Assembly: GCA_030754595.1 (NCBI GenBank)
Contig: JASLZZ010000126.1
Coordinates: 1 to 64,000 of the forward strand
Direction of reading: 5' to 3'
DNA: 64,000 nucleotides
Source: Nitrospinota bacterium
GTDB taxonomy: Bacteria > UBA8248
Position 1 is the stretch's first letter. The number at the start of each line of letters is the position of its first letter. Positions 1 to 64,000 of the stretch are shown in pieces. Position numbers and translations under genes: made by a program. The notes beneath the pieces are model-generated. The model had not been told where the DNA came from. It was given only the letters and a program-made list of their open reading frames with translations, and made no database searches.

Positions 1-592
1 TACTGGGTGTAGGTCCAAACCGGCAGGCCGGTGTCCTCGGGGCTGTGGCGAAGGATGATCTCGCGGCCGCGCATCGTTCTCCGTCCCTCGTACTTGCCGA
101 CCACGGTGCCCGCGGCGGCGGCGATGATCGGCGTGCCGTAAACCGTCGGCATGTCGATGCCGCCGTGATATTGCTCCCGGTCGCGCTTGTAGGTGTAGTC
201 GATGGCCCAGGTCTCGTCGATGCCGAGGCAGTCGAGGTTTTCGGGGAAGGCGGGCTCCAGGCCGGTCTCGAACAGGCCCCGCTTGACGGCGACCTGGATA
301 TCGCAGCTCCGGCCGCGGCCGATGCCGCAGAGGGTTTCCTCGTCGAGGGCGTCCTCGGTCACCTGGCCGTCAAGTGTGGCGCCACCGCCTCGGCCGCGCC
401 GGGGTCTTTGTTGGCTTTTTTTCTCCGCCTGCCGTCGTGTCTCCGTCTGCCGCCGGCGCTTTCCGCGTCCATGCGCTTGAGCGCCGCGTCCGGCGCGGGC
501 TGGGATGCCGCGGGATGACGGCAGCCGGCCAGGATGAACGCGAGTAAAAACGTTCCGGCGATCTTGCCCGCGCTGAAGATGCCGGCCTTCAT
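1..592 (-). pseudogene. M23-family metallopeptidase lipoprotein, frameshifted and running off the window edge
   Basis: ATG 592 with GGGGGAG RBS gives a signal peptide with lipobox LAGC but stops at 359. The -1 frame continues ...YHGGIDMPTVYGTPIIAAAAGTVV...TYTQ, the M23 HxGxD-GTP motif. An A7 tract at 416-422 is a candidate slip site. Confidence 0.7.
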
Positions 593-881
593 GGACAGAC
601 TCCCCCCGGGTATTTAATCCTCAAAATCGCGCCTTGCGATATTTGACGACGCACTCCCGGAACCGGCGGCCACACCGGTCTCCGCCTGGTTTCAGGTTAG
701 AAGATTTTCATCATCATGGCCACTGAGAACCGGCATCCATTATCCTGCCGGCACGGCAAGGAAGAGCCCCTATGGGATCGATACGAGGCCGCGCTACAAT
801 CCGGCTTGAAATTATGAACTGGCTTTTCAAGATGGAATTTTAAGCCGCGCCGGCGGACCGAATTTTTAGGGAGGACACACC

Positions 882-2117
882 ATGACATTCGGATTGATGG
901 CCAAGGATTGTGAAATTCGCGTCGACTACGACAAGCTTCGAAAGGATCGCCTGCGCAAGACGAACGAACAGATGAAGCAGGACGGGATCGCCGTCCTGCT
1001 CTGCTTCGACCCGGACTGGATTCGCTACATCACCAGCACCAAGGCGAACGATTGGGCGAACAACAAGCTCCTTCGAAGCGTTCTTTTCGCCGCGGACCGG
1101 GAGCCTATCCTCTACGAGTTGGGGAGCGCGATTGAGGCGAAGAAAGAGCTTTGCCCGTGGATAGCCGACCGGATGCATCCCTCCATCGGAACCTGGCGAG
1201 GCGCCTTCCCGCGCGAGGTGGTCACCGAAAATGCACTAAAATTCGCGAAAATGGTGAAGGCCCACCTCAAGGAGCTTGGCCTTGAGAACGAGCCGCTCGG
1301 GCTCGACATCACCGAGATTCCGATTCTTCAGTCCCTCGAAGCCGAGGGCGTCACGGTTGTGGACGGTCAGCAGACTCTGCTCGAGGCCTCCAAAATCAAG
1401 ACGCCCGAGGAGGTCGAACTCATCGAAACCTCGATCTCAATCGTGGAGGCAGCCTTCTGGGAGGTGGTCAACACCGCCAAGCCCGGAGTGCGCGAGCTCG
1501 ACATCGCGGCCATGATGCGCGATGTCATGTACCGGTACGGCGCCGAGGAGATGCAGAATATCAACGTCATCTCCGGCAATCGCTCCCACCCGCATCCGCA
1601 CGATTTCTCGGACCGCATGCTCCGCATGGGCGATATGCTGTTCATCGATGTCGTCAGCGTCTTCAACGGCTACAAGACCTGCTATTACCAAACTTTCTGT
1701 ATCGGCAAGCCGTCCAAGAAACAACTCGACGTTTACCGGCAAACCTACGAATGGCTCTTCGCCGCGATCGACCTGGTGAAGCCGGGCGTCAGCACCGCGG
1801 ACATCGCGGCCGTCTGGCCCTCCGCTGAGGAGCTGGGTCTTTCCGGCGAGGCCGAGGCCTTCGCCCTTCAGGTCGGCCACGGCATCGGCATCACCCACTG
1901 GGGCAAACCGGTCATCAGCCGTTTCTTCTCGTTCGATCATCCCGAAATCATCGAGGAGGGCATGGTGCTGGCGTTCGAGACCTACTGTGGACACGGAAAC
2001 GACGGCGCGCGCATCGAAGAGCAGTTTGTCGTCACCGAAAGCGGGGTCCGGATGCTCAGCAAGTTTCCGTCGCGGGACTTGATCGCCTGCCCGTGCGTCG
2101 GCTCCCTGCTGCCCTGA
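882..2117 (+). CDS. Xaa-Pro peptidase / creatinase-like M24 family protein
   Basis: GGAGG RBS; creatinase-like N-domain followed by pita-bread motifs (IKTPEE, D..S.FNGY, GHGIG, E...G.RIEE). Confidence 0.85.
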   Translation: MTFGLMAKDCEIRVDYDKLRKDRLRKTNEQMKQDGIAVLLCFDPDWIRYITSTKANDWANNKLLRSVLFAADREPILYELGSAIEAKKELCPWIADRMHPSIGTWRGAFPREVVTENALKFAKMVKAHLKELGLENEPLGLDITEIPILQSLEAEGVTVVDGQQTLLEASKIKTPEEVELIETSISIVEAAFWEVVNTAKPGVRELDIAAMMRDVMYRYGAEEMQNINVISGNRSHPHPHDFSDRMLRMGDMLFIDVVSVFNGYKTCYYQTFCIGKPSKKQLDVYRQTYEWLFAAIDLVKPGVSTADIAAVWPSAEELGLSGEAEAFALQVGHGIGITHWGKPVISRFFSFDHPEIIEEGMVLAFETYCGHGNDGARIEEQFVVTESGVRMLSKFPSRDLIACPCVGSLLP

Positions 2118-2162
2118 TCGGCGCGCGCCTTTTGCCGAATCGGCCGGCTTATTCGTTTCGGT

Positions 2163-2792
2163 TTACTCCTCGGCCAGCCGCCGGCCGAACCGCTCGTCGA
2201 AAACAACTTCCTCGAGAGGAACCCTCCGGCGCCAGCCCACCGACTCGAGCAGGGGGGCGCCGGAGAATTCCTCCGGATACCCCATGCACAGGTAGGCCAC
2301 GGGAACCACCGGCTCGGGCAGCTCTAGAATTTCCGAAAGCTCCCGGTTGTCGAGAATGCTGACCCACCCCACTCCGACGCCCTCCGCCCGCGCGGCCAGC
2401 CAGAGGTTTTGGACAGCCAGGCAGGAGCTGAAAATATCGGTGTCCTGGATGGTGTTCCGGCCGAGCACCGCACCCCCTCGGGCGCGGTCGCAGGTCACGC
2501 AGACGTTGAGGGGCGCCTCGAGGATGCCCTCGAGCTTGAGGGAATCGTAAAGCGCCCGCCGCTCGCCGCTGTAGTTTTCCGCGCCCCGGGCGTTTTCTCT
2601 TTCGAACATGGCCTTCACGCGCCGCCGGGTCTCCATCTCTCTTATCAGGATGAAGTTCCAGGGCTGCATGAACCCCACCGACCCGGCGTGGTGCGCCGCG
2701 TCCAGGATGCGGCGGAACACATCGCTGTCCACCGGGTCCGGCCGGAACCGGCGGATGTCGCGCCTGGAGTAGATCGCCTCGTAGAGTTCCAT
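2163..2792 (-). CDS. bluB: 5,6-dimethylbenzimidazole synthase BluB (nitroreductase fold)
   Basis: RRDIRRF, AHHAGSVGFMQPWNF, LKLEGILEAPLN, LGRNT and QNLWLAARAEGVGVGWVSI motifs. Confidence 0.85.
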   Translation of the reverse strand: MELYEAIYSRRDIRRFRPDPVDSDVFRRILDAAHHAGSVGFMQPWNFILIREMETRRRVKAMFERENARGAENYSGERRALYDSLKLEGILEAPLNVCVTCDRARGGAVLGRNTIQDTDIFSSCLAVQNLWLAARAEGVGVGWVSILDNRELSEILELPEPVVPVAYLCMGYPEEFSGAPLLESVGWRRRVPLEEVVFDERFGRRLAEE

Positions 2793-3095
2793 ATTTATCC
2801 CCGAAGATAGATTAATTGTTGGTCTGTTTACATTTCGAAATTCATGAAAAAATTAATTGAACCGGAATTATGCGGCAACTCGCTGCGTTTCTCAAATTTC
2901 GGTCAAATCCGCCCTTCCTCGTATGGCGCCCTCCCCGCGGGGCCGGCCTGGCCGGTAAGCGGAATGAAGATTCCCCCGACTTTGATTTGAACTCTTTCGG
3001 TTTGATCGTCTGAAAATTTAACCGCGGGATAATAAAAGCGCGGGATGCGAAACCCGGAGAGGCCGCCGGTGGAGGTCTCTCCACCAGACAGAGGT

Positions 3096-3299
3096 CTACC
3101 CTTCCCGCTTGCTGCGGCGGGGGGCTTCGTCCCCTGTTTGCCTGATCTCGCGGCGGGCCACCCGGGCGAGGCGGTCGCGCACCCACCCCGAGGTGGAGAG
3201 CCCGACCTTTCCCGAGGCGGTCTGGATGAGATCGAGAAGATCCTGGTTCATCCTAATTTGCAAGGGCTTATCGTGTTTCCTCTTCTCCGCTTTGACCAT
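3096..3299 (-). CDS. small ribbon-helix-helix DNA-binding protein (67 aa)
   Basis: MVKAEKRKHDKPLQIRMNQDLLDLIQTASGKVGLSTSGWVRDRL: beta strand LQIRM, helix, G-x-S-x-S turn, helix. Confidence 0.65.
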   Translation of the reverse strand: MVKAEKRKHDKPLQIRMNQDLLDLIQTASGKVGLSTSGWVRDRLARVARREIRQTGDEAPRRSKREG

Positions 3300-3312
3300 G
3301 CCAGAATTGTAC

Positions 3313-3429
3313 TGCCATTGGCACCATAATACAAGAAATAAAAAAAATGCGGCGCACCTGGAAAAACCTCTTGACACATACTGCCATTGGCAGCACAAAT
3401 ATACCTGCATACGTAGTGCCAATGGCACT
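3313..3429. promoter_or_regulatory. three palindromic TGCCA-W-TGGCA operator-like boxes in a divergent promoter region
   Basis: Copies at 3313-3323, 3382-3392 and 3415-3429 (AGTGCCAATGGCACT, 7-bp perfect arms). TTGACA at 3371-3376 lies 5 bp before box 2. Confidence 0.65.
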
Positions 3430-3558
3430 TCAGTCAAGCTTTCCCGCGATGAAGATAACGGTTAAGGCTCTGATCCTCCAGGGACGCATCCCCGGAGGAA
3501 AAACCCCCGAGAGAAAGTTGCCGTATCTATTAACTCTTTATATTTCACGAGGTTCCGG

Positions 3559-4422
3559 ATGCAGGCCACCGCCGGCGGCAAATGAGAAAAAGCCCTGAAA
3601 CGGCTCGGCCTCCGCGAAGGCGCCGACCGCTCCCGGGTCCGGAGCGCCTTCCGGAAACTCGCTTTTGACTGCCATCCCGACCTCCACGGCGGTGACCCGG
3701 AAAAGGCCCGCCTTTTTCAGGAGCTTCTCGACGCATTCCAGATCATCACCGATGAATCCGCGTTTGTCCTTCCCCCGGGGCACGCAAAGATCTCCCCCAC
3801 GGATTCTGCCCAGGGCCGCGATCTTCATTACCGGCTTCGGCTGGACTTTATCCAAGCGGTCCTGGGCGGGGAGGTCTCACTCCGGTTTTCGCGCCGCGTC
3901 GATTGCCCGGAGTGCAAGAAAGAAAAGCGCGCCCCCAGCCCCCGCTGCCCCAGTTGCCGGGGCATCGGCCGGGTCCAGCAGGAGAGCGTCATCGGAATCC
4001 GGGTTCCACCCGGCGTCGAGGACAGCGAAATCCTCCGTTTCAAGGGCCAGGGAAACGAAGGCCTCTCGGGCGGCGAGGCCGGCGATCTTCACCTCCTCCT
4101 CTCGGTGCGGGGACACCCCGCCCTCAAGCGCAGGGGGCTGGACATCTACAGCGAACTGAAGCTCCCAGAGTCCCGGCTCAGGGAGGGCGGGGCGGTCGAG
4201 GTCGCCACCATCCGCGGCAGCCGGAGAATATCTCTCCCCCCCTACACCTTGTCCGTAAAAATCTTTCAGCTGAAAGGACTCGGCGTCCAACGCCGGGCCG
4301 GCGACTTCACCGACTACGGAGATCACTTCGTCCGGGTGACCGCCATCAAGAGCGAAGCCATACAGGAAGCGAGAGGGGCGCCCGCCGCGGGAGGCGCTTG
4401 GGCGACGGCGAAGAGCGGGTAG
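3559..4422 (+). pseudogene. DnaJ-class co-chaperone with in-frame TGA at codon 9
   Basis: GAGG RBS then ATG 3559; MQATAGGK*EKALKRLGL...RKLAFDCHPD (J domain), CPEC/CPSCRGIG zinc motifs, DnaJ C-terminal domain; in frame with ORF 4105-4422; TGA at 3583-3585. Confidence 0.75.
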
Positions 4423-4436
4423 CAGGGGGAAATTAA

Positions 4437-4698
4437 TTGGCCGTTGGCAGCCAGGCAGGCGACTACGGATTCACGGGCGGAGCCGAGCGGGACAGCCACT
4501 CAGGCGATCGGCGCGCCCGGATTCGGGAACGATTCGCCTTCCATAAAAACCTTTTTTCGGGCGCCGGGGGCCTCAATAAAAGCGCCCGCGTCATCGACCT
4601 CGAACCCATCGAGGCGAACCAAATCGAATCCGCCGCCGAAGCGGACCCCCGAAAATACAAGCGCCACCGGGGGGGGCATCATCAACATCGAAATTTAA
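4437..4698 (+). pseudogene. small hypothetical protein, probably frameshifted in a G8 tract
   Basis: GGGGG RBS and TTG 4437. Removing one G from G8 (4669-4676) ends the protein ...RGGIINIEI* at 4698, just before the convergent PilZ gene; otherwise the frame overlaps PilZ by ~250 bp. Confidence 0.4.
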
Positions 4699-4731
4699 CC
4701 CCGCGCCCGGGATACAGCTCCGGACCCGGCC

Positions 4732-5094
4732 TCAAACCTCCTTGTTCAGGCTGGCCTTGTCGAGGCTGGCCTGAATCGCCTCCATCGCCCTTCCGAACTC
4801 GACTCGCTTTTCTCCGGGCATTTCGAACAGCAACCCGGCGCTCCAGTTGGGAGGCTGGTTTTCCAGGTTCTTCTTTTTCCAGACCACGGTGGCCTCGCCT
4901 TTGTACTCCGAGCCATCGATCGCAACGCTGCACTCGCTCGCGGCCCACAGCTGGGGATCGTCTTCCAGCTCAACCATGAAGCCGCCGGCGCTCAGATTCA
5001 CGGGGCGGACAAGACCGCCCGATATCCCGGGAACCTTCAACTCAAATGGAAGCTCATAGCGTTGAAATTGACGCCGCTGGGTTCCATCGGCCAT
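4732..5094 (-). CDS. PilZ domain protein (c-di-GMP receptor)
   Basis: RRQFQR (RxxxR) and NLSAGG (D/NxSxxG) motifs. Confidence 0.8.
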   Translation of the reverse strand: MADGTQRRQFQRYELPFELKVPGISGGLVRPVNLSAGGFMVELEDDPQLWAASECSVAIDGSEYKGEATVVWKKKNLENQPPNWSAGLLFEMPGEKRVEFGRAMEAIQASLDKASLNKEV

Positions 5095-5231
5095 AGAGAG
5101 AGATCCTTTCCGTTGGGTGGGCAGTCAACCGGCCGCCGAAATTATTCACCAACTCCCGCCCTCCCGCGAAACGGCCACGGAGCCACCCTCCCCGCCACCA
5201 GCGACGTATCGGCGGCGATTCAGACGGCGGT

Positions 5232-6398
5232 TCAGGCGGGGGGCGGTTCATACAACCGCGCGGCCACCCGGTTTCGGCCCTGACCCTTGGCGAGGTAGAG
5301 AAGCTCGTCCGCCGCGGAGTACATGGCGTTCCAATCCTTCGGGCGCCTCGATTTCTGGGGCTCGACACCGAGAGCACCCATACTCACCTTGACCGCGCCT
5401 GCGGAGGGCATTCCGGTGAAATGGGCCGATTCCACGGCTTTCCGGACCCGCTCCGCCACAACGGCCAGATTTTCAAAACTCGTACGGGGAAGAAGAATTC
5501 CGAACTCCTCGCCCCCCAACCGGAAATGGGCGTCGAGGTCCCGCGTCTGGGTCCGGATGATGGGGGCGAGCTGTTTGAGGACCGCGTTCCCCTGCGGGTG
5601 CCCGAAGGTGTCGTTGATTTTCTTGAAATGATCGATGTCGATCATGATCAGGCCGAGCGGCTGGCCCACCCGCCTCACCCGGGAGAGCTCGCGGGCGGCG
5701 ACATCCTGGAACCCGACGAAATTCATCACGCCCGTGAGCGAGTCCATATAGGCCGCCTTGCGGAACTGCGACTGGCTGACGCTGTGCGCCAGGAAAACCG
5801 TCGTCAGATCCTTTTGCGTGAGGAAAATATCGAAGAGGCGCTCGAGATGGCCCTTCAGGACATCCTTTGACAAGTCCAGTGGAATAACCGCATCCGTCCA
5901 GGAGTGGGGAAGCGCGCTCATCGCCACCATGGCGCTGTCCACGAAGGCCACGATGGACAGCGGGGCACCCCTGTTCTCCTCCCGGAGTTCTTCCATGAAG
6001 AGATGAATTTCGGCGGCGTTCTCGCCCACATAAACCAACAAAGCGAGCGGCGGGTCTTTATCCAGCCGTTCGATCAGATCGTCGGGGGGAGATGAGTGTT
6101 GATCCTGGATCGGAATCGTCACGAGGTCCGACAGGCGCAGCATCGCGGTCTCGGAGAAACCGATGGCGGCCAGCCGGGTCAGGGAGTTGGAACTCGACAG
6201 AAAGGCACGCAGGGCGGCGTCCTGCTCGAGCTCGGCCAGGTTTTGGAGCGCCTCCCGCGATTTGGGGGAGAGCATGTTCAGCAGGAACCTGCCCTCGCCA
6301 ACCCCGAACTCGAGGCCCGCGTCCGCCCCACCGTCCGGAGAAGCGGAATATTCAGGGTCAGACGGTTGCGCCGGGTCGGCCGGTTGTGGAGGCGTCAC
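5232..6398 (-). CDS. diguanylate cyclase (GGDEF domain)
   Basis: DSLTG, DIDHFKKINDTFGH, RDLD I-site five residues before GGEEF; start codon uncertain. Confidence 0.9.
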   Translation of the reverse strand: MTPPQPADPAQPSDPEYSASPDGGADAGLEFGVGEGRFLLNMLSPKSREALQNLAELEQDAALRAFLSSSNSLTRLAAIGFSETAMLRLSDLVTIPIQDQHSSPPDDLIERLDKDPPLALLVYVGENAAEIHLFMEELREENRGAPLSIVAFVDSAMVAMSALPHSWTDAVIPLDLSKDVLKGHLERLFDIFLTQKDLTTVFLAHSVSQSQFRKAAYMDSLTGVMNFVGFQDVAARELSRVRRVGQPLGLIMIDIDHFKKINDTFGHPQGNAVLKQLAPIIRTQTRDLDAHFRLGGEEFGILLPRTSFENLAVVAERVRKAVESAHFTGMPSAGAVKVSMGALGVEPQKSRRPKDWNAMYSAADELLYLAKGQGRNRVAARLYEPPPA

Positions 6399-6481
6399 CT
6401 TAACCCACCGGGGGAAACGAAAAAAACCAGCTATCGAAACCCCGAAATCATCCGCCGAAGGGAGCCCGGGGCAATCTCAAA

Positions 6482-8122
6482 TCAGTCCGCCAGCACGAAT
6501 GAATGCCGCCGAAAGGAAACGTTCAGTTCCTCGCGGGCCACCTTCTCGCAGGCTTCGATGTCGATGATGCCCGGCATATCCACGGCGGTGACCTCGACAT
6601 CGCCAAACAGCCTTTTCGCCTCGCTGACAAACTCCTTGACGGAAGGATACGGGTTTTCGATCTCTTTGGTCTTGCACACTTTCTCGTAGGCCTCCGGGCT
6701 CTCGGCCTGAAGGCTCACCGAGATCGCGTCGATCAGGCCCAGGAGCTCGGGGAGGATGCTCCTCCCGTTGACCCGGTTTCCGAGGCCGTTCGTCGCCAGG
6801 CGGATTCGCTTGGCGCCGCGTCCCCGCAGTTCCAATGCCACCTGCTTGAGCTCCTCGAGCCGGGTCGTGGGCTCGCCGTACCCGCTGAAGACCACCTCCT
6901 CGTAGCGGTCCGGATCGCCCGCCGCCTCCAGGATCGCCTCGACCCCAGGGTCGCTCTCCAGCGTCAGGTCGTGGCCCACGAACACACGATCGCTCAAGAG
7001 GCCGCAGAATAAACACGCGTTGTAGCAGCGGTTCGTGATGTTGAGGTAAAGCTTTCCGGACAGGGGGTAGGCGATTGTACCCGGCACGGGACACGGCCCT
7101 ATCTTGAAGAGGCGCCGCACGTTGACGGAGGTGGCGCGCGCCACGTCCTCGAGGGTGAGCCCCTTGATCTCGGCGAGTTTTTCGGCCACCTGGACGGTAT
7201 AGGCGGGCTCGTTTCTTTTCCCGCGGTTCGGCGACGGGGTCAGGTAGGGACTGTCCGTTTCGACGAGAATCCGCTCGATCGGGACATCCGCGAAAACGCT
7301 CCGCAGCTCATCTGAATTCTCGAACGTGATGGGACCGGCCACCCCCAGATGCAAATCGAGGCCCAGGAACTTCCGCGCGAGCTCCGCGTCCCCGGTGAAG
7401 CAGTGGACGACCCCGCCGACCCGCCACACCCTCTCTTCCTCGAGAATCGAGAACACATCCTCGCCCGCATCGCGGCAATGGACGATGACCGGCTTGCCAA
7501 TCTTCACGGCCATCCTGATCTGCTCGCGGAACCAGTGTTTTTGAAGCTTCCGGGGGGAATGATCGTAGTGGTAGTCGAGACCGATCTCGCCGATGGCGAC
7601 CACCTTGGCGTTATCGGCGAGGACCTTGATGTGTCCGGCGGACTTGTTCGCGACGGATTTCACGTCGTGGGGATGAACCCCCACGGCGGCGAACACCTCT
7701 TCGAAGGAGTTGGCGATATCCACCGTTTTGCGGCTGCTGTCCAGATCCGAGCCGACGGCGATGATGGTCCCCACACCCTTGGACAAGGCGCGCTCGAGAA
7801 TCTTTCGGCGGTCGCCGTCGTAGTCGGAGGCATCGATATGGGCGTGGGAGTCGACCAGGATGGCCGCACCCTCGACCAGAGGGATACTCTCGAACGCTTT
7901 CTCGTCGACGGCTTTTCCAGCACTCGGGGCGCCCTGGGCGGACCGGCCGGACTGGGTAGGACCCCCTCTTTGCCCGCGGCCGCGGCGGCGGCTGTTCTTC
8001 GGACGGCCGCCTCGGCGGCCCGAGCCCTTGCGGCGAGGCCTTCCGCCCGCGCCCTCGTCGCGGGCCCCGGAATTTTTTGGCTGTCCCCCGGAAGCCTGCT
8101 CCGGTTTGTCCGAATCCGCCAT
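6482..8122 (-). CDS. tatD: TatD-family DNase fused to TatD-associated radical SAM domain
   Basis: DSHAH, GVHPH, GEIGLDY, VHCR, ETDSPYL, then LYLNITNRCYNACLFC (CxxxCxxC) and GYGEPT; Arg/Gly-rich N-terminal tail. Confidence 0.9.
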   Translation of the reverse strand: MADSDKPEQASGGQPKNSGARDEGAGGRPRRKGSGRRGGRPKNSRRRGRGQRGGPTQSGRSAQGAPSAGKAVDEKAFESIPLVEGAAILVDSHAHIDASDYDGDRRKILERALSKGVGTIIAVGSDLDSSRKTVDIANSFEEVFAAVGVHPHDVKSVANKSAGHIKVLADNAKVVAIGEIGLDYHYDHSPRKLQKHWFREQIRMAVKIGKPVIVHCRDAGEDVFSILEEERVWRVGGVVHCFTGDAELARKFLGLDLHLGVAGPITFENSDELRSVFADVPIERILVETDSPYLTPSPNRGKRNEPAYTVQVAEKLAEIKGLTLEDVARATSVNVRRLFKIGPCPVPGTIAYPLSGKLYLNITNRCYNACLFCGLLSDRVFVGHDLTLESDPGVEAILEAAGDPDRYEEVVFSGYGEPTTRLEELKQVALELRGRGAKRIRLATNGLGNRVNGRSILPELLGLIDAISVSLQAESPEAYEKVCKTKEIENPYPSVKEFVSEAKRLFGDVEVTAVDMPGIIDIEACEKVAREELNVSFRRHSFVLAD

Positions 8123-8156
8123 TCGCGCTTCTTTCCTTTCCCGAATTCGCCGTCGG

Positions 8157-10124
8157 CTAGCGAACACGGCTGCCGGAGCGGATACCGCCCTCGACGCCGA
8201 CGAGCCTGAGGCCGTCCTCGTCCTCGGCGGCGAGCAGCATTCCCTGCGACTCGACGCCCATGAGCTTGGTGGGCTCGAGGTTCGCCACGATCACGACGGT
8301 GCGCCCCACCAGCTCATCGGGGGCGTAGTGCCTGGCCACACCGGCGACGATGGTGCGCCGCTCCTCGCCGAGGGAGACTTCGATTTTCAAAAGATTCTTC
8401 GACTTGGGAATATTCTCGGCCACCTCGACCCGCGCCGAGCGAAGCTCCACGCGGCGGAAATCGTCGATGGAGATCAGTCCCTCACCCTCCGAATCGGATG
8501 CTTCGACCGTCTCCGAGCCGGCCGCGATTCGCGCCGCCACCCTCTCCTCGAGGGCGGCCCGCGCGTCTTCCTCGATTCGCGGGAAGAGCGGCTTTCCGAG
8601 ATCGGTATCGAGGTCGCCGGGCATCTTGTAGAGATCGACCAGCTCGGCGAACGGGGCCGAGAGCCAGTCACCGGCGAGGCCGAGCTGGCGGGCGATGCTG
8701 TCGGCCGCTTCGGGCATGACCGGGCTGATCAGGGCGGCGATGACGCGCAGGGCCGCCCCGGCGTGGTAGAGAGCCGAGTCGAGCCGTTCCTCGGGCCCAC
8801 TCTTCGCCAGCGCCCAAGGAGCGGCGGCGTCGATGTACTTGTTGCCCGCCGAGACGATCTCCCAGACGGTGCGCAGCCCGGCCTGAAGGTCGGTCGCCTC
8901 CATCTGGGCCTCATAGCGCGCCGCGGCCTCACGGACGATCCCGGCCAGCCGGGCCTCCTCGCCGCCGTCGCCTTCGCCGCGCGAGATTTTGCCCCCCCGG
9001 TAGCGCCGGACCATGTTGAGGGTGCGGTAGAGGAGGTTCCCCAGATCGTTGGCCAGATCGCTGTTGATCCGGTCGATGAGCTGGCCGTGGGAAAAATCCC
9101 CGTCGGCGCCGAAGGGAATCTCGCGCAGGATGAAGTAGCGGATGGCGTCCACCCCGTACTCCTCGATCAGCCAGTGGGGATCGACGGCGTTGCCCAGGCT
9201 CTTGGACATCTTCTGGCCCTCTACGGTCCACCACCCGTGGCTGAAGATCTGCCCCGGAAGCGGGAGGCCCGCCGACATGAGAAAGGCCGGCCAGTAAACC
9301 GAGTGGAAGCGGAGGATGTCCTTGCCGATGAAATGCTGGTCGGCGGGCCAGGCCGTGTCCGCCGGGAATCCACTCTCACTCCCGCCCTGTCCGGAGCCGC
9401 TCTGGCCGAAGCCGGCCGCCGTGGCATAATTGCTCAGGGCGTCGAACCACACGTAAATCACGTGGGCCGGGTCGCCGGGCACGGGGACGCCCCATTTAAA
9501 GCTCGTCCGGCTCACCGAAAGATCCCGCAGTCCGCCCGAGACGAAGCTGACGATCTCGTTGCGCCGGGAGTCGGGCTGGATGAACCGGGGGTTGCGCTCG
9601 TAGAGCTCGAGGAGGGGCTCTTGATACTTGCTCAGCCTGAAGAAATAGCTCTCCTCGCGCACCGGATCGGCCGGCCGCCCGCAGTCGGGGCATTTGCCCT
9701 CGTCGAGTTGGAGGTCGGTCAGGAAATTCTCGCACGAAACGCAGTACTTTCCCTCGTACTCGCCTTTGTAGATGTCGCCCGCCGCCTCGGCCCGCCGCCA
9801 GAACTCCTGGACCCCGGTCTTGTGCCGCTCCTCGGTCGTGCGGATATAGTCGTCGTAGGCGATGTTGAGCTTCTTCCACAGCGCCTTGAATTTTTCGCTG
9901 TTCTCGGTGGCGAAGGCGAAGGGGTCGCGTCCGGCCTCGGCCGCCGCCTGCTCGAGCTTTTGGCCGTGCTCGTCCGTTCCCGTGAGCATCCGCGCCGGCT
10001 CCCCGCGCAGGCGGTGAAAGCGCGCCTTCGCGTCCGTGGCGACGGTGGTATAGGCGTGGCCCAGATGGGGCTTGTCGTTGACGTAGTAGATCGGCGTCGT
10101 GACGTAGAAGTGTTTACCGCTCAT
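8157..10124 (-). CDS. metG: methionine--tRNA ligase
   Basis: TTPIYYVNDKPHLGHAY, KMSKS, one Zn knuckle, C-terminal tRNA-binding OB domain. Confidence 0.97.
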   Translation of the reverse strand: MSGKHFYVTTPIYYVNDKPHLGHAYTTVATDAKARFHRLRGEPARMLTGTDEHGQKLEQAAAEAGRDPFAFATENSEKFKALWKKLNIAYDDYIRTTEERHKTGVQEFWRRAEAAGDIYKGEYEGKYCVSCENFLTDLQLDEGKCPDCGRPADPVREESYFFRLSKYQEPLLELYERNPRFIQPDSRRNEIVSFVSGGLRDLSVSRTSFKWGVPVPGDPAHVIYVWFDALSNYATAAGFGQSGSGQGGSESGFPADTAWPADQHFIGKDILRFHSVYWPAFLMSAGLPLPGQIFSHGWWTVEGQKMSKSLGNAVDPHWLIEEYGVDAIRYFILREIPFGADGDFSHGQLIDRINSDLANDLGNLLYRTLNMVRRYRGGKISRGEGDGGEEARLAGIVREAAARYEAQMEATDLQAGLRTVWEIVSAGNKYIDAAAPWALAKSGPEERLDSALYHAGAALRVIAALISPVMPEAADSIARQLGLAGDWLSAPFAELVDLYKMPGDLDTDLGKPLFPRIEEDARAALEERVAARIAAGSETVEASDSEGEGLISIDDFRRVELRSARVEVAENIPKSKNLLKIEVSLGEERRTIVAGVARHYAPDELVGRTVVIVANLEPTKLMGVESQGMLLAAEDEDGLRLVGVEGGIRSGSRVR

Positions 10125-10163
10125 AGCGTCTTGAGAACTGCCTCTGTCAGGGTTAAAGGGAAG

Positions 10164-11075
10164 CTACCCGCCGATGGGGTTCTTGAGTGTGTACTGGCCG
10201 TTCGCCATCCGGGTCAAGCCGTTGGCGTGAACCGTCATCCGCTCCCCGTTTTCTAGGGCGAGCGTGATCTCCTCCGCCAGGATATCCTGACGAATCACCG
10301 TCGCCACGCAATTGCACCCGCCCACCTTTTTCTTGCACGCCGGCAGCCGCTTCTTCACCGCTGCGTAGTGTGAATGCTCGAACCGCAGACAACACTTCAG
10401 GCGGCCGCAGGCCCCCGAAAGCTTGGTGGGGTTCAGGCTCAGATTCTGATCCTTCGCCATCCGGACCGAAATGGGGTCGAAGGCCTTGATGAAGCTGCTG
10501 CAGCAAAGCTCCTGGCCGCAGTCGCCGCATCCTCCCTTGATCCGCGCTTCGTCTCGCACACCGATTTGGCGCAACTCCACGCGAATCGAAAAATGCTCGG
10601 AAAGCGCCTTCACGAGCCGCCGGAAATCCACCCGCCCGTCGGCCGAGAAGAAAAACACCCCCTTCTTCTTGGAGAAGGCGTACTTCACGTTGATCAGGTT
10701 CATCGGCAGCTTCATCTCGGCAATTTTCTTCTTGGCGACGTTGAACGCCCGGTTCTCCAACCTCTCGATGGTGGAGAGTAGCGCCTCGTCCGCTTCCGTC
10801 AGGCGCCGAAGCACTTTCGGTATGGGCGCGCTGTAGTAGCGCGCCTCCATATACCGGGGGCTGTCCGTCACCGTCCCCGACTCCTCCAGTCCGTCCGGGG
10901 TTTTCACCAAGACCCCCATCCCCGACCGGAGCGGCAAATCCCCCGCCAGGTAATACACCGGCTTGGAATCGAAGCGGCTGCTGACAGGAACGATTTTTAT
11001 TTTTTCGGGGGTTTCGCTGCCACCGGACTGCGCCTGAGCGGTTGCAACCCCGCCCTCGTTATTTTTCCCGTTCAT
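10164..11075 (-). CDS. PSP1 domain protein (YaaT/RicT family)
   Basis: DGRVDFRRLV, RVELRQIGVRDEAR..GGCGDCGQELCC, LSGACGRLKCC; typical position between holB and metG. Confidence 0.9.
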   Translation of the reverse strand: MNGKNNEGGVATAQAQSGGSETPEKIKIVPVSSRFDSKPVYYLAGDLPLRSGMGVLVKTPDGLEESGTVTDSPRYMEARYYSAPIPKVLRRLTEADEALLSTIERLENRAFNVAKKKIAEMKLPMNLINVKYAFSKKKGVFFFSADGRVDFRRLVKALSEHFSIRVELRQIGVRDEARIKGGCGDCGQELCCSSFIKAFDPISVRMAKDQNLSLNPTKLSGACGRLKCCLRFEHSHYAAVKKRLPACKKKVGGCNCVATVIRQDILAEEITLALENGERMTVHANGLTRMANGQYTLKNPIGG

Positions 11076-11085
11076 AAAAAAAACC

Positions 11086-12129
11086 TCATCCACCCGCGCC
11101 CACGGTGCCGCGCAGGGAGATCACTAAGGATTCGAGCGTCAGGGAGGGGTTCGTGTTGATCTCCCCCACATCCCGGGCCGCGAACCGGACCCGACCCAGC
11201 GCCTGGAACAGACCCGAAACGCCCCAGCGGCTGCCGATAGCCCGGAGCGCCTTGTCCACATCGGCATTCCAGGGCTCCAGTACATCCGGGGCCACCTCGA
11301 GAACCAGTATATCCCGAAGGAGACCTAAAATCATTTCGAGAAACCCAAGAACATCCCTTCGGGCGGACCCCCCCCTCCCCGCCACGGCTGCGGCCATGGC
11401 CAAAAGCGCCGCCTCATCCGCCTTTCCGGGCGGCGCGGAGACCCCTTCGAGAAACTCAAGGGCGCTCTCCCGCTGCTCGGCCAAGGCCCGGGAATCGGCG
11501 TCGAACGCCTGTCCCAGCCGCCCCAGGCTCAGAGAAATCAACCGGTCCAGGTCCGCCTCCCCTTCCCCGAGAATCGCCGAGAGTATCTCGCGCTGCTCGG
11601 CGCGGTTGAGGGAGCGGAATCGGAGCCGGCGGCACCGGGAGACGACCGTGGGCGGAAGGGCGTGCAAATTGGGGGTGACGATGATCAGAACGGTGTCCGG
11701 GGAGGGCTCCTCGAGCGTTTTTAAAAGAGAGTTGAACGCGGGCAGGGTCACCGTGTGGGCATTATCCACGATAAATACGAGGCGGCGCCCTTCCTGGGGG
11801 CGCTGGTGGGCTCGCTGGAGCACCTGCTCGCGAATCGGACCGACTCCTATCGTTTTTCTGTCCTGCCCCGTACTTTTGTCCTTCTCCGGCCGGACGGTAA
11901 TCACATCGGGGTGGACCCCCCGCCCGACCTTCTCGCAGGCCGGGCAGGCCCCGCAGGGCGGCGCCTCGCCCTCGCACTCGAGCGCCCGCGCGAACAGGCC
12001 CGCCGCCGTGGCCTTGCCGACCCCATCGGGGCCGAAAAAAATATAAGCGCCCCCCACCCGGCCCGAGGAGATATCGCGCCTAAGCGATTCTACGGCCGCG
12101 TCCTGGCCTTGAAGGATTCCCCAGTCCAT
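11086..12129 (-). CDS. holB: DNA polymerase III subunit delta'
   Basis: GPDGVGK, CGACPAC zinc motif, HPDV, NSLLKTLEEP, SRC; follows tmk. Confidence 0.92.
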   Translation of the reverse strand: MDWGILQGQDAAVESLRRDISSGRVGGAYIFFGPDGVGKATAAGLFARALECEGEAPPCGACPACEKVGRGVHPDVITVRPEKDKSTGQDRKTIGVGPIREQVLQRAHQRPQEGRRLVFIVDNAHTVTLPAFNSLLKTLEEPSPDTVLIIVTPNLHALPPTVVSRCRRLRFRSLNRAEQREILSAILGEGEADLDRLISLSLGRLGQAFDADSRALAEQRESALEFLEGVSAPPGKADEAALLAMAAAVAGRGGSARRDVLGFLEMILGLLRDILVLEVAPDVLEPWNADVDKALRAIGSRWGVSGLFQALGRVRFAARDVGEINTNPSLTLESLVISLRGTVGAGG

Positions 12130-12743
12130 CCGAATTCTTTCGTCACTGCTTCGAGTATGCGCGCGTGAACCTCCTCGACGGTTCCGGGCGCGATCAGGCG
12201 GAAGCGCCCGGGCTCGCCCCGGGAAATTTCCACGAATCCCCGCCAGACGCGCTCGTGAAATTCCACCCCCTCACCCTCAAGCCGGTCCCCGCTCTCCCCT
12301 CCCCTCGCCCGGCGGAGGCCCTCGCCGGGCGAGGTCTCCAGCAGGAGCGTCAGATCGGGAATCAACCCCTCGGTCGCCCGCGCGTTCAGATCCACCACCA
12401 ACTCGACCGGGAGGCCGCGCCCGTAGGCCTGATAGGCCGTCGTCGAATCGAAGAACCGGTCGCAGAGGACATGCTCCCCCGCCGCGAGCGCCGGGCGGAT
12501 CACCTCCCGGACATGCTGCGCCCGGTCCGCCTCATAGAGAAACAACTCGGCGAGGGGCGAAACTTCTTCACCCCGCGGGGCGAGAAGGATTTCCCTAATT
12601 CCGGCCCCGAGCCCGGTGCCGCCCGGCTCCCTGGTCGTGCACACCGGGAGCCCCTCGCTCTCCATCCACTCCCTGAGAAGGCCGAGCTGGGTGGATTTCC
12701 CCGTGCCCTCCGGGCCCTCGAACGTGATGAACCTGCCCTGCAA
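12090..12743 (-). CDS. tmk: thymidylate kinase
   Basis: FITFEGPEGTGKSTQ, TREPGGT, DRFFDSTTAYQ. Confidence 0.95.
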   Translation of the reverse strand: MQGRFITFEGPEGTGKSTQLGLLREWMESEGLPVCTTREPGGTGLGAGIREILLAPRGEEVSPLAELFLYEADRAQHVREVIRPALAAGEHVLCDRFFDSTTAYQAYGRGLPVELVVDLNARATEGLIPDLTLLLETSPGEGLRRARGGESGDRLEGEGVEFHERVWRGFVEISRGEPGRFRLIAPGTVEEVHARILEAVTKEFGWTGESFKARTRP

Positions 12744-12872
12744 GATTCTCTCTCCAAACGGCGGATGAATACATCCGCACCGGCTCCGCCGGCTCAGGCG
12801 AGGAGCCTAACACATTGCCGGCGGGCGGCTCCCGAAATCCGCCAAAGCCACACAGATGGCGTGCAGCCGCCG

Positions 12873-14267
12873 TCAGCTTTTGAGCTGCTCGGCCTGATCG
12901 AGTTTCCGGTAGATGGTGCGGGTGGCGATTCCGAGCCGGCGGGCGGCGGCGCTCTTGTCGCCGCCGGTGCTCCTCAGGGTCTCGAGGATGACCCGGCGCT
13001 CGACCTCGGCCAGGGGGGTTCCCACCGGAATACTGATGACGGTCGAACCCGCCTCGACGTGAAGCTCATCGTCCTCTCGGCTCTCCCCCGCCACACCCGC
13101 CGGCAGATCGGCGAGGGTCAGCACCTCGCCCCGCCCCAGGACAACGGCGCGCTCCACCGAGTTCTCGAGCTCCCGGATATTTCCCGGCCAATCGTAGTTG
13201 GACATCGCCTCGACCGCCGCGCGCGAGAAGACGTTGACGGGCTGGTTGTTCTTGGCCGAAAACCGCTCGAGGAAATGCTCGACGAGAAGCGGGATGTCGC
13301 CCCGCCGCTCGCGGAGGGGCACCAGGTGGATGCCGATGACGTTGAGGCGGTAGTAGAGGTCCTCCCGGAAACACCGTTCGGCGATGGCCTCGGTGAGGTC
13401 CTGGTTCGACGCCGCGACGATGCGCACATCCACCTTGAGGGTTTCGTTTCCGCCCAGCCGCTCGAACTCGCCCTCCTGAAGTACGCGGAGGATTTTCGCC
13501 TGAAGGGCCATCGGCATGTCGCCGATCTCGTCGAGGAATAGCATCCCCTCGTCCGCAAGGAAAAACCGCCCCTCCTTCCGGGAGACCGCCCCGGTGAAGG
13601 CCCCGCGCTCGTAGCCGAAGAGCTCGCTCTCGAGCAGGGTCTCGGGCAGGGCGGCGCAATTCACCTTGATGAAGGGCCTCCCCGCCCGCTCGCTCGAGCG
13701 GTGGATGGCGTTGGCGACGATCTCCTTGCCAGTTCCGCTCTCCCCGAGGATCAAAACGTTGGCCGAGGTCGGGGCCACCTGGCGAATCAACTCCTTGACC
13801 TCGCGGACGGCTGCGCTGTTACCGATGAACCCGGAGGCGTCGCTCAGACTCCGAAGCTGTGCGCGCAGGCCGGCGTTCTCCCGGGTGAGGTCCTGTTTTT
13901 CTCGCGCCTTCGATATGGCCTTGAGGACGACGACGCGCTCGAGCGGCTTGGTGATGAAATCGTATGCGCCCTCGCGCATGGCCTCGACGGCGGTCTCGAC
14001 CGTGCCGTGTCCTGATATGAGAATCACCTCGGTCTCGGAGCTCATGCGCTTCACCTCTTTTAGCAGGGAGATTCCGTCCCTGCCGGGCATCCTCAGATCG
14101 GTGATCACCAGATGCGCGGCCTCGCAGCCGAATATTTCGAGCGCCGTCTCGGTGTCGTGGGCTATCGAGACCTGGTAGCCCTCCTTGGCGATCATTTTTT
14201 GCAGGGCCTCGCGGCTGCCGCGCTTGTCGTCAACGACCATGATGTGAATGTCGCTGTTGGGTCTCAT
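12873..14267 (-). CDS. sigma-54-dependent response regulator (NtrC/AtoC type)
   Basis: REC domain, GESGTGKE, ESELFG, GAFTGA, C-terminal Fis-type HTH. Confidence 0.93.
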   Translation of the reverse strand: MRPNSDIHIMVVDDKRGSREALQKMIAKEGYQVSIAHDTETALEIFGCEAAHLVITDLRMPGRDGISLLKEVKRMSSETEVILISGHGTVETAVEAMREGAYDFITKPLERVVVLKAISKAREKQDLTRENAGLRAQLRSLSDASGFIGNSAAVREVKELIRQVAPTSANVLILGESGTGKEIVANAIHRSSERAGRPFIKVNCAALPETLLESELFGYERGAFTGAVSRKEGRFFLADEGMLFLDEIGDMPMALQAKILRVLQEGEFERLGGNETLKVDVRIVAASNQDLTEAIAERCFREDLYYRLNVIGIHLVPLRERRGDIPLLVEHFLERFSAKNNQPVNVFSRAAVEAMSNYDWPGNIRELENSVERAVVLGRGEVLTLADLPAGVAGESREDDELHVEAGSTVISIPVGTPLAEVERRVILETLRSTGGDKSAAARRLGIATRTIYRKLDQAEQLKS

Positions 14268-16417
14268 GCTTTCGCCTCCACGGGGGCCGCCTCCGGCAAG
14301 GAAATATGGAAGGTGGTTCCCATCTTCTCCTGGCTCGAAAAACGAATGGTTCCGCGGTGCTCGCTCAGAATCTGCTGCGTCAGAACGAGGCCCAGCCCGG
14401 TTCCGCTCGCTTTAGTCGTGAAAAACGGGGTGAACATCGATTCCTGGTCCTTGACCGGAATCCCGATGCCCTGATCCTCGATGTCGATGCCGACGGTGCC
14501 CTCGGGGCCGGCGACGGTGCGGACTAACAGCCGCCCGCCCTCGGGCATGGCGTCGAAGGCGTTGAGGATGAGGTTTTGAAACGCCAGCCGAAACTGCGTC
14601 TCGTCGAATTCGACCTCGGGGATATCGGCCGAAAACGAGCGCTCAACCCGTATCCCCAGGCTCGCGCCCTCCTCGGCGTGAAAATTCAGAAGGTCGTCGA
14701 GCAGCTCGTTGATGTCGCCCACCCGGCGGCCCGAGCGCGGCATCCGAACGAACTTGAGATAATCATCGGTCACCTGCCTGAGAATATCCACTTCGTTCTT
14801 TATCGAGCGAAGCAGCGACCAGGCTTCCGAGGTCTCCTCGCCCGCGTAGCCGCCGAGTTCGTCTCCGAGCAGCTCGGCGTTGAGGTTGATGGCCGAAAGG
14901 GGGTTCCGGATCTCGTGGGCCACCTGGGCGCTCATCTTGCCGACGATGGTGAGGCGCTCTTGCTGGAGGAGCTGTTGTTCGAGGGCGCGGCGCTCGGTGA
15001 CATCCTTGATATAGAGAATGACCTGGTGAGGCCGCCCGCCGGCCCCGAAAATCGGATACGAATAGAGTTCGGCGTCGATCCGCCTCCCGCCGGGCAACTC
15101 GACAGATCGCTCGGCCGTGCCCCGACGGCCACTCTCGAAGGTGCGGATCGCAATGCTCCTGTCGGCGAGTCCCTCGGGGAGGGGAGCGCCTCCCTCCCCG
15201 CCCCAGGTGAGAAAAAGCAGGTCGGGAATTTCGCAATCGAGCAACAGACTCATCTCACGGTTCACCATCAAAATCCTAAAATTCTCGTCGAGGATGCAAA
15301 TGCTGTCGGTGATTCCGTCGAAGAGGGCCTGGAGCCGCGTTTTGCTCTCGAGAACCTGGCCCGACCAGTGAAGCCGGTCCTCGACCCGGATGCGCCGCCT
15401 CTCGCGATCGAGGATGAGGAGGGCGGCGGCGATGATCACGGCGAAACCGAAGCTCGTCACCAGCAAACTTTTCCGGAAGGTGCGCCGCACCAGGTCGCTC
15501 ACCTCTGAGGAGGAGGCCGTCACCGCCAGGGTCCACTGCTCCGGGCCGACCAGGAGCGGGGTGAACGCGGTGAGGGTGCGGCCCTTGCGCGAGACCTTTC
15601 CGGGGCGAAAATCGAAATGCCAGTCGAAGCCCCGCTCGCCGCGCGACATCCGCGCCACGCTTCGCTTGAGGCGCTCATCCCCCCGGCGGCTGGCGATATC
15701 GCCCAGGCGAACCCCCTCGAACACCGGAAACCCCGGCGAGATTAAAATCCGCCCGGCGCCGTCCATCAACCAGGCGCGTCCCTTCAGCCCCGATTGAACC
15801 GGGTTGATGAAGACGCGGGCCAGGTCCTCGAGCAACACCGTCGCGAATACCCAGTCGCGGTTTCCGGTGGGCACGGCGGCGAAAATAAATTCGGGTTCCT
15901 CCCCCTTGCGGACGATCAGAAAACACGACTCGGCTCCCGGCGGGCAGCGCGACAAAATCCCCGGATTCTCCTGGAGGGAGGCACCGGGATCCGGTGCGCC
16001 CTCTCTCAATATACCCACCTGGTTGATGCGCGGCCGACCCCCGAGGCGCTCGTAGAGCCCGGCGATGGCGATCATCCGACCGGGATGGCCGGGCCCGACC
16101 GTCCGGAGAAATCTCGCGCTGAAGCGGAGGCTGGCCGTCAACTCCCCCAGAAAAGAGACGATCCGCCCGCTCGCCTGATCGGCGATGAGGAGTTGCTGGC
16201 GGTTGAACTGGATCTCGATATCCCCTCTCGCACCCGAATGGATTTTCAGCGAAATGCCCAGAAGGATCAGCAACACCGCGGCGGCGCCCGAGATGACCAC
16301 ATAGCGGTACCTGCGATTCACCCGCCGCGACTCAGCGATGCGGGATGTCGCCCCCATCGCGGTCTCTTTGTTCTCATCCTGCGCGGCCATCGCCCGATCC
16401 ACCCTCTTTGAGGTCAT
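14264..16417 (-). CDS. membrane sensor histidine kinase (two TM, Cache-like sensor, PAS)
   Basis: AHEIRNPL H-box, NLILNAFDA, DQGIGI, FFTTK.SGTGLGL; 4-bp overlap with the regulator; start uncertain (16417, 16390 or 16357). Confidence 0.9.
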   Translation of the reverse strand: MTSKRVDRAMAAQDENKETAMGATSRIAESRRVNRRYRYVVISGAAAVLLILLGISLKIHSGARGDIEIQFNRQQLLIADQASGRIVSFLGELTASLRFSARFLRTVGPGHPGRMIAIAGLYERLGGRPRINQVGILREGAPDPGASLQENPGILSRCPPGAESCFLIVRKGEEPEFIFAAVPTGNRDWVFATVLLEDLARVFINPVQSGLKGRAWLMDGAGRILISPGFPVFEGVRLGDIASRRGDERLKRSVARMSRGERGFDWHFDFRPGKVSRKGRTLTAFTPLLVGPEQWTLAVTASSSEVSDLVRRTFRKSLLVTSFGFAVIIAAALLILDRERRRIRVEDRLHWSGQVLESKTRLQALFDGITDSICILDENFRILMVNREMSLLLDCEIPDLLFLTWGGEGGAPLPEGLADRSIAIRTFESGRRGTAERSVELPGGRRIDAELYSYPIFGAGGRPHQVILYIKDVTERRALEQQLLQQERLTIVGKMSAQVAHEIRNPLSAINLNAELLGDELGGYAGEETSEAWSLLRSIKNEVDILRQVTDDYLKFVRMPRSGRRVGDINELLDDLLNFHAEEGASLGIRVERSFSADIPEVEFDETQFRLAFQNLILNAFDAMPEGGRLLVRTVAGPEGTVGIDIEDQGIGIPVKDQESMFTPFFTTKASGTGLGLVLTQQILSEHRGTIRFSSQEKMGTTFHISLPEAAPVEAKA

Positions 16418-16521
16418 GGATAAATCGACTAAGAATATCATAATCAAGATCTTATGAAGAATAACACCCGCCGGGCGGAAAATAATCCCCCGCCCCGGCC
16501 ACCGCCGAAAAATCCCTATTC

Positions 16522-16550
16522 TTGACAGCCCCCACCCCTGGACTTAAGCT
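16522..16550 (+). promoter_or_regulatory. sigma-70-type promoter of hrcA
   Basis: TTGACA (16522-16527), 17-bp spacer, TAAGCT (16545-16550). Confidence 0.7.
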
Positions 16551-16560
16551 CGACAAAAGA

Positions 16561-16587
16561 TTAGCACTCTACCCGAAAGAGTGCTAA
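16561..16587. promoter_or_regulatory. CIRCE element (HrcA operator)
   Basis: Exact TTAGCACTC-N9-GAGTGCTAA directly upstream of hrcA. Confidence 0.97.
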
Positions 16588-16621
16588 CCACGGCCCCTCG
16601 CTCCTATCACGGGATCCCAAC

Positions 16622-17701
16622 ATGGCCACGAACCCCACCGATCTATCCGCCAGGACACAGGATGTCCTCCGCGCCGTCGTGAACACCTTCATCGAAACCG
16701 GAGAACCCGTGGGCAGCCGGACGCTCTCGAAGAAGATTCCCCTCTCCCTGAGCCCGGCCACCATCCGCAACATCATGAGCGATCTGGCCGAGGCCGGATT
16801 CCTCTCCAAGCCCCACGCCTCGGCCGGAAGGCTTCCGACCGATCTGGGCTACCGCGTCTTCGTCGATGCGCTGATGAACATCCACCACATCACCCGCGAG
16901 GAGCGCGAGTCCATCCAGAGAAGCTACGCCCACCGCATGGCCCAGGTGGAGCAGGTCGTCACCCAGGCTTCGCGGATTTTGTCCGAGCTTACTCAACAGG
17001 CCGGGGTTGTCCTCCTCCCGGGCCGCGATCAGCTCTTTTTCCAGAATATCCAGTTTATCCGCATGTCCAGCGAAAACGTCCTCGTCGTCATCGTCTCGAA
17101 GAGCGGCGTCGTCCAGAACCGCGTCGTCCCCATCGACGAGGATCTGGACCAAGAGAAGCTCAACCGGATATCCCACTACCTGAACGAGGAGTACGGAGGT
17201 CTCTCCCTCCGCGAGGTCCGCGCCCGGGTTCTCGAGCGCATGGGCGAGGAGCGCGACAACCTCGACATGCTTTACAATAGAGCCGGGGAGCTGAGCCGGC
17301 GCACTTTTCTCGTTGATGACGAAGAAGACGACGGCGAGGGGCTTTTCGTCGATGGCGCCTCGCGGGTTTTCACCCAGCCCGAGTTCGCCGACGATTTCGA
17401 AAAACTCCAGAATCTCTATCAGGCCTTCGAGGAGAAGGGCAAGCTCATTCGTCTCCTCGACGGGTACCTCAATTCCCCCGACCTCACCGTGTTGATCGGC
17501 TCCGAAAACGACATCGACGGGATGGAGGATTGCAGCGTCGTGGCGCGCTCCTACTTCATCGACGACCGGCCCCTGGGCACCATCGGGATCATCGGCCCCA
17601 AGCGGATGCGCTACGACCGGGTGGTCTCCCTCGTCGAGTGGACGGCGGACGCCGTGAGCCACTACCTCTCCCACGGAGACCACAGGATCGATCCGAAGTA
17701 G
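16622..17701 (+). CDS. hrcA: heat-inducible transcription repressor HrcA
   Basis: GEPVGSRTL, SPATIRNIM, PHASAGRLPTDLGYR, IGIIGPKRMRY. Confidence 0.97.
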   Translation: MATNPTDLSARTQDVLRAVVNTFIETGEPVGSRTLSKKIPLSLSPATIRNIMSDLAEAGFLSKPHASAGRLPTDLGYRVFVDALMNIHHITREERESIQRSYAHRMAQVEQVVTQASRILSELTQQAGVVLLPGRDQLFFQNIQFIRMSSENVLVVIVSKSGVVQNRVVPIDEDLDQEKLNRISHYLNEEYGGLSLREVRARVLERMGEERDNLDMLYNRAGELSRRTFLVDDEEDDGEGLFVDGASRVFTQPEFADDFEKLQNLYQAFEEKGKLIRLLDGYLNSPDLTVLIGSENDIDGMEDCSVVARSYFIDDRPLGTIGIIGPKRMRYDRVVSLVEWTADAVSHYLSHGDHRIDPK

Positions 17702-17738
17702 TGCCCGCTCCGCTCCCGGCCCTTAAACGCACCGGCCG

Positions 17739-17778
17739 CCTCCTCTGTCGGCGTCACCTCCTCTGTCGGCGTCACCTC
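17739..17778. repeat. 18-bp tandem duplication
   Basis: CCTCCTCTGTCGGCGTCA twice, then CCTC. Confidence 0.85.
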
Positions 17779-17819
17779 TCCCCCCGCCGCTCTCCGTTCG
17801 CCTCGAGGGCCCGCGCCTG

Positions 17820-18914
17820 ATGGCTCCGGACGCCTATGAAATCCTGGACGTTCCCCGGAACACCGGCGCCAACGAAATTCGCAAGGCCTACCGAAAGCTC
17901 GCCCTCGACTTTCACCCGGACCGCAACCCCGGGGACCCCGAGGCCGAGGCCCGCTTCAAGGAAATCGTCATCGCCTACGAAACACTCCGGGACCCCGCAA
18001 AACGGGCTGCCCACGATTCGCTCCCCCGGGGCTCCGGCACGCGGAGCCCGCGCACCGATAAGGACTCGGGCCCCTTCGACCAGGAGTGGGAGGACATCTT
18101 CTCCCAGATATTCCGGGGCCGGAGGGGAGCGAAAAAACCCGCCAGGGAGCGCGGAAGCGATCTTCAGTCCCGGGTCGAGATCACTCTCGAGGAAGCCGCT
18201 GCCGGCGTCAGCCGCGAAGTCTCGGTGGACCGCCTCACGGTCTGCGGCCAATGCCGGGGAGAAGGGACGGACCCGGAGGCCGCGGCCGTCGCGTGCCGCC
18301 TCTGCGGGGAAACCGGCGAGATCAGATTTCACCGGGGGCTGGCGGAGGCCGCCATTCCCTGCGCCACCTGCATGGGAAGCGGAACCCACTCCCGCAAAAA
18401 ATGCCCCGGGTGCCGGGGTGCGGGCCGCCTCAGCCAGAGGGAGCACATCCGGGTGAAAGTCGCCGCCGCCGTTGTGGATGGCACTCAGCTCAGGGTGCGC
18501 GGCAAGGGGAACGAGGGCGGCGGCGAGACCGGCGATCTGCTCGTAGGGGTCCGGATCAAGGCGCACAAGATATTCGAGCGCTCGGGAAACGACATCTTCT
18601 TTAATCAGCCCATCACCATCGTCCAGGCGGCGCTGGGAGACGAGATCACTGTCCCCACCTTGGGTGGCCGGGTGAAGGTCCGGATTCCGGCGGGCACCCA
18701 GACCGGCCAGATCTTCCGGCTCAGGGGAAAGGGACTCTCCCCCCCCGGCGGACGGCGCACGGGCGATCAGCTGGTGAGCGTCACCGTCGAAACCCCCATC
18801 CGGCTCAACAAAAAGCTCCGCGCCCTGTTCCGGGAATTCCAGCGTCTTTCCTCGGCCTCGACCAACCCGCTCACGAAGCGGTTCCTCGACAAGGTGAAAT
18901 CCTTCCTCCGCTGA
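17820..18914 (+). CDS. dnaJ: DnaJ-family chaperone (class A)
   Basis: J domain with HPD, four CxxCxxxG repeats, C-terminal domains; short G/F region. Confidence 0.88.
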   Translation: MAPDAYEILDVPRNTGANEIRKAYRKLALDFHPDRNPGDPEAEARFKEIVIAYETLRDPAKRAAHDSLPRGSGTRSPRTDKDSGPFDQEWEDIFSQIFRGRRGAKKPARERGSDLQSRVEITLEEAAAGVSREVSVDRLTVCGQCRGEGTDPEAAAVACRLCGETGEIRFHRGLAEAAIPCATCMGSGTHSRKKCPGCRGAGRLSQREHIRVKVAAAVVDGTQLRVRGKGNEGGGETGDLLVGVRIKAHKIFERSGNDIFFNQPITIVQAALGDEITVPTLGGRVKVRIPAGTQTGQIFRLRGKGLSPPGGRRTGDQLVSVTVETPIRLNKKLRALFREFQRLSSASTNPLTKRFLDKVKSFLR

Positions 18915-18939
18915 TTGCCGAAACGTAGCGCGCCCCTTA

Positions 18940-18982
18940 AAGTGCCGGACCGGAAATCACCCAAGTGCCGGACCGGAAATCA
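18940..18982. repeat. 20-bp direct repeat, 23-bp period
   Basis: AAGTGCCGGACCGGAAATCA at 18940-18959 and 18963-18982. Confidence 0.85.
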
Positions 18983-19014
18983 TCGTTTTTTTTCATCCCG
19001 AGGAGTTCAATCCA

Positions 19015-20109
19015 GTGACGAACGATGCAGAAGAGAGAATCGAGGAATTCGCCGCCAAATCCCGCGATCTGGTCGGCAAGGAGGTCCGCGAGCGGGGGCC
19101 CTGGAACACCGAAGCCTCGGCCGACGCCATCCGCCATTTCGCCTACGGCATCGACGACGACAATCCCCTCTGGCTCGATCCGGATTACGCCGCCAAAACC
19201 TCCGGCGGAAAAATACAGGCCCCGCCCGCCTTTTTGGTTTCGGTCCTTTACCCCATCCTTCACGGGGCGCCGGTGGCGGCGCCGCTTTCCTCGCTGATCG
19301 GAGGCGTCGCCTGCGAATGGTTCAAGCCCGTCTACGCCGGGGAAAAGCTGCGGGCCTCGTCGATCCAAAAAGAGATGTTCGAGAAAACCAACAAGGCGGG
19401 CCGCCGCCTGATCTTCATCATCGGCGAGTTCACCTACTGGAACGGGGCCGATGAGATCGTGGCCAAGGCGACCGGCACCATGATCCGCACCCTCCAGGAG
19501 GGAACCAGCCTCTTGTACGATCGCGAGATCACCCACTACGACGAGGAGGCCATCGCCGGGATCGAGGCCGAGTACCGCGCCGAAAAAAGGACCGGCGCGG
19601 ACACGATCCATTGGGAGGATGTCGCCCCGGGAGACGAGCTCCCCCCGATGCTGCGAGGGCCGCTCACCATCGGAGACATGGTGGCCTGGAACGCCGCGCT
19701 TGGCCCCTCCTACAAGGCCGGCCGGCTCGGATACCTCGACATCATCAAGGCGCCCCACAACGCCGTCATCACCCCCAAGATCGGGCTGCCCGTCAAAAAC
19801 TCCCAGCAGCACGAGGACTTCACCCTCGCCGCGGGCCGGGGGATGCCGGGGCCCTTCGACAACGGGGTGATGCGCTTCGCCTGGTCCACCCCCTACGTCA
19901 CGAACTGGATGGGGGACGAGGGCTTCCTCAAGAAGCTCGACTGCCAGGTGCGAAAACCCATGATCTACGGCGACACGATCCGCTACACCGGCAAGGTCGC
20001 CGAAAAGGGCGAGGACGGCTCCGTCATCCTCGAATTCACGGGTACGAACCAGCTCGGCGAGATCGCCAGCAAGGGCACGGCCGAGGTCATCCTGCCGTCG
20101 AAGGGCTAG
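19015..20109 (+). CDS. double hot-dog (MaoC/FAS1-like) acyl dehydratase
   Basis: IRHFAYGIDDDNPLW N-terminal hot-dog domain; second domain with H-ED...GMPGPFDNG; GAGGAG RBS and GTG start. Confidence 0.8.
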   Translation: MTNDAEERIEEFAAKSRDLVGKEVRERGPWNTEASADAIRHFAYGIDDDNPLWLDPDYAAKTSGGKIQAPPAFLVSVLYPILHGAPVAAPLSSLIGGVACEWFKPVYAGEKLRASSIQKEMFEKTNKAGRRLIFIIGEFTYWNGADEIVAKATGTMIRTLQEGTSLLYDREITHYDEEAIAGIEAEYRAEKRTGADTIHWEDVAPGDELPPMLRGPLTIGDMVAWNAALGPSYKAGRLGYLDIIKAPHNAVITPKIGLPVKNSQQHEDFTLAAGRGMPGPFDNGVMRFAWSTPYVTNWMGDEGFLKKLDCQVRKPMIYGDTIRYTGKVAEKGEDGSVILEFTGTNQLGEIASKGTAEVILPSKG

Positions 20110-20216
20110 CCGCCGATTAGCCTGACGCGATAGCGGCCATGATGGAGAACCGGGATGGAGCGCCCGGCGCGAAATAGAGGGGCGCGATAGCGGGGCCGCG
20201 AGCAGGAGGAAACAAG

Positions 20217-21086
20217 ATGCCCGGATGGATGGAGCTTCTCGCCCAGGTGCCCGAAACCATCGCCGAGGAAGCCTCCGCCCGGCTCATCGAATCGGGGGCC
20301 TCGGCGGTCGAGACGCGGGATTCGCGGCCCGGGGCCGCCCTCTTGATCACCCACTTCCGCCTGGGTGACGGGGCCACCCAAAAACTCCGGGCCGCCGAGG
20401 CGGCGCTCGCCGGGTTCGGAGTCGCGCCCGGCGCCATCGCCGTCCGCAACATCGAAGAGGTGAACTGGGTCGCCCTGGCGAGGGAAAAATTCACCGCCCG
20501 CGCCTACGGAGATCGCCTCTGGGTGCGTCCGCCCTGGGACGAGGAGGCCGCCCCCGAGGGCCGCGAGGCGATCATCCTCGAGCCTTCTCTTGCTTTTGGA
20601 ACGGGCCGCCACCCCACGACCACACTCTGCCTCAACGCGATCGAGCGTTTTTTGGGGGAGCGCCCCGCCCGGCGTTTCCTCGACCTGGGCTGCGGCTCGG
20701 GCATCCTGAGCGCGGCGGCGCTAAAACTCGGGGCGGACGAGGCGCTCGACCTCGACCCGGTGGCCGCCGGCACCGCCCGGAAACTCGCCGAGGCGAACGG
20801 CCTCGCGGACCGCATGCGGATCCTGGCCGGAACCCTCGAGCCCGAGACGGCCGGCGAGTGGTGGGGCCGTGTGGACCTGCTCGCGGCGAATATTTTCCTC
20901 ACCCCGCTCCGGGAGCTCGCACCAAGGATAACCGGGGCGCTCGCCCCCGGCAGCCGGGGGGTCCTGAGCGGGGTGGGCTACGAGCAGGCAGACACCCTCG
21001 CCGGTATCGCCGAGGCGGCGGGCCTGCGCGTCACCGGCCGGAAAACCATCGAAGAATGGGCCGCCGTCGAGATAGAAAAAACCTGA
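20217..21086 (+). CDS. prmA: ribosomal protein L11 methyltransferase
   Basis: EPSLAFGTGRHPTT, LDLGCGSGILS, ANI; near dnaJ. Confidence 0.88.
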   Translation: MPGWMELLAQVPETIAEEASARLIESGASAVETRDSRPGAALLITHFRLGDGATQKLRAAEAALAGFGVAPGAIAVRNIEEVNWVALAREKFTARAYGDRLWVRPPWDEEAAPEGREAIILEPSLAFGTGRHPTTTLCLNAIERFLGERPARRFLDLGCGSGILSAAALKLGADEALDLDPVAAGTARKLAEANGLADRMRILAGTLEPETAGEWWGRVDLLAANIFLTPLRELAPRITGALAPGSRGVLSGVGYEQADTLAGIAEAAGLRVTGRKTIEEWAAVEIEKT

Positions 21087-21139
21087 GCCACCACCCTATC
21101 CTCTCAACACCTTCTTTCTCCCCTCCTTTCATAAAACCC

Positions 21140-21268
21140 CCTGTACACACGCGAAAATAAAACATAAACTGATTCATGTCTTTCTGCCATCAAACTTGAT
21201 AGGGGGAAACCATGGACATCGAGACCCGGTTTGAATCGCTCGAAAGAAAACTTCGCCTTCACCGCCGC
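21140..21268 (+). repeat. promoter-RBS-N-terminus module, copy 1 (diverged)
   Basis: TGTACA-17-TAAACT (21142-21170), GGGGG RBS, ATGGACATCGAGACCCGG; aligns with copies 2 and 3. Confidence 0.85.
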
Positions 21269-21849
21269 CTCTGGATGGGCGCGGCCTGCCTGCTCGCCGG
21301 GGCCATCGTACTCGGGGCAACGAGGCCCGTCCCCAAGGTCATCGTTGCGGAAAATTTTGTGGTGATGGGCCCTTCGGGAAAGCCCCGCGCATCATGGGGA
21401 GTGAGCAAGGACGGGGAGGTGGTACTTGGGATGACGGAGGGGGGTAAACCCCGTTTGGCCATCGGCGTCAGGAAAGGATATACGGGAATGATTATTTCTG
21501 GCTCCGAAGGAAAGAGACAGTTTGCTGCCGGGCTTATTAAAGCCAAATCGCAAAAGGAGCCATTTCCCTTGATAGCACTTTTCGACAAAACGGCAAATCC
21601 CAGGTCAGCATAAACGCGGCAAACAGGAAGGGCACGCATTCTTTTCAGGTTCTCGATCGGTCAGGAAACCAGCGGGCTTCTTTCGGTCTAACGGCACCCC
21701 AGGGACCATCCTTTGTTCTAAGAGACGCCCAAGGAAGACATCGCAGCATATACGGCCTCACGAAGGATGGCGAACCGACGCTCATGTTCCTGGACGAAAA
21801 AGACGAGGTGTATTGGGTTGCGCCGCAGGAATTAAATAAAATCAAATAA
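21212..21849 (+). pseudogene. membrane-anchored beta-repeat hypothetical protein, frameshifted
   Basis: Charged leader, one TM helix, repeats like xxxDxxGxxRxxxG. Frame stops at 21613, but one extra A in A4 (21587-21590) gives FDKNGKSQVSI...VLDRSGNQRASFG...LRDAQGRHRSIYG...FLDEKDEVYWVAP to TAA 21849. Confidence 0.7.
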
Positions 21850-21947
21850 ATATCCCGCCCCACGGCCCCGGCGAGAATCTCCGCGCATTTCCTGTAGCTG
21901 GATTTCTCCCTTCCTGTGATTACATTGACCCCGCCATCCCAAAACCA

Positions 21948-22123
21948 CCTGGACGTACGCGAAAATATAACGTAAACTTGTTCATCCCATCCACCGCCAT
22001 CTATTTCAGGGGGGAAAGCCCATGGACATCGAGACCCGGCTCGAATCGTTCGAAAAAAAAACTCCGTCTTCACAAGCGCCGCGGCAAGAGAAGATACGGA
22101 CCGGGGAGTAAATAGCCGATGGG
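21948..22123 (+). repeat. promoter-RBS-N-terminus module, copy 2
   Basis: TGGACG-17-TAAACT (21950-21978), ATG 22022, A9 tract at 22053-22061; near-identical to the reverse complement of 27736-27907. Confidence 0.92.
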
Positions 22124-22430
22124 GTGGAAACCGGATTGGGAAGAGGAGGAATGGGAACAGGAGGACCGGATGGCCTGCCTGGTGACGGTGTTCTCGCTGC
22201 TCACCGCCCTCATCATAAAGACCACGCTGGAGATGGCCAATCCCCTGACGCACCTGAAACAGGAGCTGGCGCATGCGCGCGAAATCGCCGCCAAGCTGAC
22301 GGGGGGCTTCGAGGACGAGCTTCTTGAGTGCCGGGTCCTGGAGCGTTTCTCATAGATAATCAACGAGCTCGAGTCGGAAGTGGCGAAAGAAATCAGGAAG
22401 CAGCACGGGGGGCAGGCGGAGATGAACTAG
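22119..22430 (+). pseudogene. small helical hypothetical protein with in-frame TAG
   Basis: ORF 22119-22355 continues in frame past TAG (22353-22355) as IINELESEVAKEIRKQHGGQAEMN* with coding-like codon use. Confidence 0.5.
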
Positions 22431-22461
22431 CCCGCCCTCTTCCGGCACCCGCGCCCCTTTT

Positions 22462-22490
22462 TTGACACCCGCCGCCCTTTTGATGATAAT
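22462..22490 (+). promoter_or_regulatory. near-consensus sigma-70-type promoter
   Basis: TTGACA (22462-22467), 17-bp spacer, GATAAT (22485-22490). Confidence 0.7.
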
Positions 22491-22495
22491 CGCCT

Positions 22496-22569
22496 CAACA
22501 GGCGTGCGCCCCGGCCATCAGCGCCGGGGACCCGGGATTGGCCCCGCGATTTCGCGGGGCTTTTTCTTT
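22496..22569 (+). ncRNA. candidate small RNA or purD leader
   Basis: Bounded by a near-consensus promoter and an intrinsic terminator; contains hairpin CCCCGGC-CATCAGC-GCCGGGG; no ORF. Confidence 0.4.
22541..22569 (+). terminator. intrinsic terminator
   Basis: GCCCCGCG-ATTT-CGCGGGGC followed by TTTTTCTTT. Confidence 0.8.
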
Positions 22570-22666
22570 GCGCCGGATTACCTTGGTGGATTGACGCCCC
22601 GCCGCCGCGAGGTGCAATCTGCCCCCATCGCTTACCGAACCGAATCATCCGCGCGGGGATTTATTC

Positions 22667-23947
22667 ATGAAAATCATCATCGTCGGCGGGGGCGGGCGCG
22701 AGCACGCCCTGGCCTGGAAGCTGGCTCAAAGCCCGGGGGCCGATGACATCGTCTGCGCTCCCGGCAACGCGGGGACCGCCGCCCTCGGGCGGAACGTACC
22801 CGTCGCCGCCGAGGACACCGAGGGCATCGCCGCCCTCGCCAAAAAAAAAGGGGCCGGCCTCGTCGTCGTCGGGCCCGAGGCGCCGCTGGCGATGGGCCTC
22901 GCCGACCGGTTGGAATCTGAGGGCGTCCCCGTCTTCGGGCCGAGCCGGGCGGCGGCCCGGCTCGAGGCGAGCAAGGCCTTCTCGAAAGAGTTGATGGAGG
23001 AAGCGAAAATTGCGACAGCGGACTTTGGTGTGTTCAACGACGCCGCGGAGGCGAAGCGGTTCGTGAGCGATCGCGGCGGGGCCTGGGCCGTCAAGGCGGA
23101 CGGCCTTGCTGCGGGTAAGGGCGTCATAACTACAGCGGATGTAAACGATGCCCAGGCGGCGATCACCGAGGTGATGGAGAAGCGCGCCTTCGGCGAGGCG
23201 GGTGCGTGGTGCGTGGTTGAGGAGTTTCTGGAGGGAGAAGAAGCGAGCCTGCTCGCCTTCGTGGACGGGCGGACCGCCCGTCTCATGCCCTCGGCCCAGG
23301 ACCACAAGCGCATCGGCGAGGGCGACACCGGCCCGAACACCGGCGGGATGGGAGCCTACTCCCCCGCCCCGGTGATGACGCCCGAATTGGAGACACGCGC
23401 CCTCGCCGAGGTCATCCAGCCCGCCGTGGACGCGATGGCGAGGCGCGGCACGCCCTACAAGGGGATTCTCTACGCCGGGCTCATGATCAAGGAGGGCGAG
23501 TTCAAGGTGATCGAGTTCAACTGCCGCTTCGGCGACCCGGAGTGCCAGCCGCTCCTCATGCGGATGGACTCGGACCTGCTGCCCGTGCTCCAGGCCTGCG
23601 CGTCGGGCACCCTCCCCGAGGTGGATATTTCGTTCTCGCGCGATCCCGCCGCCTGCGTCGTGATGGCCGCGGGGGGCTACCCCGGCGACTACAGGAAGGG
23701 CGACATCATTGTCGGGCTCGATGAGGCGAACGCCGTCGAGGGGGCGCAAGTCTTTCACGCCGGAACGAAGCCGGGCGGCGGGGGTGAGACGCTCACCTCG
23801 GGCGGGCGTGTCCTGGGCGTCACGGCACGGGGCCCCGACATCAAAACCGCGCTCGAGCGGGCTTACAGGGCCGCCGGGCTGATTCACTGGGACGACGCCT
23901 ACTACCGGAAGGACATCGGCGCGAAGGCGCTGCGCCGCCTGTCGTGA
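22667..23947 (+). CDS. purD: phosphoribosylamine--glycine ligase
   Basis: GGGGREHALAWKL, KADGLAAGKGV, QDHKR, GPNTGGMGAYSP, EFNCRFGDPE. Confidence 0.97.
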   Translation: MKIIIVGGGGREHALAWKLAQSPGADDIVCAPGNAGTAALGRNVPVAAEDTEGIAALAKKKGAGLVVVGPEAPLAMGLADRLESEGVPVFGPSRAAARLEASKAFSKELMEEAKIATADFGVFNDAAEAKRFVSDRGGAWAVKADGLAAGKGVITTADVNDAQAAITEVMEKRAFGEAGAWCVVEEFLEGEEASLLAFVDGRTARLMPSAQDHKRIGEGDTGPNTGGMGAYSPAPVMTPELETRALAEVIQPAVDAMARRGTPYKGILYAGLMIKEGEFKVIEFNCRFGDPECQPLLMRMDSDLLPVLQACASGTLPEVDISFSRDPAACVVMAAGGYPGDYRKGDIIVGLDEANAVEGAQVFHAGTKPGGGGETLTSGGRVLGVTARGPDIKTALERAYRAAGLIHWDDAYYRKDIGAKALRRLS

Positions 23948-23998
23948 CGAAGTTTCGATTCGAAATTTATTCCTGTTGATTAAGAGAGGGGAGCCGCG

Positions 23999-25048
23999 AT
24001 GAAAGCGATTGTGTTGACCGGGCCCGGAGAGCCCTTTGTGATGGAGGATCGCCCCGACCCCAAGGCCGGCCCCGGCGAGGCGGTGGCGCGGGTGCTGGCC
24101 TGCGGATCGGGCCTGACGATTCAGCACACCCGCATCGGGCGCGGCATCCCCGCCAACTACCCCGTCGTCATCGGCCACGAGATCACCGGCGAGATCGTGG
24201 AGACGGGGTCCGGCGTTACGGGTTTGAAGACCGGCGACCCGGTGACCTGCTACTTCTACCTCGACTGCGGCCAGTGCAAGTGGTGCCTGAGCAACCGGCC
24301 CACTTTGTGCTCGAACCTGGGCGGCCATGTCGGGCGCCAGATCGACGGCGGCTACGCCGAGTACATCAAGCTGCCCGAGCGCAACTTCATCAAGATTCCG
24401 GACAGCCTTGACTGGAAGCGTCAGCCCGCCGAGGTGTCCGTCCTTTGCGACGCCCTCGCCACCCCCTTCAAGGTGATCCGCCGGGCGCGCATCGCCCCGA
24501 TGGACACCGTCGCCGTCATCGGCGCGGGCGGCGGCCTGGGTATTCACATGGTGATGATGGCCCGCTGGGCCCACGCCCGCGTCATCGCCGTGGACGTGGC
24601 GGCCGGGAAGCTCGAGAAATGCCGCGAGGTGGGAGCCCACGAAACGGTGGACGCCTCGGGGGGCGGAATGACCGAAGCGCTGAGAGACCTCACCGGCGGG
24701 GAGGGGGTAGATGTCGTCGTGGATTTCGTATCGAGCGCGCAGACCCTCACCGACGGCGTGAAGGCGCTCGGGCTGGGCGGCAGGCTGGCCACCCTGGGCG
24801 GCTCCGGCTCCACGGCCCCGTTCGAGGCCATGGGGCGCGATTTCACCGCCAAGGAGATCGAGGTGATGGGCAGCCGCTACTGCACCCGCCAGGAGGTCAT
24901 CGACACGCTGAACCTCGCCGCGCGCGGGGACGTCTGGCCCCTCGTCACCGAAAAATACGGTTTCAATACCGAAGACGCCGAGCTGGTGCACGAGCGCCTC
25001 GAAAAAGGAGAGGTCCTCGGCCGCGCCGCCCTCATGGTGGCCGGGTAG
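23999..25048 (+). CDS. zinc-binding alcohol dehydrogenase family protein
   Basis: GHEITG, CGQCKWC..C structural Zn, GAGGGLG. Confidence 0.88.
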   Translation: MKAIVLTGPGEPFVMEDRPDPKAGPGEAVARVLACGSGLTIQHTRIGRGIPANYPVVIGHEITGEIVETGSGVTGLKTGDPVTCYFYLDCGQCKWCLSNRPTLCSNLGGHVGRQIDGGYAEYIKLPERNFIKIPDSLDWKRQPAEVSVLCDALATPFKVIRRARIAPMDTVAVIGAGGGLGIHMVMMARWAHARVIAVDVAAGKLEKCREVGAHETVDASGGGMTEALRDLTGGEGVDVVVDFVSSAQTLTDGVKALGLGGRLATLGGSGSTAPFEAMGRDFTAKEIEVMGSRYCTRQEVIDTLNLAARGDVWPLVTEKYGFNTEDAELVHERLEKGEVLGRAALMVAG

Positions 25049-25068
25049 TGTCCGCTTCAACTCCACTG

Positions 25069-25111
25069 AAAAAACGTCCCCGCGATCCGAATGATCGCGG
25101 GGACGTTTTTT
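25069..25111. terminator. bidirectional intrinsic terminator
   Basis: AAAAAACGTCCCCGCGATC-CGAAT-GATCGCGGGGACGTTTTTT between convergent genes. Confidence 0.9.
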
Positions 25112-25148
25112 ATCGTTTTATTTCTACGCGTTATTTTCTAAAAACCGC

Positions 25149-25844
25149 TTAGTCGGCGAGCGTCCAGCTTCCGTCCGGCTGGCGGCAGGCGGTGCCGTAG
25201 GCCTGCCGGGTCTTTCCGTCGATGGTGACGGTCTGGTTGTACTCGCGGCAGAACTGCCCCCGGGCGTTTTGATAGGCGGGCTTCGGGGTCACCGTGCCGT
25301 GGACGCCCGAGTCCGGGTCGCGCCAGGGCACCTCGGCGCCCGAGCGGGAGGTCTCGAGCGCTGTGCCCGTCGTTCGCGCCATGGCGAGCCGCTGGCCCTC
25401 GTCGAGCTGTTTTCCGATCTCGCCTCCGGCCAGCAGGCCGATGAGCGAGCCCGCCACGATGGCGAGGGCTTTTCCGCTGCCCGCGCCGATGGTCGAGCCG
25501 ATCACGCCGCCGCCGACCCCGCCGAGGATGGCCCCTAAAACCTGGCCGGAGTTGTCCCGGCTTTCGTAGGTTGTGACGGTCGTTCCAGAGGGATAGTGCG
25601 CATGCCTATCCCAGTAGCTGTCGTAGGGGTGGTAGTGGCCGTCGTGATGGTGGTAGCTGTGGTTCCACCCGTAGGCATAGACCGGGAAGTAAAAATGGGA
25701 CCGGAAGTGCCGCCGCCCGCCGCGGTAGCGGTGGCGGGAGTGCCTGCCCCGCCAGGCCTCGGCGTCATCAACTGCGAGAAGTCCCGGCCCGAGTAGCGCC
25801 GCCCCAAAAATCACCGCCAGGGATACCGCCAAGATGCGCTTCAT
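25149..25844 (-). CDS. glycine-zipper surface protein (17-kDa antigen / RT0821-Lpp0805-like) with His/Tyr-rich N-region
   Basis: Signal peptide; GAILGGVGGGVIGSTIG zipper; CREY.QTVTIDG..QAYGTACRQPDGSW. Confidence 0.85.
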   Translation of the reverse strand: MKRILAVSLAVIFGAALLGPGLLAVDDAEAWRGRHSRHRYRGGRRHFRSHFYFPVYAYGWNHSYHHHDGHYHPYDSYWDRHAHYPSGTTVTTYESRDNSGQVLGAILGGVGGGVIGSTIGAGSGKALAIVAGSLIGLLAGGEIGKQLDEGQRLAMARTTGTALETSRSGAEVPWRDPDSGVHGTVTPKPAYQNARGQFCREYNQTVTIDGKTRQAYGTACRQPDGSWTLAD

Positions 25845-26187
25845 TTTCCTATCCTCTTGTTTTTTTTGTCCCTTGGTCAAAAACACCCGAATCCAAGCAA
25901 ACCAGATACCGCTCTATTTGACGCGGCGGGTTCCATTTATCCTCTACTTATTAAAACTCGGTGTCCCAGGGTAAATTCCTGATTTTTACCGGATAATACA
26001 TTTCCGGCCCCTCAACCCCTATTTTCGGGAGTCAAGCTTTTAACATATATAATTTCAGTTGGTTATAGGAATAATCCGCCGTCCCCCACCCTGATCGAAG
26101 CCTGGCCACGGGCCCCGGCTTCGATTAGGATGGGCGGCTATTCCTCGCCGCATGGGTAGATTCAATAACTCGCCGAAGGAGGCAGGT

Positions 26188-26658
26188 GTGCGAACAGGGA
26201 TTCCCCTCGGGGGCTGGAGCGTCGGGGATAAATTCACCACCCGCGGCAGGACCGTGACCGAGACCGATATCCTGAGCTATGTGGGAGTGGCGGGCTACGC
26301 CGAGAGCCTGTTTCTCGACACGGAGTATCTCAAGGCGAAAGGCCACGGCAGTCGCATGGCCCCCGCCCTTCTGACGGCCTCGTTCGCCGACGGGCTTATC
26401 ATCCAGACCGGCGTTTTGAGCGAGGTCGCCGTCGCCCTCCTCGGCATCGACAACCTCAGGGCGCTGGCGCCGGTCTATGCCGGCGACACCCTCCACGCCG
26501 AGATCGAGGTGACCGAGGTGAGGCCCTCCGGGAGCCGGCCCGATCGAGGCGTCCTGAGCAGCCGCCAAAAGGTCGTCAACCAATCCGGAAAAACCGTCCT
26601 CGTGTACGACGTGAGCCGAATGGTGCTCCGCGAGGCGCCCGGTCAATCAAATTCCTAG
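26188..26658 (+). CDS. MaoC/PaaZ-like dehydratase
   Basis: TRGRTVTETDI, APVYAGDTL; GTG start after GGAGG. Confidence 0.8.
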   Translation: MRTGIPLGGWSVGDKFTTRGRTVTETDILSYVGVAGYAESLFLDTEYLKAKGHGSRMAPALLTASFADGLIIQTGVLSEVAVALLGIDNLRALAPVYAGDTLHAEIEVTEVRPSGSRPDRGVLSSRQKVVNQSGKTVLVYDVSRMVLREAPGQSNS

Positions 26659-27632
26659 AGCCCGAAAAACGCCTTGGCCGTTCCGCTCCAAATCTTTTCG
26701 GCGTCGCCGCCGGAAAGCCCAAGGCTCTCGACGATTTCGACGTGCGCCGCGACGGGGACCCATGGAGCGTCCGAGGCGAACATGAGGCGGTCCGCCCCCA
26801 TCTCGCTGAGGGCAAGCGAGAGGGCGGTTTTCGAGTGAGCGACGGCATCGGTGTAAAACCTATCGAAATAATGGCTCGGCGGATGGGAGATTTGATCCCG
26901 CGGCCCGGGGCGGCTGCCCGAGAGGCGGTCCACCCGCGCGATGAGGAGTGGAAGCGTCGCGCCGCCGTGGGGCAGGAGAACCTTGAGGCCGGGGTTGCGC
27001 TCCATGATGCCCGACATGATGAGCCTCAGCGCCGCCAGGCTCTCGTCGAACAGAAAACCGACCATGGGCCCCAGCCAGTAGTCGGCGTAAACCGGCCCCG
27101 AGGGCGAGGGACCCGGATGGAGAACGAGGGGAACCCCACGGTCCGCGAGCAGCGCCCAGACGGGCTCGAGGGCGGGCTCGTCGAGCGGGCGAGTCCCGCC
27201 GACGTAGGCGAACACCTGGAGGCCGACGAAACCCAGATCGTCGATGCACCGCTCGAGTTCGCGGCAACTGGCGTCGATGTCTCCATACCCCAAATTGGCG
27301 AAGCCGCGAAAACGGTCCGGGTGATTCGAAACGGCCTCGGCGATGCCGTCGTTTCCGATCCGGGCAAGCTCGTCGGCGTCGGACGGACCGGGGGCGAGGT
27401 CCGGGCCCGGTATGTTGACACTGAGCAGGGAGAGATCAATTTGGTGGGCGTCCATCTCCTCGAGCTTGAGGGACAGGTCCAGAAGGGCCGGCCCCATCGG
27501 CAGTACTGCTTCCAGGGTCCCGAGGGCCGACCAGCCGCCCTCCTCCCGCACGAACCGGGGATAATCCGATCTCTCCGCAAGGGCTTTGACGTAGGCATCC
27601 GGCATGTGGTGAGTTTGAACATCGATGCGCAT
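26655..27632 (-). CDS. amidohydrolase-2 family protein (ACMSD-like decarboxylase/hydratase)
   Basis: RIDVQTH, GNDGIAE, LVLHP, PHGGATLP, FASDAPW. Confidence 0.85.
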   Translation of the reverse strand: MRIDVQTHHMPDAYVKALAERSDYPRFVREEGGWSALGTLEAVLPMGPALLDLSLKLEEMDAHQIDLSLLSVNIPGPDLAPGPSDADELARIGNDGIAEAVSNHPDRFRGFANLGYGDIDASCRELERCIDDLGFVGLQVFAYVGGTRPLDEPALEPVWALLADRGVPLVLHPGPSPSGPVYADYWLGPMVGFLFDESLAALRLIMSGIMERNPGLKVLLPHGGATLPLLIARVDRLSGSRPGPRDQISHPPSHYFDRFYTDAVAHSKTALSLALSEMGADRLMFASDAPWVPVAAHVEIVESLGLSGGDAEKIWSGTAKAFFGL

Positions 27633-27735
27633 ATCGGGCTCCTGGTTTCAAGGCATAAGAATTGAATCGGGGCGCCCTGTAATTATCGGCCCTGGCGAGG
27701 GGCGCGCGCAAACGGATTTCAACCGGAGCGCGAGG

Positions 27736-27907
27736 CCCATCGGCTATTTACTCCCCGGTCCGTATCTTCTCTTGCCGCGGCGCTTGTGAAGACGGAGTTT
27801 TTTTTCGAGCGATTCGAGCCGGGTCTCGATGTCCATGGTTCCCCCCCTGAAATAGGTGGCGGTGGATGGAATGAACAAGTTTACGTTATATTTTCGTGTG
27901 TGTCCAG
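27736..27907 (-). repeat. promoter-RBS-N-terminus module, copy 3 (inverted relative to copy 2)
   Basis: TGGACA-17-TAAACT on the minus strand (27906-27878), G-run RBS, ATG 27836, A8 tract. Confidence 0.92.
27744..27836 (-). CDS. 30-aa basic peptide MDIETRLESLEKKLRLHKRRGKRRYGPGSK (small protein or gene remnant)
   Basis: Has its own promoter and RBS; first 19 residues are paralogous to the 21212 gene. Confidence 0.4.
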   Translation of the reverse strand: MDIETRLESLEKKLRLHKRRGKRRYGPGSK

Positions 27908-28059
27908 GGAGGAGAATTGGGGGATGAGGTGTGGAGGGGCCGCCGGGTCTTGACCCCGGCGCGATACCCGATAGAATTTTGCCCCTCCGGGAAACGAGAT
28001 TCATGCGTGGCCCCCAGGCGGGGACATGCTCCCGCTTTCACCCGTTCATAGGCGCCTTC

Positions 28060-28842
28060 ATGCTGGAACCTGTAGAAAACCTCCGCTGGGAGATCGGCGA
28101 TCATATCGCCACCCTCACCATCGCCCGCCCTGAAAAGCGAAACGCGATGACCGGCGCCATGTACCGGGGGATGACGCGCTGGCTTTTCGCGCTGGACGAG
28201 ATGCCCGAGGTGCATGCCGTCATCGTGCGCGGGGAGGGCCCGACATTTTGCGCGGGCTCTGATATCGCCTCGTTCGGGGATAAATCCACCGTGGAGCGCG
28301 ACCGCCATTTCGGCTATACCGCCGAATTTTTCCTGGCCTTCTCGCAAATCAGCAAGCCTGTCATCGCCGCGCCCCGTGGGTTCGCGCTGGGCGGCGGAAC
28401 GGCGCTGACGGCGGCGGCCGATTTCGCCGTCGCCGAGGAAGACGCTCTCTTCGGGGTCCCTGAGATCAAGCTCGGCTTCTGGCCCTGCACCATCATGCCG
28501 CCCATCATCCGCGCCGTGGGGGCGCGCCGGGCCTACGAGCTGTTCGTCACCGGGCGAAGGTTTCCTGCCGCCGAGGCCGCCGCGATGGGCCTCGTCACCC
28601 GGATCGCCCCGGCCGGCGGCTACGAGGAGGAGCTCCGGGCCTTCGTCCGCGGGATCGCGGAGACGAGCCCCTACGCCGTCCAGATGGGCAAGCGCGCGTT
28701 TTATGAAACCGAGGGAATCGAGTACAATAAGGCCGTCCGTCTCCTGGGAAAATTCATGCCCATCCTCATGGAGTCCGGGGACGCCCGGGAGGGCATCGCG
28801 GCATTTCTCGAAAAGCGCAAGCCGGAGCGGGAAGAGCGGTAG
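28060..28842 (+). CDS. enoyl-CoA hydratase/isomerase family protein
   Basis: RPEKRNAM, FCAGSDI, GFALGGG, FGVPEIKLG, AFLEKRKP. Confidence 0.9.
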   Translation: MLEPVENLRWEIGDHIATLTIARPEKRNAMTGAMYRGMTRWLFALDEMPEVHAVIVRGEGPTFCAGSDIASFGDKSTVERDRHFGYTAEFFLAFSQISKPVIAAPRGFALGGGTALTAAADFAVAEEDALFGVPEIKLGFWPCTIMPPIIRAVGARRAYELFVTGRRFPAAEAAAMGLVTRIAPAGGYEEELRAFVRGIAETSPYAVQMGKRAFYETEGIEYNKAVRLLGKFMPILMESGDAREGIAAFLEKRKPEREER

Positions 28843-28896
28843 CCCGGCCCGCCGGCGTGCGGCGTCATTATCATCTCATATCGATAGGAGAGAATC

Positions 28897-29955
28897 ATGG
28901 AATCCACCGGCGTCGCGGTAGTCGGAGCGGGAGGAATCGGCACCCTCCGGGCGCACTCGTGCGCGCAAATACCGCAGGTTGACTATCTGGCCATCTGCGA
29001 CAAGGTGCCCGAGAAGCTCGACACCCTCTCCGAGGCCGTGGGCGCGGACATGGCCACCACGAAATTCGAGGAGGCCATCACGAGCGACCGCGTGGGCGCG
29101 GTCGTCATTTCCACCGACGAGGAATATCATCACGCCCCGGCCGCCCTGGCCGCCGAACTCGGCAAGCCCGTTCTCATCGAAAAACCCTTCGTCCTCGATC
29201 TCGACGAGGCCGACGACATCCTGGCCAAGGCCGAAAAAAGCGGGACCGAGGTTTTCGTGGGCTACACCCAGCGCTTCCGCCGCCGCTACCTTCTGGCCAA
29301 GCAGTCCGCCATGGCGGGCCAGCTCGGCAACATCGTCATGGCGATGGGCAAGATCTACGTCACCCGGGCCGTCGGCGAGGCCGTCGCCCGCCGCTCGCCG
29401 AACACCACACCCTCGATCAACACCCTCACTTACATGGTCGATCTGATCCTCTGGTACATGGAGGGGAAAAAACCGGTCGAGGTCTACGCCCGCGCGGGCA
29501 GCTTCGTCTTCAAGGAATACAACCGAGACGATTTCCAGTGGATGATCGTCACCTTCGACGACGGCAGCGTCGCCACTTTAGGGACGAGCTGGCTCCCGCC
29601 CCACCACTGGCCCGCCTACACGGCGACGATGGAGGTCGACCTGCAGGGCACGACCGGCTCGCTCAACATCGACGACGCGCACAGGGACGTCATCCTCGCC
29701 CCGGGCGACGCCATCCCCTGCCCCTACACGCCCGAGCACGAGGTGAACGTCGCTTTCCTGGGCTCGGCGATGCCGGGCGATTTCGCGCTGGGCGAGTTCT
29801 TCGGGCCGATGAAGGAGGAGTCGGACGCTTTCATCCGCCACGTTCTGGGCATCGGCGGCGTCGGCCTCGCCACCGGGGCGCACGCGCGGCGGGTCCTGGA
29901 ACTCACCATGGCGTCCGACCGCTCGGTCAGGGAAGGCAAGCCGGTAAAACTCTAG
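28897..29955 (+). CDS. Gfo/Idh/MocA family oxidoreductase
   Basis: VVGAGGIG, VLIEKP, GYTQRF. Confidence 0.88.
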   Translation: MESTGVAVVGAGGIGTLRAHSCAQIPQVDYLAICDKVPEKLDTLSEAVGADMATTKFEEAITSDRVGAVVISTDEEYHHAPAALAAELGKPVLIEKPFVLDLDEADDILAKAEKSGTEVFVGYTQRFRRRYLLAKQSAMAGQLGNIVMAMGKIYVTRAVGEAVARRSPNTTPSINTLTYMVDLILWYMEGKKPVEVYARAGSFVFKEYNRDDFQWMIVTFDDGSVATLGTSWLPPHHWPAYTATMEVDLQGTTGSLNIDDAHRDVILAPGDAIPCPYTPEHEVNVAFLGSAMPGDFALGEFFGPMKEESDAFIRHVLGIGGVGLATGAHARRVLELTMASDRSVREGKPVKL

Positions 29956-30003
29956 GAGTGCATATACTCTGGAATCTTTCGAGAAATCTAGGAGAACAGA
30001 ATC

Positions 30004-30879
30004 ATGGGCGAAAAACTGGGAATGATCGGACTGGGGAAAATGGGCCTAGCGCTCTCGAAGGAGTTCATCGCCGACGGCCACGAGATGATCGGCTACGACA
30101 TCGACCCCGCGCGGAACAAAATGATCGAGGAGATGGGGGGACGCGCCGCCGCCTCGGCGAAAGAGATCGCCGGGGAGTGCGACATCACGTTTTCCATCCT
30201 CCTCAAGGAGGCGCACATCGAAGAAAACACATTCGGCCCCGGCGGCATCGTCCAGGCCGGCAAGAAGGGCCTCATCCACGTCGAGATGAGCACGATGAAG
30301 CCCGCCTTCCAGACCGGTTTGGGAAGGCGCCTCGCCGCCGAGGGCATCGACATGCTCGACGCCCCGATCTCGGGCTCGCACCCCCGCGTCGCCGCGCGCA
30401 AGATTTCGATGATGGTGGGCGGAAAAAAAGAGGCCTTCGACCGAGTCTATCCGATCCTCGACTCGATCACTTCGAGCGTCGTCCACATGGGCGACAACGG
30501 AACCGGCGCCACCATGAAAGTCGTCATCAACCTGTTCGTGAACTCGTGCACCGCTCTCATCTGCGAGATGCTCCTCACCGGCCAGCGGGCAGGCCTCTCG
30601 AACGACAAGATGATGGAATGTCTCAGGGCAAGCACGGTGAAGGGCACTATGCTCGAGAACGCCGCCCCTCGGATGATCAGCCGCGACTGGGAGGCGCGCG
30701 GGGCGGTCGAGATCTTCGTCAAGGACATGGGCCTCGCCATCGACCTCGCCAAGGAGGGCGGGGTCGAGCTCGCCGTCGTCCCCGCCGCGCGGAAAATGTT
30801 CCAGCGCGCCGAGGCCGCCGGCTGGGGCAAGGACGACGCCACCCGCGTCCTCGAGGTCTACGAGGGGAAGGATAAGTAA
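30004..30879 (+). CDS. beta-hydroxyacid dehydrogenase (3-hydroxyisobutyrate DH / tartronate semialdehyde reductase family)
   Basis: IGLGKMG, DAPISGS, catalytic K..IN, KDMGLA. Confidence 0.88.
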   Translation: MGEKLGMIGLGKMGLALSKEFIADGHEMIGYDIDPARNKMIEEMGGRAAASAKEIAGECDITFSILLKEAHIEENTFGPGGIVQAGKKGLIHVEMSTMKPAFQTGLGRRLAAEGIDMLDAPISGSHPRVAARKISMMVGGKKEAFDRVYPILDSITSSVVHMGDNGTGATMKVVINLFVNSCTALICEMLLTGQRAGLSNDKMMECLRASTVKGTMLENAAPRMISRDWEARGAVEIFVKDMGLAIDLAKEGGVELAVVPAARKMFQRAEAAGWGKDDATRVLEVYEGKDK

Positions 30880-30933
30880 AAATCCGCCTCCCTGTCGCTA
30901 AAACGGCGGGGGGGGCGGCCTCCGGGCGGTGGC

Positions 30934-31794
30934 TTACATTTTCAACAGGGCCTCGGAGTATTCCATTTCAATCCGCAGCTTGGCGTACACTTCTTCGATG
31001 TCCCGGGGGGAGAACTCGAAGGGGATTTGGTTCTCTTCGAGCAGCAGCATGATGAAGTCGGAATTGATGATTTTCATCGACATGAAATGGGCCAGAATGT
31101 CCGCGAAATTGACGATGTGGACCAGTTCATTGTCCTGGCCTTCCAGATCCGTCGCGTGGTAAAAAGCAATGGCCGAGGTCAGCTTATCCGGCAGATTCCA
31201 GCTTCTCGCCAGGAAAAACCCGGCCGTGCAGTGATCGAAGCCGTAGGCATCGGTCTCCATCTCACGATAACGGGGCATGAAATCCTTTTCCTTGTCCCAG
31301 CTCATATCTTTTTGGGTTTCCCGGACGACACGATCGATCGCCAGCTTCCCGATGTCGTGAAGCAAGCCCGCCGAAAACGCCAGATCGTGGTCCTCGCCGC
31401 CGATTTTTTCGGAGATTTGCCTGGACGCGAACGCCGCCGTCACCGAATGGAACCAGAACTCCTCCACCATGATCCCATAGCCCATAATGGATTTGCGCAA
31501 GAACCCGGAGGCGGCGCACATGATGGCGATGTCCCGGATATTGACATCGCCCAGCAGGCCCACCGCCACCTACAGGCTGGAGACCTTCTCACTCACCCCG
31601 AAATACGCCGAATTGATGGTCTGAAGAATCTTGGCGGCGATGGCCGGGTCCAGCGAAACGCATCGAACCAGCTCATCGCGGGAAGCGTCGTCTCCGCCCG
31701 TCAGCTCCAGGATCTTGTGAAACACCTCGGATACGGGCGGGAGGGCATCGATCTCGACGAGAACTTTTTCCAGGTAGGACATACACAAACTCAT
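30934..31794 (-). pseudogene. HDOD domain protein with in-frame TAG
   Basis: LPPVS, DPAIAAKILQTINSAYFG..VSSL*VAVGLLG, FWFHS, AGLLHDIGKL, FDH, WNLP; TAG at 31570-31572 joins two abutting ORFs in one frame. Confidence 0.85.
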
Positions 31795-32067
31795 GGCGAC
31801 AACCCCGGCGAAAGAGCTGAATATTAAAGTATAAAAACAATTGAGTATGATATTACTCTGTATATCCGGACGAACACAATTTTAGAATTTCCATCTTGTG
31901 CATTTTCATCAGAACTAAATTAATAAAAAAACAGCAAGACATTCATAAAAGTATTGGCGGAACTGAAACACCAGTATTCTTTTTTCCGGGCGCGCAATCG
32001 CATTTACCGGAAGGATCGTCCGTTCCAGGGGGCCATGACAAAACCTCCGCGCTATCGGGACGATGGA

Positions 32068-32111
32068 TAAAAAAAAACCGCCACCGGCATCGCGGCACCG
32101 GTGGCGGATTG
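32068..32111 (-). terminator. intrinsic terminator after the MBL gene
   Basis: Minus strand CCGCCACCGG-loop-CCGGTGGCGG followed by a T-run. Confidence 0.8.
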
Positions 32112-32966
32112 TTATGCCTCGACTACCGTTCCGACACTGCAGAAGAAAAACCGCTCCCCGAATTCCCCGGCCATGCGCGCCGCCGTCTTCTGGCCTGTGC
32201 AGTGGGAGACTCCGATGCGTCCGATGTCGAACTCGTGCAGCGCCTCGATGCTCCGGGCGATCTGATCCTCCTCGATGGGGCCGAGGTGGGTTCCGCCGAT
32301 GACGGTGTGAAAGCGTGACTTTCCCGTCTTCTCGGTGATGTAGTTCAGGATGTTGATGATCCCCGCGTGCGAGCATCCGAGGACGACGAACAGGCCCTCC
32401 TCGGTGTCGATGACCACGCTCTGATCGTCCAGGATGGGATCCACGATGAGTTCCCCCGCCTCGCCGTAGTGCTTGAAATTATGATCGACGATTTCGTAGG
32501 AAGTCCGCCGGGGCACCTCCCCGGTCATGTAGATGCCCTCCTCCACCTCTCGCCACCCGGTATCGAGGTGGAAATCCGCTCCCGCCGCCTCGAGGACGGA
32601 CCGCGTATGGGGCACTCCTATGTGCCTCTGCACCTTCTCGTCCTTGGTACGGAAGCTGTCCTTGAAAAGCTCGGGGTGGGCGTGGACGGGGACGCCACCC
32701 CCCTCCGAGCCGCCGCGCATGGCCTTCATCGCGTCGAGCAGCCCGCTCGTATGGTCGAAGTGATGATGGCTGATCAACACCCCCTTCGCGGCGGCGAGGT
32801 TTTTTTGGAATACCGCGGCGTTGTTCAGAAGGGCCTTGCCCTGCCCGGTGTCGAAGATAAATTCGCCCCGGGGGGTTTCGAGCCAGACCGACCAGCCGTG
32901 CTCCCCGATGGCGCCGATATTCATATAGACCGCGTTCTCGCAAAGAACCGTCGCCTTAACGCCCAT
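32112..32966 (-). CDS. MBL-fold metallo-hydrolase
   Basis: GEHGWS, FDTGQG, SHHHFDHTSG, GCSHAGIIN, GGTHL, SHCTG. Confidence 0.88.
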   Translation of the reverse strand: MGVKATVLCENAVYMNIGAIGEHGWSVWLETPRGEFIFDTGQGKALLNNAAVFQKNLAAAKGVLISHHHFDHTSGLLDAMKAMRGGSEGGGVPVHAHPELFKDSFRTKDEKVQRHIGVPHTRSVLEAAGADFHLDTGWREVEEGIYMTGEVPRRTSYEIVDHNFKHYGEAGELIVDPILDDQSVVIDTEEGLFVVLGCSHAGIINILNYITEKTGKSRFHTVIGGTHLGPIEEDQIARSIEALHEFDIGRIGVSHCTGQKTAARMAGEFGERFFFCSVGTVVEA

Positions 32967-32998
32967 GATCCTGCCTCCTCATTTCGGAAGAAACACTA

Positions 32999-33107
32999 GA
33001 GGTCATTTCATAACCTCTTTCGCGGAATCTTCGTCCGTCAAAGGCCTTGATTTTATCGGCCTCCTCACAGGGGTGGAAACCTCGGGAATGGGTTATGAAA
33101 TGACTTC
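32999..33107. mobile_element. MITE-like element, 109 bp, 17-bp terminal inverted repeats, TA flanks
   Basis: TA|GAGGTCATTTCATAACC ... GGTTATGAAATGACTTC|TA with one mismatch; intergenic and non-coding. Confidence 0.65.
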
Positions 33108-33128
33108 TAACCTAGACGAAACCTCCCC

Positions 33129-34796
33129 TTATCCCGTCCACGCGCCGGGAGAGATGGCCTCCATCTCGGTCATGATCTCGACCACGGCGGGGCGATCCGC
33201 CGCGAGCGCCTTCTCCATCGCGGGCGCGATCTCCTCGGGCCGCTCGACGCGGATTCCCAGCGCACCCATCTCCTCGGCGATCCGCGAGAGATTCGGCTGG
33301 GTGAACTTCCACATCGTCCCCCACTGATCGGAGGGCTTCCCGTCGTAAGCCCTGGTGTAGACGTTGATCTCCTGGTTCATCGAGTTGTTGTTGTTCACGA
33401 CGGTGACCGAGTTGATGCCGAAGCGAACGGCGGTCTCGACCTCCTGCATGTGGTACCAATAGCCCCCGTCACCGGTGAAGCAGACCACCGGCCGGTCCGG
33501 GAAGGCGCACTTCGCCCCGAGCGAGGCTGGAAAACCCCAGCCCAGCGAGCCGGCGCAGCGGATGGAATCCCATTTCGACGAATTCATCCAGAGCTGCTGA
33601 GAGATCCACATCGCCGAGTGACCGGTGTCCGATACGAGGAGGACATCCTCGGGCAGACAGGCGCCAAGCTCCCTGAGCACCCGCTCGGGGCGCATCGGCG
33701 TGTCGCCCGAGTTCCGGTGGGGTTCGATCTCGGCCCGCCAGCCGGCCACGAGCCCCTGGACCTCGCCCACCCAGGCCCCCGTCTCTCTCTTATTCACGGC
33801 GGCGGTCAGCGCCTCGAGCGTCACCTTGGCGTCCCCGAGGATCGAGGCCGAGTTCGGATAGTTGCGCCCGAGGTCGGCCGCGTCGATCCCGATCTGGATG
33901 ACCTCGGCGCCCTCCCGCGGCAGGCGCCAGAAGTGGGTGACCTGCCCGCCCGTCTCGGATCCCACGAAGAGCACGAGATCGGCCCTGAGCATCACCTGGT
34001 TCGAGCAGCTTCTCGAATAGGTCCCCGGAACGCCGAAGTAGAGCGGGTGATCCTCGGGCACCAGCGAGTACGCCCCTGTCGAGGTGGCGAGCGGCGCCTG
34101 AAGCTTTTCGGCCAGGGCGATGACCTCGGCCCCCGCTCCCGAGGTCCGCGTCCCGCCACCCACGATGATCACCGGCCGCTGGGCCGCCTGAAGGCGCTCG
34201 GCGGCGCGCTCGACATCCGCAGGATCCGGCCGGGGCCGGTAGGGGGGAATCCGAGTGTGGCGCTCCTCGACGATCATCTCGTGGTCGATCACGTCCCGCT
34301 CGATCTCGCCGTGGTTTCCATAAAACTGAAGGTTCACCGGCCCCGGCGTGCCCGAAGTCGCATCGCGGAAGGCCTGGCGCAGCAGGTCGGGAATTCGCCC
34401 GGCCTCGTCCACCTGATAGTTCGCCTTCGTGGTCGGCTCGAACATCGGAAAGTCGTCGATCTCCTGGTAAGGGAGCTTGTATTTGGAGTTACCGAAGCGG
34501 CCCCCGATGAGGGAGATGACCGGGCTGTGCGACATGTAGGCGTCGCGGAGCCCGGCGGCGAGGTTGCTCGCGCCGATGGTCTGCGCCCCGCACACCCCCG
34601 GCTTGCCCGAGGCGCGGGCGTAGCCGTCGGCCATGTAGGCGGCGGCTTTTTCACCGTGCGTCATTATCCGCCTGATCGGGTAGTCGTCCATCAGCGCCAG
34701 CGTATGGCTCAGCACCGAGGGCATGAAAAAAAACGTATCCACTTTGTAGGCCGTCATGAATTCGCATATGTAGCGCGCACCCGACATTTCCGACAT
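33129..34796 (-). CDS. thiamine-pyrophosphate-dependent enzyme (acetolactate synthase-like)
   Basis: HGEKAAAYMADGYARASG, GSLGWGFP, GDGG...NN TPP-binding motif. Confidence 0.9.
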   Translation of the reverse strand: MSEMSGARYICEFMTAYKVDTFFFMPSVLSHTLALMDDYPIRRIMTHGEKAAAYMADGYARASGKPGVCGAQTIGASNLAAGLRDAYMSHSPVISLIGGRFGNSKYKLPYQEIDDFPMFEPTTKANYQVDEAGRIPDLLRQAFRDATSGTPGPVNLQFYGNHGEIERDVIDHEMIVEERHTRIPPYRPRPDPADVERAAERLQAAQRPVIIVGGGTRTSGAGAEVIALAEKLQAPLATSTGAYSLVPEDHPLYFGVPGTYSRSCSNQVMLRADLVLFVGSETGGQVTHFWRLPREGAEVIQIGIDAADLGRNYPNSASILGDAKVTLEALTAAVNKRETGAWVGEVQGLVAGWRAEIEPHRNSGDTPMRPERVLRELGACLPEDVLLVSDTGHSAMWISQQLWMNSSKWDSIRCAGSLGWGFPASLGAKCAFPDRPVVCFTGDGGYWYHMQEVETAVRFGINSVTVVNNNNSMNQEINVYTRAYDGKPSDQWGTMWKFTQPNLSRIAEEMGALGIRVERPEEIAPAMEKALAADRPAVVEIMTEMEAISPGAWTG

Positions 34797-34999
34797 CGAT
34801 CAATCCTCGTTGGTGACTCCCCGGCGAAGAAACCCCGGCCGGAGAAAGTAAAAAGACTAAAAGATTTTAAGTTAAGGAAATTATCCGCCCCCTCCGGCGA
34901 TTCGTCCACCGCCGGGGAGGGGTCTGGCCCGGCCCGCGTCTATGGTAAAGTGCGGCCTGAAGGATTCACCGGAGATCTCACTCCCGAGGGGGGCCGCTC

Positions 35000-35398
35000 A
35001 TGCGCTATCTGGTTCGAGCGTTCGTGAAAAAAGGAAGGGAGCGGGCGCTGCTCGAGGCGGTCGAGTCGGGCGCACTCGGGCGCGGCTCCATCGCCTATCC
35101 CACCTACCTCAAATGCATGAAGAGCGCGCGGTTACTCGATTCGGGCCAGGTGCGATGGATCGAACCTTGCTACTGCCGGGAGGCGTTCGGCCCCGGCGGA
35201 GAGCTCCTCGAGGAGCTTCCCTACTGGCGGGAGTATTTCGAGGAGATCGACATTCGCTACACGACGACGCTCGAAAAGTGCGAGGGCTACCCCAACTGCG
35301 GGGACTGCGACTGCACCGAAAAGCTCGAAGCCAAACTCGCCCGCACCGGCCGCCGCTTTTTCACGGCCCTCAGAGAAATGGTCAATATCCCCGCTTAG
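35000..35398 (+). CDS. hypothetical Cys-rich protein
   Basis: GAGGGGG RBS, GC3-biased codons, CYC and C-x5-CxxCxC motifs. Confidence 0.7.
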   Translation: MRYLVRAFVKKGRERALLEAVESGALGRGSIAYPTYLKCMKSARLLDSGQVRWIEPCYCREAFGPGGELLEELPYWREYFEEIDIRYTTTLEKCEGYPNCGDCDCTEKLEAKLARTGRRFFTALREMVNIPA

Positions 35399-36429
35399 CC
35401 GTCCGCCTCATCTTCTGTTTCCGTTTTTTCCCGCTCCGCCAGGAACGACTCCGAACGGCCCCAGAGCTTGGCCAGCTTCCAGCGGTCGTGGAGCCAGAAA
35501 TACTGATCCGGCCTCTGGCGGATGAAACCCTCGATCTCCCGGTTGACAGCCGCAGTCAGGCGCTCGATCTCCCCGACCGAGTCCGCGTCGGTGTCTGGGT
35601 GAATCGGGTCGCTGAGAAGCACTTCATACTCCCGCCCGCCCGGTTTTCTCAGGCAGGCGACCACCATGATCGGCCGCCCGAAGGTGATGGCCAGCGCCGC
35701 CGGGCCCGTCGTCGTGCTCGCGGGCTTCCCGAAAAACGGAACGTCGATTCCCTTCATCCCGGCGTGTTGATCCGCCAGCAGGCCCACCGACCTTCCCTTG
35801 CGGAGCGCTGTGCGGAGGTGGAACAGCGCGTTTCGTTTGGCGAGAATTTCCTGGCCCGAGCCCGAGCGCATCTCGAAAAGATGTTTCTCTAGCCAGGGGT
35901 TGTCGAGCGGCCGGACGACTATCGTCACCGGAATACTGGCGAGAGTGGCCCCGTGGGCGATCAGCTCCCAGTTGCCCAGATGAGGAACCACGAAAATGCA
36001 CCCGCCCGCCTCGTCGTGAAGACGGCGGGCCCGGGCGAAGATATCATCCACCCCCTCGACCATCCGGCGGACATCGGCCTCGGCGCTCTCGAGGCGGAAG
36101 CGATAGAGATACTTCACGCTCTCGAGGCCGGTCAGAGCGAACGAGCGGCAGCTCGCCCGCGCCATCTGCGCCCGCTCGTCTCCGCTCAGTCCGGGAAAGG
36201 CGATCCCCAGGTTGGTCAGGAGAATTTTCCGGCGGCGCGGGGCGAGCGTGTAGATGGCCGATCCCGCCAGGGAGGCGGCGCCCCCGCACAGCCAAAGCGG
36301 CATCCAGCGGACCAGGGAAAGGATCGCGTAGACGAGAAGGAACTCTGCGTTTTGCCGGAGAGGGCTTTTGTCCTTGCTGCGGCGGCGTTTTTTGCGGGGG
36401 TTGGAGGCCCGCGCTGGAGACGGGCTCAC
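35395..36429 (-). CDS. LpxL/HtrB-family (lipid A / lysophospholipid) acyltransferase
   Basis: N-terminal TM, HLGNWE, RPLDNP, LADQH, VPFFG, PDQYFWLHDRWK; 4-bp overlap with the upstream KS-like gene. Confidence 0.9.
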   Translation of the reverse strand: MSPSPARASNPRKKRRRSKDKSPLRQNAEFLLVYAILSLVRWMPLWLCGGAASLAGSAIYTLAPRRRKILLTNLGIAFPGLSGDERAQMARASCRSFALTGLESVKYLYRFRLESAEADVRRMVEGVDDIFARARRLHDEAGGCIFVVPHLGNWELIAHGATLASIPVTIVVRPLDNPWLEKHLFEMRSGSGQEILAKRNALFHLRTALRKGRSVGLLADQHAGMKGIDVPFFGKPASTTTGPAALAITFGRPIMVVACLRKPGGREYEVLLSDPIHPDTDADSVGEIERLTAAVNREIEGFIRQRPDQYFWLHDRWKLAKLWGRSESFLAEREKTETEDEADG

Positions 36430-37757
36430 GGCGCCGAAAGGAGGGTGGCCGACGACTGGCCGCCGAGGCCGTGGCTCAGCGAAAGAAAAGTATTTCCCCG
36501 AATCCCGCGCTCCTCCGCCGGGATATCGAGAACCTGAAACTCCTTTTCGGCCCGCTCGAACCCCGGAGCCGGCGGAAGCGCACCCTCCTCAAGGGCGCGC
36601 AGACCGAGGATCATCTCGCCGATGTCGCTCGCCGAGCCCATATGGCCGGTGTATGGCTTCCAGGGCGCAATGGGAACCTTTTCGACTTCGACTTCTACCC
36701 CGGCAGCGGCTCCGGCCTCGGCGTTTCCGAGAAACGCCTTGAGCGCCCGCATCTCCATGCGGTCGCCTTTTTTGGTCCCGCTCCCATGGGGCAGGATGAA
36801 AGAAACCTCCCCGGCCGCCACGCCACCCTCCGCCACCGCCGAGCGGCAGGCCCTGGCCGCTGCTGTGAGAGGAACCGAGACATGCGCGCCCGAGGTGACT
36901 TCCTGAAAATTCCCGGTCCCCAGAATTCGTCCGATGGGGCGCGCCCCGCGCGCGCGCGCGGCGTCCGCCGCCTCGATCACAAGCGCCGCCGCCCCCTCGG
37001 CCGGGAAAAAACCGTCCCTCCGGCGGTCGAAGGGGCGGAACGACTCGGCTCCGTCGAGGGCGCGGGAGAGAATCCCCAAGCCGTCCAGCTCAAAGCGGAT
37101 CAGGGCGCTGATCCAGCAGCCGCAGCCCACCACGAGGCCGAAATCCGCCTTTCCCCACCGAAGGGCCCGGTCGCAGGCCTCCAGCGCCTGCGCCCCGCAC
37201 GAGGAAAGGCTCGAGAGACTTCCGTTCGTGCCCATGATTTCGTAGCTGGCCGAGAGGTAGCTGAACAAATTGTTCGCCAGCCCCTCGAGCAGATAAAAAG
37301 GGTTCACCTGGTGAAGGGCCAACTCGTTCAGCGCCTCGGCGTCGGGCGGCGCCCAGCCGGGCCCGGCCACCTCGGCGATGGACGAGTAAAAATCGAGATA
37401 TTCGAGCCGGGTAAAATCCCCCGAGCCGATGTAGAGGGACTTCCTCTCGGGCGGCAGGGCGGCGAAGTCCACGCCCGCGCTCTCAATCGCCTCGCGGGCG
37501 GCGTGAAGCCCGAGGATGGAGGAGCGGTTCAGGAACTTTCGCTGGCTCGCCAGCTTCGGCGGAACCTCGGGCGGATTGTCGCACCCGTCCACCGTGCCGA
37601 AGTAGAGAAAGTTCTCGGGAAAAGGGGCCTCCGCTTGTTGAGGCTGGCGCTCGATCCCCCGCCGCCCCGCGCGGACCGCCGCCCAGTTCTCATCGACCCC
37701 GGCCCCGAGCGGGGTGAGCATCCCCGCGCCCGTGATCCAGACCTCCCTGACTTCCAT
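36426..37757 (-). CDS. ketosynthase-fold protein with catalytic Cys replaced by Ser
   Basis: ITGAGMLTPLG, RPFDRRRDGF, HGSGT, K..GH; GTNGSLSSLSSCG aligns by eye to FabF GPN.S.STACASG with Ser at the Cys position. Confidence 0.8.
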   Translation of the reverse strand: MEVREVWITGAGMLTPLGAGVDENWAAVRAGRRGIERQPQQAEAPFPENFLYFGTVDGCDNPPEVPPKLASQRKFLNRSSILGLHAAREAIESAGVDFAALPPERKSLYIGSGDFTRLEYLDFYSSIAEVAGPGWAPPDAEALNELALHQVNPFYLLEGLANNLFSYLSASYEIMGTNGSLSSLSSCGAQALEACDRALRWGKADFGLVVGCGCWISALIRFELDGLGILSRALDGAESFRPFDRRRDGFFPAEGAAALVIEAADAARARGARPIGRILGTGNFQEVTSGAHVSVPLTAAARACRSAVAEGGVAAGEVSFILPHGSGTKKGDRMEMRALKAFLGNAEAGAAAGVEVEVEKVPIAPWKPYTGHMGSASDIGEMILGLRALEEGALPPAPGFERAEKEFQVLDIPAEERGIRGNTFLSLSHGLGGQSSATLLSAP

Positions 37758-37770
37758 CGCGCCTTCCGAT

Positions 37771-38223
37771 CTACGAGATTTCGACGTCGCGGGTGAGGAC
37801 GCGGAAAAGGTGCGCCTGCTCCTCGGGGTCCTCGTAGTCCTTGAGGCCCACCACCCGTCCCGAAAATTCGACGGCCACCTTGCGCTCGCCGCTCACCGAG
37901 GCGGCGCCCTTGTAAAGGCTCCGGCCCTCCTCCTCGCCTACGGCCTCGACCCGAAGTTCGATCTGATCGCCCGGCAGGGCGAAGCCGTAGTATTTAATCG
38001 TCTCGACCCGCTCGAGTAGGAACCAGCGCCCGCACTCCGAGCCCGCCGCCTCGAGCCACCCCGAAAGCTGGACCAGCGCCTCGAGGATCATCGAGCCGGG
38101 CATCACCGGAAACCGGGGAAAATGATACTCGAGGAAATCCTCGCTCATGGTGACGTTCTTGACGCCCTCCATGGACACCCCGCTCTCCCATGAGGTCACT
38201 CGGTCAACCAGCAAATAGCGCAT
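37771..38223 (-). CDS. FabZ-like 3-hydroxyacyl-ACP dehydratase
   Basis: LLVDRV, KNVTMSE, HFPRFPVMPGSMILEALVQ. Confidence 0.85.
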   Translation of the reverse strand: MRYLLVDRVTSWESGVSMEGVKNVTMSEDFLEYHFPRFPVMPGSMILEALVQLSGWLEAAGSECGRWFLLERVETIKYYGFALPGDQIELRVEAVGEEEGRSLYKGAASVSGERKVAVEFSGRVVGLKDYEDPEEQAHLFRVLTRDVEIS

Positions 38224-38239
38224 TCGCCGTCTCTCCCAT

Positions 38240-38665
38240 TTATTCCCCCGTCTCTCCGGCCTCACCCTCGCCGGCCACGCCCTCGCCCAGGAACATCACC
38301 GAGGCGACGGCGTAATTGTCGGCGTGGCTGATCGAAACCGTCGTCTGGCCTATCTTCAGCCGCCGGGCCATCTTCTCCATCGACCCGTGGAGCCGGAGGA
38401 CCGGCTTGCCCGAGGGGGCGGACTCCACCTCGACCTCCCGGAACCGGCCGGTGGCCCCGAAGCCGCCCATGCCCACCCCGAAGGCCTTCAGGCAGGCCTC
38501 CTTCGCCGCAAACCGCCCGGCCAGGTGGGGATAGGGATCGGGCCGGGAGTTGCAGTACCCGAGCTCCGCCTCGGTGTAGATGTCCTGCCCGAAGGCCTCT
38601 TGGCGATCAAAGGCCGCCTTGAGCCGGTCGATTTCGACGAGGTCGATCCCCTGGTACAAACGCAC
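38240..38665 (-). CDS. acpS: holo-ACP synthase
   Basis: GIDLVEI, LAGRFAAKEA.LKA, SISH...YAVASV. Confidence 0.92.
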   Translation of the reverse strand: MRLYQGIDLVEIDRLKAAFDRQEAFGQDIYTEAELGYCNSRPDPYPHLAGRFAAKEACLKAFGVGMGGFGATGRFREVEVESAPSGKPVLRLHGSMEKMARRLKIGQTTVSISHADNYAVASVMFLGEGVAGEGEAGETGE

Positions 38666-38681
38666 GCGCGCCCTCCCGGTC

Positions 38682-39434
38682 TCAGCCGATGTGCATCCCG
38701 CCGTCCACGGTGATGGCCTCGCCGTTGATGTAGTCCGCCGCCGGGGAGGCGAGAAACACCACGACCCCGGCGATGTCCCCCGGCTGGCCGAACCGCTTCG
38801 AGGGGATGCGCTCCATGATCCGGTCGCCGGCGCGTTTACGGACGACCTCGCTCATGTCAGTTTCGATCATTCCGGGCAGAACGGCGTTGAAGCGCAGGCC
38901 GCGCCCGCTCATCTCAGCCGCGCAAGCGCGCGTAAAAGAAATAACCCCGGCCTTGGCGGCGGCGTAGTTCGTCTGGCCCCCGCCGCCCATGACTCCGATG
39001 ATCGAGGAGATGTTGATCACACACCCCGTCCGCGCGCGCATCATGATCTCCGCCGCCGCCTTGGTGCAGTTGTAGACGCCGTTCAGGCTCACGCCGATGA
39101 CCTTGTCCCAGTCGGCGGGCTTCATCCTCAAGAGGAGGGTGTCCTTGATGACGCCCGCGTTGTTCACCAGGATATCCAGCGTACCGAAATCCTCCTTGAC
39201 CGATTCGAACATCGCGCCGACCTGCTCGAAGGAGGAGACGTCGGCCTGATAAGTCTCGGCGCGCCCTCCGGCCCCCTCGATTTCGGCCTTCACCTCGCCC
39301 GCCGCAATCTCCGACGCGCTGTAGTTGATCGCCACAGCCGCGCCCGACTCCGCCAGCGCGAGAGAGCAAGCGCGGCCGATGCCGCGGCCCCCGCCGGTGA
39401 CCAGTGCCACTTTTCCGCTTAGATCGATGTTCAT
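38682..39434 (-). CDS. fabG: 3-oxoacyl-ACP reductase
   Basis: [35 protein letters not shown]. Confidence 0.88.
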
Positions 39435-40706
39435 CTATGCCGCCTTTCCGACAACGAGGGTCGCGTTTTGTCCGCCAAAGCCAAACGAGTTTGAGATCGC
39501 CGCTGGAACAGGCATCCTGCGCGACTCGTTCGGAACATAATCCAGATCGCACCGGCGGTCGGGGTTTTCGAGATTCCGCGTGGGGTGCACCTCATCGCGC
39601 GCCACGCTCAGCGCCGTGAAAATGAGCTCGGGCGCCCCGCAGGCCGCGATCAGATGGCCGATCATCGACTTCGATGAACTGACGGCCAGGTCTCCGGCCG
39701 ATGGGCCGAACACTTCCTTGATCGCCAGCGTCTCGGCCGGGTCGTTGAGCTTCGTTCCCGTCCCGTGGGCGTTCACATATGCGATCTCGCCGGGGGCCAT
39801 CCCCGCGTCCCGGAGCGCCTCGCTCATCGACCGGGCCGCTCCCCGGCCCTTCGGGTCGGGGGCGGTCACCTGGTAGGCGTCCATGCTCGAGCCGTAGCCG
39901 CAGAGCCGGGCATGGACGCGCGCGCCCCGGCAGGCGGCGTGTTCCGCCGACTCGAGGAGGATCACCCCCGCCCCCTCGCCGACCACGAGCCCCGACCGCC
40001 TCCGATCGAAGGGCCGGCAAAGCGCCTCGGGCTCGGCGGCCGCCGTCGACGCCGCGCCGAGGAGGAGAAAAATCGCCATCCCCACCGGATGGATCATCGA
40101 GTCGGCCCCGCCGCAGAGGACGGCGTCCGCCTCCCCCCGGCGAATCGCGCGCATTCCGAGGCCAATCGCCTGCCCCGCCGCGGCGCAGGCCGAGGTCAGG
40201 GTGGCCGAGGGGCCCCGGAAGCCGGCCCACCTGGCGATCAGCGATGTGGCCCGCTCGGGCGGGTTTTGAAAATATCCCGAAGGGTGGGTCTTCTCAAGCT
40301 CCCCGGCGAATCGAACGGAGTCGAAACCCTCCCGCTCGCCGATCCAGGGGGCGAAGTCCTCGAGCCGGTAGGTGCTCAGCCCGGTTCCCATCATCACCCC
40401 TGAGCGCCGAGGGTCGGTCTCGCCCGGCGAGAGCCCCGCGTCCGCGAGGGCACTCCGGGCGGCGTCCAAGGCGAAAAGGACGCGCCGCTCACCCTCTGGG
40501 GCCAGTTCTTCGAGGAGGCGCTCGCGCAGGGATTCGATCTCACCGGCGGGCACCTCGCCGGCCCCGGCGATGGGCAGCCCGCCCGCCTCGAACGATGAGA
40601 CGGGCCTCACCCCCGATTCGCCCGCGAGGGCGCGACTCCAGGCCGTTTCGAGATCCGCCCCCAGGGCGGTCACCATGCCCATTCCGGTGATGAGAACTTC
40701 ACTCAC
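39435..40706 (-). CDS. beta-ketoacyl-ACP synthase (FabF-like, intact Cys-His-His)
   Basis: SACAAAG, NAHGTGT, SKSMIGHL, SNSFGFGGQN. Confidence 0.9.
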   Translation of the reverse strand: MSEVLITGMGMVTALGADLETAWSRALAGESGVRPVSSFEAGGLPIAGAGEVPAGEIESLRERLLEELAPEGERRVLFALDAARSALADAGLSPGETDPRRSGVMMGTGLSTYRLEDFAPWIGEREGFDSVRFAGELEKTHPSGYFQNPPERATSLIARWAGFRGPSATLTSACAAAGQAIGLGMRAIRRGEADAVLCGGADSMIHPVGMAIFLLLGAASTAAAEPEALCRPFDRRRSGLVVGEGAGVILLESAEHAACRGARVHARLCGYGSSMDAYQVTAPDPKGRGAARSMSEALRDAGMAPGEIAYVNAHGTGTKLNDPAETLAIKEVFGPSAGDLAVSSSKSMIGHLIAACGAPELIFTALSVARDEVHPTRNLENPDRRCDLDYVPNESRRMPVPAAISNSFGFGGQNATLVVGKAA

Positions 40707-41164
40707 GGGGCCTCCCAATCCCACCGGGGTTCGATCCAGCCGATATCGCGGTAAAATTTAGCAACCTCCTCGGGGTTTTTCTCCTTGAAGTGCGGAAAGA
40801 CAAAGCGCTCGGCGCTCGCTATCCGCTCCCCGTCCCGCTCCACCCAGGCCCGGCAATCGCTCCACCGCCGGCCGGTGTCCACGATCTCCCCGTGAAGCTC
40901 CACCGTCGCCCCCGCGCGGAGGTCGGCGGGAACCTCGAGATTGTTGATGAGCGATATCACGCAGGAGGTCTCACACTTGTGGGTATAAACCACGAGCCAG
41001 CCCGTGATCTGGGACATGGCCTCGACCAGGATCGAGCCCGGAATCAGCGGCGCCCTCGAGAAATGCTTATTGAGGTAGGCCTCCGACAACGGAAACGTCT
41101 TTACGGCGCGAATGCGATTTCCGCTTTCGAGCTCGATGATGCGGTCAAAGTAGAGAAACCGCAT
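40703..41164 (-). CDS. second FabZ-like dehydratase
   Basis: FLYFDRI, HFSRAPLIPGSILVEAMSQ; AGGAG RBS. Confidence 0.8.
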   Translation of the reverse strand: MRFLYFDRIIELESGNRIRAVKTFPLSEAYLNKHFSRAPLIPGSILVEAMSQITGWLVVYTHKCETSCVISLINNLEVPADLRAGATVELHGEIVDTGRRWSDCRAWVERDGERIASAERFVFPHFKEKNPEEVAKFYRDIGWIEPRWDWEAP

Positions 41165-41257
41165 GGCTTTGTCTCCTCTTGAAACAATCATCAAGTTGCA
41201 TGCAATGACTCAAGCCGTATGCAAAGCGCGGTATGCAAATGCGCCGCACGCAGTGCC

Positions 41258-42472
41258 TCAGGCTGGGCCGACGGCGAACGCCGCGCAGGCGCCGTCAAAC
41301 CCCTGCACCAAGACCAGCCCGGCCTCGAGGCGGGCGGCCTTCGGGCGGTCCGGAAACTCGAGAACATCCCCGCCCGAATTTCCCGCACCCGGGCTCGGCG
41401 GGACGGCACCCTCGGCCATCGCCCTCAGCGCGATGAGCAGATCCACCGCCGGCCCGCCCCCCAAAAGGTGGCCGAAGGCGCCCTTGGTCGCAAGAGCGAG
41501 GGGGCGGTGGCCGCCTAAAACGGCCGCGATCCCCTCGGCCTCGGCTTCGCCCTCCTCAACGCTTCCGCCGCCGTGGACTACCACCAGCCCCACCCGGCCG
41601 GGCCCGATTTCAGCCCTTTGAAGCGCGGCGGCGGCCGAATCCCGAACCGCTCCGGCCAGATCGCCGGGTTCGTCTCCGGCTGTGGCGCGTCCCCATCCTC
41701 TTATATAGCCGAGGCGGGGCTTCCCGCCCGCCACGCCCTCGGGTTCCAGCAACAAAGAGGCGGCTCCCTCGCCCAGGGCGGGGCCTCCATCCGGGGCGGC
41801 GTCCGGCTTCAACAGCCCCCGCTTCCGGTAGCGGGCCACCGACCTGACCGACACCGTCGGGCTGACCCCGGCGGCCAGGGCGGCGCGCGCCTTGCCCTCG
41901 CGAAGGGATTCGGCCGCCTCGATCACCGCCTGGGCGGCCGCCTCGGCCCCCGGGCTGAAGAGACCGTTCTCTCCCCTCAGGCCGAACTGAATCGCCACCT
42001 GGCAAAACGCTGTGGAGTTGAGCATCCCGAGCGGCCAGAGCGGAGGAATCTGGGTCATCCCCTCATTGAAAAACCGCCCCAAGTCCACGCCGCCACCTTC
42101 CACACGCGAGGCCTGGACGGCGGAGACGAAATCCGCCTCTCCGGGGTCCACCGAATCCATCCCGGCGAAAAAAGCCATCTCCTCGCCGGCGAGCCCGGCC
42201 GCATTTCCTCCGGCTTCAGCGAGGGCGTCCGAAACCGCCGCGAGGAGCATATGGGTGTGCCGCCCCATGAGGCGGGCGGCGCGGCGATCCGCCCCCAGCA
42301 TTTCCGGGCCGGGCGGGGCGCAACGCGCCGTCTCGATGGAAGAGAACCCGGCCAGTTCATCGTCGGGGGCGAGGAAACTTCTCCCTGCGCGGAGCGCCTC
42401 CCAGGCGGCGTCCAGACCCCTTCCCGCCGCCGTGACGATCCCCCCCCCGGTGACGGCGAGAGCGGCGGGCAT
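41258..42472 (-). CDS. ketosynthase-fold protein lacking the catalytic Cys (chain-length-factor-like)
   Basis: KS fold (GEGAA, KGAFGHLLG); GENGLFSPGAEAA where FabF has the STAC motif. Confidence 0.8.
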   Translation of the reverse strand: MPAALAVTGGGIVTAAGRGLDAAWEALRAGRSFLAPDDELAGFSSIETARCAPPGPEMLGADRRAARLMGRHTHMLLAAVSDALAEAGGNAAGLAGEEMAFFAGMDSVDPGEADFVSAVQASRVEGGGVDLGRFFNEGMTQIPPLWPLGMLNSTAFCQVAIQFGLRGENGLFSPGAEAAAQAVIEAAESLREGKARAALAAGVSPTVSVRSVARYRKRGLLKPDAAPDGGPALGEGAASLLLEPEGVAGGKPRLGYIRGWGRATAGDEPGDLAGAVRDSAAAALQRAEIGPGRVGLVVVHGGGSVEEGEAEAEGIAAVLGGHRPLALATKGAFGHLLGGGPAVDLLIALRAMAEGAVPPSPGAGNSGGDVLEFPDRPKAARLEAGLVLVQGFDGACAAFAVGPA

Positions 42473-42475
42473 CGG

Positions 42476-43795
42476 TCACTCACCTTCGTAGCGGCCGAGG
42501 CAAAGCGTTGCGTTTTGCCCGCCGAACCCGAAGCTGTTCGAAAGCGCGATCCGGTGCCCGGCGGCGCGCGTCTCGTTGGGCACATAATCCAGGTCGCACC
42601 GGGGGTCGGGGTTTTCGTAGTTGATCGTGGGAAGAATCTCGGAGCGGCGCATCCCCTCGAGGGCGAAGATCGCCTCGACGGCGCCCGCCGCTCCGATGGT
42701 GTGACCGATCAGCGACTTGTTCGAGCTGATCGGAACGCGCCCGGCGGCGTCCCCGAAAACCTCCTTTATGGCCTTGGTCTCGGTGAGATCGTTTTTCGGG
42801 GTCGAGGTGCCGTGGGCGTTGATGTATTCCACCTCGCCGGGCGAGACGCCGGCGTCGTCGAGCGCTCCACGCATCGCGAGAATTGCCCCCACCCCCTGGG
42901 GGTGCATGTCGGTGATGCGGAAGGCGTCGGCCGAATCGCCGTAGCCGAGCACCTCGCCCAGTATCGGCGCCCCGCGCGCGAGCGCATGTCCTAGTTCCTC
43001 GAGAACGATGGAGCCCGCCCCCTCGGACATCACAAATCCGTTTCGCCTCCGGTCGAAGGGCCGCGAGGCCCTTTGGGGGCTCTCGTATTTCTCCACCAAC
43101 GCCGTCAGCAGGACAAAGCCCAAAAAACCGCCGTAGGAGATCGCCGACTCGCACCCGCCCGCGATCATCGCGTCCGCCTTGCCGTCGCGGATGATGCGGA
43201 GCGCCTCGCCCACCGCCTGCCCCCCCGCCGCGCAGGCCGAGCAGACGGAGATCGTGGGGCCCTGGGCGTCGAACGCGGTCGCCACCACCGATGTCGCCAC
43301 GTCGATCTTCCGCCGGTAGAAATGAAGAAAATCGTAGCCGCCCGAGCGCATGAGATCGCCGAAATCCCACTTTCCCTCCCAGGGGGAATCGCCCCCCGGG
43401 CGCCAGTGGCGAAGCAGCTGAATCATTTCGGGGATATCGGCGTGCTCGCCGTGGGAGCCGACCGAGACGCCGACGCGGGAGCGATCAGAAATTCCGTCGA
43501 GGCGCGCGCGGACGGCGGCCTCGCCGGTGGCGATGAGCATCATGCGGACACCGCGCGTCGTGAGTTTGAGAAGCGGGCGGCGGGAGGGATCGTCGCGCTC
43601 TTCGATCCAGGCGTCGTCCACCTCGCCGGCTATCTGGCAGGGAAGCTTGGCGGGGTCGAACTGACGAATGAAATCGATTCCCGATTTTCCCTCGCGGGCG
43701 GCGTCGAAGCTCGCGGCGACATCTCCGCCGAGGGGGGTCATCATCCCATAGCCTGTGACAACGACGCGTTTCGAAGGCCGGGCCATGGAGGACAA
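42476..43795 (-). CDS. beta-ketoacyl-ACP synthase (FabF-like, intact Cys-His-His)
   Basis: SACAAGG, NAHGTST, NKSLIGHT, SNSFGFGGQN. Confidence 0.9.
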   Translation of the reverse strand: MSSMARPSKRVVVTGYGMMTPLGGDVAASFDAAREGKSGIDFIRQFDPAKLPCQIAGEVDDAWIEERDDPSRRPLLKLTTRGVRMMLIATGEAAVRARLDGISDRSRVGVSVGSHGEHADIPEMIQLLRHWRPGGDSPWEGKWDFGDLMRSGGYDFLHFYRRKIDVATSVVATAFDAQGPTISVCSACAAGGQAVGEALRIIRDGKADAMIAGGCESAISYGGFLGFVLLTALVEKYESPQRASRPFDRRRNGFVMSEGAGSIVLEELGHALARGAPILGEVLGYGDSADAFRITDMHPQGVGAILAMRGALDDAGVSPGEVEYINAHGTSTPKNDLTETKAIKEVFGDAAGRVPISSNKSLIGHTIGAAGAVEAIFALEGMRRSEILPTINYENPDPRCDLDYVPNETRAAGHRIALSNSFGFGGQNATLCLGRYEGE

Positions 43796-43838
43796 CTCCC
43801 GAAGAAACTCCGCGAAGAAACCCGGGGCGGCGGATGAA

Positions 43839-44396
43839 TCAGAAGATTTGTTTTTCTTCCTGGAGAGAGGTCAGCCAATTCTGGACCACTTCGTCGCCAC
43901 TCGGCAAAACGGCGGGCTTTCCGGTTTCGGAACAGACGATACGGGTTCCCTCATCGGTCTTCCAGTCCGCGCCGGCCGGGCTCTTCTCGGGCAAGAGGCC
44001 GAAAATGTCCTTCACCGCCGCCGACAGCGTCCGCGGGGTGACGAGGGCCGGAAGCTCGTCCACCGGAGTTCCCGGTTCGAGATCATCGGCCGCCTCGGTC
44101 AGGCGCATCTTGAGGACCTCCACGCCCTTTTCGGTGACAACGTTGTTCTCGTCGATTGCAACGCCCTCGCCGAAAAGCTCATCGACGTGCTCGAGAACGA
44201 ATTTGCGGGCCATCTTCACCCCGAACACCTGCTCCAGGCGAAAGTTCACGTCGAGAAAATCGAGGGAAAGAACGCCCAGATCGTCCACCAGCGAGCTATC
44301 GGGAGTAATGGAGTCCCGGTCCACGCCCGTAGTGTGGACGATAGCGTCGTAAACCTCCTGCATGATCCGTTCATCGTTGATCATGTTCTGCGGCAT
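43839..44396 (-). CDS. extended acyl carrier protein (AcpXL-like N-domain plus ~100-aa extension)
   Basis: ITPDSSLVDDLGVLSLDFLDV.F.LE..FGV with the phosphopantetheine Ser in LSL; 185 aa; GAGGAG RBS. Confidence 0.8.
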   Translation of the reverse strand: MPQNMINDERIMQEVYDAIVHTTGVDRDSITPDSSLVDDLGVLSLDFLDVNFRLEQVFGVKMARKFVLEHVDELFGEGVAIDENNVVTEKGVEVLKMRLTEAADDLEPGTPVDELPALVTPRTLSAAVKDIFGLLPEKSPAGADWKTDEGTRIVCSETGKPAVLPSGDEVVQNWLTSLQEEKQIF

Positions 44397-44494
44397 GCAA
44401 TTCTCCTCGTGCCTCTTGTAATCTCATGTCTCTATAATCCACGGCCGCATGTAATCCCAGGCGGGGCTTGCTGAAATACAGCGTCAAGGATGCA

Positions 44495-45289
44495 TCATCC
44501 GGGCGGCGTTGGCCAGCGCAAACGATTGCTCACGCCCCGGTCGGTGATGATCGTCTGGCCGCGGATGACATCGCTCGCGGGCCCCAGGAGGTAGTGGACC
44601 ACTCCGGCGACCTCCTCGGGGGAGAGAAAAAACCGCTCGGGCAACTTCTCCAGCTCTGGGTCCACCATCCGGAGCGTCTTGAACGAATCCGTCTTGACGA
44701 GGCCCGCGCAGACCGCGTTCACTGATATCCCCCGGTCGCCGTAGCTCTCCGCCCAGTATTTGACGGCGGTCTCCATCGCCGCCTTCATTGAGCCCAGCGG
44801 ATAGTCCGGATTCGCGAACCTGCTGCCCAGGCTCGAGAGGAATACCACCGCCCCGCCCTGCCGGGAGAGGGGGTCTAGAGCCTTCTGCATGCAGAAGACA
44901 TTTCCCAGGTAGTTCGTCTCGACCAGCTGGCGAAGGTCGCGCTCGAGTAATTTCTCCCAGGGCTTGAACGGCGCGCGGGCGGCGTTGAGCACCAGGAAAT
45001 CGAGCCGGCCGAACTCATCCTCAGCCTTCGAGAAGAGCTCCCCAGCGGCATCTTTTTTCCCGATGTCGGCCGGAACCGATATGGCGTGCACGCCCGCCTC
45101 TTCGGCCTCCCGGCACAGGGCCTCGGCGAGCTCTCCCGAGCGCCCCCGCCCCGAGCGGTGGTTGATCACCAGATTCACTCCCGCCCGGGCCAGCCGCCGG
45201 GCCACCGCCGCCCCGATCCCGCGCGAGCCGCCGGTGATCAAAGCGACCTTGCCCTGAAAATGGGGTTCAGCTTCATTTGAGGGATTCAC
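44495..45289 (-). CDS. SDR oxidoreductase, FabL-like enoyl-ACP reductase candidate
   Basis: TGGSRGIG, NAARAPFKP, SSLGS, Y-x5-K spacing; GTG start after GAGG. Confidence 0.7.
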   Translation of the reverse strand: MNPSNEAEPHFQGKVALITGGSRGIGAAVARRLARAGVNLVINHRSGRGRSGELAEALCREAEEAGVHAISVPADIGKKDAAGELFSKAEDEFGRLDFLVLNAARAPFKPWEKLLERDLRQLVETNYLGNVFCMQKALDPLSRQGGAVVFLSSLGSRFANPDYPLGSMKAAMETAVKYWAESYGDRGISVNAVCAGLVKTDSFKTLRMVDPELEKLPERFFLSPEEVAGVVHYLLGPASDVIRGQTIITDRGVSNRLRWPTPPG

Positions 45290-45568
45290 CGGAATCCTCG
45301 CAATTTCGAAAACGCCAACCGGCGCCAATCAAACGGGAACCACCGCGGGCGGGAGCCTTCGCGCCCCGGACCGGTAAGCGGCCACCCGGACGCCAAACGC
45401 CTCGTTTATAGCATCCGGGCCCCCGGCTATCAATATTGGAGATAGGGGGCGATACCGAAGGGCTCTAAAAATTGGACTTTGAATCCTCGCCCCTCCCGGA
45501 CTAAAATACCCGCGTGCCGTTTTTCTTCCGAGTCCACCCGGCTCTTTTCCGCTGATGGGGGTGACGCG

Positions 45569-46456
45569 ATGGATCCTCTTCAAATCCAGGAACTGCCCAA
45601 GCTTCGGCAACCAACCCTTCTGCTCGCCTTCTCCGGCTGGAACGATGCCAGCAGCTCCGCCACAACTGCGGCGAGCTATATCTGCGAGGAGCTCGGAGGC
45701 GCCGAATTCGCCTCCATCGAGTCCGACAGTTTCTACAATTTTCAGGACATGCGGCCCATGGTGACCCTGGACGAGGACGGGATGCGCGATATCACCTGGC
45801 CCGCAAATACTTTCTACGCCTGCGAGACCCCCCGGCTCGCCAACGATCTGATTCTTTTCGTCGGGGCCGAGCCCCACTTGCAGTGGAAGAATTTCACCCG
45901 GCTAATACTCTCGGTGGCCCAACAATGCGACGTCCGCATGGTGGTGACGCTGGGGGCGTTACTCGCCGACGTCTACCACCGCAACGCCATCAAGATCACC
46001 GGCTCGTCCACCGATTTGGAGCTGGCCGCACGGCTCGGCCTGAAGCGGTCGGGATACGAAGGTCCAACCGGCATCGTCGGAATCCTGAACAACTTGTTCC
46101 GGGACGAGAAATTACCCGCCGTCAGCGTCTGGGCAAACGTGCCCCACTACGTCAACGTATCGCCGAACCCGAAGGCCGCCCTCGCCCTCGTCCGCCGCCT
46201 CTCGGAGTTTCTTTCGCTCGATGTCAGCTACTCCGACCTCGAAATCGGATCGCAGGATTTCGACGACAAGGTCGAACGCGCCCTCGAATCGAACAAGGCG
46301 GTCAAGGAGTACGTCGATGAGCTCAGGCTCAGGAGCAGCATGGAGGATGAGGGGGAATCCGGCGGTCTTCCCTCGGGCGAGGATCTCACCCGGGAGATCG
46401 AGCGCTTTCTACGCGAACGGGGCGAGAACCACGAAGACAACGGCGAGGACACCTGA
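45569..46456 (+). CDS. PAC2 (proteasome assembly chaperone) family protein
   Basis: AFSGWNDA, EP.LQW, TLGALLAD, YEGPTGIVG, WANVPHY, PNPKAALAL. Confidence 0.85.
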   Translation: MDPLQIQELPKLRQPTLLLAFSGWNDASSSATTAASYICEELGGAEFASIESDSFYNFQDMRPMVTLDEDGMRDITWPANTFYACETPRLANDLILFVGAEPHLQWKNFTRLILSVAQQCDVRMVVTLGALLADVYHRNAIKITGSSTDLELAARLGLKRSGYEGPTGIVGILNNLFRDEKLPAVSVWANVPHYVNVSPNPKAALALVRRLSEFLSLDVSYSDLEIGSQDFDDKVERALESNKAVKEYVDELRLRSSMEDEGESGGLPSGEDLTREIERFLRERGENHEDNGEDT

Positions 46457-46620
46457 TTTCGCCGGAAGCGGCGCCTTGTCCGGACGATAGCCCGCCCCGG
46501 CCCGCGCGGCGAATCCCTGCTGAACCCGAGCCGGACCCGGGCGAAAATTCCCGCCCACGGGCGCATCCCGCCCGGTTTAATTCCGAAAACGTAAAGTGAA
46601 GATTCGAGACTAGCTCGAGG

Positions 46621-47253
46621 CTAGGAGGAGGAATCGGTCGCCATGGCCGCGGTCGATTGCCGGACGAGATCCCGGATCACCGAAGTGTCGGCCGGCTTTT
46701 GGAGGAAATGCGTGGCGCCGAGGGCCATGATCCGCTCTTTGTGGCTGGGATCGTCGAGGCCCGTAATAGCGATGACAACGGTGGCCCTGCCGCTGCTTCT
46801 GTGCTTGATCTGGCGGCACACCTCGAACCCGTCCACGCCCGGCAGCATCAAGTCGAGCAAAACGACATCGGGCTTGTTGTTGGCGTAAAGAAGCCCCGCC
46901 CGGAAACCGTCGTGGGCGATTTCGATTTCATAGTCGGGGTTATCCAACAAGAGGATGTCCGTGATCAACTCAGTGAAGTTTTTCTCGTCGTCGACGACGA
47001 GAATTTTCGGCGGCCCCGAACGCTCGTTGAATATATGAGGGATATTCCTCGAGTCGAGGAACGAGAGAAGATCCTCGCGAAGCACCCGGCGGTGACCGCC
47101 CGGCGTCCGATAGGCGTGAAGCCAATCCTTGTCGATCCAGTTTTGAATCGTCACCGGCGTCACGTCGCAAATTTCAGCCACTTCAAAAGTCGTAAAGGCT
47201 TTCTTCGACGCGAGCTTCTCGGGAACGGCCACAATCAATCTCCCATTCTGCAA
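46621..47253 (-). CDS. response regulator with N-terminal excisionase-like HTH
   Basis: FTTFEVAEIC.V...TIQNWID, RTPGGHRRV, then REC (VVDD, LDLMLPGVDG, KP). Confidence 0.88.
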   Translation of the reverse strand: MQNGRLIVAVPEKLASKKAFTTFEVAEICDVTPVTIQNWIDKDWLHAYRTPGGHRRVLREDLLSFLDSRNIPHIFNERSGPPKILVVDDEKNFTELITDILLLDNPDYEIEIAHDGFRAGLLYANNKPDVVLLDLMLPGVDGFEVCRQIKHRSSGRATVVIAITGLDDPSHKERIMALGATHFLQKPADTSVIRDLVRQSTAAMATDSSS

Positions 47254-47615
47254 ATGATAAAGATAATGATACGTACGCCCGCTCTTAAATGATAAATCCC
47301 TTGTTTCATTGGAGTTATCCTACCTTATGGGACAAGCCTCTTTCAAGGGGCCTGACCAAAATACCCGAAAAAGATTTAAATACTTAAAATAATTAAACAT
47401 TAGCGGCTTTAATTTTCTTTTTTTATCTGCCATTCCTTAATTACTGGAGAGAATATCATTCGCTGGCGATAAAACCCTCCCTGGAGCAGAAGCGGGCCGG
47501 AACCTCCTTTTTTCCCTTCATATTTGGTAAAATGCGGTGGCACCCGGATCTTTTTTTCCGGCATATACCGCCCGGAGCCACCCAGCCGCCTGGAACCACC
47601 CAGAGGAAACCACCG

Positions 47616-48065
47616 ATGCGCGCCGTACTCCAGCGGGTCCGAAAATCCAGCGTGAGCGTCTCCGGGGAGGTCGTCGGCGAGATCGGCGGGGGCATCCTGG
47701 CCCTGATGGCGGTCGCTCCCGGGGATTCGGAAAGGGAAGTGCGCTACATGGCGGACAAGATCTCGAACCTGCGGATATTCCCCGACGAGGCGGGGAAGAT
47801 GAACCGCTCCCTCCTCGACACCGGCGGCGAAATGCTCGTTGTCAGCCAGTTCACCCTCTACGGAGACTGCCGGAAGGGCAGGCGGCCTTCTTTCGTCGCC
47901 ACCGCGTCGCCCGAAGTTGCCGAGGCGCTGATCGAAAAGTTTATCGAGGAGGTCGAAACCATCGGAGTGAAAACGGCCGCCGGTAGATTCGGCGCCATGA
48001 TGGAGGTCGAACTGATCAACGACGGCCCCGTCACCCTGCTGCTCGACTCGGAGGGCGACCTCTGA
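47616..48065 (+). CDS. dtd: D-aminoacyl-tRNA deacylase
   Basis: [27 protein letters not shown]. Confidence 0.95.
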
Positions 48066-49096
48066 TGCCCCTTGCGCCCGGCGACGCGCCGGCGGTCAAG
48101 TCCAGGCTCGACCGGTTGACGAAAACCTACGGTCCCGCCTATCTCGACTCGGACCCGCTGGGCCTGGTCCACCGCCACCCGCACGATGAAGACCGCGAGG
48201 CCGCCGCCTTTTTCGCCTCCGCGCTGGCCTTCGGAAACGCCAAGGCCGTCCGGACCAGCCTCGGGCGCGTACTCGGCCGCCTCGGCGCGAGGCCGGCGGC
48301 GGCGCTCCGGGAATTTCGAATCGATGAAAACGCAGACCTGTTCGAGGGAATTGTCCACCGCTGGGTCGGACCGCGCGATCTTGCCCGCTTCGCCCACATG
48401 ACGGGCGCGGCGCTCCGGGAGTGGGGTTCGCTCGAGGCGGCCTTCATGCCCGGCTACGAACCCGGCGCGGCCACTCTGACCTCCGCCCTCGTCGGATTCC
48501 GCCGCCGTCTTCTCGCTCTCGCGCCCGGCGAGTCCTCGAAAAAAGGACTCGCTTCCTGCCGGCCAGGGAAAAAAGGGAGCGCCGCCGGCGGGTCTTCAAA
48601 AAAAGGATGTGCCGCCAGCGGGCCGGGGGAGAAAAATGGGTTCGCCTACCTCCTCCCCGACCCCGCGGGAGGGAGCGCCTGCAAGCGCATTCATCTTTTT
48701 TGCAAATGGGTGATTCGCTCCGGCGACGGGATGGACCTGGGCCTCTGGCGGGCGCCCCTCCTCAGCCAACTCACCATCCCCCTCGACACCCACATCGCCC
48801 GAATCGGAGGCCTGCTGGGCCTGACCGAACGGCGAACACCCGACCGGCGGATGGCCGAGGAGATCACCGACTCGCTCCGGCTCATCAACCCGGCCGACCC
48901 GGTGAGCTACGACTTCGCCATGTCGCGCCTCGGCATCCTGGGCCACTGCCCGAGGCGGCCGGACGCCCGCCTCTGCGCCGGCTGCCCCCTTCGGGACATT
49001 TGCCGCCACTGGCGGAGGAGCGCCCAAAAGAAAAAAGCAACCGCTCGAAACCGCCCCCGCCCCGCTCGCCGGCCCGGGGGCCGGCCCACCGGCTAG
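48065..49096 (+). CDS. TIGR02757/DUF2400 family protein with C-terminal Cys cluster
   Basis: SDP...H, LAFGN, SACKR..LF.KW, D.GLW, IPLDTH, DPVSYDFA; C-terminal C-x8-CxxC-x5-C. Confidence 0.8.
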   Translation: MPLAPGDAPAVKSRLDRLTKTYGPAYLDSDPLGLVHRHPHDEDREAAAFFASALAFGNAKAVRTSLGRVLGRLGARPAAALREFRIDENADLFEGIVHRWVGPRDLARFAHMTGAALREWGSLEAAFMPGYEPGAATLTSALVGFRRRLLALAPGESSKKGLASCRPGKKGSAAGGSSKKGCAASGPGEKNGFAYLLPDPAGGSACKRIHLFCKWVIRSGDGMDLGLWRAPLLSQLTIPLDTHIARIGGLLGLTERRTPDRRMAEEITDSLRLINPADPVSYDFAMSRLGILGHCPRRPDARLCAGCPLRDICRHWRRSAQKKKATARNRPRPARRPGGRPTG

Positions 49097-49174
49097 CCCC
49101 GGCGTTTGCTTGCGGCCCGCCATCGGGCTTGGGATACTTCCCATCCGTTCACCCGGATAAAGAGAGGCCGAACC

Positions 49175-50074
49175 TTGCCCGAAACCTTCAGAAAAATCGC
49201 AGTCACTACCTGGCCCATCGCCTTGCGCCCGGAGACCAATCTTTCCGGCCTGGTGGGCTGGCTCGCCGGAAACGGCTTCGAGGTCGCCCTGGACGAAACG
49301 TCCGCCGCCGTGGTGAACGAGCCGGGCGGCCTCGCCCACGAGAAAGCGATAGAGGGCGCCGACCTGATAATCGTCATCGGCGGAGACGGGTCGATGCTCC
49401 GGACCGCCCACCTCCTCGGCGGAGACGCGCCGCCCCTTTTGGGCATCAACGCGGGCCACCTGGGTTTTCTCGTCGACATCCCCGAAAGCGGCGCCATCTC
49501 CGCGCTCGAAAGCGTTCTCATCAAGGGGGAGTACGCCATCGAATCGCGGATGCGCCTCCGGCCCTCCGTACAACAAAACGAGGCGGAAATTCCGCTCTCA
49601 GACGTTTTAAACGATGTGGTCCTGACCTCGGGCCCCCTCGCTAGGATGGTGGAGTTTCAGATCTCGGTGGACGGGCGCCAGCTCGGAATCTTCCGGGCCG
49701 ACGGGCTCATCATCGCCACCCCCACCGGTTCGACCGCCTACTCGCTCTCGGCGGGCGGCCCCCTCCTCATGCCGGACCTGAACGTCATGCTCATCAACCC
49801 CATCTGCCCCCACACCCTGAGCAACCGCCCGCTCGTCATACCCGCCGAATCGACCGTGGACGTGACGCTCTTCGCCGGAGACGGCGGGCGCAGCCTTCCC
49901 CTCTCCATTGACGGCCAGCCCGGCTGCGATCTCGACGCGGGGGCCCGCCTCCGCGTCGTCCTGAGTCCGGACCCCGTCCGACTGGTCCGCCCCAGGGGGT
50001 CCGACTTTTTCGAAATTCTGCGCGACAAGCTCCTCTGGGAGACTCACCCGCGCGGCGGAAAAAACGGATCGTGA
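49175..50074 (+). CDS. nadK: NAD kinase
   Basis: GGDGSML, GHLGFL, ND, ADGLIIATPTGSTAYSLSAGGP; precedes recN. Confidence 0.93.
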   Translation: MPETFRKIAVTTWPIALRPETNLSGLVGWLAGNGFEVALDETSAAVVNEPGGLAHEKAIEGADLIIVIGGDGSMLRTAHLLGGDAPPLLGINAGHLGFLVDIPESGAISALESVLIKGEYAIESRMRLRPSVQQNEAEIPLSDVLNDVVLTSGPLARMVEFQISVDGRQLGIFRADGLIIATPTGSTAYSLSAGGPLLMPDLNVMLINPICPHTLSNRPLVIPAESTVDVTLFAGDGGRSLPLSIDGQPGCDLDAGARLRVVLSPDPVRLVRPRGSDFFEILRDKLLWETHPRGGKNGS

Positions 50075-50081
50075 GGCCCTT

Positions 50082-51863
50082 GTGCTCCGTCTGATGCGCA
50101 TCTCGGATTTCGCCATCATCGACTCGCTCGAGGTGGCCTTCGGCCCGGGCCTGAATGTGCTCACCGGCGAGACCGGGGCCGGCAAATCAATTATTTTCGA
50201 GGCCCTTAATCTCACCCTCGGCGGCCGGGGGAGCGCCGATCTCGTCCGCTCCGGGGCCAAGGACGCCGTCGTCGAGAGTCTCTTCGGGCTGCCCGCGACG
50301 CCGGGCGGCAAAAGGGCGCGGGCCGCCCTCGAGGAGGCGGGTATCGAGGTTCCTCCGGACGGGGAGTTGATCGTGCGCCGACGGATATCCACAGGCGAGC
50401 GCAGCCGCCTCTACCTGAACGGTGCGCTGGCGACCGCCGCCACCCTTTCGTCAATCGCCGGGTCGCTGGTCAACATTCACGGCCAGCACGCCCAGCAAAC
50501 CCTCCTCAAGCCATCGACCCACCTCGGCCTTCTCGACGATTTCGCCGGGCTGACCGGGGAGCGGGGCTCGCTGGGCCACCTGACCGCCGAACTCCGCGAG
50601 GCCGAGGAAGAGCTCGAGGCCCACCGGACGGGGGCACGAGAGAGGGCCCAGCGGGCCGACCTGCTCCAGTTTCAGGTCGAGGAGCTCGAGCGCGTCGCCC
50701 TCTCGACGGGAGAACTCGAATCTATCGAGGACGAGCTCCCCCGGCTCCGCAACGCCGATCGCCTCGGCGCCCTCGGCCAGGGCGTCTATGAAGCCCTCTA
50801 CGGGGACGAGGGCTCGATCATCGAGGATCTCGGCGAGTCCATCCGCAACCTCGAGCGACTGGTCGAACTGGACCCCTCGCAGGCCCCCCTGCTGGAACAG
50901 GCCGCCTCCGCCCTCGCCGAGGTGGAATCGCTGGCTGATTCACTGCGCGATTACTTCGGCTCAATCGAACTCGACCCCGAGCGCCTCGAAGCGCTCGAGG
51001 TCCGCCGATCGCTCCTGCGCGAGTTGCTGCGGAAATACGGAAACGACGAGGCGGAGTGCCTCGCCTATCTCGGCCGCGCCCAGTCGGAACTCGCCGCCAT
51101 CTCGGACGAGGCGGGCACCGAGGCCCGGCTCGACGAAGCCGCCTCCCGGCTCCGGGAGGAGGTCTCCCGGCGCGCCCGCGATCTCTCCCGGAAAAGACAA
51201 AAAGCTTCCGGCGAGCTCGACCGGGGGATGAGCGAGGCCCTGGCCGAGCTCGGCCTCCCGGGAGCTGTGCTCGAAACGAAGATGGGCCGCCTTCCCGCCA
51301 CCGGGGAACTTGTCGTGATCGAAGGCGAGAGCGTCGCGCTCCGCTCGGACGGCATCGACGCCTGCGAATTTCATTTTTCGCCCAATCCGGGCGAGCCGCC
51401 GCGCCCGCTCGCCCGCATCGCCTCGGGCGGGGAGCTCTCGCGGCTCATGCTCGCCCTCGAGAGTGTCCTCCGGCGCGGGGACATGATCCCCACCCTGATT
51501 TTCGACGAGGTGGACGCGGGAATCGGCGGCGGGGTGGCCGAGGTCGTCGGACGCAAGCTCCAGGAGGTCTCTGAAAATCATCAGGTCCTCGTCATCACCC
51601 ACCTGCCCCAGGTCGCCTGCCTGGGCGACCGCCATTTCCGCATCGAAAAACGAACCGACGCCGGGCGCACCGCCACCGCCATCGAGCCAGTCGAAGACGG
51701 CGCCCGCATCGAAGAGATCGCGCGCATGGGCGCGGGCCTCGAGGTGACAGCGGCGGCTCTCCGGCACGCCGGGGAGATGCTCGAGGCCGGAAAGCGGAGG
51801 GAGAGCGCGAAAAAAACCTCCCGCCGCGCCGCCGGCAAGGCCGAAAAATTTACTCCGCGATGA
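50082..51863 (+). CDS. recN: DNA repair protein RecN
   Basis: TGETGAGKS, HGQH, ASGGELSR, FDEVDAGIGG, THLPQVA. Confidence 0.96.
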   Translation: MLRLMRISDFAIIDSLEVAFGPGLNVLTGETGAGKSIIFEALNLTLGGRGSADLVRSGAKDAVVESLFGLPATPGGKRARAALEEAGIEVPPDGELIVRRRISTGERSRLYLNGALATAATLSSIAGSLVNIHGQHAQQTLLKPSTHLGLLDDFAGLTGERGSLGHLTAELREAEEELEAHRTGARERAQRADLLQFQVEELERVALSTGELESIEDELPRLRNADRLGALGQGVYEALYGDEGSIIEDLGESIRNLERLVELDPSQAPLLEQAASALAEVESLADSLRDYFGSIELDPERLEALEVRRSLLRELLRKYGNDEAECLAYLGRAQSELAAISDEAGTEARLDEAASRLREEVSRRARDLSRKRQKASGELDRGMSEALAELGLPGAVLETKMGRLPATGELVVIEGESVALRSDGIDACEFHFSPNPGEPPRPLARIASGGELSRLMLALESVLRRGDMIPTLIFDEVDAGIGGGVAEVVGRKLQEVSENHQVLVITHLPQVACLGDRHFRIEKRTDAGRTATAIEPVEDGARIEEIARMGAGLEVTAAALRHAGEMLEAGKRRESAKKTSRRAAGKAEKFTPR

Positions 51864-52525
51864 AGCTCCTCTCCGTCAACGTCTCAGGGCCGCGCGTCGT
51901 TTTCCACAAATTCCGGCCCGTCCGGACCGGCATCTTCAAGAAACCGGTCGGCGGCCGCGTCATGATGCGAAAGCTCAACATCGAGGGCGACGGGCAGGCG
52001 GACCTGAAAAACCACGGCGGCGAATACAAGGCGGCCTACGCCTACGATGTACGAAACTACGCGCACTGGCGAAAAGAGCTGGTCCGGGATGACTTTTCCC
52101 ACGGCCAGTTCGGCGAGAACCTCACCACCGAGGGGATGGACGACGACGCGGTGTGCGTCGGCGACATCTTCCGGATCGGAGGGGCGGTGGCCGAGGTGAG
52201 CCAGCCCCGAAATCCTTGCTACAAGCTCGGCCTCCGGATGGAGGACGAAGCTTTCGTCCGGCGGTTCTTGGAGAGCTGCCTTCTCGGAATCTACTTTCGC
52301 GTCATTGAGGAAGGGGAGATCGGCGCGGGCGACTCCATCGAGCGCCTCGAAGCGGACCCCGAGGGGATCACCGTCCGCGAGATGGCCCGTCTCAGGAACT
52401 ACGGCGCGGGCGACCTCGAAACGACGCGGAGGGCGCTCCGCATCCCCCACCTTGCCCCCGAAATCAGAGGCGAATTCGAAAGACGGCTGGAAAAGGCGGG
52501 CGGGCCGGGCGAGGCCGTCGAATAA
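51860..52525 (+). CDS. MOSC domain protein (YiiM-like, 3-alpha domain)
   Basis: TGIFK.PV, GDGQADL..HGG, FGENLT, SQPR.PCYKL. Confidence 0.9.
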   Translation: MKLLSVNVSGPRVVFHKFRPVRTGIFKKPVGGRVMMRKLNIEGDGQADLKNHGGEYKAAYAYDVRNYAHWRKELVRDDFSHGQFGENLTTEGMDDDAVCVGDIFRIGGAVAEVSQPRNPCYKLGLRMEDEAFVRRFLESCLLGIYFRVIEEGEIGAGDSIERLEADPEGITVREMARLRNYGAGDLETTRRALRIPHLAPEIRGEFERRLEKAGGPGEAVE

Positions 52526-52533
52526 ACGGACGG

Positions 52534-53661
52534 ATGACCGGGCGAAAAAGAGGCATTGTGAGAAACGGGGCGCTCGCGCTCTGCCTGTCGATCCTCGCCG
52601 CCGGCTGCTCGGGTGGAGATGATTTCTCCGGCACCGGCACGATGACGGCCCCGCGTCACGGGCACACCGCCACCCTTCTCGACGCGGGCCGCATATTCAT
52701 CGCGGCGGGCCTGACGAAAACCGACCCCCTCGGCTCGGCCGAGTTCTACGGGGCCGCCGAGGGGCGCTTCATGGCGCTGCCCACGCCGGGCCTTCGCCCG
52801 AGGGGCTGGCACCGCGCCGCCCGCCTCCCGGGGGGCGGCGTCCTCCTCACCGGCGGATGGACCCACGGCAACATCGCGCTCCGCGAGGCGGCGATCCTCC
52901 CGCCCTCGGGGGGCGCGTTCGCCCGCGCCGATATGAACGCCGCCCGCTTCGATCACACCCTGACCGCTCTCAAGGACGGAAGCTACCTCGTTACCGGCGG
53001 AAACGACGGGAAGCGCGCTATCCGGGGGATGGAGATTTTCTCGCCGCACGAGAAATCCTTCGCCCCCGCGGCCCGGCCCATGTTCATCGCCCGCCAGCAG
53101 CACACCGCAACCCTCTTGCCGGACGGTTCGGTCCTCATCGCCGGGGGCGGGCGGGGCAAAGGGGCGCGCTACGCTGAAATTTATGACGCGGCGAGCCGCC
53201 GGACAGGGCTGGCGCGCAAAGCCCTCTCCACCCCTAGGAGCCGCCACACCGCGACCCTTCTCCGGGGCGGGAAGGTCTTGATCGCGGGGGGACTCGGCCC
53301 CGCCGGACCTCTCGCCACGGCCGAACTCTACGACCCGGTCTCTTCTTCTTTTGAGTTGATCAAGGAAAAATTCTCCGCCGCGCGGCAACAGCACACCGCC
53401 ACCCTGCTGCCGGACGGGCGGGTGCTCCTTCTCGGGGGCTGGGGAGGCGAAAAGTCGCTCGCGGGAGGAGAGATTTTCGATCCCGAAGGGAGGTGCTTCC
53501 GGCCGCTGGGGTCATCGATGCGCTACGAGCGGCGGCTCCACACGGCGACGCCACTCCCCGGCGGGCGCGTTCTCATCGCCGGCGGCGCCTCGGATATCGA
53601 TGTCCTCGCCTCGGCCGAAATTTTCAAGGCGCCCCCTCGTGGAGAGGGCTGCGGAAAATAA
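52534..53661 (+). CDS. Kelch-repeat (beta-propeller) lipoprotein
   Basis: Lipobox AAGC; seven R..HTATLL..G.VLIAGG repeats. Confidence 0.85.
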   Translation: MTGRKRGIVRNGALALCLSILAAGCSGGDDFSGTGTMTAPRHGHTATLLDAGRIFIAAGLTKTDPLGSAEFYGAAEGRFMALPTPGLRPRGWHRAARLPGGGVLLTGGWTHGNIALREAAILPPSGGAFARADMNAARFDHTLTALKDGSYLVTGGNDGKRAIRGMEIFSPHEKSFAPAARPMFIARQQHTATLLPDGSVLIAGGGRGKGARYAEIYDAASRRTGLARKALSTPRSRHTATLLRGGKVLIAGGLGPAGPLATAELYDPVSSSFELIKEKFSAARQQHTATLLPDGRVLLLGGWGGEKSLAGGEIFDPEGRCFRPLGSSMRYERRLHTATPLPGGRVLIAGGASDIDVLASAEIFKAPPRGEGCGK

Positions 53662-53691
53662 ATTCCCGGCCCCTCAGACTATCTTTTCCGA

Positions 53692-54537
53692 TCACACAGC
53701 CGGGACTTTTTGATCGAACCGCACGACGGGCGAGCCGACGCCGACGATGCCCTCGTAGCTGAGGACCGAGGCCGAGAGATCGCCCCTCATCGCGCCGAAA
53801 AGCATGTAAAGCCCGTGGAGCCCGCCCGCCTCGAGTTCGCCCTCGGCAATTTCCCCGTCCGGCAGCCGGAAAATTTCCGAGAGATCTCCATCGGTGAGAA
53901 TTTTCATAAACTTGCGGTCCCACACCTCGCCCTCGGGCCAGAGCGCGTCCGGGCTATCGAATACGAACCGGTGGGAGAGGGTTCCGCTGGCGATGAATAC
54001 CGCGCGGCGGCCGCTCCGGGTAATCTCCCGGCCGACGATCTCACCCCACCTCCGGCTCCGCTCGGGGGAGCCTTCCTCGTTCGATAGAAGGATCACCGGG
54101 ATTCGCCCGTCGGGGTCGAGATACATGATCGGCACGATGGAGCCGTGATCGAGGGACTCGGGGGTCGCCTCGAACTGAACGTCCAGGCCCGCCTCCTTTC
54201 CCGCCTCCGAGATGCGCTCGGCGAGTTCGGCGTCGCCGGAAAAGTCGTAGGGCACCGGGGGCAGGTCCCGGCGGTGCTCGGGGGGCAGCGCCGCGTGAAT
54301 ATGGGGGAGAAATTCATCAAGGGTCCCGGTGTAGCGAGGCGCCCCGCCCACCCGGAGTATCGAGAGCAACGGCCAGTGAGGCGAGGCCACGACCATGACG
54401 TCGGGCGCAAAATCCGCGATCACATCCTTCACCTGACGGTAGGCCGAGGTGGTTTTTTGGTGGTGGCCTTCCTCTATCTCCCCCGCGACCATGATCCACG
54501 GATGGGGCACCATGAAGCCGAGTTCCATGCCGGACAT
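53692..54537 (-). CDS. LigB/DODA-type class III extradiol dioxygenase family protein
   Basis: PHP, SPHW, LDHGSIVP, ASGTLSH. Confidence 0.8.
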   Translation of the reverse strand: MSGMELGFMVPHPWIMVAGEIEEGHHQKTTSAYRQVKDVIADFAPDVMVVASPHWPLLSILRVGGAPRYTGTLDEFLPHIHAALPPEHRRDLPPVPYDFSGDAELAERISEAGKEAGLDVQFEATPESLDHGSIVPIMYLDPDGRIPVILLSNEEGSPERSRRWGEIVGREITRSGRRAVFIASGTLSHRFVFDSPDALWPEGEVWDRKFMKILTDGDLSEIFRLPDGEIAEGELEAGGLHGLYMLFGAMRGDLSASVLSYEGIVGVGSPVVRFDQKVPAV

Positions 54538-54723
54538 AAAAAAAACCTCCCTTAGAACCAAGGTCTAGAGATCCAAGACCTGGAAATGAGACGAAAAGAA
54601 CAAAAAAGAAAAAATAATCATTTATTAGTCTCCCCGCAAGCCCCCTCGCCCGGATCGCGCCGGGAAAAATCCCCCGGGCGGAACGTGAGAGCTAAAGAGC
54701 CCGCTTTCGACTATATTAGAGTC

Positions 54724-55818
54724 ATGGACGATTACAGGAATTTTGAGCTTAAAAGCCCGCGCAGGCGAATGAGTAAAAAGAAGTATGCGGCCTTCGCCGC
54801 CGCGGTTTTTTTTATTTCCGCCGGGGCCTTAATCGCCACGTTCGCCGCCGGGGACTGGTATGTCCACCAGAAACTTCAAAAAAAAGGGATGTACAACATC
54901 TGGGGGTACCGGGGACCGGTGGCCGGGCCGAAAAAGCGGGGCGAGTTTCGCATCGCCGTCCTCGGGGGGAGTACGGCGCTGGGCTACGGAGCGCCGGTGG
55001 GCCAATCGTTCCCCGCCCACCTCGAGCGGATGCTCAATGAAAAACCCCGGAAGGGTGGCCCCGAATTCTACAGCGTCGTCAACCTCGCCTGGAACAACGA
55101 GGGCGCGCATTCGTTCGTCCACACCCTCAAGGACTACGCCTATCTGAGCTACGACGCCGTAATCTTCTACACGGGCTATAACGACCTCATCGGAAAAAAC
55201 CTGGCCGTCTTCCGGCATCGCTCCCCCGTATTCAAGCTGACGGGCTACATGCCCCTCCTGCCCGGGATGATGCTCGACAAGGCGAAGATGCTCAGACTGG
55301 GCCTCAGCATAGACGATATCAATATGGGAAGGAAAAGGACCAATTTCTCGCCCGGCATCCTGGACCGGACAAAAGCTGCCGCCCTTGAACTCGGGGGAGA
55401 GATCGCCCGGTCCCTCGAAAAGCAGCTCGGGAGGCTCACCGCCTCGGGCCGGATCGAAGCGGAAAGCCGGGAGGAGGGGTGCGGAAAAAGGTGGGCGTTT
55501 TATTGCGGCGAGGTCCACGCGGCGGCACGCTACGCTCTGGAGAAGGGGGCGGCCCTCGCCGTCGTCATCCAGCCCTATGTCTCGGACAACCACATCGCCC
55601 AGCAAAAGACGCTGGAGGAAATGCTGCGCCAGCGGTTCGGGGGCGAGCCCCGGCTGGCCCATTTCAACCTAGGAGAGGCGGTGGACCTCAAGGACCGCGG
55701 CCTCGCCTTCGACGGCATCCACCTCACCTCCCGCGGCAACGAGATCGTCGCGAAAAACATCGCCGCGGCGATGATGGATTTTCTGAGAAAACAAAACCGG
55801 TCCAACAGATCGAAATAA
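54724..55818 (+). CDS. SGNH/GDSL hydrolase family protein with N-terminal TM
   Basis: LGGSTALG block I, GYND block III, DGIH block V; start could be 54769. Confidence 0.8.
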   Translation: MDDYRNFELKSPRRRMSKKKYAAFAAAVFFISAGALIATFAAGDWYVHQKLQKKGMYNIWGYRGPVAGPKKRGEFRIAVLGGSTALGYGAPVGQSFPAHLERMLNEKPRKGGPEFYSVVNLAWNNEGAHSFVHTLKDYAYLSYDAVIFYTGYNDLIGKNLAVFRHRSPVFKLTGYMPLLPGMMLDKAKMLRLGLSIDDINMGRKRTNFSPGILDRTKAAALELGGEIARSLEKQLGRLTASGRIEAESREEGCGKRWAFYCGEVHAAARYALEKGAALAVVIQPYVSDNHIAQQKTLEEMLRQRFGGEPRLAHFNLGEAVDLKDRGLAFDGIHLTSRGNEIVAKNIAAAMMDFLRKQNRSNRSK

Positions 55819-55852
55819 AAAAAGGGGCGGCCCCGGTGGAGGGCCGCCCCTT
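55817..55852. terminator. intrinsic terminator between convergent genes
   Basis: AAGGGGCGGCCC-CGGTGGA-GGGCCGCCCCTT with a 5' A-run (U-tail on the acs strand). Confidence 0.85.
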
Positions 55853-55895
55853 CAATTTCACAACTTCGGCGTTTTCGCGCCGCTTCTAGAGAAGC

Positions 55896-57851
<1,956 letters not shown>

Positions 57852-58010
57852 ATGACTTTCCCCCGGTGTGGCGATGAATTGATAATGCGTAACGCGAACT
57901 TCAGAAACAGGCCCATTGTTGGGGATTCCGGGGGATTTCTCAAGTCTCCGAGGGGGTGCGAAGCGCCCCTGCAGGAGAAAAAAGCGCTCCGGCGGAGGGG
58001 GCGGAAAATC

Positions 58011-58631
58011 TCAGGCGCCCAGCGCCCGGCGTACCTCCTCGGCCGCCCGGGCCGGGTCCGCCGCACCGAGGATGGCACCGATGACGGCCACCCCGTGCGC
58101 CCCGGCCTCGATGCAGGCGGCGGCGTTCTCGGCCCCCACCCCGCCGAGGGCGTAGACCGGCCCGCCGCAGGCCTGAACGTCGAACCGAAAACCATCGAGA
58201 CCCAGGATCGGGCCCGAGGAGAATTTACTCCGCGTAGGAAAAACCGGGCTCAGCGTCACGAAATCGGCCCCGGCCGCAAATGCCTCGGCCGCCTCCCCGC
58301 CGCTGTGGGCCGAGTATCCGATCAGCCCCCGGTAGCCGGCGCGGACGGCCTCGACCGGCTTGGTTGCCTTTCCGAGATGGACCCCCGCCGCCCCGAGTTC
58401 CCCGGCCAGCTCCGGCGAGCCGTTGACGATGACGCGCGCGCCGAACTCACCGGCCAGCGACATCACCTCCCGGCCCAAGTCGAGGCGCTCTTGTCTCGGG
58501 AGGTCTTTTTCCCGGAACTGGAGAAATCGCACACCGCCCTCAAGAGCGCCCCTAAGCGCTCCGGTGATATCCCCCGAGGGGGGGGCATTCCGGTCCGTGA
58601 TGAGATAGAGGGGGTCGTGATCGACGCTCAC
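58011..58631 (-). CDS. thiE: thiamine phosphate synthase (ThiE/TenI family)
   Basis: LYLITD, QFREKD, GVHLG, SAHS, SPVFPT.SK, YALGG. Confidence 0.8.
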   Translation of the reverse strand: MSVDHDPLYLITDRNAPPSGDITGALRGALEGGVRFLQFREKDLPRQERLDLGREVMSLAGEFGARVIVNGSPELAGELGAAGVHLGKATKPVEAVRAGYRGLIGYSAHSGGEAAEAFAAGADFVTLSPVFPTRSKFSSGPILGLDGFRFDVQACGGPVYALGGVGAENAAACIEAGAHGVAVIGAILGAADPARAAEEVRRALGA

Positions 58632-58654
58632 CCGGGGCCCGCCTTCCCCGGCGG

Positions 58655-59428
58655 TCAGGAGCCGATGACGCCCTCGAGCGGACTCGAGGCCGTCGCGTAG
58701 AGTTTCATGGGAATCCGGCCCGCCTCGTAGGCGAGGCGGCCCGCCTCGACGCCGAGCCGCATGGCGCGGGCCATCTTCACCGGGTCGCCGGCGCCCGCGA
58801 TGGCCGTCTGCATGAGCACCGCCGTCGAGCCCAACTCCATCGCCACAGCGGCGTCCGAGGCCGTCCCCACCCCGGCGTCCACAACCACCGGAATCGAGGA
58901 CTGCTCCATGATGATCTTGAGATTGTAGGGGTTGCGGATGCCCATCCCCGAGCCGATCGGCGCCGCCAGCGGCATGACCGCGTGGCAGCCCTGGTCCTCG
59001 AGCTTTTTGCAGACGACCGGATCGTCGATGCAGTAGGGCAGGACGGTGAAGCCGTCGTCCAGCAGAACCCGGCAGGCCTCGAGCAGCCCCTCGTTGTCCG
59101 GGAACAGGGTTTTCTCATCGCCGATGACCTCGACCTTGACGAAATCGGACCCCGTCGCCTCGCGTCCGAGGCGCGCCGTCGTGACCGCGCTCTTCACGTC
59201 AAAACAGCCCGCCGTGTTCGGCAAAATCGTGCATTTCTCGCGGTCGAAGTTCGCCCAAAAGCCGTCCTTCGTGTCGTCGTTCAGGTCGGTGCGCCGGATG
59301 GCGACGGTGACGATCTCGGCACCGCTCGCCTCGATCGCCTCGTGCATGACGTGAAAATCCGAGTATTTTCCCGACCCCACCCAGAGGCGGGAGGTAAACG
59401 ATCGATCGCCTATCTCGTAGCTGCTCAT
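58655..59428 (-). CDS. thiG: thiazole synthase
   Basis: [43 protein letters not shown]. Confidence 0.97.
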
Positions 59429-59470
59429 GGTTCCCTCTCCTTGCCCCTTCGGGGGGCGAAACCGAGCGGC

Positions 59471-59671
59471 CTAGCCGCCGCCGACCGCGCGCACGATTTC
59501 GATCTCATCGCCCTCTGAGAATTTAACCGCGGCGTAGTCGCCGCGCCGGACAATATCCATATTGACCGCGACGGCGAGGCCGTTCACCTCGAGGCCGAGC
59601 GAATCGAGCAGGTCCGCCACCGTGGCCCCGCTCTCGACCTCTCTCGCCTCGCCGTTCACCTGAATTTTCAT
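59471..59671 (-). CDS. thiS: sulfur carrier protein ThiS
   Basis: MKIQVNGE...AVAVN...EIVRAVGGG. Confidence 0.95.
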   Translation of the reverse strand: MKIQVNGEAREVESGATVADLLDSLGLEVNGLAVAVNMDIVRRGDYAAVKFSEGDEIEIVRAVGGG

Positions 59672-59688
59672 GTTCGAGCCTTTAACGC

Positions 59689-59724
59689 AAAAAACAAAAA
59701 AACCGCTGTCCCCGCGGGAAGCGG
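59689..59724 (-). terminator. terminator in the TPP riboswitch expression platform
   Basis: Minus strand CCGCT..AGCGG hairpin followed by TTTTTTTGTTTTTT just upstream of thiS. Confidence 0.65.
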
Positions 59725-59771
59725 CCAAAGAACCCTGGAAAGAAACTCAAGAGACTTTCCGATTTCTCCGT

Positions 59772-59857
59772 CCCGCTTCCCTTCGCTGGAATTACCCAGA
59801 TCAGGTTCTAAGGGTTGCCTCTCGTACCGAGGCTCTCAGATACCCACCCCTAGCAGG
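59772..59857 (-). ncRNA. TPP riboswitch
   Basis: Minus strand GCTAGGGGTG..CTGAGA..ACCCTTAGAACCTGATCTGGGTAATTCCAGCGAAGGGAAGC upstream of thiSGE. Confidence 0.95.
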
Positions 59858-59938
59858 TCTACACAGACGCGATCATACCCCTTGGCCCGCCCCTGTCAAT
59901 CGGGGCCGGAGCGCTTCCCGCCGGTTGATTAAACTCCC

Positions 59939-60943
59939 CTACAAGACCTCGGGTTCGACGGGCCTTCCCTCCTCGGCCGAGCGGACGATGGCCTCGAGGA
60001 TGGCGACGGCGGCCATGCCCTCCTCGCCGGCGACCTCGGGCTTTCGGCCCTCGAGGATGGCGCCGGCGAAATCGTCCATCTCCTCGGCGAGGGAAATGGC
60101 GAGTTGTTCCGCGCCGTCCGGCATCGGCAGGCGCTCGAAGGTATCGGCGTCCTCTCGCTTGAGAGAACACTCGCCCCCGTCCACGTCGAGATAGATGACG
60201 CCCTCGGTGCCGTGGACCTGAAAGAAATTCCGATCGGGGGTTACCATGGTGCCGCCCAGGTAGCCGAGGGCCCCGCTCTCAAACTCGAGCACCGCCGTCA
60301 TCACATCGTCGGGTACGGCGGGCCCGCTGAGCTTGCTTACGAACGCCGAGATTCGCCGGACGGGCCCGACGAGGTGGTTCATGGCGTCGGCCTGGTGGAC
60401 GGTGAAGCTAGCCAGGGGACCGCCCGGGCTCTCCTCCTTCGAGTTTCGCCAGAGGCCCTCGATGCGGTAGCTCTGGGGCCGGGATTGATTCGCCTCGGCC
60501 AAGACGACCTCGCCGATCGCGCCCGCGCGGATGAACTCGGCCGCCTTCCGGTAGCGCGGCGCCCGGCGGGTGTTCTGGCCCACGGCGAGGACTGTGCCGG
60601 CCTCCTTGGCGGCGGCGATCATATCGCGACAGTCGGCTGTCGTGAGCGCCATCGGCTTTTCGACCATGACGTGCTTGCCGCTCCGGGCGGCCTCGATGGC
60701 CTGGGGCGGGTGCAGGGAGTTCGGGGTGGTGAGGACGACGGCGCCGATGGAATCGTCGGCCAGGATATCTTCGTAGGATTTCATCGGCCGGCCGCCGAAG
60801 TTTTTCTCGAACACGGCCATTTTCTCGCCGGACCTCGAAAGGCCCCCGGCGATCTCTATCCGCCCGCTTTTCTTCGCTCCGGCGGCGAGCTGATCGGACC
60901 ATCTGCCCAGCCCAACGAACGCCATTCTGACTTTATCGCTCAT
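59939..60943 (-). CDS. Gfo/Idh/MocA family oxidoreductase
   Basis: VGLGRW, TPNSLH, HVMVEKPMA. Confidence 0.88.
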   Translation of the reverse strand: MSDKVRMAFVGLGRWSDQLAAGAKKSGRIEIAGGLSRSGEKMAVFEKNFGGRPMKSYEDILADDSIGAVVLTTPNSLHPPQAIEAARSGKHVMVEKPMALTTADCRDMIAAAKEAGTVLAVGQNTRRAPRYRKAAEFIRAGAIGEVVLAEANQSRPQSYRIEGLWRNSKEESPGGPLASFTVHQADAMNHLVGPVRRISAFVSKLSGPAVPDDVMTAVLEFESGALGYLGGTMVTPDRNFFQVHGTEGVIYLDVDGGECSLKREDADTFERLPMPDGAEQLAISLAEEMDDFAGAILEGRKPEVAGEEGMAAVAILEAIVRSAEEGRPVEPEVL

Positions 60944-60985
60944 TTCGGTTCCTTGTCTCTATAGGAGATAGGAGTTCGGGACCGC

Positions 60986-61582
60986 CTACACCAGCCCTTC
61001 CATCATGGCGGCGCGGGCCTCCGGGTTGTCCGCTAATTTTCCGTCCTCGAGCTCGATCCCGAGCCCATTCGCCACGCGGGCGATGAAGTTCCGATAGGCC
61101 GACACGGTGGCGATCTCGAGGATCGCCACGTCGTCGAACCCGTGCGCCCGGAGGTTTTCCACATCGCTCTCGGTCACCGTCCAGGGGGCGAGGGTGATCT
61201 TCTCGGCGTACTCGAGCATCGCCAGGTCCTCGGGGCTCAGGCCGGCGCTCCTGAAATCCTCCTTGAGGGCCAGCGCCTCGGCGGTCCCGTCCCCCTCGCT
61301 CACATCACGGAGAAACGCTCCGTGAGAAACCGTTCAGTAGCGGCACTTGATCATCGAGGAAATCGCCACCGCCAGCATCTCCTCGCGCCGGCGGCCCAGG
61401 CTTGTGGCTCCGAAGGTCACCGCGCGCGAAAACGAATAATAGGCTTTGAGCAGATCGGGCTTGATGCTGTATATCTTTTGGATGTTTCCCACGCCGCCGC
61501 CAGTGCGCTTTTTTTGCGCCTCGTAGTGGGCCCTGACTTCCCCCTCGGCTTCTTGTTCGTCGACCGTCTTGATCCAGGCCAT
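60986..61582 (-). CDS. AhpD-like (CMD family) peroxidase-related selenoprotein, CxxU
   Basis: AGGAGG RBS and ATG 61582; ...EMLAVAISSMIKCRY-TGA-TVSHG... continues in frame to 60986; TGA at 61334-61336 occupies the second Cys of the CxxC-xx-H motif. Confidence 0.85.
61305..61325 (-). promoter_or_regulatory. candidate bacterial SECIS hairpin
   Basis: UCACGGAG-CGUUU-CUCCGUGA, 8-bp perfect stem starting 8 nt 3' of the UGA, G in the loop. Confidence 0.7.
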
Positions 61583-61741
61583 TCTCGCCTCCTTATGGAA
61601 TCTCCCGCCGCATCCGCGCGGGCCCCTGTGCAACCCGCCCTCTTTTCGGGTATGAAGGAAGAACATACTTCGATATCGGTGAGGAAACAAGAAAAGCCCA
61701 CGGCCGCGCCGTTTCGCCCGGCCTCTGAGAAGGAGTCCTCC

Positions 61742-62842
61742 ATGAAAGCAGCCGTTTTCTACGAGCCGAACAAACCGCTGGTCATCGAGGAGGTCGAGGT
61801 CGACCCCCCGAAGGAGGGCGAGATACTGGTGAAAATGGCGGCGGCGGGGGTGTGCCACAGCGACCACCACGCGATGACGGGCGAGATGCCCATCGCCTCG
61901 CCGGTCATCCTCGGCCACGAGGGCGCGGGCGTCGTCGAGGAGGTGGGCCCCGGCGTCATCTCCCTCCAGCCGGGCGACCATGTCGCGAGCGTTTGGCGCT
62001 ACGCGTGCGGAACCTGCGAATACTGCCTCATCGCCCGGCCACAGCTTTGCCCGACGAGCGCCCGGATGCGCTCGAACGCCACCCTCTCGGACGGAACCAA
62101 GCGCTTCAGGATGGGCAACACCGAAGTCGGCCACCACCTGGGCGTCTCGACGTTCAGCGAATACTCGGTGATGAGCGAAAAATCCGCGCTAAAAATCCGC
62201 GACGACATGCCCCTCGACAAGGCCGCCGTCGTGAGTTGTGCGGTGATCACCGGCGTCGGCGCGGTTGTCAACGCCGCAAAGGCGCGGCCGGGCGAGAGCG
62301 TCGCCGTCTTCGGGGCGGGAGGCATCGGCCTCAACGCCGTCCAGGGCGCCGCGCTGGCCGGGGCCGATCCGATCATCGCGGTCGATGTTTTCCAGAACAA
62401 GCTCGACATGGCCAAGAAATTCGGCGCCACCCACCTCGTCAACGCTTCGGACGAGGACCCGGTCACCCGCATCCGCGAGCTCACCGGCGGCCAAGGGGCG
62501 CACCACGCCATCGAGGCCATCGGCAACACCGAGGTCGCCACACAGTGCTTCAACGCCATCCGCCCCGGGGGTACGGCGGTGATGATCGGCATCACGAGCC
62601 CCAAGGCGGCCGCCGCGATTCCGACTCTCGACCTCGTCACCCAGGAGAAAAAACTCGTCGGCTCCCTCTACGGCTCCTCGGTGCCGCGCCATATGGTGCC
62701 GCGCTTGATCGAGCTCTACATGGCCGGAAAGCTCAACCTCGATGACTTGCTCACGCGCTCCTACCCGCTCGACCGGATCAACGAGGCCTACGAGGCCCTC
62801 ATCGCGGGTGAGGTGGCCCGGAGCGTCATCGCCTACGACTGA
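61742..62842 (+). CDS. Zn-dependent alcohol dehydrogenase (class III-like)
   Basis: GVCHSD, GHEGAG, CGTCEYC..C, GAGGIG. Confidence 0.92.
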   Translation: MKAAVFYEPNKPLVIEEVEVDPPKEGEILVKMAAAGVCHSDHHAMTGEMPIASPVILGHEGAGVVEEVGPGVISLQPGDHVASVWRYACGTCEYCLIARPQLCPTSARMRSNATLSDGTKRFRMGNTEVGHHLGVSTFSEYSVMSEKSALKIRDDMPLDKAAVVSCAVITGVGAVVNAAKARPGESVAVFGAGGIGLNAVQGAALAGADPIIAVDVFQNKLDMAKKFGATHLVNASDEDPVTRIRELTGGQGAHHAIEAIGNTEVATQCFNAIRPGGTAVMIGITSPKAAAAIPTLDLVTQEKKLVGSLYGSSVPRHMVPRLIELYMAGKLNLDDLLTRSYPLDRINEAYEALIAGEVARSVIAYD

Positions 62843-62882
62843 TTGGCGACGCCCCAGCGGAAGGTGTGGCATAATTCTCCGC

Positions 62883-63737
62883 ATGAAACGCAAGCTGATT
62901 CACTTCGCGATCCTCCCAGCCCTCGCCCTGATGCTGGCCGGATGCACCCTCCGGCAGGCGGTGGCCCGGTCCTCGGCCGCCGTTCTCGACGACATGATCG
63001 CTGCGCTGAACGCGGAGCCCGACCCGGGGCACGCCAGGGAGGCGACCGCCTCGCTGCTCGTCATGATCGAGGGCTTCGTTCGCGCCGACCCCGGAAACGC
63101 CAGGCTCCGCCGCTCCGCCGCCCAGGCCTACGGCGGCTTTGCCTTCGGGTTTCTCGAAAAAGAGGAGCCCGCCCGAGCCCGGCGGCTTTACCTGAGGGGC
63201 CGCGACCACGGACTCAGCGCCCTCGGGCTCGCATCGGGGGCGAAGGAAACCGCCTTCCGCGCCGCGCTCGGCCACGTCGGCCGGGACCGGCTGGCCCTTC
63301 TGTTCTGGACGGCCTACTGCTGGAGCGGGTGGATCAACATGAGCCGCCAGGACCCCGACGCCGTGGCCGACCTGCCCCGAGTCGAGGCGATGATGGCCCG
63401 CGCCCGCTTGGTCGACCCCGGATATTTCCACGGCGGGCCCGAGCTTTTCTTCGGGGTCTACTGGGGCAGCCGCTCCCGCCTCATGGGCGGAGACCCCAAA
63501 AAGGCTAGGGCCGCCTTCGCCCGCGCCGTCTCGGCCTCGAAGGGTCGCTTTCTGATGGCGAAGCTTCTCTTCGCGCGCCACTTCGCCGTCCAGGCGCAGG
63601 ACAAAAAACTGTTCACCCGCCTGCTCGGTGAGATCGAAAAGGCGCCCGAGGGCCTCCTGCCCGCCCAGGCGCTGGCCAACGCACTCGCCCGCCGCCGCGC
63701 CCGTGAGCTTCGCGAGCGGATGGAAGAGTTGTTTTGA
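62883..63737 (+). CDS. TRAP transporter TatT component lipoprotein
   Basis: Lipobox LAGC; helical, with LY.RGRD.G, LFWTAY.W, GGDP.KA motifs; directly upstream of a DctP-like gene. Confidence 0.8.
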   Translation: MKRKLIHFAILPALALMLAGCTLRQAVARSSAAVLDDMIAALNAEPDPGHAREATASLLVMIEGFVRADPGNARLRRSAAQAYGGFAFGFLEKEEPARARRLYLRGRDHGLSALGLASGAKETAFRAALGHVGRDRLALLFWTAYCWSGWINMSRQDPDAVADLPRVEAMMARARLVDPGYFHGGPELFFGVYWGSRSRLMGGDPKKARAAFARAVSASKGRFLMAKLLFARHFAVQAQDKKLFTRLLGEIEKAPEGLLPAQALANALARRRARELRERMEELF

Positions 63738-64000
63738 TGACTCGAAAGCTGATAACCCTGAAATTTATGGCGGCCCTTTTGATCGCCCCGGCCCTCCTGC
63801 TCGCCTCGCCGCCCGACACGCAGGCGGCGCGAAAGCACGTCATCAAGTTCGCCAGCCTCGCCCCCGAGGGGACCACCTGGATGCGCGTGATGCGCGGGCT
63901 CGACCGCGACATCCGCAAAGCCACGAAAAAAACCGTGCGCTTTCGCATCTACCCGGGCGGCGTCTCGGGAAACGAAAAGGACGTTGTCCGCAAGCTGCGC
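63737..64000 (+). CDS. TRAP substrate-binding protein DctP/TatP (partial, runs off the window)
   Basis: TGATG coupling; signal peptide then IKFASLAPEGTTW...YPGGVSGNEKDVVRKLR. Confidence 0.85.
   Translation, partial: MTRKLITLKFMAALLIAPALLLASPPDTQAARKHVIKFASLAPEGTTWMRVMRGLDRDIRKATKKTVRFRIYPGGVSGNEKDVVRKLR

Follow-up and report, generated by a model that had tools for sequence, protein, structure and literature searches.

An operon of 11 genes, located in a 64,000-nt stretch of DNA from an uncultured marine Nitrospinota-type bacterium (the window), comprises eight accessory fatty-acid genes around a FabG-AcpS-LpxL set. AcpS and LpxL in this set are housekeeping genes and FabG is probably one too, while the accessory genes encode a short-chain dehydrogenase/reductase (SDR1), a 185-aa carrier protein (ACPx), four ketosynthase-type proteins (KS1-KS4) and two FabZ-like dehydratases (DH1, DH2). 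We put at about even chances the reading, suggested by sequence, that the operon is an accessory type II fatty-acid synthase which would build a special acyl chain on ACPx for transfer to lipid A. The operon is conserved among relatives and within its phylum is restricted to one family.

The interval 35395-45328 is filled by 11 minus-strand ORFs, several of which overlap or abut, with short intergenic gaps (98 nt at most, between SDR1 and ACPx). By Pfam and NCBIfam the order of transcription is SDR, PP-binding, KS, KS, FabA/FabZ-like, KS, FabG, ACPS, FabA/FabZ-like, KS and Lip_A_acyltrans, and the ORFs and these models together bear out the 11 co-oriented genes listed by the first-pass annotation, which was also right that the operon carries no adenylation enzyme, methyltransferase, glycosyltransferase or radical SAM gene; none directly adjoins it either. 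Terminator-like sites across the region were at chance level (11 versus 9.5 expected). In the RNA libraries of two studies, short contigs aligned without mismatch to LpxL, KS4, FabG, KS3, KS1, ACPx and SDR1, a weak hint of expression, as DNA carry-over is possible in RNA libraries. All eight relatives' loci that were fetched keep the 11 genes in this order (KS4 is split in one), and the arrangement is therefore not due to chance. Variants of the cluster are present in other phyla, among them 8- and 9-gene forms lacking KS2 and KS3. A search for ACPx detected it in 35 of 41 same-family genomes but in none of 9 from other families of the phylum; one of the six same-family genomes missing it is only 67% complete. 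Literature searches turned up no published description of the operon, and no characterised cluster was found to match it gene for gene.

The source genome (G000) is a metagenome-assembled genome of 96.9% completeness and 6.4% contamination, and all single-copy statements rest on that assembly. AcpS (holo-ACP synthase, 38240..38665, minus strand, PF01648) is the sole PF01648 match and the sole phosphopantetheinyl transferase found in it. FabG (3-oxoacyl-ACP reductase, 38682..39434, minus strand) is the top TIGR01830 match in the genome (291.7 bits versus 251 for the next), and is probably the organism's general FabG; fabG is absent from the primary fab locus, where FabD runs directly into AcpP. 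At the same site in three of three operon-less relatives examined, FabG-AcpS-LpxL alone is retained. Contrary to what had been proposed, the cluster is thus neither self-contained nor equipped with a phosphopantetheinyl transferase of its own, since AcpS and LpxL are the sole members of their Pfam families found in the genome and FabG is its top match. A malonyl transferase is likewise absent from the operon.

A primary fab locus lies on contig C77 (PlsX-FabH-FabD-AcpP-FabF), where FabF scores 645 bits, above its model cut-off, and the housekeeping FabZ is situated in a lipid A locus. The concern that the operon might hold the genome's only fab genes is consequently dispelled for the ketosynthases, dehydratases and ACP, which have separate counterparts in this locus and FabZ. 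A general enoyl reductase (FabI, FabK or FabV type) was not recognised in the genome, so the role of SDR1 could be larger than the one proposed here.

SDR1 (44495..45328, minus strand; adh_short_C2, 9e-46) is a candidate enoyl-ACP reductase. Its start is uncertain, as the longest ORF begins at 45328 and a later in-frame GTG at 45289 is also possible. The best PDB sequence match is an NADPH enoyl-ACP reductase, the SDR-type FabL of Bacillus subtilis (3oic, residues 25-267 of SDR1, 6e-35 versus 5e-30 for the next). On the NCBIfam FabL model NF005975, SDR1 reaches 177 bits, short of the cut-off (328), and is outscored by other SDRs of the genome. The motif YPLGxMK (Tyr-x5-Lys) is conserved in 10 of 10 aligned orthologues, whereas the aligned segment of FabL reads Tyr-x6-Lys, a Tyr and Lys that we take to be catalytic. 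The description of SDR1 as a FabL-like enoyl reductase therefore has the PDB sequence match behind it but not the family model or the Tyr/Lys spacing, and we keep it as a tentative one. SDR1 is found in every cluster variant.

ACPx (43839..44396, minus strand; PF00550, 3.9e-6) has the core of an ACP, into which a helical segment is inserted between helices II and III, and ends in a beta-hairpin and a helix at the C-terminus (AlphaFold2 model, pLDDT 92, pTM 0.87); the protein is conserved over its whole length (70-86% identity within the family, 40-52% in other phyla). All 12 aligned rows from other phyla show a CxxC...CxxC motif of four cysteines, which none of the 12 Nitrospinota-type rows has; by sequence, the tail is zinc-ribbon-like in the former and degenerate in the latter. 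The top NCBIfam match is NF005079, a model met by rhizobial AcpXL (50.4 bits versus a cut-off of 83), and AcpXL itself is 47% identical over 57 residues (1e-15; E. coli AcpP, 7e-7). Foldseek ranks RPA2022, a 'specialized acyl carrier protein', first (2kw2/3lmo, E 2e-3, 120 columns), although VIA-align puts generic ACPs level with RPA2022 (Z 9-10.6).

Active-site residues of the ketosynthases were read from alignment to E. coli FabF, which agreed with the calls of the first-pass annotation. KS1 (42476..43795, minus strand) and KS3 (39435..40724, minus strand) have intact Cys-His-Lys-His and are assigned as condensing enzymes. KS1, part of the core set, aligns in one stretch to NF005076, a model met by rhizobial FabF1XL (339 bits versus a cut-off of 629), and in two stretches to the fabF model TIGR03150 (421 bits); its identity to FabF1XL (38%) does not exceed that to the FabF of the same genome (42%), and its orthogroup has a support of 95 in the KS tree. 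KS3 is accessory, being missing from the 8- and 9-gene variants together with KS2; across variants the two are either both present or both absent. KS2 (41258..42472, minus strand) has Ala at the Cys position, and among six orthologues Cys occurs in none and His-Lys-His is kept in four, which would suit a non-condensing partner of the chain-length-factor kind. In KS4 (36426..37757, minus strand), also of the core set, Ser replaces Cys and His-Lys-His is kept; Ser-His-Lys-His recurs in seven of eight orthologues from four phylum-level groups, the eighth (Planctomycetota) being degenerate. The KS4 orthogroup has a support of 100; of 24 same-family genomes, 19 have KS4 and 5 lack it. Candidate roles for KS4 are a malonyl-ACP decarboxylase that makes the primer, or a non-condensing partner of KS1. 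In older FabB mutant work, a ketosynthase with Cys changed to Ser reportedly retains decarboxylase activity. KS4 and KS2 resemble the decarboxylases and chain-length or chain-initiation factors of polyketide synthases in lacking the Cys nucleophile and keeping the His-Lys-His decarboxylation residues. A review describes a Cys-to-Gln change that yields a malonyl decarboxylase (PMC9006962); the replacement here is instead Ser (KS4) or Ala/Pro (KS2).

DH1 (40703..41194, minus strand; PF07977, 7.6e-11) and DH2 (37771..38265, minus strand; PF07977, 3e-18) each carry a C-terminal extension, and alignments place their probable starts later than the ORF starts, at 41164 and 38223, respectively. All eight aligned orthologues of each retain the FabZ catalytic residues, His and Glu. 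Against rhizobial FabZXL, blastp gave 3e-17 for DH1 and 9e-15 for DH2. DH2 immediately precedes KS4 and LpxL in all LpxL-bearing variants, and a DH2 remnant of 55 residues is present in one operon-less relative (G011).

LpxL (35395..36429, minus strand; PF03279, 174.9 bits) retains the catalytic H-x4-E (PHLGNWE) and looks like the lipid A enzyme of this organism. It is the sole PF03279 match in the source genome, 23 of 24 same-family genomes have exactly one match, and the operon LpxL is the only LpxL in two of five operon-bearing genomes of other phyla. The remaining lipid A pathway is encoded in full outside the operon (LpxC, LpxD, LpxA, LpxI, LpxB, LpxK, WaaA and an LpxJ-like DUF374 protein). 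The top NCBIfam match is NF005120, a model met by rhizobial LpxXL (143.5 bits versus a cut-off of 273). Operon-linked LpxLs of several phyla form one clade (SH-aLRT 100), and therefore LpxL appears to travel with the fatty-acid genes; LpxLs of other Nitrospinota families (support 98) and the second LpxLs of two operon-bearing genomes fall elsewhere in the tree. The grouping of LpxL with LpxXL has a weak support of 84 and long branches. DH2-KS4-LpxL are adjacent in Nitrospinota-type, Syntrophobacteraceae, 'delta proteobacterium' and NC10 loci, and one locus (L072) has these three genes without FabG or AcpS.

From these observations we infer the catalytic steps, the acceptor and the nature of the chain. 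The single AcpS would activate the special carrier ACPx as well as the ordinary AcpP, and FabD of the primary locus would load malonate onto ACPx. KS4 might convert malonyl-ACPx to an acetyl primer or act as the non-condensing partner of KS1, with condensations carried out by KS1 and by KS3 together with the Cys-less KS2. Keto reduction would fall to FabG, dehydration to DH1 and DH2, and enoyl reduction to SDR1. The resulting unusual chain, probably long and mostly saturated, would remain on ACPx until LpxL placed it as a secondary (acyloxyacyl) chain on lipid A of the Raetz pathway. The dedicated ACP-based assembly line coupled to an LpxL-type transferase that had been suggested earlier gains circumstantial support.

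A different possibility, which we regard as less probable though still substantial, is that lipid A has nothing to do with the product of the eight accessory genes, which might instead be a different membrane lipid, a secreted lipid, or a chain of the sphingolipid-like or glycolipid kind. Their place inside an old housekeeping FabG-AcpS-LpxL operon would then merely reflect a need for FabG and AcpS. Because FabG, AcpS and LpxL persist alone in three relatives, the link of the accessory genes to LpxL could be historical and not functional, and AcpS and LpxL are single-copy. Moreover, five Nitrospirota loci hold only SDR1-ACPx-KS1 without LpxL (in one of them, L066, the next gene codes for a Wzx-like flippase, and genes for an epimerase and a class I/II aminotransferase lie close by), and a Planctomycetota locus has no adjoining LpxL, so ACPx can serve other ends. 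Against a product unrelated to lipid A stand the position of DH2 and KS4 between AcpS and LpxL in every variant that has an LpxL, the retention of DH2-KS4-LpxL in L072 without FabG and AcpS, and the separation of operon LpxLs of different phyla, as one clade, from the remaining LpxLs of those phyla.

An aryl-polyene (APE) or other polyene-pigment cluster of the highly reducing type II PKS kind is very improbable. Its parts list is superficially similar, as the APE cluster of E. coli CFT073 follows the same type II logic with a ketosynthase, a Cys-less chain-length factor, an extra ketosynthase, a ketoreductase, two dehydratases, ACP(s) and a membrane acyltransferase. The blastp comparisons with CFT073 proteins do not uphold an aryl-polyene kinship: the acyltransferase, dehydratases and chain-length factor are without significant similarity (LpxL versus ApeD, E 1.2; DH1 and DH2 versus ApeP, 0.24 and 0.48, and versus ApeI, 7e-4 and 5e-3; KS2 versus ApeC, no match), and KS1 and KS3 are closer to FabF (257 and 243 bits) than to ApeO (151 and 170) or ApeR (197 and 189). 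In addition, the operon lacks an adenylating starter enzyme (ligase), thioesterase, glycosyltransferase, methyltransferase and LolA/MMPL export genes, while the enoyl-reductase-like SDR is kept in all its variants. Synthesis of pimeloyl-ACP for biotin is very improbable, even though BioC was found in 0 of 34 genomes of the phylum searched and BioB is common. One paper describes a fatty-acid-synthase-like gene set within the biotin cluster of Desulfovibrio vulgaris (DVU2558-2565), with gene kinds like those here (DVU2560-2563): a specialised ACP, a FabF-like ketosynthase, a FabG-like reductase and a pair of FabZ-like proteins, all clustered (PMC10102598). By that description the D. vulgaris genes lie among bioF/A/D/B, whereas our operon has no bio genes within it or at its borders, ends in LpxL and occurs independently of BioB, which four of five operon-less same-family genomes and nine of nine other-family genomes without ACPx possess; a conserved LpxL and four KS genes would also be useless in a C7 pathway. 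That the operon is the organism's primary fatty-acid synthase is likewise very improbable: its FabG and AcpS appear general and no FabI, FabK or FabV was recognised elsewhere, but the genome has the canonical PlsX-FabH-FabD-AcpP-FabF locus and a FabZ in its lipid A locus, and the same-family genomes noted above lack KS4 or ACPx.

For the preferred reading, an accessory synthase supplying lipid A, sequence comparison makes the rhizobial acpXL-lpxXL system the closest known one, as the first-pass annotation had anticipated. In rhizobia, the acpXL-fabZXL-fabF2XL-fabF1XL-adhA2XL-lpxXL cluster produces the 27-OH-C28 very-long-chain fatty acid that lipid A carries (PMC11901934). Both are co-oriented clusters that end in an LpxL-family transferase and include a dedicated ACP, a dedicated FabZ-like dehydratase and an active ketosynthase next to a Cys-less one; of 18,950 NCBIfam models, those topping the searches with ACPx and LpxL are the AcpXL and LpxXL ones, and DH1, DH2 and FabZXL all extend past FabZ at the C-terminus. 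The two systems differ in that ACPx, KS1 and LpxL miss the equivalog cut-offs (50/83, 339/629 and 144/273 bits) and the FabF2XL model gives at most 49 of 320 bits. There are four KS-type genes here versus two and two dehydratases versus one, and an SDR without similarity to AdhA2XL occupies the place of that MDR dehydrogenase. In FabF2XL, Gln or Glu replaces Cys and one His and the Lys are lost, whereas KS4 has Ser and keeps His-Lys-His. Finally, ACPx is twice as long as its rhizobial counterpart, with an insert and a zinc-ribbon-derived tail, and FabG and AcpS lie inside the operon here.

Open reading frame analysis of the window placed eleven minus-strand ORFs with high third-position GC in 35395-45328, separated by gaps of at most 98 nt. 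Genes were assigned by using Pfam and NCBIfam. In order of transcription, and all on the minus strand, they encode a short-chain dehydrogenase/reductase (SDR1; 44495-45328), a 185-aa PP-binding protein (ACPx; 43839-44396), a ketosynthase (KS1; 42476-43795), a ketosynthase-like protein (KS2; 41258-42472), a FabZ-like protein (DH1; 40703-41194), a further ketosynthase (KS3; 39435-40724), a 3-oxoacyl-ACP reductase (FabG; 38682-39434), a holo-ACP synthase (AcpS; 38240-38665), a second FabZ-like protein (DH2; 37771-38265), a second ketosynthase-like protein (KS4; 36426-37757) and an LpxL-family acyltransferase (LpxL; 35395-36429). Judged by Pfam, NCBIfam and alignment to E. coli FabF, the gene content and active-site calls of the first-pass annotation were correct. 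The operon is flanked by unrelated genes: a TPP enzyme and a small conserved ORF (132 aa, no Pfam match; 35000-35398, plus strand) on one side, and a PAC2-family gene (45479-46456, plus strand) and a response regulator on the other; the small ORF and the PAC2-family gene are syntenic across the family. A promoter and terminator scan of the operon region returned counts at chance level. Exact matches to seven operon genes were found in short RNA-library contigs, which come from two studies, do not show strand, level or co-transcription, and have joints with short sides (21-27 letters) that were disregarded; they give a weak hint of expression at best. DNA near-identical to 35395-45328 was present in 17 seawater or marine metagenome runs: seven from five studies, and ten that possibly represent the source sample.

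The first-pass annotation had described the operon as a self-contained assembly line with an LpxL-type transferase at its end, and self-containment was not borne out by the source MAG (3.55 Mb, 96.9% complete, 6.4% contamination). The operon LpxL is the only match to PF03279 in that genome, the operon AcpS is the only match to PF01648, and the operon FabG outscores all others on the FabG equivalog model (291.7 bits vs 251 for the next best). Exactly one LpxL was likewise found in 23 of the 24 other genomes of the family. Three relatives without the accessory genes (loci L082, L083 and L085 in genomes G007, G011 and G013), two from a genus with genomes of ~2.1 Mb and one from a genus that otherwise carries the operon, have FabG-AcpS-LpxL alone at the same PAC2/small-ORF site; G011 has retained a 55-residue DH2 remnant, a deletion scar, and the accessory genes were therefore deleted. 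Since FabG-AcpS-LpxL stands alone in these relatives and supplies sole or best copies, AcpS and LpxL, and probably FabG too, are housekeeping genes, and the other eight form an accessory module wrapped round them.

The primary fab locus lies on another contig with the order YceD-PlsX-FabH-FabD-AcpP-FabF-RNase III and has no fabG between fabD and acpP; FabG and AcpS appear to be common to the operon and the primary fatty-acid synthase (FAS). FabH, FabD, AcpP, FabF and FabZ are all encoded on contig C77, outside the operon, which, for the KS, DH and ACP genes, disposes of the concern in the first-pass annotation that these could be the only fab genes of the genome. Because no malonyl transferase is present among the eleven operon genes, FabD of the primary locus must serve the operon. 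For enoyl reduction, no FabI orthologue was recognised in the source MAG (best match to E. coli FabI 63.7 bits, 30% identity, generic SDRs only), the FabK type (Pfam NMO) gave a marginal match of 28.6 bits, and a Pfam FabV domain search gave no match, with a control that also matched no genome. The best PDB match of SDR1 is FabL. On the FabL model NF005975 it scores 177.4 bits (cut-off 328) and five other places in the genome score higher, so the model is unspecific here; SDR1 has Tyr-x5-Lys in 10 of 10 orthologues, vs Tyr-x6-Lys for FabL. Pathway logic makes SDR1 a candidate enoyl reductase. Contig C8 of the same genome carries, at 586-5167, at least five SDR genes in tandem with FabL-model scores above that of SDR1 (up to 206 bits).

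Alignment to E. coli FabF showed the Cys-His-Lys-His set intact in KS1 and KS3. KS2 has Ala at the Cys position, and the Cys is missing in all six orthologues. KS4 has Ser for Cys with both His and the Lys kept (Ser-His-Lys-His) in 7 of 8 orthologues, and so lacks the Cys-His-His triad of an elongating FabF-type ketosynthase. By its residues, KS4 is a protein predicted to have kept what malonyl decarboxylation needs while the thiol is gone. Cys-to-Ser changes in FabB mutant work reportedly give a decarboxylase. An excerpt of one paper (PMC9006962) describes a Cys-to-Gln change that turns a KS into a malonyl decarboxylase. Both DH1 and DH2 keep the catalytic His and Glu of FabZ and carry a C-terminal extension, as does FabZXL of the rhizobial acpXL-fabZXL-fabF2XL-fabF1XL-adhA2XL-lpxXL cluster. 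The ketosynthase phylogeny suggested in the first-pass annotation (39 rows, leaving out two degenerate Planctomycetota rows and the short ApeC) was informative in part: it gave four clean orthogroups, KS4 being well supported, and deep branches without resolution. In this tree FabF1XL was grouped with the fast-evolving KS2, KS4 and FabF2XL rows (support 90), a placement that is probably long-branch attraction, and the tree gives no reliable sign of a specific KS1-FabF1XL kinship.

In orthologue alignments, ACPx is conserved along all 185 residues. Its structure model (pLDDT 92, pTM 0.87) has the four-helix ACP core, two added helices between helices II and III, and, beyond the core, a beta-hairpin followed by a last helix. 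All 12 orthologues from other phyla (loci L062-L075) show the zinc-ribbon signature CxxC...CxxC in the hairpin region; three of these four Cys are lost and one is left in all 12 Nitrospinota-type rows, and the C-terminal tail (about 43839-43985, minus strand) is zinc-ribbon-derived. We know of no other ACP-zinc-ribbon fusion, and a literature search for such fusions found none. Foldseek with the ACPx model gave no match at E ≤ 1e-3; the best match, RPA2022 of Rhodopseudomonas palustris ('specialized acyl carrier protein'), had E 2e-3 and 120 aligned columns, vs ~60 for ordinary ACPs, and by VIA-align ordinary ACPs score equally (Z 8-10.6). The modelled fold would accordingly be described only as an ACP core plus additions, with a comparison that bears on the core and hardly on the tail (residues 138-185). 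The clusters returned by ESM Atlas were all PP-binding ones of about the same length, leads that come without an alignment.

The closest ACPx copies among public contigs are in Nitrospinota or Nitrospinaceae MAGs by title. All eight loci fetched from relatives keep the full 11-gene order and, as far as their contigs extend, lie between the PAC2 gene and the small ORF as well. By profile search, ACPx was found in 35 of the family's 41 other genomes and in none of nine genomes of the phylum's three other families; of 24 other family members examined, 19 have a KS4 orthologue. In one of the eight loci (L024 of the closed genome G015, 3433-4726) KS4 is in two overlapping pieces, from a frameshift or an assembly error. 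Among public genomes 49 related loci were collected and sorted by record title: 33 are Nitrospinota-type or have no taxon in the title, three are Syntrophobacter(aceae), two 'delta proteobacterium', one NC10, two Planctomycetota, five Nitrospirota (Thermodesulfovibrio, Magnetobacterium and others) and three Rhizobiales, the last with a match confined to the first ~60 residues, which is AcpXL.

Gene content was surveyed across the 12 non-rhizobial loci from other phyla. All eleven genes are present in two; a Planctomycetota locus has ten and no adjacent LpxL; two lack KS2 and KS3; one lacks FabG and AcpS; the NC10 locus lacks KS2, KS3 and FabG; and the five Nitrospirota loci have SDR1-ACPx-KS1 alone. 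These variants define a core set of SDR1, ACPx, KS1, DH1, DH2, KS4 and LpxL, and KS2 and KS3 are gained or missing together across them. The flanks are wholly different between phyla, from which it follows that the unit moved as a block; in the flanks of the four other phyla there is no conserved neighbour that hints at function, all being unrelated housekeeping genes. L064 and L066 are among those with the SDR1-ACPx-KS1 trio; on the L066 contig (Ca. Magnetobacterium casense, 8495-16085) it is followed by a Wzx-like 'Polysacc_synt' protein and, past an opposite-strand scpB, by an NAD-dependent epimerase-family protein and a class I/II aminotransferase, a pair that we presume to resemble ceramide reductase and serine palmitoyltransferase gene pairs.

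The operon LpxL shows both marks of the LpxL/LpxM/LpxP family, a PF03279 match (174.9 bits; gathering cut-off 22.3) and the H-x4-D/E dyad, with the catalytic H-x4-E intact in PHLGNWE, which aligns with H132-E137 of E. coli LpxL. LpxC of the source MAG is on one contig away from the operon, and a second lipid A locus reads BamA-Skp-LpxD-FabZ-LpxA-(GFO/IDH/MocA oxidoreductase)-LpxI-LpxB-DUF374 (LpxJ-like)-WaaA-LpxK; by gene content, a complete Raetz pathway is encoded elsewhere in the genome. The GFO/IDH/MocA oxidoreductase between lpxA and lpxI (C77; L087:4647-5615) is a putative gnnA-like gene, a kind that marks a 2,3-diamino-glucose lipid A backbone.

In an LpxL tree of 33 rows, one clade (SH-aLRT 100) unites the LpxLs linked to the operon in the Nitrospinota-type family, NC10, two Syntrophobacteraceae and the 'delta' MAG, and it also takes in the three LpxLs left in the operon-less relatives. 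A separate clade (support 98) is made up of LpxLs from the phylum's other families, and neither the second LpxL of the NC10 genome nor that of the 'delta' genome lies in the operon-linked clade. The operon-linked clade groups weakly with rhizobial LpxXL (support 84, long branches). A long stem (0.95) leads to the LpxLs of the genus with ~2.1-Mb genomes. Two of the five operon-bearing genomes from other phyla have the operon LpxL as their only LpxL. The simplest reading of these sequence data would be that the operon-type LpxL travels with the FAS genes and that the studied family has no other late acyltransferase of the LpxL type for lipid A.

The operon is real and conserved: an accessory fatty-acid synthase, uncharacterised so far, that is coupled to the late acyltransferase of lipid A in this lineage. 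Whether it builds a chain on ACPx that LpxL then places on lipid A is, taken as a whole mechanism, an evenly balanced proposition: the parts, residues, conservation and genomic logic are established here, and from them we infer every step. The general AcpS would activate ACPx, for which FabD would supply malonate; KS4 would provide the primer by decarboxylation or act as partner of KS1; elongation would fall to KS3/KS2 and KS1, with each cycle completed by FabG, DH1/DH2 and SDR1; and the finished chain would pass to lipid A via LpxL. The main rival holds that the accessory genes serve another lipid and that the LpxL neighbourhood is historical. The Nitrospirota and Planctomycetota variants without LpxL speak for it, but the adjacency of DH2, KS4 and LpxL is conserved and the LpxL clade is co-inherited with the operon, and we consider this rival rather unlikely.

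How permeable and stiff the outer membrane is, and in what way it is recognised, depends on lipid A acylation, and to our knowledge a dedicated synthase for a lipid A acyl chain has no example outside the Rhizobiales-type AcpXL/LpxXL. In one family of uncultured marine bacteria of the Nitrospinota type, almost every genome has the present operon (35/41), and variants of it are present in genomes of the Desulfobacterota type, NC10, Planctomycetota and, in partial form, Nitrospirota. It brings together a conserved Ser-His-His ketosynthase homologue, an ACP with a zinc-ribbon-derived tail and a Tyr-x5-Lys SDR as candidate enoyl reductase, and the close relatives that lost the eight accessory genes and kept FabG-AcpS-LpxL provide a natural experiment. 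A broader picture, which we offer tentatively, is that of a so far unrecognised, multi-phylum class of LPS-tailoring FAS with a zinc-ribbon-tailed, insert-bearing ACP, in which a Ser-His-His 'ketosynthase' might prime via malonyl-ACP decarboxylation, two KS/KS-like pairs might make a structurally new chain (e.g. very long, possibly membrane-spanning or mid-chain-modified) and a co-evolved LpxL clade might install it on lipid A, having replaced the ancestral late acyltransferase in the studied family.

Literature searches on acpXL/lpxXL, Nitrospina/Nitrospinae lipid A, ACP-zinc ribbon and LpxL clusters found no paper describing the operon. For a similar Desulfovibrio gene set, a role in biotin (pimeloyl-ACP) synthesis is proposed in an excerpt of one paper (PMC10102598). 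That module sits among bioF/A/D/B, whereas the operon has no bio genes nearby. Of five operon-less genomes in the family, four have BioB, as do all nine genomes searched from other families; BioC was found in none of 34 genomes of the phylum, with or without the operon, while BioB is in most, which indicates that the pimelate route in the phylum is not BioC/BioH. A biotin role for the operon is unlikely. The aryl-polyene cluster was rejected as a counterpart: the acyltransferase, dehydratases and chain-length factor of E. coli CFT073 have no significant similarity to those of the operon by blastp (LpxL vs ApeD, E 1.2; dehydratases vs ApeI/ApeP, 0.24 to 5e-3; KS2 vs ApeC, no match). The eleven genes and 22 flanking ORFs include no adenylating starter enzyme, thioesterase, glycosyltransferase or LolA/MMPL export gene.

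The nearest known system is the rhizobial cluster, which builds a very-long-chain (omega-1)-hydroxy acyl group for lipid A and whose AcpXL, FabF2XL, FabF1XL and LpxXL (three loci) reach the cut-offs of NF005079, NF005084, NF005076 and NF005120. For ACPx the AcpXL model NF005079 is the top match, at 50.4 bits (cut-off 83) and over residues 13-71 only, whereas rhizobial AcpXL scores 139.9; for the operon LpxL the top match is the LpxXL model NF005120, at 143.5 bits (cut-off 273), whereas rhizobial LpxXL scores 362 and is 26-28% identical to it. KS1 matches the FabF1XL model NF005076 end to end at 338.8 bits (cut-off 629), scores higher with the generic fabF model, and shares 42% identity with FabF of the same genome and 38% with FabF1XL. 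On the FabF2XL model NF005084 (cut-off 320), KS3 and KS4 score 48.8 and 46.6 bits and KS2 has no match. An AdhA2XL-type medium-chain dehydrogenase is absent among the eleven genes (SDR1 vs AdhA2XL, E 0.47). Both systems have an active KS and a Cys-less KS, but in rhizobial FabF2XL the Cys is replaced by Gln or Glu, and one His and the Lys are gone too. By analogy, the operon would work like the rhizobial AcpXL/LpxXL system and is not a member of it.
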